Source: Plasmodiophora brassicae (taxonomy: Eukaryota). From it: a DNA stretch of 21,040 nt. A program made the position numbers and the translations under genes. The notes below the pieces were generated by a model. That model was not told the DNA's origin, ran no database searches, and worked only from the letters and a program-made list of their open reading frames with translations. Positions 1 through 21,040 of this stretch are shown here, one piece after another. The stretch's first letter is position 1, and the number at the start of each line of letters is the position of its first letter. Where the stretch lies: assembly GCA_036867785.1 (NCBI GenBank), contig CP145410.1:1922001-1943040 (forward strand). Reading direction: 5' to 3'.

Positions 1-716
1 GCAGGCACTTGGCGACGGCCGCCCGGATCACCGTGCCCAGCACGTGCATCCACCGGCGCTGACGGTCGGACAACCGGAAGGTCGCGTCCCGCCAGGTCGG
101 CATGATGCAGGGCACCGTCGTCGAATCGGCCGCTTCGGGTTCATCCAAAGTAAGATGTCGCAGTCTTGCAGTTGCAGCGAGACGTAGTCCATCGCGTTCT
201 TGTAGTCGGCCCGCCCAGGATGCATCAGCCGAACCCGCCAATCAACCACCGGGTGCAGCAGGCGCATGGACTCGACGCAACGCGCCAGGTGGAACCGAGA
301 CGCCGGGTAACGCCCGGCACACCCTGACACGGGATCTGGCAGCCCGGTTACCGGTTGCAAATCCAGGAGAGGATAGCGTACGCGTCTTCGCCGGCACAAC
401 GCGCTACGGGATGCGGCTGGTTGTACGGCTGGACTTGCAGCGGCATGAGTTTCTCCCTTGCGCCGGCCCACGTCAGCTGATCATGCAGCGCCTGGAGCAG
501 GGCGTCCTCCCTTGTCGGCAGCGGCGGCAGCCTCGGCACACGTCGGCCCCTATCACGAAACGCGTCAATCACCCGTTGGCGCTCGCGTCGGGCCGACGCA
601 CCGGCCGCCCACAGCTGGTTGCAGCGTGCGAGAACCGGGCACCGACGCGTAATCCTCACGATGTTGCTGTGTCGATCCGCGAGCGCCCGCTTCGGCGTGA
701 ACGGCAGGAACTTTAG
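1..716 (-). pseudogene. Possible fragmented coding remnant of unknown function (runs off window start)
   Basis: Three successive minus-strand frames read protein-like, with G/C-ending codons: KFLPFTPKRALADRHSNIVRITRR...AILSWICNR*, then RFHLARCVESMRLLHPVVDWRV...DYKNAMDYVSLQLQDCD, then STTVPCIMPTWRDATFRLSDRQRRWMHVLGTVIRAAVAKCL. Joining them needs frame changes near 345 and 150. No ATG before the AT-rich island at about 716. No family recognised. Confidence 0.25.
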
Positions 717-731
717 GGGACTGTTTTTTAC

Positions 732-755
732 GTGTAAAATACATGTAATTTACAC
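732..755. repeat. 24-bp near-perfect palindrome in an AT-rich island
   Basis: GTGTAAAATACATGTAATTTACAC: 11 of 12 base pairs are self-complementary. Confidence 0.8.
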
Positions 756-1289
756 TCAACCAGCCATTCTCTGTTTTTAACAATTCCATAGGCGTGGCCA
801 ACACGATGTCGTTGACAGGTCCCATAATGCCGCCAACGGCGTGGACGAAATCAATAGCGGCAACGCTGCTCGGCAACGGGCTTAATTAACCCCCCAAAAA
901 ACTGGGTCCATAAATTCGATTTTTTGGGCTGATTTCTTCATGCGTTGTCAGCTGTCAGACGGCTCATCCAGGCAATGTCCTGATGTGTGCAGAACAGATA
1001 ACCCCCAGCATGCATGGCACATGCCGTGCTGACGGTGTACCACCCGAAGTCAGCCCTGCAAGATCGCTTCTGCCTGGCTGGGGGTTACCTGTTGTGCACA
1101 CATCAGGACATTGCCTGGATGAGTAGACCCGTTTGACAGGTGACAACGCATGAAGCAAGAATAAATCCGCACCAAAAATAGGCGCATGGCTGGATGCCCG
1201 ATTCCGGGGCGCACGCGTGTCTGCGGATTGCGGCGGCTGCTTTCCAATCGTCATTGGCGAACTGCCATTTATGGGACCGTGCCGAGCAG

Positions 1290-2476
1290 GTGCCATCGCC
1301 GTGGTGGGCGTCGTCAGCACGGCAGACGACCCGACGACGCTGCCGCCAACGCCGCGTACTGCGATATCGTACACTGCCGCCCGGTCGGCACCGTACGGCA
1401 CAAGTGGTCCAGACCCAGATGCGCCTGCCTTCCCTGTCCGCTCGCGCCGACGTCGCCGCCGGACAGAGGCACGGGTCAACGCGACCGCTACGACCTCATT
1501 CGAGCCTGCTGGACGCCAGGCGACGTTTCCGACACGTCTGCGAGATCGTACTGCACCTTGACGATAGGTACAAGTCATCGCCTGCTGCACAGTCACGCAG
1601 GCCTTCTGACACGCTGGACGTCATAGGTCTGCCGTCGCCTGCCGTCGAAGCGGGATGGGTACAACGTCGCGCAGGCCTGGTGACGCACTCGTCGTCCGAC
1701 GATTGCTACGACTTGGCATGCCGCGCCCCTGCCCTGCACCATGCGCCGGTGGCTGGCTGACCAGACAGGGTCGTCGCCGACCTCCCTGCCTGCGCGTCGA
1801 GCGGTGCCTGCCTGCCTGCGCTGTGTTCGGCATCGCATGTCGCAAGTCCTCGACGTCCCGAGGCGCCTGATCGCCGTACCAGCGACTGTTGCAACATCGT
1901 CGATGCATCCTGCAGGATGTCTGCAGACGCGCCGAACACTTTTGGGCGAACGCCATGCACTGGTACGGATTGTCGCCTAATGCAAAGGACCAGGTCCTCA
2001 CACGTTCTGCACAGGACTCGCACCTCGCGTGTCGCCGACGACCTGTCGCGCCTGCTTGCCCTGCATGCGTCCTCGCCGTGGTCGTCGTCGACCGGCGCCA
2101 CCGGCAAACGCGGCCGCCTACGACCATAACAGGGCGCTGCTGGCCGCCTGTTCACCTCCTGGTCAGCGGCGTGTCGTCGCCCTGATTGCCCTAGTCACCG
2201 ACGCCCGGATACGCCTTCCTGCCCCTGTTTGCGTCCATGTCGACGTCGCCGCCGACCATATCTGGACGGGCCAACTCATTCAGACGAAGACAACGCCCCT
2301 GCGACGCCGCCGCCACCCTAACACCACGGGTCAATAGATCCACCACGACCGCGACACGTCCTGCAGGACGCCTGCTGACGCACCAGATACATCTGGCCGG
2401 ACGCCCTGCACCTTCACGACAGGTACGGGTCGACGTCTGATGCACGGGGTCCCGGGACATTTGACATTCTGGACAG
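1290..2476 (+). repeat. Diverged tandem triplication (about 400-450 bp period) of an exon+intron module
   Basis: Gap-free anchors at 1505 (CCTGCTGGACGCCAGGCGACG), 1909 (CCTGCAGGATGTCTGCAGACG) and 2360 (CCTGCAGGACGCCTGCTGACG). Each is followed by TGCAC and a GTAC...AG intron-like segment (1568-1626, 1963-2014, 2423-2476). Outer boundaries are approximate. Confidence 0.65.
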
Positions 2477-2907
2477 GACTCGATTGCCGTCGCCTATCCA
2501 GCATGAGGACCGGCAGCGCAGCAGGCATCATGGCGATACTCTGCTTCTCTGCAAGGTGGTGAAGGCCCATTAACCTGTTGTCTTTCGAACCGGCTGACAT
2601 TCATGTCGTTCCCGGCAGGCGCCAGCATTGCTGCTCAGAATCCAGGCGAGTTCGGAACCATCGTTGTTGCCGCGTCGGCCCCTGCTGGTACTGGTTTGAC
2701 GAATTGTGCATCTCCAGCCTGGCTGACATCCCCGCGGTATTCTGGCAGACACTGGCGATGCTGCTAAGAATCCTGACGAGTGCTGTGTCACCCCTGTTGC
2801 CGCCGTGCGCCCTTTCTGATGCTGGTCGGCAGGCGTCACGTAATCGACTTCCTGTTCTGGTCGACCTTCAGGCGACTGCAAGCTGCTTGAACCACTCCAT
2901 TCTGGTA

Positions 2908-3083
2908 TGTGCCGGCTCCAAGCTATAAGACAAGAATAGCTGTGATCCGGCTAGGCCGCCCTAAGAATGACGGACATGCACGGAGTGCGCACGGAGTCCG
3001 CACGGCGTACGTGGGAGCTGCAGGTCGGGGACACAGACGATTATACTACACGGCTGATATACCATCACCGTTGGGACGTCACA
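2908..3083 (+). repeat. 5' LTR of element 1 (176 bp; right boundary inferred)
   Basis: Starts TGTGCCGGC and ends GACGTCACA (7/9 inverted repeat). The following sequence, CACA-GAGATCTCTTG, parallels the proven boundary of element 2 (CACA-GAAGCTTCTTG). Leader to ATG is 47 nt versus 43 nt in element 2. Only the first 70 nt are confirmed by the second copy. Confidence 0.75.
2978..3010 (+). repeat. 3 x 11-bp tandem repeat inside the element 1 LTR
   Basis: GCACGGAGTGC GCACGGAGTCC GCACGGCGTAC. Confidence 0.85.
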
Positions 3084-3092
3084 GAGATCTCT
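3083..3092 (+). promoter_or_regulatory. Perfect 10-bp palindrome at the primer-binding-site position of element 1
   Basis: AGAGATCTCT begins on the last base of the inferred LTR. No TGG-initiated tRNA complement. Function inferred. Confidence 0.6.
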
Positions 3093-3130
3093 TGAACATC
3101 CTTTCGGGGAAGGTTTCAAAGAAGGACGCG

Positions 3131-6100
3131 ATGGTGGCCACCGCGCAGGAGATGCTGCTGGAAGATGACGTCGATGATCGACAACAAGGACAGAGCGTGC
3201 AAGGCTCAACGATCGTCCTGCAGATGAACAAGGCGCCGACCTTGAAGAGCATGGACCGCAAGGCCGTCACGACGTTCATGGCCGAGCTGAAGACGTATCG
3301 GAATCACTTCCGGGACGATCCGAATGCCAAGGGCCAGATCCCACGGTCAGTGAGGAGTATGATCGACCCCGGTCTGCTCAGGGCGATCTGCAAGTGGGAA
3401 CTCGGCACGGACGCCGAGGGGGTGACGGAGAGCGACCTGATGGACTGGATGAAGAGGCATCTGGAGCAGGATCGCTCGACGGACGCGAACATCGACCGGG
3501 AGATGCGGAAGCTGGCGATGAAGCTGACCATCACCACACCAGCGGCAAGGGTCGTGAACCTCGTGCAGCAGTACGAGGAATTGGTCGCGCGCAACGGGTG
3601 GCAGGACCTCTTCACGTCCCGCGAGGGACGGAAGAACCTGGTCAAGTACCTACTGGGTGCTGTGCGCCCATCCGGTTTACAAGCGCTCATGCGGACCCTC
3701 GTCATGAAGCGCCAGACCGATCTCCAGAAGGACCCTTTGGAATTCTATCGGGTGCTGAAGGAACGGGCTGCATCGTATGAGGAGACGATGTTGTACATGG
3801 AGCCGGGACGTGAGGATGGCAAGGGGAAGGGAAAGGTCAAACCCACCCCAAAGAAGCGAGGGGCGCAGACGGATGAAGGAGGCGATGGAGGCCGGGACAC
3901 GAAACGACACCGGAAGGACCTGCGATGTTTCAACTGTGACGAGGTTGGACATCCAGCGTTTCGTTGCCCGAAGAAGCCTACCAAGAAGCAGGTCGCAGAC
4001 CTGCTGAAGGATCGCCGCAAGGGGCCAACGGGAAGGGATGGACCCCGTAAGGCCAAATCTGATAAAGATGACGACTTGTCAGAGTACCCATGGCTTCCAG
4101 TGGTAGGAAGAGTGTCGGAGGGGGCGCAGAGGACAGGGGACCAAGTAGTCGTTCGTGTAAACGGACATGAGGAAGACTACGTTGGGGTTCTGGACAGTGG
4201 AGCGACATCGGTTGACGTTCTGATGCCATTGACCATAGCGCGCGAGCTAATGGAGCGGGACCCATTGTTAACAATGGAGAACCTCCAGAAGCCGGAAACG
4301 TTCTGTCTGGTAGACCGAGAAACGAAGCACACAGCCTACCATGTGATGATACTGGATCTGGGACTGACGACGACGGCAGGCGAACTGATCACTCGCCGGC
4401 GCCGATGCCTTGTATGGGACATTCCTGAAAAGGAAGTAATCCTAGGGGAGAGGCTGTTGGACGACTTGGGTATCCACCCAAAGAAGGCCCTGGACGTACT
4501 CATTAAGAGCACGCCGAAGAAGGGGAATGACGTCATGGATGAAGTGCACAATATGGCAAACGAGATGCCACCTCTCTGGGAAGGGGAGGAAGAGGAAACA
4601 GAGGATGTGAGGATCGGAACCGATTCCACAGACTCCCTGGAAAGGGAGATGGACGGGATGGTCGAGCGCGCATTGAGGAATGGCCTACCGCAAGCGATGG
4701 GGAAATCGCTTCGGAAACTCGTCAGAAGATATAGGGACGTTTGGCGTATGAGCATTGGACCTGATGGTCCAGCCAGGGTTACACCATTTGTCACGGAGCT
4801 GAAACCGGATGCGGAACCTTACAGGTGCCGAGCCAGAAAGTACAGTATGGAGGACAGTGCTTTCATGGAGGAATTCGTCGCCCAATTGAAGAAGTATGGC
4901 CTAGTCGTTGAAAACTACAACGCGAAGTGGGCTTCACCGGTGGTGGTGGTGACGAAGCCAGGGGGCGGAAAGCGGTTCTGTGTTGATCTCAGAGCTGTTA
5001 ATGCCAAATGTGTCGCCGTGGCGTGGCCTATGCCACATCAGGAGGCGATACTGAGGAACCTGGCAGGCTCGAGGTTCTGGTTTAAGCTAGACGCGTTCAA
5101 AGGCTTCTGGATGATGCCGCTGGATGAAGCGTGTCAGGAGATCTTCTCCTTCATGACAGATAAGGGGGTGTATAAGCCAACGAGGTCGATGCAGGGGGGA
5201 ATGAACTCCGCCCCTCAGTATCAAGGGAGGATGTTTGAGGTGTTCGGGGAACTTATGTTCCACAAACTAATCATATGGATCGATGATCTAATGGGGCATG
5301 CCCAAAGGGAGGATGATTGGTTCCGAACGTTGGAACGGACTCTGATGCTAGCCGAACGGCACAGCATCAAGTTCAACGTGGAGAAGTGTGAGCTCTTCAC
5401 AACAGAGGTTCGGTTCTGTGGAAGGATATTCACGCCAGAAGGGGTAAGGCACGATCCTGCTAGGATTGAGGCTTTAATGGCGATACCACAGCCGAGGACG
5501 GCAAGGGACTTGCAACAATTCCTTATGGCAACTCAGTGGATGAGTAGGTCCATCCCTGAGTACAACAGGAAGGTACACCTGTTACAGAGGATATACGAGG
5601 ATGCAATGAAGGACCAACCTGGCAGGACGAAAGCCATTGCCAGGAGGGTGCGATTGTGCAAATATGGATGGTCACCCGAACATGCGCTGGCATTCGAGAA
5701 ACTGAAGATGGCAGTGGCGGACACGGTCCAACTAGCGTACCCGCGAAAGGACCGGATCCAATGCCTATTCTCAGATGCAAATGAGGTTAACAGCGCGGCG
5801 GTAGTCACACAGATTCCGCCTGAGGACTTGGGTAAACCAGTGCATGGGCAGCGACATGAACCGCTGGGTTTCGTCGGACACAAGTTCGCGGGCCCAGAGC
5901 GGAACTGGTCCACGGTGGAGAAGGAAGGGTTCGCGATCAAGGATGGGATTGACAAACTGGACTATCTCGTTACAACCAACGAGCAGTTTCGTTTGTTTAC
6001 CGATCATAGGAATCTCGTGAGGATATTCTCACCAACGGACGTGTCAAAGCCAACGGCGCAGAAACTGCAACGATGGGCACTGGACATACAGAGGGTCAAC

Positions 6101-7798
6101 TACGTCATTGAACACATTGCGGGGGAGGACAATGTGTGGTCGGATCTTATGACGCGGTGGGGTGCACCGGACGGTGGGCCTGATGACCAGCACCTAGAGG
6201 TACGCACGATCAGGAGGATAACGCTTCAAATTGAGGACGGATATCGGGTACGGCCGTTACAAAGGAAGGAATTCCAATGGCCGACCGTGGACGAAATCCG
6301 TAAGGCTCAGAGGAAATGGCTCAGAGGAACGAAACGACCGAAGAATGGTGATGATCTCTTCGTCACAGGGAAGGGACAGGTGATCATACCAGACGAATGC
6401 AACGAGCTGAAGCTGCAGCTATGCGCTATTGCTCATGCGGGCGGAAACAGTGGGCATCTAGGACTGAAGGCCTCGTTGAGGAAGTTGGGGGAGTTCTGCC
6501 ATTGGGCACACTGCGATGAGGACATGAGGACGTTCTGCAACGCGTGTTTGAACTGTCTACCGACAAGGGGCGGGGTTAGGATTCCCAGGCCATTGGGAAC
6601 AGCTGTTCATGGTGTTAGGCCGAATCAGGTGATTCACTTGGATTGGCTATACATGATGGCGGCTCAGAAGGGCGGAAGACATGATCTGCAATGGAACCTG
6701 ATAATCAGGGATGATCTGTCTGGCATGGTCAAGATTACTCCTGACCATACACCCAATGCGGAAACCACTGTAGAGGCACTGCTCGAATGGAGGGCTATCT
6801 TCGGAACGTTTGAGTTGATGGTGTCAGACATGGCGTCTTGCTTTCTGGCAAACGTTGTGAAGGAACTGGCGCGTCGATGTGGATTTGCTCATCACCCGAC
6901 TGTTGCCTATGGGCATTACAGTAATGGATCAATTGAGGTGATCAACAGGAACTACTTGCAACTAGTCAGAGCACTTCTGTCTGAATTGCAGTGGGACAAA
7001 TACGATTGGCCATGGTTGAACCACAACATTGAACACACGATCAATCACAGGTCGCAGGCGCGTACCAACGGGAATGCGCCAGTGACAGTGATGATGGGAC
7101 GTCAACCAGACAACCCGCTGAAGCAAGTGTTCAAGAGGCCAGGGGATGAGAAGTATGGGGAAGCTACACTCTCAAAGGAGCATATTCAGGAGCTAGTCAT
7201 GCAATTGCAGACGTCGCTGAATGAAATGCACAAGGGAGCAGTGCAGCAATCGAAGAAAATCCGAGCCGTACATAGGAAGAGGAGCGACGCGTACCGACGA
7301 GCAACTGCACCGAACTTTCAGATCGGTGACTATGTACTCATCGGATTGCCTGAACCGGGTAAGGTTCCGGGCAAGAAGCTCTTTATGAAGTGGCGGGGCC
7401 TATATCAAATAACTGATAGCCACGAGAACTACACCTACGAGGTGAGGAATATGTTCAACGAGACGGACACTCGAACCGTTCACGGGGACCGCGTTCGCCT
7501 CTATGAACATGGCAAAGTGAATGCCACTGAGGAACTGAAGCGACAGATGGATTATGACAATGAGCGTTTCGCCATTGAAGTCTTCAAGGACTGCAGGCAC
7601 AGTCCGGAGACAGGGGAATTGGAATTGTTGATCGGATGGAAGGGTTTCTCTGAAGCGGAGGATTCATGGGAGCCAATCTGCAGGTTGGCGATGGATGTAC
7701 CGAAGCTGGTGAAGGCACATGCCGCCAGGATGAGGAAGGAGAAACATCACCTTGCTGATGAGGTTAAGGAGTTACTTAAGGCGGAAGGAGTCCAGTAG
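3131..7798 (+). CDS. Gag-Pol polyprotein with C-terminal chromodomain (about 1555 aa from the first ATG)
   Basis: Zinc knuckle CFNCDEVGHPAFRC; protease LDSGA; RT LDAFKGFW...MQGGMNSA...WIDD; RNase H FSDA/EKEGFAI/FTDHRNL; integrase HHCC (AHAGGNSGH...CLNC) and D,D,E (IHLDW, VSDMA, SIEVIN); chromodomain LIGWKGFSEAEDSWEP. The ORF-track start at 2909 is a GTG inside the LTR; the first ATG is at 3131. Confidence 0.95.
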   Translation: MVATAQEMLLEDDVDDRQQGQSVQGSTIVLQMNKAPTLKSMDRKAVTTFMAELKTYRNHFRDDPNAKGQIPRSVRSMIDPGLLRAICKWELGTDAEGVTESDLMDWMKRHLEQDRSTDANIDREMRKLAMKLTITTPAARVVNLVQQYEELVARNGWQDLFTSREGRKNLVKYLLGAVRPSGLQALMRTLVMKRQTDLQKDPLEFYRVLKERAASYEETMLYMEPGREDGKGKGKVKPTPKKRGAQTDEGGDGGRDTKRHRKDLRCFNCDEVGHPAFRCPKKPTKKQVADLLKDRRKGPTGRDGPRKAKSDKDDDLSEYPWLPVVGRVSEGAQRTGDQVVVRVNGHEEDYVGVLDSGATSVDVLMPLTIARELMERDPLLTMENLQKPETFCLVDRETKHTAYHVMILDLGLTTTAGELITRRRRCLVWDIPEKEVILGERLLDDLGIHPKKALDVLIKSTPKKGNDVMDEVHNMANEMPPLWEGEEEETEDVRIGTDSTDSLEREMDGMVERALRNGLPQAMGKSLRKLVRRYRDVWRMSIGPDGPARVTPFVTELKPDAEPYRCRARKYSMEDSAFMEEFVAQLKKYGLVVENYNAKWASPVVVVTKPGGGKRFCVDLRAVNAKCVAVAWPMPHQEAILRNLAGSRFWFKLDAFKGFWMMPLDEACQEIFSFMTDKGVYKPTRSMQGGMNSAPQYQGRMFEVFGELMFHKLIIWIDDLMGHAQREDDWFRTLERTLMLAERHSIKFNVEKCELFTTEVRFCGRIFTPEGVRHDPARIEALMAIPQPRTARDLQQFLMATQWMSRSIPEYNRKVHLLQRIYEDAMKDQPGRTKAIARRVRLCKYGWSPEHALAFEKLKMAVADTVQLAYPRKDRIQCLFSDANEVNSAAVVTQIPPEDLGKPVHGQRHEPLGFVGHKFAGPERNWSTVEKEGFAIKDGIDKLDYLVTTNEQFRLFTDHRNLVRIFSPTDVSKPTAQKLQRWALDIQRVNYVIEHIAGEDNVWSDLMTRWGAPDGGPDDQHLEVRTIRRITLQIEDGYRVRPLQRKEFQWPTVDEIRKAQRKWLRGTKRPKNGDDLFVTGKGQVIIPDECNELKLQLCAIAHAGGNSGHLGLKASLRKLGEFCHWAHCDEDMRTFCNACLNCLPTRGGVRIPRPLGTAVHGVRPNQVIHLDWLYMMAAQKGGRHDLQWNLIIRDDLSGMVKITPDHTPNAETTVEALLEWRAIFGTFELMVSDMASCFLANVVKELARRCGFAHHPTVAYGHYSNGSIEVINRNYLQLVRALLSELQWDKYDWPWLNHNIEHTINHRSQARTNGNAPVTVMMGRQPDNPLKQVFKRPGDEKYGEATLSKEHIQELVMQLQTSLNEMHKGAVQQSKKIRAVHRKRSDAYRRATAPNFQIGDYVLIGLPEPGKVPGKKLFMKWRGLYQITDSHENYTYEVRNMFNETDTRTVHGDRVRLYEHGKVNATEELKRQMDYDNERFAIEVFKDCRHSPETGELELLIGWKGFSEAEDSWEPICRLAMDVPKLVKAHAARMRKEKHHLADEVKELLKAEGVQ

Positions 7799-7984
7799 GC
7801 TAGTCATGCTTTTTTCCCGGATGCGCGCTGGGTTATTTTAATGCCGACGGCCATGTGACGACAGAAGCCAAAACTGTGTTCTACGAAGATTGAGACTTAA
7901 TTATGTTAATTAGACTATATTAAGGAGAAGACATGATTAGGATACACCACCACTGAAGACACCTGCAAGGAGGAGCATTTCGTT

Positions 7985-7996
7985 GAAGGAGGGGAA
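7985..7996 (+). other. Polypurine tract of element 1
   Basis: GAAGGAGGGGAA immediately precedes the TGT of the 3' LTR. Confidence 0.9.
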
Positions 7997-8066
7997 TGTG
8001 CCGGCTCCAAGCTATAAGACAAGAATAGCTGTGATCCGGCTAGGCCGCCCTAAGAATGACGGACAT
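7997..8066 (+). repeat. Truncated 3' LTR of element 1 (first 70 nt)
   Basis: Identical to 2908-2977. Identity stops exactly where the element 2 LTR begins at 8067. Confidence 0.85.
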
Positions 8067-8263
8067 TGTGCTAACGCCGCCGCTGCCCACTACGGGGGCG
8101 GTCGGTCGCAAGAGTCGGCGCCTGGTGATATAACGAACTGATGTATTTGGACAGGATCGTCACAGCAAGGGCCGCTGCGGGGTCGAGTACGGTCATGATC
8201 ATGTGACCGGGTGGCAGCAGCATCTGAGCAGCATCATCTGAGTACTGGTACTCTGGATGAACA
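8067..8263 (-). repeat. 3' LTR of element 2 (197 bp)
   Basis: Base-for-base identical to 13206-13402; reads TGTTCATCC...TTAGCACA on the minus strand. Confidence 0.97.
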
Positions 8264-8269
8264 CTCCCC
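8264..8269 (-). other. Short polypurine tract of element 2
   Basis: Minus strand reads TAA(stop)-CAC-GGGGAG-TGTTCA(LTR). Confidence 0.7.
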
Positions 8270-8272
8270 GTG

Positions 8273-11200
8273 TTAGAAATCTGCTAACAGTCGTGAGCAG
8301 AGCGGGTCTCCTTCGGCTTGTCGTTCGAGGAAGGCTCTGACGATATCAGGAACATCGGCCGCCATGACCGAGTAAGGTTCCCATGAATTGTCGGTGGCCT
8401 CGAATCCGATCCAGTTGATCAGTAGTTCAGTGTCACCTGACGTAGAATTGACTCGAATGTCCTCGACTGCGTTGACTTGGTAAGCCACGCCGGTGAGCGC
8501 GATGTTGTGCTTCAGGGAAGAGGTGACATTCAAGTGCGCATCTGCATAGAACATTAAGCGCTGGGCGTGTACATCTGAGATATGATCAGTCAAGAGATCT
8601 CGAACTCGATACACCCAGTCGTTGATGGTGTCGATAATCTGGGCAGGTCCAGTCCAGTTGTACTCGGACTTGGAGTGCTTGCCATGGTTGGCCACGAGAA
8701 CATAGTCGCCCGTCGTGAAGTTGATCTCGCGAACATTGCGTCGGCGACGCCGGGCGCGTTGCTTGAGATCACGTAGATGGGTGCGTGTACGTGCCACTTC
8801 TTTGTGCATGTCCTCGAGAGAATCGGTAAGTTCCGTCGTCATTTCCTTGAGACGGTCAGGGGTCAACGGTACGTCGATAACCGCGTCGATGCGTTTGTTG
8901 AAGATAATCGAGATAGGTGTCGAGGGTGGCAAACCCGTAAACATCGTGACAGGCGCGTAGCCCACACTTGATCGAACAGTGTGATTTACCGTCATGTTGA
9001 TCAGCGGAAGGACATACGGCCAATCCTGGAATGGAAGATTTAGCTCGGAGAGGAGGGACTTCAGCAGAAAGAGAAGCCGCTTGTTGACAACCTCAACCGT
9101 GCCGTTCGCCCAAGGTGTGTAGGCAGTTGTGAAATGATGGTTGCAGTGTAACCGGCTATTAAGCTCGGCGATAACCGCGTTTTTGAAGTGTGTGCCGCGG
9201 TCAGAGACATGTTGGAAAACAATGCCGAAACGTTTGAACCAATCCAGAAGAGATTCGGCGACAACGCTGTGATCCGCGAATTGACAAGGAATTAACTCGA
9301 CGAATGCCGTGGCGTCGTCCTTCAGAACCAGAACATAACGAAGTTGATGAGAATCGCCTGGACGAGGTTTGGATAAGAAAAGAAAGTCATAGTGGATGAC
9401 CTTATTGGGCTTGTCCGCATGCATAGCCGTGCCATAAGGTCGGGGGATCATCGAATCTTTGTTGCGTAGGCAGTGTAAGCATTTGTCCACAAATGCACGA
9501 ACAAAGGAATCGAGATCAGGCCACCAGAAGAGTTGCGCGATGCTCGAAATAGTCGATGCAGCAAGTTGATGACCAGACAGTCCCATATGTGAAATCACTG
9601 CGATGCGTAGCTGCAGTGCATGTGATGGTACCCAGAGTTGATTGTCTGGAGTACGCCAGCCAGATTCCGGGCTAAGGTGGAGAGACATGTCCCCTTCGAG
9701 TTGGAGAATATCAGAAACGGCAGATAGGTCGTGTTGGCGAATGTAGTCGGTCTGAGCGTTACTAATCTCGTCGGCAGACGGCCAGATAAACTCATCGGTC
9801 ATCTTGTAATCGTCGAAGTCAAGATTAATTGCCATATGACGAATAGAACGGAACGAGGGAGGGGAAAATGAGGACAATGGTTGCAGGGCGACGCCCCAAC
9901 GCGTGGCGAGGTCGGCCCAAACGTTGTCCTCCCCAGCAATGTGCTCAATGTGAAAATCTAGGTCGATAATCTGAAGTCGCCAGCGCTCCAAGCGATCGCC
10001 GGTCGTCCGACTAATTCGTGCAACCGAGGCAGGGTTCAGAATGAAAACCAAATTACGGTGGTCTGTGAAGATTCGAAGTGCCAACTTTGACATAGAGATG
10101 AAGTGTCTGAGGCGATAGCAGCCTTCGATGATGGCGTAGGCCTCCTTCTCAATGGTCGCCCACTTCAATTGAGAACCACGGAATGTCCCCGAGATGAACG
10201 ACAAAGGTTCGTGGTGTTGCTCACCGTACGGGAGATCAATATCTTCCGGAGGGATCTGCGACAGGAAAACAGACCAGAAACGGTCACTCGCATCCGGAAA
10301 GAGACACATGATCCATTCGTCCTTGGGGTGCGCCAGCGTCATGGCCTCCGATAGACGATGCTTCAGAGAATTGAAACTGGTGAGATGGTCAGTGGTCCAG
10401 CCGATGTCGGCTAAACGAACTCGACGTAGATGTGATTTCTTCAGACTGCTGACAGAACGAGAAGCGGACAGAAGTAGATCCTGCAGCGGATGTACGTGTG
10501 CCGCGAATTGAGGAATAACAGAACGGACCCAATTGAGGCCCGAGAGGAACTGTTGAAGATCAGCAGCCGTGATAGGAGTTGATAGATCGTGCAAGGCGTT
10601 GAGATACGAGCGATCGAACGACACTCCATCAGCGGATATAACGCGACCGCACCATGTCACTGAAGTGAGATATAACTGGCAGCGATCAGGGTTGAGTTTA
10701 ACTCCAAACTCGTCGAAAGCGTTGAGAAGAGATTCGAGTGTGTCCATGTAGGCTCCGAATCCAGATACGTAGCCGAGGATATCGTCGATCCAGAGTAGGG
10801 CGCAGATATATAGAAGTTTCCCCAACACCTGTTGCATTCCCGCCTGGAACGCAAACACGCAATCAGCAATTCCCTGGATGATGCGCCTGGGTGTAAACGT
10901 GGCGATGTGCGTCATGAACGAGCAGGCCTCCTGCGAATCAGGGTGCAACGGAAATTGCCAATAGCCTTTAAAGGCATCGAACAGCATGAAGATGGTCGCG
11001 GAACGTAGGTAGGTCAGGATGATGTCGATGTGAGGCATCGGCCATGCAATGCGTTCGGTCTGTTTGTTGACGGCTTCATTGATGTCGACGGTCAGCCGAT
11101 GGCCGCGAACCTCCGTGTCCTTCTTGTCGACGACCAGACACGGCGACGCGTACCTGCTGTGCGGATTGCGGTACACAAAATCGTTTTCCGCCAAGGTCCC

Positions 11201-13162
11201 TACATGATCATCCATGAATTTTTGGTGTTCGAGGGTATACCTTCGTGTTCGGCAACGGACAGGACGAGCATCTGCTTTGAAGTGTAGTTTCAGTGGACTT
11301 ACCTTCGCAGGTGGATCACGGCCAAGCTTCGTTCGCCATATGTCTTTGTGTCGATTGACAGTTGTGCGTAGACGCGGGACTTGATCGTTAGGGAAACCGG
11401 AGTCAGTTGCACGTTGTATCATCCGGTCTATTGCCCTGTCCACGTCTGTATCGGAGTGTTCTCCGATTTCGACATCATAGTCGTCACCCGGATCATTGGT
11501 GTCCAATTGGGGCTCATGATCGCGAGTTGTTCCACTTACCTCCGGGTGTCTTACCGCTCTCATCGTGATCCCTTGACCACCTGGGGCGTGACGTTCCGGG
11601 GTCGGATCCGCTTCGATGATGATAGGACCATTTGCCTCGATTAACATCTCCTTCAGTTGTGTAGCTGGATTGATACCCAACGCGTCCAGTTCCGGGGCTC
11701 CTAAAAGGACAATGTCATCAGATAGGTCTTCGCGACATACGTTGATTTCCCGCCCGCGTAGATGTGCAGGTTTGCCATGCGAAGGTGGGACAATGGTGAT
11801 GTCCACGATCGCTGTGGCGACAATTGTTGTCGTAGCCCCGATCGTTGCAAGTTTCGCCTCCGTTGGATGGTCGAACACTTTGACTGGGACATGCTGGATG
11901 GCTTGAATCCGTAGCAGTTGCGATTGCGAAATGACGGTCTTCGTCGCACCACTATCGGCTTCGAATGGAAGGTCGAGCGAGTTCTGGAAGCGAAGTCTCA
12001 TAGGGGACGGTGTTGACGGCGACGGCGGGCCCATGCGCTTTGCCGTGTCTGCGTTGCCCTTACTCTCCTCCTTCTCTTTGCGCTCTTTCTGGAACTTTTC
12101 AATGGCAGCTTTGCGTTCTCCTTGAGTTGCCTTCGGGCACACTTGGACCCAGTGCTGCTCCTTGCAGATTAGGCAACCTGCCTTTGGAGGATCCTTACCT
12201 TCGAAACGTTTTCGGATGTGCTCGGGGATGTCCCTCGATTCGTCTTTCGTTTGCGATGTGGACGATTGAGCTGTCTTCAGTCCGATCGGATTTGTCGGAT
12301 GCTTGCCGCCATTCCTATTCGGAGCAACAACGTCCTTACCTTTCTTACCTGCAGGTGGGGACATGGTCTGCGCTGGAGACTTCTTCTTCTCAGCTTGCAG
12401 CCGGAAGTGTTTGTCCTGCTCTTTGGCAAGACGGTCGACGAGGTCGAAGAATTTGAGCTCGTCCTTCTCAGCGTCCCTGCACCCTCCGAACTCGATCGCG
12501 CGTTCGACTAGAACCGCAAGGTCAGTGGGACGGATACCTCCGCGTAATACCTTGATCTTGCGCTTGGTTCCTTTCGTTCCTTTGGCGTATGTGTCTTGTA
12601 GCCCATAGTCGTCGATTAGCTCATCGAACTTGGCGAAGAAAGACGTGACACGTTCCTCAATACTCTTGATTGACAGGTTCATGACCACTGTCTTCGTGAG
12701 AAGCGCCTTGATGTCTGTCGAACTCTCGACATCAGCCTCCCTGCGTTGGACTGACCTCAAGTAGCTCATGATGTCGCCATCCGTGATCGTGCTGGCGGGT
12801 TGACGTAGGCGATATTTCGACATCCCTCTGAGGACGTCCTCGGTAATGCATGACTTCACCGTTGGCGGATGAATATCCTCCTTGTAGATCAGTCGGCGCT
12901 CGTTAACGATCTCGACGTGTTTCCTATATTTCTTGAGGAAATCGTTAATTCCGTCCTTGGCCGTAAGGCTCAGGGTACGTAGGATGGGCGGTTTCAAAGG
13001 CATAAAGATCGGGCTCTTACCGTGCAGGTTTGTTGACTGAAGCCCTCGATCGATTTCGTCATCTGTCGACGATTCATGCTCCTTGGCCTCGGCGTCGGAG
13101 TTGGTCCTGGCGTCGTCCTCCATCTGTAGACGAACGGGCGCTCTGCGGCCACCTCCTGCCAT
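8273..13162 (-). CDS. Gag-Pol polyprotein with C-terminal chromodomain (1629 aa)
   Basis: Knuckle CLICKEQHWVQVC; protease ADSGA; RT FDAFKGYWQ...IIQG...WIDD; RNase H FPDAS/EKEAYAI/FTDHRNL; integrase HMGLSGH...CLHC, IHYDF, VSDRGTHF, TVEVVN; GPY/F-like WTGPAQI; chromodomain LINWIGFEATDNSWEP. Confidence 0.97.
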   Translation of the reverse strand: MAGGGRRAPVRLQMEDDARTNSDAEAKEHESSTDDEIDRGLQSTNLHGKSPIFMPLKPPILRTLSLTAKDGINDFLKKYRKHVEIVNERRLIYKEDIHPPTVKSCITEDVLRGMSKYRLRQPASTITDGDIMSYLRSVQRREADVESSTDIKALLTKTVVMNLSIKSIEERVTSFFAKFDELIDDYGLQDTYAKGTKGTKRKIKVLRGGIRPTDLAVLVERAIEFGGCRDAEKDELKFFDLVDRLAKEQDKHFRLQAEKKKSPAQTMSPPAGKKGKDVVAPNRNGGKHPTNPIGLKTAQSSTSQTKDESRDIPEHIRKRFEGKDPPKAGCLICKEQHWVQVCPKATQGERKAAIEKFQKERKEKEESKGNADTAKRMGPPSPSTPSPMRLRFQNSLDLPFEADSGATKTVISQSQLLRIQAIQHVPVKVFDHPTEAKLATIGATTTIVATAIVDITIVPPSHGKPAHLRGREINVCREDLSDDIVLLGAPELDALGINPATQLKEMLIEANGPIIIEADPTPERHAPGGQGITMRAVRHPEVSGTTRDHEPQLDTNDPGDDYDVEIGEHSDTDVDRAIDRMIQRATDSGFPNDQVPRLRTTVNRHKDIWRTKLGRDPPAKVSPLKLHFKADARPVRCRTRRYTLEHQKFMDDHVGTLAENDFVYRNPHSRYASPCLVVDKKDTEVRGHRLTVDINEAVNKQTERIAWPMPHIDIILTYLRSATIFMLFDAFKGYWQFPLHPDSQEACSFMTHIATFTPRRIIQGIADCVFAFQAGMQQVLGKLLYICALLWIDDILGYVSGFGAYMDTLESLLNAFDEFGVKLNPDRCQLYLTSVTWCGRVISADGVSFDRSYLNALHDLSTPITAADLQQFLSGLNWVRSVIPQFAAHVHPLQDLLLSASRSVSSLKKSHLRRVRLADIGWTTDHLTSFNSLKHRLSEAMTLAHPKDEWIMCLFPDASDRFWSVFLSQIPPEDIDLPYGEQHHEPLSFISGTFRGSQLKWATIEKEAYAIIEGCYRLRHFISMSKLALRIFTDHRNLVFILNPASVARISRTTGDRLERWRLQIIDLDFHIEHIAGEDNVWADLATRWGVALQPLSSFSPPSFRSIRHMAINLDFDDYKMTDEFIWPSADEISNAQTDYIRQHDLSAVSDILQLEGDMSLHLSPESGWRTPDNQLWVPSHALQLRIAVISHMGLSGHQLAASTISSIAQLFWWPDLDSFVRAFVDKCLHCLRNKDSMIPRPYGTAMHADKPNKVIHYDFLFLSKPRPGDSHQLRYVLVLKDDATAFVELIPCQFADHSVVAESLLDWFKRFGIVFQHVSDRGTHFKNAVIAELNSRLHCNHHFTTAYTPWANGTVEVVNKRLLFLLKSLLSELNLPFQDWPYVLPLINMTVNHTVRSSVGYAPVTMFTGLPPSTPISIIFNKRIDAVIDVPLTPDRLKEMTTELTDSLEDMHKEVARTRTHLRDLKQRARRRRRNVREINFTTGDYVLVANHGKHSKSEYNWTGPAQIIDTINDWVYRVRDLLTDHISDVHAQRLMFYADAHLNVTSSLKHNIALTGVAYQVNAVEDIRVNSTSGDTELLINWIGFEATDNSWEPYSVMAADVPDIVRAFLERQAEGDPLCSRLLADF

Positions 13163-13196
13163 TAAGTGAGTTCGTTTGCTTGGGGCTCTTTGCGCA

Positions 13197-13206
13197 AGAA
13201 GCTTCT
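13197..13206 (-). promoter_or_regulatory. Perfect 10-bp palindrome at the primer-binding-site position of element 2
   Basis: AGAAGCTTCT begins on the last base of the 5' LTR (minus strand) and is followed by a second palindrome, TTGCGCAA (13190-13197). No TGG tRNA complement. Function inferred. Confidence 0.65.
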
Positions 13207-13402
13207 GTGCTAACGCCGCCGCTGCCCACTACGGGGGCGGTCGGTCGCAAGAGTCGGCGCCTGGTGATATAACGAACTGATGTATTTGGACAGGATCGTC
13301 ACAGCAAGGGCCGCTGCGGGGTCGAGTACGGTCATGATCATGTGACCGGGTGGCAGCAGCATCTGAGCAGCATCATCTGAGTACTGGTACTCTGGATGAA
13401 CA
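13206..13402 (-). repeat. 5' LTR of element 2 (197 bp)
   Basis: Identical to 8067-8263. Confidence 0.97.
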
Positions 13403-13806
13403 TGTTCCCTCATTGCGTTATGTATGAATATAGGCGGCCTTGCGGGCAGGGGCGGTGGAGGGTACGACCGTTGTTGTTCACATCCAGTTGCATCATTTGA
13501 CATGCAGGTTTTAGGCCCTGAGGATGTTCGTGGGTGGCGGACAATGAAGCTCTGCCACTTAGGCGATCCGGAAGGCATATTGGCGTCGTGGTTAACGGCG
13601 GATCGGCGCCCATCAAGAAACAGCTACCGTTCAATAAACCATTCGTTAATCTTATTCTATTCTATTGTTAACGGCAATACCAAATACGATAGTGTCTCAG
13701 AATCTGGGGTACCATTCTATTCTATTACTGGACGGAGGAAAAATTCAATCGAGATTTTTGGAGAATGCCCGTGGAGCGCATTTTTTGGGAAATCCGGTCC
13801 CGAAAA

Positions 13807-13918
13807 CGGCACTTAATTGGCACTACCTAGTGCCGAATTGGTGCCGCTAAACGCCGAAAAGGTGCCGATTGGGTAATGAAGGGGACGGCACTAATTCGGC
13901 ACTGATATTTTTCCAGTG
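13807..13918. mobile_element. Probable terminus of a CACTA/EnSpm (CACTG-type) DNA transposon with subterminal repeats
   Basis: Minus strand starts CACTGGAAAAA at 13918. Inward of it lie eight direct or inverted copies of CGGCAC/GTGCCG (13807, 13818, 13830, 13841, 13851, 13862, 13886, 13897), mostly 11 bp apart. 13829-13846 and 13886-13903 form a 17/18 inverted repeat. No partner terminus seen in the window. Confidence 0.5.
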
Positions 13919-13987
13919 AACGCCTGGGCAACAGATACTTGGTCGGCCACGATACGAGGAATATCCTAGATCGATCACGGCCAAAGC

Positions 13988-16000
13988 ATGATGGCGAACG
14001 TTGTCCTGTTGTTGAGTGTGGTTGGATGCGCAACGGCGTCCTGTCCCGGGGATGCGCCAGTGAAAACACCGACCACGAATGGGAAATTCCTGTTCGCCCA
14101 CTATATGATCTTCTCGCCGTCAACCAACTCTACCATGGCCGGGTTCCAGCGCGATATTCTCCTTGCGCAATCGGCCGGCATTGACGGGTTCGCATTGAAC
14201 CTGGCCGTCTGGAGCGGGTCGCCGGTATACCGGCAAAGGGCAACTTTGATATTTGACGCCGCAGACCAGCTGAATACCGGATTCCAGCTGATGTTCAGTC
14301 TTGACATGAGCAAGAACATGCCACAGGCCGATATCGTTAGCATTCTGACTACGTTCTCGTCCCGATCCAGTCAGGCGTACCGAAATGGAAAACAGATGCT
14401 GTCAACATTCGTCGGCCAGGCGATTCCGGGCGTCGGGAACGTTAGCAATTGGTGGGCGTCCGCTTTCTCGCAGGCATCATTTATCACCGGCAAAGGCGTA
14501 TACTTCATCCCGTTCTTCGTCCCGTCGGGTGGAAATTCCACCACGGGTCTTCCTCGTGTCATTGATGTAACGAATATCATCGATAAGTACCCAGTCGTCG
14601 ATGGATTGTTCAGCTGGAATTTGTTGGGATACCCGAACCCCTCCAAAGGTCTTGGCAAACTCCTAGGCGCCACGATTCCAGACAACGAGGTCAACTACCG
14701 CTTGGGATGTAACCAGCGATCACGCGCGTTCATGGCCTCCATTGGGCCATGGTTCTCAACACACGACAGGCCGAAGTACATACTCTGTCGCTGCTTCCTT
14801 ACCATCGTTCACTGATTTCTTTCAAACAGTCACAATGGAATTTATGGCAATTATCGAGGGCCCACAATGTGGATGGAACGGTGGGAGACTATATATGAGA
14901 CGCAGCCCGATCTCGTCGAAATCGTCACTTGGAACGATTACGCAGAATCGTCGTACATCGGGCCACAAGCCCCGATGATCTACTCGTCAGAATGCCCCCC
15001 TGCCACAAATTACAGCCACGACGCATATTTGGAGTTGACCCGATACTTCAGTACGCGATGGAAGACTGGGGCGTACCCTGTAATTGGGCGTGAGAAGTTA
15101 TTCATCTTCTATCGGACACATTCGAAGAATGCTGTGCCCATGGCAGATCCGTACAATCCGAACCCGGTCAACAACAGCCAGGTGATCGACGACATGCTCT
15201 ATGTTGCCACGATGCTGTATACGTCGGCCATGCTGACAATGAATTCGGGATCGAATACGTCGACGGTGAGGGCTCCCACTGGATTCAGCATTTTTTCGCT
15301 TGGCCAGGATCAAGGATTGCAATCCGCTGTTCTGAAACGGAACGGCGATGTTATACTATCCGTTGTCGGTGATCTGCCGTTTAGCAACCACATCGTGTAC
15401 CGGAACTTTAATGTATATTCGAAGTTCGTGCAAGCCGACAAATGTGTTCTTGCGGCAAAAACATCAACGAAGCGGCAGATAATGCAGTCGACCGCAACGC
15501 GGACTCCTGTACTGGCAACGGAATCGTTGAAGAAGCCCATATCTACTCAAGATTTCGCAAAGCCATCCCACACAACAATAGGCTTGAGACGGGCAACGAA
15601 ATCAATTCGAAAAGTGGTATCGACTCGACATTCTCATGTCTCTACAAAGACGGGAAACCGTACAGCAATCCTGTTGTCACCGATTACAAAATCAGCGCGA
15701 AGCGCAATGTCGATTCGCGCGCTCCACTTCAAATCGCGACGATCTACAACATGGATAGTTCACAACCAGAGATCCAGAACAATGCAAAATTTGGTCCCGT
15801 CGAATCAGGTTCGGGTGCTCAACACAGGCGTACGAAAGTCCACGGCACTGGCGAACAAGGCACCGAAACCTATATCGACGTCGTCTCAGCCCTTTGTGAA
15901 TCACGCAAAAAGGAACGCGACGAGTTTCGCCAGTCGGGCATCGAGAACTGATTCGCTCCAAGTCATATTCCTCCTCTACGTGATTGCCGAAATCCTGTAG
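13988..16000 (+). CDS. Secreted glycoside hydrolase family 71 (alpha-1,3-glucanase/mutanase-like); exons 13988-14775 and 14830-16000, about 652 aa
   Basis: Signal-peptide-like N-terminus. GH71 motifs FAHYMI, DILLAQSAGIDGFALN, LMFSLDM, LSTFVG, VDGLFSW, PWFSTH, VEIVTWNDYAESSYIGP, FYRTHSK. A 54-nt GTACAT...CTGAT...AAACAG intron (14776-14829) joins the two ORF-track ORFs in frame. Confidence 0.9.
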
Positions 16001-16699
16001 GATGTCAAAAAAGGACCAACAAGACGGCTGGTTTAGGGGGCCTCTATCTAAAATCTGTTCAAATACAGCCTGCTAAAATAAGAAGCGTCACAAGTCGCCC
16101 CGACCCGCACCAGCATACATCGGCCACTGCCACATGACCACGCCTGCGCAGCGACCACTACGACCCGCCCAGCTCACATGCATATTCGGCACCCTGCAGC
16201 CCAGCATCTCGCCAGCTAGCGAGTTTAAAAACAGGAGCAGAACGGTGCCTACAAGAAATTTGAACGGACGCGCCTTGTACGATTGGACAGCGTCATCTAC
16301 CCTGCACTGGGACGAAGGAGCACGTCCAGAACCAGGCGCCGCCGGTTCACTGCATGTTATAACAAAGAGTGACAAGGACGCGTTAACACATGAACATGTC
16401 AGTGGGCTGGATATTCCTGGTCAGCTACCGTCCTGCTCGCTGTCTTTGTCGTGCTCTTAACGATCGTTCTTCGAGTAATCCTTTCACTGTCAGGTAAATA
16501 CGGCCAGCGCGTTGACTACCTCAGTGCGAGCGCTCAATACACGGGCGGGGTGGTGCGATGATCTTTTACGACTTGGTGATCTATTGTAGCCTCGGCGGAC
16601 CGGGCGCCGAAACTGCAGCGGAGTCCGCCGCCTCTCCCCGGTTCCCCCGCCAGCATCGGCATCGCCACCTCGTCGCCCATCGTCCGCCGGCCTTTACCC

Positions 16700-18148
16700 A
16701 TGGCCACTCAGACCCTGCTAGATATATTCGCCACCTACCTCCGCCACGTATTGGCCTTTCTGAATACGGTCGTTCTGTACCTCGCGCAATGTTTCAAGAT
16801 GATGCCCGACAGCGCAGTGCCAACGGGTCCCTCATGTTCGGATGGTACACGTTTCTCGCGCCGGATGTCCTTCATCAGCCGGAAATTATACGAGTCGGCG
16901 TTCCCGTTGGATGCCCACGTGCCGACGCCCATCACCCATCTTCTCTTTCGTTTCGCGGATGGATGCCCGTCGCGTGCAGCACTTTGCAAGTCGGTGCGCG
17001 ACGGCATCCTCCAACGCGATGCATTCTGGCGGTTCCGATCGACGCTGCTGCCTGGTGCCACCGACTTCACTCCTCTCGATATCGATGAAATTGACCTGTC
17101 GCAATGCGTGCTCCGACATGATGTTGACCTGCCAGATGACGCCGCTGTTCATGCGTTTATCGAGACCATCTGTCTGGATTCATTCCCAGTCGGCCGCCCG
17201 CTATGGTCGATGCATATCCTACCACCTAATTCTGTTCTCGTCCGCATTCATCATGCTCTGGCCGATGGTATTGGCCAGGTTCATGTTCTGAGCTCCATTG
17301 TCGAAGGTGCCACGCACTTGACAGCCAAGTCTGCTGCAGTCCATCGCCCATCGGTACCGCCGACCGCCTATGCTCTCAACACTCTGCGCTCCTTGTTTAA
17401 GCTTCTTGTCTTGCCTCTCCGTCGTGACTCGCACACCGCCTTGACGTCGCACCCTGTCTGTACGCCCCCATACGCCGTTCTCTGCGCTCCACCCATCCGC
17501 CTGGCTGCTTTGAAATCCATCAAGAACGCCGCCGGGTGCACGATCAATGATGTGGTCATGACGGCGCTGGCCGGTGCCTGCCGTCGTTACGTGTCCCGCA
17601 ACGACCCCTCGGCGCCGCTGACGAACCTGTCGATGCGCGCCATGGTGCCGTTCGCGTTCAGTCGTTCGTCATCCGACCCGGTCCACAACCTGTGGTGCTT
17701 CCTATCCGTACCGTTGCAGGTGTCGGCTAGCGACAGTACGTCGCGTCTCAAGGGGACCGTCGACGAGATGACCCGCCTGAAGACGAGTCCGGAGCCATAC
17801 CTGCAGTTAGGGTTGCAGAAGCTGATCGCCAAGGTCGTACCGGAATCCTTACAGCGTCAAGTCGTCCGCGACTTGTTCCTGTCGCATTCGATTGTGATCA
17901 GCAACGTTCCGGGCCCGCAAGTTCCCGTCGTTATCGCCGGATCCACAGTCACCGGCGTGCAAACCTTCATGACGAACATCCTGCCGCAGATGCTTGTCTC
18001 GTCGTACAACGGGGTCGTCAACGTGTCGCTGACCGTCCAGCGCCAGGCTATACCCCAGCCACAGTCGCTGCTCGACGATTTCGTCGACGAGTGCCGCGAC
18101 CTGGCCCGGTCTTACAACGTTGACCCAGCCTGCGTCACCGTCATCTGA
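16700..18148 (+). CDS. Wax ester synthase / diacylglycerol acyltransferase (WS/DGAT family)
   Basis: RPLW, catalytic HHxxxDG (RIHHALADG), TINDVVMTALAGACRRY and C-terminal SNVPGP...SYNG motifs; single 482-aa ORF. Confidence 0.92.
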   Translation: MATQTLLDIFATYLRHVLAFLNTVVLYLAQCFKMMPDSAVPTGPSCSDGTRFSRRMSFISRKLYESAFPLDAHVPTPITHLLFRFADGCPSRAALCKSVRDGILQRDAFWRFRSTLLPGATDFTPLDIDEIDLSQCVLRHDVDLPDDAAVHAFIETICLDSFPVGRPLWSMHILPPNSVLVRIHHALADGIGQVHVLSSIVEGATHLTAKSAAVHRPSVPPTAYALNTLRSLFKLLVLPLRRDSHTALTSHPVCTPPYAVLCAPPIRLAALKSIKNAAGCTINDVVMTALAGACRRYVSRNDPSAPLTNLSMRAMVPFAFSRSSSDPVHNLWCFLSVPLQVSASDSTSRLKGTVDEMTRLKTSPEPYLQLGLQKLIAKVVPESLQRQVVRDLFLSHSIVISNVPGPQVPVVIAGSTVTGVQTFMTNILPQMLVSSYNGVVNVSLTVQRQAIPQPQSLLDDFVDECRDLARSYNVDPACVTVI

Positions 18149-18381
18149 TCGTCCGTGGCCGTAAACGCGATTGTCCAACGGCAGCAGTAAAACGCCAACG
18201 TCTTCAGCCAGCATACCATAGCGCAAGTGACGACGTATATACGCACGGGCTGTCTTGTCAGCCGACTGCTGCACGATTGATTCGGCGGGCGCGACATTGC
18301 GAGCGCGCACTTGCTCGTTGCGGGTTGACCTGCAACTGCGGCGCTGCCTGTCTGCTGTGGCAGCGGCGCCCGTCTCCGGCA

Positions 18382-19491
18382 ATGTTCCGCCTGTGGAAGG
18401 TAATACGTGCGCGACACCTGCTTGGTGCCGCTGGCGGCAGCGCCATCGCATATTCCGCCTGGAACACGCCTCCCGTGCCTCCGTCGCTGGCGGAACCGGC
18501 GACGCCCGTCCAATCCACCATCGTACGTAGTAGCCGACGCACGTGCCTAGGTATCCTGTTATGGGTTCCAGTCGCTCTGACACGAGGGGCTGTACAGCGA
18601 TGGGCAGCTAGAGCGCTCCCGCACCGGGCCACCTCGAGAATGTACGGGCTCATGGCGGGATGGCATATTCCCGAATTCCTGCGTTCGCCTATCTTCGGGG
18701 CCTGGGCCTTCTTCTTCAATGCCGACCTGGACGAGGCCAGATACCCGCCGCGCGCCTACACGACCTTGAACGACTTCTTCACGCGCCCGTTGAAGGACGG
18801 TATACGACCCATTGATGCCGTTGCCGATGTTGTCTCGCCTGCCGATGGGCTCGTCACGATGTACGTTTCCGCCCGTGATGGCTGGCAACGTGTGCCTCAC
18901 TCTCGGCGGTGTAGATGCGGGCAGGTGTCGCCGCATGGGCGTCTGGACCAGATCAAAGACTCGTCGTATGCGCTGGACGGGTTCCTGGGGTGCGCACCCG
19001 AACCGGGGCCGGGATCCTCCCTGTACTACTGCGTTGTGTACCTGGCGCCGGGCGATTACCATCGGTTCCATTCGCCGTCCCGATGGCATATCTGCGAGCG
19101 AATGCATATCGCTGGCGATCTGCTGTCCGTGGCGCCCGCCCTGGTGAGACGCGTCCCCGGCCTGTTCACCATGAACGAACGCGTATCGCTGATTGGGCAA
19201 TGGGCGCACGGGTTCTATTCGCTAACCGCCGTCGGCGCCTTCAATGTCGGGTCCATCCGTATCAACATGGATGACGATCTGGTGACCAACTTGCACGGCA
19301 GCCAGGTCGGTATGCCGCCGCTGCGACGCCCGTTCATGCACTTAAGCGAACGGGGTGACGAGCTCGGCCGGTTCATGCTCGGGTCCACCCTGGTCGTTGT
19401 CTGGGAGGCACCCGACAAGCAGTTCGAGTTTACTGTCCAGCCGGGCCAGGTTGTACGTGTCGGGCAATCGATCGGCTCGGTTACGTTATAA
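18382..19491 (+). CDS. PSD1: Phosphatidylserine decarboxylase proenzyme, PSD1/mitochondrial type; exons 18382-18522, 18598-18860, 18915-19491 (about 326 aa)
   Basis: FFTRPLK, SPADG, YLAPGDYHRFHSP, NERV, VGAFNVGSI and the LGST autocleavage motif. Arg-rich targeting-like N-terminus MFRLWKVIRARH. Two GTACGT...AG introns (75 and 54 nt) inferred; removing the second restores SPADGLVTICGQV. Confidence 0.93.
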   Translation: MFRLWKVIRARHLLGAAGGSAIAYSAWNTPPVPPSLAEPATPVQSTIVRSSRRTCLGILLWVPVALTRGAVQRWAARALPHRATSRMYGLMAGWHIPEFLRSPIFGAWAFFFNADLDEARYPPRAYTTLNDFFTRPLKDGIRPIDAVADVVSPADGLVTMYVSARDGWQRVPHSRRCRCGQVSPHGRLDQIKDSSYALDGFLGCAPEPGPGSSLYYCVVYLAPGDYHRFHSPSRWHICERMHIAGDLLSVAPALVRRVPGLFTMNERVSLIGQWAHGFYSLTAVGAFNVGSIRINMDDDLVTNLHGSQVGMPPLRRPFMHLSERGDELGRFMLGSTLVVVWEAPDKQFEFTVQPGQVVRVGQSIGSVTL

Positions 19492-19666
19492 ACGTGTCCG
19501 CACCGCTGTTTATCGCCGCTACTCATGCGCAGGTGCTTTGCCGAACTGCTGGTGGATCACGACTCTTGTTGCAATGTCGTACGGTCCTGGGTTTGGAGGC
19601 TCGCAGTGACGCTCGTTTACTACAACAATCTATGTAGATGGATAAGGGATAACCGCGCCCGTCACA

Positions 19667-20706
19667 TCAGACAATATCGTTCGGCCGCGTTGGTATAAGG
19701 CTTTCCTTGATGTCGTATACGCGCTTGACCTCCTCCCAGAGACGCATATCCATCTGGACGATGGACTGCGTAGGCACATGACCGCTCTTGAGCTCCTCGT
19801 TATCCGGAGGCGTCTGATACGTGACGCGAAGTTCGCCGTCGTCGTCGACCTGGATCTGGGCATGCCCACTGCCGACCAGGAACGATAGGTCGAACAGGTT
19901 CTCGACAGTCTGCCCGAACGACACAGGGTTGACAATGAGCCTGAAGAACGGGTATCCAGTTGGCGCCGACTTCAAGATCTTGTGCAGGGTCGCCACTCGC
20001 GCGTCAGTCTGTGTTTGGACCAGGGTGGTAGCCGGTGCCTCAACACGATCGACGTGGACCGCATCGGTGTCCGGCGCCTCCCGACGGCGCTTTCGCGCTC
20101 GAGTCTTCTCTGCCGGTTCCGCTCCCGCCGTGTCCATCGTCAACAGGCCCGGCATGAAGTCGCAGGTGCGCACCGACACCAGGCAGTTACTCCCGTCCTT
20201 ACCCAGCCGAACCCAGTCGATTGATGCGCCACGTTCGCGCACGTCTTCGTCATCATCGTCGGCCATGTCCATCGAGAATTCAGACGCAATCCTCGCTATG
20301 AAGTCCTACAGCAGCGGTTAGGACGCATGCGACGGCATCGCTATCAGGACCCTGGTCTGGAGACGTACGTCAACGGAGACGAGGCTGAACTTCTCGGCCA
20401 TTAGTCGCGTACTCTCGGCAGTCAACGATGCCATGAGTGACAGTTCCTTGGCCTCGATGTTCGCCTCCGAAGGGTGCAGCACTACACAGACCGGATCAGT
20501 CTTCGCAGTGGGCTCCGACACGTCGCCCGACCTCGCTCGTGGATGGCATCATGCTGAGCGTGGAGTTCTTCCAGTACGGACGCGTCGCCAGCGAATATGG
20601 CGGCTCGCGACTCTTTCGTCCTCTTGACGAGCGCGCGCAGGTCCTGCCGCACGACGATCCGCTCGGCATCGGTCTGCTTCGTGCTATCGCCGAGCAGCCT
20701 GCGGGG
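19667..20706 (-). CDS. NSE4: Smc5/6 kleisin subunit Nse4/EID family, 5'-incomplete; exons ~20706-20532, 20481-20369, 20305-19667 (at least 308 aa)
   Basis: C-terminal FFRLIVNPVSFGQTVENLFDLSFLV is the Nse4_C signature; middle IDWVRLG; N-terminal QTDAERIVVRQDLRAL...VLHPSEANIEA resembles the Nse4 N-helix. Introns 20482-20531 (50 nt) and 20306-20368 (63 nt, GTACGT...CTAAC...TAG) keep the frame. No in-frame ATG between the telomere and 20434. Confidence 0.88.
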
Positions 20707-20707
20707 C

Positions 20708-21040
20708 TTAGGGTTTTAGGGTTTTTAGGGTTTTTTAGGGTTTTTTAGGGTTTTTTAGGGTTTTTTAGGGTTTTTTAGGGTTTTTTAGGGTTTTAGGGTT
20801 TTAGGGTTTTTAGGGTTTTAGGGTTTTTAGGGTTTTAGGGTTTTAGGGTTTTAGGGTTTTAGGGTTTTAGGGTTTTAGGGTTTTAGGGTTTTAGGGTTTT
20901 AGGGTTTTAGGGTTTTAGGGTTTTAGGGTTTTAGGGTTTTAGGGTTTTAGGGTTTTAGGGTTTTAGGGTTTTAGGTTTTTAGGGTTTTAGGGTTTTAGGG
21001 TTTTAGGGTTTTGGGGTTTTTAGGGTTTTTTAGGGTTTTT
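20708..21040 (+). repeat. Telomeric repeat array, mainly TTTTAGGG
   Basis: G-rich strand runs 5'->3' to the window end. Proximal variants are TTAGGG, T5AGGG and six T6AGGG units (20731-20790). Confidence 0.98.

What the first reader, a model, noticed from the sequence alone, without database searches (positions are those of the whole stretch)
3080..3094. Palindrome instead of a tRNA primer-binding site, conserved by compensatory change in two divergent elements (element 1 site)
Seen: right after the 5' LTR, element 1 reads CACA-GAGATCTCTTG and element 2 reads CACA-GAAGCTTCTTG. Both give a perfect 10-bp palindrome AGA-NNNN-TCT starting on the LTR's last A, with different self-complementary cores (GATC vs AGCT), although the LTRs are otherwise dissimilar. 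Established: Ty3/Gypsy elements normally prime with a tRNA 3' end (PBS starts TGG) or, in the Tf1/sushi group, by pairing the PBS with the transcript 5' end in the LTR. I see neither here (best LTR complement about 5 nt). Inference: a distinct priming or dimerisation mode, for example two genomic RNAs pairing through the palindrome with one cleaved to prime the other, the core giving family specificity. I do not know a description of this, but cannot search the literature.
Basis: partly seen in the sequence, partly recalled or inferred. Interest (0 to 1): 0.8.

Follow-up and report, generated by a model that had tools for sequence, protein, structure and literature searches.

The report
Palindrome replaces retrotransposon primer-binding site
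Two retrotransposons in this clubroot-parasite chromosome end, and a whole clade of relatives in other protists, carry a perfect self-complementary sequence exactly where the tRNA primer site should be, which points to a poorly known way of starting reverse transcription.

Summary
E1 reads CACA|GAGATCTCTTG, with palindrome AGAGATCTCT at 3083-3092. E2 reads CACA|GAAGCTTCTTG, with palindrome at 13197-13206 on the minus strand. Each 10-bp perfect palindrome starts on the LTR's last A.

E1's LTR limits (2908; 3083-3085) are backed by public contigs. The two polyproteins are 30% identical.

The feature holds across the clade. Of 36 metagenome relatives that hold the LTR/gag junction, 33 have a perfect 10-16 bp palindrome there. 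I found 17 distinct palindromes in 27 representative lineages, most often AAAGAATTCTTT.

No Tf1-type complement occurs in the LTR (16 of 16 lineages at chance level). No conserved downstream hairpin partner occurs (18 of 18). The sites have no TGG start. Host tRNAs could not be scanned.

Predicted RNA homodimers are stable (E1 -18.8, E2 -22.3 kcal/mol); the E1xE2 heterodimer is not (-5.0).

Best reading: a self-complementary primer-binding site, primed by the element's own RNA paired in trans and re-copied each cycle. This is inferred, not shown.

It is not wholly new. Fungal GalEa Copia elements have a similar palindrome that includes the LTR's last A (Donnart 2017), function unknown. I found no description for Ty3/gypsy elements.

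The parts
2908..3083 (+). Element 1 5' LTR (TGTGCC...GTCACA, 176 nt)
   Evidence: The first 70 nt repeat at 7997-8066. Contig loose ends before 2907/2908, one of them E1's own polypurine tract, place the start. A loose end behind 3085 and internal contigs starting at 3055 place the end at 3083-3085.
3083..3092 (+). Element 1 junction palindrome AGAGATCTCT, starting on the LTR's last A. This is the finding.
   Evidence: The four runs laid showed no variant letters between 3009 and 3247.
3079..3095 (+). Extended symmetric element TCA[C]AGAGATCTCTTGA, with C3082 unpaired
   Evidence: Predicted homodimer of 3+10+3 bp, -18.8 kcal/mol. Across the clade the flank extension is not significant (127 of 2000 permutations reach it).
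3131..7798 (+). Element 1 gag-pol ORF (P0002, 1555 aa): CCHC knuckle, RT with WIDD motif, RNase H, integrase zinc domain, chromodomain-like C-terminus
7985..7996 (+). Element 1 polypurine tract GAAGGAGGGGAA
   Evidence: The same letters appear as loose ends before 2907 in X6 and X11.
7997..8066 (+). Element 1 3' LTR remnant, cut off by element 2
13206..13402 (-). Element 2 5' LTR (TGTTC...GCACA, 197 nt)
   Evidence: 100% identical to 8067-8263
13197..13206 (-). Element 2 junction palindrome AGAAGCTTCT, starting on the LTR's last A
13194..13210 (-). Extended symmetric element GCA[C]AGAAGCTTCTTGC, with one C unpaired
   Evidence: Predicted homodimer -22.3 kcal/mol; heterodimer with E1 -5.0 kcal/mol
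8273..13162 (-). Element 2 gag-pol ORF (P0001, 1629 aa), 30% identical to element 1, RT motif WIDD
8264..8271 (-). Element 2 polypurine tract (sense ...CGGGGAG), next to the 3' LTR
8067..8263 (-). Element 2 3' LTR

Best explanation
The palindrome is the element's primer-binding site, and the primer is the element's own RNA rather than a tRNA. Because the site is self-complementary, the same stretch of a second genomic RNA copy can pair with it, forming 10-16 bp of RNA:RNA duplex.

I infer the following steps, by analogy with Tf1.
1. The element's RNase H nicks one strand near the 3' edge of the duplex.
2. The freed 3'-OH is extended over the partner's U5 and R. This is why the LTR ends exactly at the first base of the palindrome.
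3. Plus-strand synthesis then copies the RNA primer back. The right arm of the palindrome is therefore re-made from a left arm in every cycle.

Step 3 would explain three things: why the palindromes are perfect, why they change by apparently 'compensatory' pairs, and why their edge coincides with the LTR end. Different cores keep co-resident families from priming each other.

**Shown:** position, perfection, covariation, and lack of the known alternatives.
**Inferred:** pairing in trans, cleavage, priming, and copy-back.
For: **Position.** The palindrome abuts, and overlaps by one base, the LTR end. By the logic of LTR replication, minus-strand synthesis must start there. This holds for E2, E1, and L033, L052 and L060.

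**Generality.** One search returned 80 relatives. Of these, 39 were predicted or found to hold the junction, and 3 of those proved not to hold it (L025, L032, L070). Of the remaining 36:
- 33 have a perfect palindrome of 10 bp or more at the predicted LTR end.
- L019 is atypical, L080 is imperfect and L055 is unresolved.

**Covariation.** There are 17 distinct maximal palindromes in 27 representatives. The innermost pairs use 4, 4, 3, 3 and 2 Watson-Crick types. In 23 of 27 the palindrome starts with A, and in 19 of 27 it is preceded by C. On an RT-RNase H tree, AAAGAATTCTTT sits in deep and shallow branches, and at least 12 other palindromes are derived.

**Alternatives absent.**
- The LTR holds no complement of the site beyond chance in 16 of 16 lineages; the longest is 7 nt.
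- No downstream complement exists beyond chance in 18 of 18.
- The 14 leaders share no monomer fold; z-scores run from -2.24 to +1.02.
- Rfam finds no family.

**Energetics.** Predicted homodimers are -18.8 (E1) and -22.3 (E2) kcal/mol, against -5.0 for E1xE2.

**Enzyme.** The RNase H motifs are invariant in 25 sequences: D882, E932, D958 and D1005.

**Expression.** Metatranscriptome reads (X20) span 3047-3344, so the LTR end, palindrome and gag lie on one RNA.

**Established knowledge (recalled, not read here).** Tf1 RNase H cuts an RNA:RNA duplex to make its self-primer. PBS sequences are inherited from the primer.
Against: - No primer, cDNA end or RNA cleavage site was mapped. All runs laid were contigs, and no fold-back joint symmetric about 3087/3088 was seen.
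- Host tRNAs could not be scanned.
- In most loci the LTR end is inferred from the polypurine tract plus TGT start and terminal inverted repeat, or from similarity, not from two LTR copies.
- Sites were found by searching for perfect palindromes. Perfection of the inner 5 pairs is therefore partly by construction; only the 3 exceptions among 36 bound the bias.
- If both paired RNAs were cut 3' of the palindrome, the second strand transfer would lack homology. The model therefore needs an asymmetric cut, for which there is no evidence.
- A palindromic 3' end on plus-strand strong-stop DNA could also self-pair unproductively.
- The flank extension past the bulged C is not significant across the clade (p about 0.06).
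Confidence: 0.45

Rival explanations
1. The palindrome is only a dimerisation and packaging signal, like a retroviral dimer initiation site placed at the LTR border. Priming is done by something else, such as an unidentified small RNA, de novo initiation or a protein.
For: Self-complementary sequences start genome dimerisation in retroviruses. In MMTV, palindromes inside the tRNA PBS were tested for dimerisation and were needed for packaging (PMC4264320, passages read). The predicted homodimers here are stable and family-specific.
Against: There is no other candidate PBS. The palindrome itself touches the LTR end, and whatever lies between U5 and the primer would be copied into the LTR. Retroviral dimer initiation sites are 6-nt palindromes in hairpin loops, present in addition to a PBS. 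No hairpin context is conserved here. In MMTV, substitutions of the PBS palindrome did not change dimerisation.
Confidence: 0.2
2. The site works as an intramolecular 'Conserved Hairpin Site', as proposed for fungal GalEa Copia elements. The palindrome pairs with a complementary box a few tens of bases downstream in the same RNA, and that hairpin primes or positions RT.
For: The first half of the GalEa feature is the same: a palindrome that includes the LTR's last A, and no tRNA PBS. E1 and E2 each have a weak downstream partner for the right arm (UCUUGAA...UUCAAAGA; CUUCUUGC/GCAAAGAG; read). Small hairpins follow the palindrome in L026, L028 and L033.
Against: No downstream complement beyond chance was found in 18 of 18 lineages (exact-match test only). 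The 14 leaders share no fold, and 12 of 14 have z-scores above -1.9.
Confidence: 0.1
3. The palindrome is a binding site for a symmetric dimeric protein (the element's integrase, Gag, or a host factor) on DNA or RNA. The site and the protein change together.
For: Dimeric proteins select palindromic sites. An element-encoded protein could co-evolve with its site, which would also give symmetric changes.
Against: The arm length and the size of the core vary (10, 12, 14 and 16 bp). This fits base pairing better than a fixed half-site spacing. Seventeen different sequences would need as many changes of protein specificity. This reading gives no reason for the edge to coincide with the LTR's last base.
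Confidence: 0.1
4. The sites are ordinary primer-binding sites for host tRNAs or tRNA fragments, and the palindromy is incidental.
For: tRNA half-molecules prime some Copia lineages (PMC6317226, passages read). Host tRNAs could not be scanned here.
Against: Neither site starts with TGG. Seventeen different sequences all remain perfect palindromes, which no set of tRNAs would impose. By general knowledge of the cloverleaf (not tested here), tRNA stems are separated by loops of 7 nt or more, so perfect loop-free palindromes of 10-16 nt are not expected in them.
Confidence: 0.05

Closest known systems
[quoted passage not shown] 2017, BMC Genomics 18:410; PMC5445492; section 10 read in full, discussion passages read)
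   Same: There is no tRNA PBS. A conserved sequence lies directly after the 5' LTR and is palindromic when the LTR's final A is included (10 bp; CTGATCAGT or CTAATTAGT after the A). Variants keep the symmetry. The authors found no Tf1-type complement. The tyrosine of the RT YxDD motif is replaced (QTDD there, WIDD here). Function is unknown.
   Different: GalEa is a Copia element; these are Ty3/gypsy (RT-RNase H-integrase order, chromodomain-like tail). The CHS is defined with a second box (CHSeq2) 12-41 nt downstream that forms a hairpin with a fixed A/A mismatch. No such box is detectable here. Palindromes here are longer and more varied (10-16 bp, 17 forms).
Tf1/sushi self-priming (Levin and co-workers; recalled, not read here; cited in PMC5445492, PMC6934838 and PMC6317226, passages read)
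   Same: The primer comes from the element's own RNA and not from a tRNA. The PBS lies directly after the LTR. An RNA:RNA duplex must be cut by RNase H to free a 3'-OH. The PBS is inherited from the primer.
   Different: In Tf1 the PBS pairs with the first 11 nt of the transcript, inside the LTR, in the same molecule, and it is not a palindrome. Here the LTR holds no complement (16 of 16 lineages), and the only conserved complement is the site itself.
Retroviral dimer initiation sites and PBS palindromes (HIV-1 DIS; MMTV pal II and PBS pal, PMC4264320, passages read)
   Same: A self-complementary sequence in the 5' leader can join two genomic RNAs, and different cores can give specificity.
   Different: Retroviral sites are 6-nt palindromes in hairpin loops, present beside a tRNA PBS. 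Here the palindrome is 10-16 nt, has no hairpin, and takes the PBS position.

Membership tests
tRNA-primed LTR retroelement PBS | Sequence next to the 5' LTR that starts TGG and complements the 3' end of a host tRNA (8-18 nt) | tested here: not met
   E1 has GAGATCTCTTG and E2 has GAAGCTTCTTG after CACA. None of the 27 representatives has TGG at the LTR border.
tRNA-primed LTR retroelement PBS | Complementarity to any host tRNA or internal tRNA fragment | not testable with these tools
   No host genome is held. There are no tRNA genes in the window or in the 80 loci.
Tf1/sushi self-priming elements | PBS complementary to about 11 nt at the transcript's 5' end within the LTR | tested here: not met
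   The longest complement in each element's own LTR is 4-7 nt. In all 16 of 16 lineages at least 50 of 300 shuffles reach the observed length. E1 and E2 have 5 nt at most.
Conserved Hairpin Site of fungal GalEa | Conserved sequence directly after the 5' LTR, palindromic when the LTR's last A is included | tested here: met
   E1, E2, L033 and L052 start on the last A; L060 starts one base later. In 23 of 27 representatives the palindrome starts with A, and in 19 of 27 it follows C.
Conserved Hairpin Site of fungal GalEa | Second conserved box (CHSeq2) 12-41 nt downstream, complementary to the first, with a fixed mismatch, forming a hairpin | tested here: not met
   No downstream complement beyond chance in 18 of 18 lineages (exact matches only). 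The 14 leaders share no hairpin.
Conserved Hairpin Site of fungal GalEa | Ty1/Copia element of the GalEa clade | tested here: not met
   The domain order is RT, RNase H, integrase, chromodomain-like. The relatives found are Ty3/gypsy-type.
Retroviral dimer initiation site | Short (about 6 nt) palindrome in the loop of a conserved hairpin, present in addition to a PBS | tested here: not met
   The palindromes are 10-16 nt and fill the PBS position. No conserved hairpin was found.
Ty3/gypsy LTR retrotransposon with chromodomain | LTRs with TG...CA ends, polypurine tract, gag-pol with RT, RNase H and integrase in that order; chromodomain after integrase | tested here: met
   The chromodomain hits are below Pfam's cut-off (22.8 and 19.5 bits against 25.1), but PF00385 is on record for many relatives. 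Membership of the chromovirus clade proper was not tested.

The most novel reading that the evidence does not exclude
There is a third general way for LTR retroelements to start reverse transcription, besides tRNA priming and Tf1-type fold-back. Two co-packaged genomic RNAs pair through a palindromic primer-binding site, and one is nicked to prime the other. The palindrome is rebuilt from the primer in each cycle, so it stays perfect and can drift to new family-specific cores. This mode would define a large Ty3/gypsy clade marked by a WxDD reverse transcriptase in plasmodiophorids, probably oomycetes, and many uncultured protists. It would have arisen independently in fungal GalEa Copia elements, which also lost the YxDD tyrosine.
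Probability: 0.3. Interest if true: 0.85.

Novelty: new variant of a known kind. Interest (0 to 1): 0.68.

Why it matters
How minus-strand synthesis is primed is a defining trait of retroelement lineages. To my knowledge (not searched here), only two modes are experimentally established for LTR elements: host tRNA and Tf1 self-priming.

A palindrome in place of the PBS has been noted once, in fungal Copia elements, without a mechanism. This work shows the same solution in an unrelated, widespread Ty3/gypsy clade, with abundant symmetric sequence change and a matching change in the RT active-site motif. What looked like a curiosity becomes a recurrent, testable mechanism.

The practical consequences are:
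- LTR-annotation tools that demand a tRNA PBS will miss or mis-score these elements.
- The model gives sharp predictions: the primer identity, the cleavage position next to the LTR's last base, copy-back of arm mutations, and cross-family incompatibility.
- tRNA-fragment-based silencing of retroelements would not touch this clade.

Tried and rejected
- The whole genome is not held, so host tRNAs could not be scanned.
- The look-up of sequencing runs was unreachable twice. The same request succeeded.

**Searches that found nothing**
- ARAGORN found no tRNA in the window or in the 80 loci.
- Rfam gave no family at gathering score over the window. At E up to 10 on 2850-3250 there was only a chance snoRNA hit at 9.7 bits.

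**Analyses that did not work or gave no support**
- MAFFT shifted the centred 28-nt junction windows, so alignment A2 could not be used with the count of structure pairs. Pairs were counted on centre-aligned windows in a script instead.
- Tf1-type complement: at chance level.
- CHSeq2-type downstream complement: at chance level.
- Shared monomer fold of leaders: none.
- Symmetry extended past a bulged C or AC: present in E1 and E2 (3 bp each), but not significant over 27 lineages.
- Random-window control for homodimer energy: of little value, because the sites were chosen as palindromes.

**Observations from the laid runs**
- No fold-back joint symmetric about the palindrome was seen in contigs. 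Contigs cannot show its absence.
- The single 'opposite strands' joint 2993/3119 in X17 is not centred on the palindrome and lies in a diverged copy.
- X20 shows no cover upstream of 3047. I draw no transcript start from this.

**Ideas considered and dropped**
- A heat-shock-element or other host factor site, because the cores differ too much.
- The ATG-proximal TGG (3132-3134) as a PBS, because it lies 48 nt from the LTR and is simply the start-codon context.

Full report
**What is in the window**

The window ends in TTTTAGGG-type telomere repeats. Its best protein match is named Plasmodiophora brassicae by NCBI (P0003, 100% identity). It holds two LTR retrotransposons.

Element 1 (E1, + strand):
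- 5' LTR at 2908-3083 (TGTGCC...GTCACA).
- One gag-pol ORF at 3131-7798 (P0002, 1555 aa).
- Polypurine tract GAAGGAGGGGAA at 7985-7996.
- Only the first 70 nt of its 3' LTR (7997-8066). Element 2 begins there.

Element 2 (E2, minus strand):
- Two 197-nt LTRs that are 100% identical (8067-8263 and 13206-13402).
- An ORF at 13162-8273 (P0001, 1629 aa).

Both polyproteins match RT, two RNase H models and the integrase zinc domain above Pfam's cut-offs. E2's rve hit is marginal (32.4 bits against 32.6) and E1 has none. Both have a sub-threshold chromodomain. They are collinear but only 30% identical. Their LTRs are weakly alike: 55% identical columns in a gapped alignment.

**The observation**

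It is exactly as described. E1 reads CACA|GAGATCTCTTG at 3080-3094, with the perfect palindrome AGAGATCTCT at 3083-3092. E2 reads CACA|GAAGCTTCTTG on its sense strand, with AGAAGCTTCT at 13197-13206.

E2's LTR border is exact, because the bases outside its two LTR copies differ at once.

E1's border could not be read from the window, so I laid contigs of four public runs on 2500-3700.
- Loose ends before 2907/2908 include E1's own polypurine tract.
- One DNA contig leaves after 3085.
- Long internal contigs in two runs begin at 3055, which is 30 nt (k-1 if Logan's contigs use k=31, a value I recall and did not check) before 3085.

The LTR is therefore 2908 to 3083-3085. No variant letters were listed between 3009 and 3247.

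**Relatives**

A protein search gave 77 relatives. An alignment of 25 of them (A1) was used to scan metagenome contigs. Of 135 confirmed stretches, 80 loci were kept.

Many contigs are terminally redundant, that is, circular permutations with a single collapsed LTR. Three loci have true LTR pairs with flanks, and each shows a palindrome at the LTR/internal border:
- L033: ...CTACAA|AGAATTCTTTAG, with palindrome AAAGAATTCTTT.
- L060: ...TCAAAA|GTAATTACTTTGG, with palindrome AAAGTAATTACTTT.
- L052: ...CTACAAT|AACGTTATTAG, with palindrome AATAACGTTATT.

In permuted contigs the LTR start is marked by a G-rich polypurine tract followed by TGT(AG). The LTR end is marked by (CT)ACA, often a 5-7 nt terminal inverted repeat of the start. 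The palindrome begins on that last A.

**Counts**

Thirty-nine of the 80 loci were predicted from match coordinates to hold the junction, or were found to hold it. The other 41 are pol fragments.

On inspection three of the 39 do not hold it:
- L025 ends exactly at the LTR end.
- L032 is a 3' LTR plus flank.
- L070 starts inside gag.

Of the remaining 36:
- 33 have a perfect palindrome of 10 bp or more at the predicted LTR end.
- L019 has CTACCGGTAG near an ambiguous LTR end.
- L080 has 6-nt arms around a 3-nt spacer, in a leader that is visibly homologous to E1's.
- L055 is unresolved.

L002 is chimeric. L068's LTR is not independently delimited.

In 27 representative lineages, E1 and E2 included, there are 17 distinct maximal palindromes of 10-16 bp. 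In 23 of 27 the palindrome begins with A, and in 19 of 27 it follows C. The five innermost pairs use 4, 4, 3, 3 and 2 different Watson-Crick types.

The sites were located by a search for perfect palindromes, so perfection of the inner pairs is partly by construction. The three exceptions among 36 limit that bias. The independent evidence is the position.

Palindromes of 10 bp or more occur at 1.30 per kb in these loci. All five independently delimited LTR ends carry one within 1 nt. By my arithmetic this is about 1e-12.

**Phylogeny and the RT motif**

A quick IQ-TREE of RT-RNase H segments had 38 rows, with SH-aLRT support only. L043, L049, L060 and L067 were left out because their best segment was under 250 aa.
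- AAAGAATTCTTT appears in deep branches and in E1's own clade.
- At least 12 other palindromes are derived.
- Pythium and Phytophthora proteins nest inside the clade.

At the RT YxDD motif:
- 50 of the 54 closer relatives have W. P0042 has Y, two are gapped and one did not align.
- Of the 24 more distant hits, 21 have Y, one F, one R and one W.

The palindromic border and the W(I/L/V/M)DD motif therefore mark the same clade, as far as DNA was available.

**Tests of known mechanisms**

*tRNA priming.* No site starts with TGG. The argument against tRNA priming is that 17 different sequences all stay palindromic.

*Tf1-type self-priming.* The longest complement of the site in each element's own LTR is 4-7 nt. 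It is at chance level in 16 of 16 lineages (for E1 and E2).

*GalEa-type hairpin partner.* No downstream complement beyond chance exists in 18 of 18 lineages (exact matches). The 14 leaders folded singly share no structure, with z-scores from -2.24 to +1.02.

*Rfam.* Nothing was found.

**Pairing in trans**

For 24-nt windows, predicted homodimers are -18.8 kcal/mol (E1) and -22.3 kcal/mol (E2). Each has the form 3+10+3 bp with the LTR's penultimate C bulged (TCA[C]AGAGATCTCTTGA and GCA[C]AGAAGCTTCTTGC). The E1xE2 heterodimer is only -5.0 kcal/mol.

Across 27 lineages the extension past the bulge is not significant: 127 of 2000 permutations reach it.

**Mechanism proposed (inferred)**

By the logic of LTR replication, DNA synthesis starts at the base next to the primer. 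The primer must therefore pair with the sequence just 3' of the LTR's last A. The only complement conserved across the clade is the palindrome itself. The primer is thus most simply the same stretch of another copy of the element's RNA.

I propose the following steps.
1. Two genomic RNAs pair through the palindrome.
2. The element's RNase H, whose catalytic motifs are invariant, nicks one strand near the 3' edge of the duplex. My recollection is that Tf1's RNase H does this.
3. The 3'-OH is extended over the partner's U5-R.
4. Plus-strand synthesis later copies the RNA primer. The right arm is thereby re-made from a left arm each cycle.

This would explain the sharp coincidence of the palindrome edge with the LTR end. 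It would also explain the perfection of the palindromes and the ease of 'compensatory' change.

The cut must be asymmetric, or the second strand transfer would lack homology. None of these steps is shown.

**Literature**

The closest description is the 'Conserved Hairpin Site' of fungal GalEa Copia elements (PMC5445492; section 10 read in full, discussion passages read). Its features are:
- No tRNA PBS.
- A 9-bp box after the LTR that is palindromic with the LTR's final A.
- A complementary second box 12-41 nt downstream.
- RT motif QTDD instead of YVDD.
- Function unknown.

Only one other paper in the library uses the term (PMC6934838, passages read).

Plant surveys predict Tf1-type self-priming in the Tcn1 and TAR lineages (PMC6317226, passages read). 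Oomycete Chronos and Archon elements were described without any mention of a PBS (PMC5348765, passages read). MMTV PBS palindromes were tested for dimerisation (PMC4264320, passages read).

I found no description of a palindromic PBS in Ty3/gypsy elements or in Plasmodiophora in searches. The Tf1 papers are recalled, not read.

**Verdict**

The kind of feature has one published parallel, in Copia elements. Here it appears as a new variant: it is in Ty3/gypsy elements, it has no second box, it occurs across a wide WxDD clade, and its covariation is far richer.

Noticed in passing
window 20700-21040: There is a telomere-type array of TTTTAGGG units, with TTTTTAGGG and TTTTTTAGGG variants at its inner edge. 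The window is a chromosome end.
   Followed up: partly
window 7997-8066, 8067, 13402-13420: Element 2 sits inside element 1's 3' LTR. However, the sequence after 13402 is not the rest of that LTR, and no target-site duplication is seen. A deletion or a recombination between element-2 copies followed the insertion.
   Followed up: partly
window 2500-2907: Run X17 shows joints with GT..AG ends at 2553-2617, 2686-2748 and 2779-2833, with high depth. This looks like a spliced, well expressed host gene with 53-63 nt introns, ending just upstream of element 1's LTR.
   Followed up: no
window 13988-20272: The host genes between the elements and the telomere are as follows. Glycosyl hydrolase 71 is split over two ORFs (13988-14815 and 14867-16000), probably by an intron. 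A WS/DGAT acyltransferase lies at 16700-18148. Phosphatidylserine decarboxylase lies at 18277-19491. Nse4 lies at 19667-20272 on the minus strand.
   Followed up: partly
P0002 residues 716-719 (window about 5276-5287) and P0001 (LLWIDDIL): The RT active-site motif is WIDD, not YxDD. W is found in 50 of 54 close relatives, against 1 of 24 distant ones. Fungal GalEa elements with the palindromic border have QTDD instead of YVDD. Two unrelated lineages with a palindromic border have both lost the tyrosine.
   Followed up: partly
L080:4320-4470 and L080:1-119: This leader is homologous to E1's (ATCAAGAATCTCTTGAATTCATCC against GTCACAGAGATCTCTTGAACATCC), but it has an imperfect palindrome of 6-nt arms around a 3-nt spacer. 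A 119-nt segment that begins exactly at the right arm is repeated at the contig start. Upstream lies what looks like a cysteine-rich host gene instead of an LTR.
   Followed up: partly
L025:4260-4271: This contig ends exactly on the LTR's last base (...GACGCTACA). It may be an assembly break at the repeat border, or a linear cDNA end.
   Followed up: no
window 2993 / 3119 (run X17): One low-depth contig joins 2993 to 3119 on opposite strands, in a copy with 12 differences per 104 nt. The joint is not centred on the palindrome and is unexplained.
   Followed up: no
L001, L003, L010, L016, L026, L028, L036, L042, L051, L065: Many 5-7 kb contigs have identical first and last 100-350 nt, some of them inside coding sequence. 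These are circular permutations of one element with a single LTR, as assemblers produce from LTR elements or tandem and circular forms.
   Followed up: partly
L068:218-7154: This relative has an unusually long gag region, with ORFs of 718 and 490 aa before pol. Its candidate palindrome lies 135 nt upstream of the first ATG.
   Followed up: no

Follow-up and report, generated by a model that had tools for sequence, protein, structure and literature searches.

A likely telomere-capped truncation within the first exon of NSE4 in Plasmodiophora brassicae

Results

Gene content of the window

We analyzed a stretch of 21,040 nucleotides of the Plasmodiophora brassicae genome (hereafter the window; assembly GCA_036867785.1, contig CP145410.1, positions 1,922,001 to 1,943,040 of the forward strand). 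The window ends in a telomere array, and directly proximal to the array lies a three-exon gene on the minus strand that encodes NSE4, the kleisin of the Smc5/6 complex (Table 1). NSE4 is followed on its proximal side by a convergent phosphatidylserine decarboxylase gene (PF02666) and then, further proximally and in this order, by genes for a WS/DGAT acyltransferase and a GH71 glycosyl hydrolase and by two retrotransposons of the Ty3/gypsy type. The region is not a typical subtelomere made up of repeats only. Rfam and tRNA scans of the window gave no match, and in particular Rfam detected no telomerase RNA in it.

Several features of the proximal part are recorded here in their own right. The two LTR retrotransposons adjoin back to back (window 2904-13402) and encode polyproteins that are 30% identical; the identical LTRs of the second suggest that it was inserted recently. 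The GH71 gene (alpha-1,3-glucanase family, window 13970-16000) is read in two ORFs of the same frame that are split by a stop at 14813-14815. The positions of the GH71 Pfam profile continue over the split (2-194, then 203-374), and the stop most likely sits in a short intron of a gene that is not a pseudogene. A nested inverted repeat, a long hairpin or foldback, occupies 933-1158, where no ORF is recognised by Pfam: its inner arms of 47 nt are 96% complementary and lie 67 nt apart, and its flanking arms of 33 nt are 88% complementary.

Table 1. Coordinates of the features described in the window (X1, X3, X8 and X11 are public sequencing runs)
Feature	Position (nt)	Strand	Description
Retrotransposon 1	2904-8066	+	74-nt terminal direct repeats, 99% alike; ORF of 1635 aa
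Retrotransposon 2	8067-13402	-	197-nt LTRs, 100% identical; ORF of 1651 aa with RT, RNase H, integrase and chromodomain
NSE4 exon 3	19667-20305	-	Nse4_C domain; stop TGA at 19669-19667
NSE4 intron 2	20306-20368	-	63 nt, GT..AG; skipped in X8 and X11
NSE4 exon 2	20369-20481	-	carries the first in-frame ATG of the window copy, 20434 (Met103)
NSE4 intron 1	20482-20531	-	50 nt, GT..AG; spliced out in X8 and X11, retained in the DNA contigs of X1 and X3
NSE4 exon 1 remnant	20532-20704	-	last base of codon 29 and codons 30-87 (RRLLGDSTKQTDAERIVVRQDLRAL...); conserved N-terminal kleisin helix included
Junction bases GGC	20705-20707	+	foreign to the intact gene and to the canonical repeat; intact form CGC (two of three bases agree)
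Telomere array	20708-21040	+	G-rich strand, 5' to 3', to the last base of the window

The telomere array

The final 333 bases of the window are tandemly repeated, with a period of 8, 39.2 copies and 95% matches according to TRF. A unit-by-unit parse yields 39 units, 24 of which are the canonical TTTTAGGG. The array opens with one unit each of T2AG3, T4AG3 and T5AG3 and six units of T6AG3; thereafter T4AG3 predominates, with few T5 or T6 units. Two further units are odd, namely AGG at 20969 and TGGGG at 21009. The telomere repeat of P. brassicae is T4AG3 in the available text of two reports (PMC11191646, PMC6823432). The array is of this T4AG3 type, has the correct polarity and reaches the final base of the window, where a physical end of the DNA and an end of the sequence look the same. 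Unique coding sequence is joined directly to the published telomere repeat of the species, and the pattern is not one of chance.

The NSE4 copy next to the array

The translation of exon 3 (19667-20305) matches the Pfam family Nse4_C (PF08743) over profile positions 2-89 of 89, with an E-value of 3.2e-24 and 85.4 bits against a cutoff of 26. It is 100% identical to the corresponding part of P0001, a 336-aa NCBI protein named 'Non-structural maintenance of chromosomes element 4 [Plasmodiophora brassicae]', on which Nse4_C is likewise detected. For the N-terminal part of NSE4 no Pfam family was found at E <= 0.001, either with exons 1 and 2 alone or with P0001. Residues 46-328 of P0001 align to residues 39-328 of human EID3 (9lwi_D; E 7.3e-15), an alignment that takes in the N-terminal helical region. 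An alignment of P0001, the window exon and 11 homologues, the latter hand-picked from the best 150 of 1279 relatives with E <= 0.001, shows two arginines of this region, R48 and R52, to be invariant in all 13 sequences. Kleisins of this family span the heads of Smc5 and Smc6 and bind Nse1 and Nse3. In common with the NSE4/EID3 kleisins (PDB 9lwi_D, 7tve_G, 7ymd_A), the window gene has a winged-helix Nse4_C domain at the C-terminus, a helical N-terminal region that keeps the conserved arginines and a length of about 300-340 aa; in contrast, the window copy has neither its initiation codon nor its arginine-rich tail of 29 residues. Among JGI metagenome contigs, P0001 as a query gave 125 pattern matches and no confirmed locus, and a 25-base stretch of exon 1 gave no match.

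Spliced by its coordinates, the window copy comprises 308 codons. The first of these spans the junction and encodes P where P0001 has R29, and the other 307 residues are all identical to residues 30-336 of P0001 (307/307). The annotated P. brassicae NSE4 of 336 aa starts 29 codons further upstream. The cluster of P0001 contains a second 336-aa form, found in other P. brassicae assemblies and different at 2 residues, as well as two fragments of 201 aa. Both full-length forms begin with MDQEDRGRQPDGQAGRRRRSERQDRERARRRLLGDS; P0001 and P0002 start with MDQEDRG... and have RRLLGDS at residue 30. Absent from the window copy are the promoter, the 5' UTR, the ATG, codons 1-28 and most of codon 29. The lost N-terminal tail of 29 residues is arginine-rich and unconserved, and on the sequence comparison the window copy has lost its start and no conserved domain.

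A first-pass annotation of this DNA had described an exon 1 frame that stays open into the telomere and meets a TAA within the repeats. This is the case: the minus-strand frame is open over 20482-20715 and is closed upstream by the TAA at 20718-20716. None of the ATGs of exon 1 is in frame, the three present (at 20669, 20552 and 20549) being out of frame. The first in-frame ATG had correctly been placed at 20434 and corresponds to Met103 of the annotated NSE4. The initiation codon and upstream transcription start of a functional gene are therefore missing, as no in-frame ATG precedes Met103 and the repeats stand 3 bases from the retained coding sequence.

RNA-type reads contain the intact first exon

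We compared the window with public reads in the form of Logan contigs from four runs, two of DNA (X1 and X3) and two of RNA type (X8 and X11); the latter were taken as RNA-derived because their contigs are spliced. X1 is the best holder of the words of the window, with a share of 0.97. The share is 0.80 in X7 and, X11 aside, in X9-X19, and X20-X24 have next to none of the words.

Both NSE4 introns are spliced out in the contigs of two of the four runs compared, X8 and X11. The GT..AG boundaries of both introns, their skipping in these contigs and the 307 identical residues bear out the earlier description of the remaining gene as intact, with clean introns. The contigs of X8 and X11 show no other letter against the window up to 20704, after which 116 and 301 letters, respectively, are unlike the window. 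The consensus of the first 30 letters beyond 20704 starts with CGCGCTCGCT, and its reverse complement reads in frame as ...SERQDRERAR, the missing residues of NSE4. Because these contigs run colinearly through 20704 into the missing codons, the break is located in exon 1.

The first-pass annotation had also pointed to an AG at 20700-20699, the coordinates of which are correct, and had noted that CAG followed by G resembles a branch point plus acceptor. RNA contigs (X8, X11) and DNA contigs (X1, X3) alike are colinear with the window to 20704, five bases beyond this AG. We rejected the candidate acceptor; the site is plain coding sequence, within codons R30-R31.

These contigs also bear on whether the window copy could be a functional allele, which the first-pass annotation had offered as one of its alternatives. 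Telomere-initiated C-strand transcripts would in that case be translated from a non-AUG start, the CTG at 20697, or be trans-spliced, and the dosage of NSE4 would be tied to the state of the telomere. The CTG (20697-20695) is indeed in frame, 10 nt from the repeats. R48, R52 and the whole EID3-aligned region lie downstream of the break, and five of the 11 picked homologues (P0010, P0013, P0026, P0028 and P0037) themselves begin just about 4-12 residues before the conserved arginine. However, the RNA-type contigs of both runs (2/2) carry ordinary upstream exon sequence and not telomere repeats (CCCTAAAA); all their 5' ends are of the ordinary intact form, although contigs can hide rare forms and a rare transcript could be missed. 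In addition, an ordinary ATG-initiated gene is present in the species, the C-strand repeat has a TAA in all three frames, and the three bases between the array and the ORF offer no space for a promoter. Expression of the window copy from the telomere finds no support here, and we consider it extremely improbable.

DNA reads contain the junction

In the DNA run X1, a contig of 4257 nt with a depth of 546 terminates exactly at 20704. A second X1 contig, of 58 nt, covers 20675-20732 and is identical to the junction of the window; its depth is 143 and its ratio to the flank 0.26, although word depth is a poor measure of frequency for very short contigs adjacent to telomeres. Word-graph contigs end at forks. 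The end of the long contig at 20704 therefore marks a fork, and the reads of X1 have two continuations after this position. Intact and telomere-capped forms appear to coexist in X1, with the intact form in the majority, a conclusion drawn from the contig end at 20704 and the depth ratio and not from a displayed X1 contig of the intact branch. X1 is possibly the source sample of the assembly containing the window; if so, it supports the reads and does not represent an independent isolate.

The X1 junction contig weighs against an artefact, that is, a chimeric molecule or a mis-join that placed repeats beside exon 1 of NSE4. An assembly join had been among the possibilities raised earlier, and there are reasons to take it seriously: the feature stands at the extreme end of the sequence, its odd units (T2, T5, T6, AGG, TGGGG) are of the type produced by homopolymer errors, and X1 may be the same data as the assembly. 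Yet the 58-nt contig built from X1 reads reproduces the junction without a difference at a word depth far beyond that of one chimeric molecule. Both X1 and X3 also have telomeric contigs with units of the T5 and T6 type, and the telomere at the junction has the correct polarity. An artefact is, in our judgement, very unlikely.

The second DNA run, X3, has the window allele (0 other letters) at a depth of 51, and the piece that ends at 20704 corresponds to letters 3153-4257 of a 12,333-letter contig. From these lengths the contig seems to continue, unforked, for about 8 kb beyond the site. Although its record is longer than the matching piece, it has no listed loose end at 20704, and none of the contigs listed for X3 bridges the junction. 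The NSE4 contigs of X1 and X3 both start 3152 letters to the left of 19600 (about position 16448 of the window), the word graph forking at the same place in both; a repeat or a shared polymorphism may be the cause, and nothing repetitive is visible there in the window.

The depths in X1 and X3 are relevant to another explanation, a fixed chromosome end combined with a duplication. Each genome would then contain two copies of a segment that measures 4 kb or more, perhaps all 21 kb, one internal with an intact NSE4 and the other terminal and truncated. Two or more identical copies, one of them ending in a telomere, would account for the fork at 20704 and for a lower depth at the junction than in the flank. 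Moreover, other contexts of the string that starts the array (GGGGCTTAGGG, see below) have depths of 95-136 in X1 against 143 at the junction, which fits a single-copy depth of about 100-140. On the other hand, a simple duplication predicts a ratio of about 0.5, and the ratio observed is about half of that. In X3, which has the same allele, a single contig seems to pass through the site without a fork. Searches for a second NSE4 protein found none (1 match among 228 candidates), and in a representative protein library P0001 itself was alone above 50% identity, the next match, P0005, being 43% identical. We regard a duplication as unlikely.

Bases at the junction

On the plus strand, the native sequence of the gene ends in ...CTGCGG at 20704 and is followed by GGC and then TTAGGG. 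Every intact-form contig stops matching past 20704, and the consensus of their loose ends starts with CGCGCT. The GCGGGGC that the first-pass annotation had likened to a telomerase seed is accordingly composite: its ...GCGG is native, whereas its GGC was added or has one changed base.

The string GGGGCTTAGGG (GGGGC-TTAGGG-T4AG3-T5AG3-T6...) is not confined to the junction: both X1 and X3 have other contigs where it comes after T-rich telomere-like units. Where such units precede the sequence of the window from 20703 or 20704 on (GGGGCTTAGGGTTTTAGGG...), the contigs have depths of 135.6, 106.6 and 94.7 in X1 and of 68.9, 10 and 7.6 in X3. In one X3 contig, GGGGCTTA is tandemly repeated. A non-canonical module thus seems to recur in the telomere arrays of P. 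brassicae, and their T-runs seem to vary in length.

The recurrence of GGGGCTTAGGG indicates that GGC is not random filler. As the string recurs in other telomeric contigs, we prefer to place the join after 20704, with an overlap of 2 bases (GG) to the string. Ranked below this is a join after 20707 with one substitution (CGC to GGC) and a telomere that begins at 20708. The repeats abut unique sequence that goes on elsewhere past 20704, in the contigs of X8 and X11 and, by length, in that of X3, as is characteristic of de novo telomere addition. The register at the join consists of the two-base overlap and then GGC, T2AG3, T4, T5 and six T6 units, and is not canonical T4AG3. The cap may have been copied from an existing telomere, by capture or break-induced replication, or made by telomerase in a variant-producing register; either fits.

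Discussion

A probable broken and capped chromosome copy

We think it likely that the window ends in a telomere-capped terminal truncation within exon 1 of NSE4, and that the NSE4 copy next to it is a dead, 5'-truncated allele that forms a minority beside intact copies. In one chromosome copy, a double-strand break within exon 1, or resection into it, would have removed the start of the gene, from the promoter to most of codon 29, together with all distal sequence. A telomere would then have capped the broken end at the GG overlap, the cap reading GGC-TTAGGG-T4AG3-T5AG3-(T6AG3)x6 before passing into canonical T4AG3. Left without start codon or promoter, the truncated NSE4 would most likely be silent, and its function would be supplied by the intact copies, the form seen in RNA. 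The healed form would be a variant within the sample, carried by a sub-clone or by some of the nuclei, and the assembler would have output it as a sequence ending in a telomere. It probably persists as a minority, beside intact nuclei or as an extra truncated copy of the chromosome.

A break healed in intron 1 or exon 1, with an intact copy elsewhere, had been one of the alternatives of the first-pass annotation. It is supported, and narrowed to exon 1, by the 336-aa NSE4 of other assemblies, the continuation of the X8 and X11 contigs and the fork in X1. A gene-dense context that reaches up to the repeats is likewise predicted by a truncation. The available text of one report describes 2-7 genotypes in a single gall (PMC12052817), and a mixed sample is therefore to be expected.

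Two points count against a healed break as set out above. NSE4 is essential in yeasts, so a clone with the truncated chromosome alone should be unfit, and the truncated form, at a quarter of the depth, is surprisingly abundant unless intact copies complement it. In addition, the non-canonical first repeats would not be expected from simple telomerase healing of the kind described in P. falciparum.

Read at face value, the depth ratio would mean that, in one DNA sample, roughly one chromosome copy in four is without a working gene for the Smc5/6 kleisin and without all that lies distal to it. The nuclei concerned might persist only through the cytoplasm that they share with intact nuclei in the multinucleate plasmodium, or the break might be recurrent, at a fragile or programmed site that would receive the same GGC-TTAGGG-T4-T5-T6 starter each time. 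We hold this to be distinctly unlikely.

Comparison with known healed ends

The event would be of an already well-known kind, the terminal truncation capped by a neotelomere, which is known in yeast as well. According to the available text of Calhoun et al. 2017 (PMC5550746), healed breaks in P. falciparum are recognised by truncated coding regions with telomere repeats fused to them. The likeness extends to a haploid parasite, repeats fused to the coding region of the truncated gene, distal loss and short homology at the join, as far as that text describes them (PMC5550746). In its account, all nine healed ends open with GGGTT, in a single canonical register (PMC5550746); here, by contrast, GGC and T2, T4, T5 and T6 units stand at the join, the string recurs in other telomeric contigs, and capture is equally possible. 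Furthermore, the P. falciparum genes are dispensable subtelomeric ones, whereas here a core chromosome-maintenance gene is affected and an intact form coexists.

Human terminal deletions, in the parts of two reports available to us (PMC3136441, PMC4427916), are similar in that unique sequence abuts repeats after de novo addition or capture. They differ in being constitutional or tumour events in a diploid; at the P. brassicae end only telomere-like units are visible, and no subtelomeric donor sequence. The programmed breakage of nematodes and ciliates, as presented in excerpts of two further sources (PMC11347171, PMC13368176), likewise couples a break to telomere addition, with broken and unbroken forms in one organism. 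Here, in contrast, we see a single site, inside an exon of an essential gene, with no break motif, reciprocal product or developmental link seen.

Implications for Plasmodiophora

A search of full-text literature for Plasmodiophora with 'telomere healing' gave no match, and the sole match for Plasmodiophora with 'telomere addition' concerns ciliate introns, to judge by its title and the start of its abstract. In a combined literature search, Plasmodiophora appeared in none of the best 15 of 367 papers that had two or more of the terms. The locus offers a base-resolved, telomere-capped chromosome break in Plasmodiophora. Annotators should mark the window copy of NSE4 as a remnant, lacking its 5' part, at a healed end, and should not use it as evidence for non-AUG or telomere-driven expression. 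More generally, sequenced 'isolates' can harbour structurally different chromosome ends, which bears on telomere-to-telomere claims and on whether small telomere-bearing contigs are kept or discarded.

Two points are of specialist interest: the non-canonical starter common to arrays, and the apparent coexistence of an intact and a truncated chromosome where a core genome-maintenance gene is concerned. If the truncation does affect about a quarter of the chromosome copies, clubroot plasmodia would tolerate, or even generate, mosaic truncations of chromosome ends, and these would be a source of the reported karyotype polymorphism. The starter string shared by several arrays is a concrete handle on how telomeres are built or copied in P. 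brassicae.
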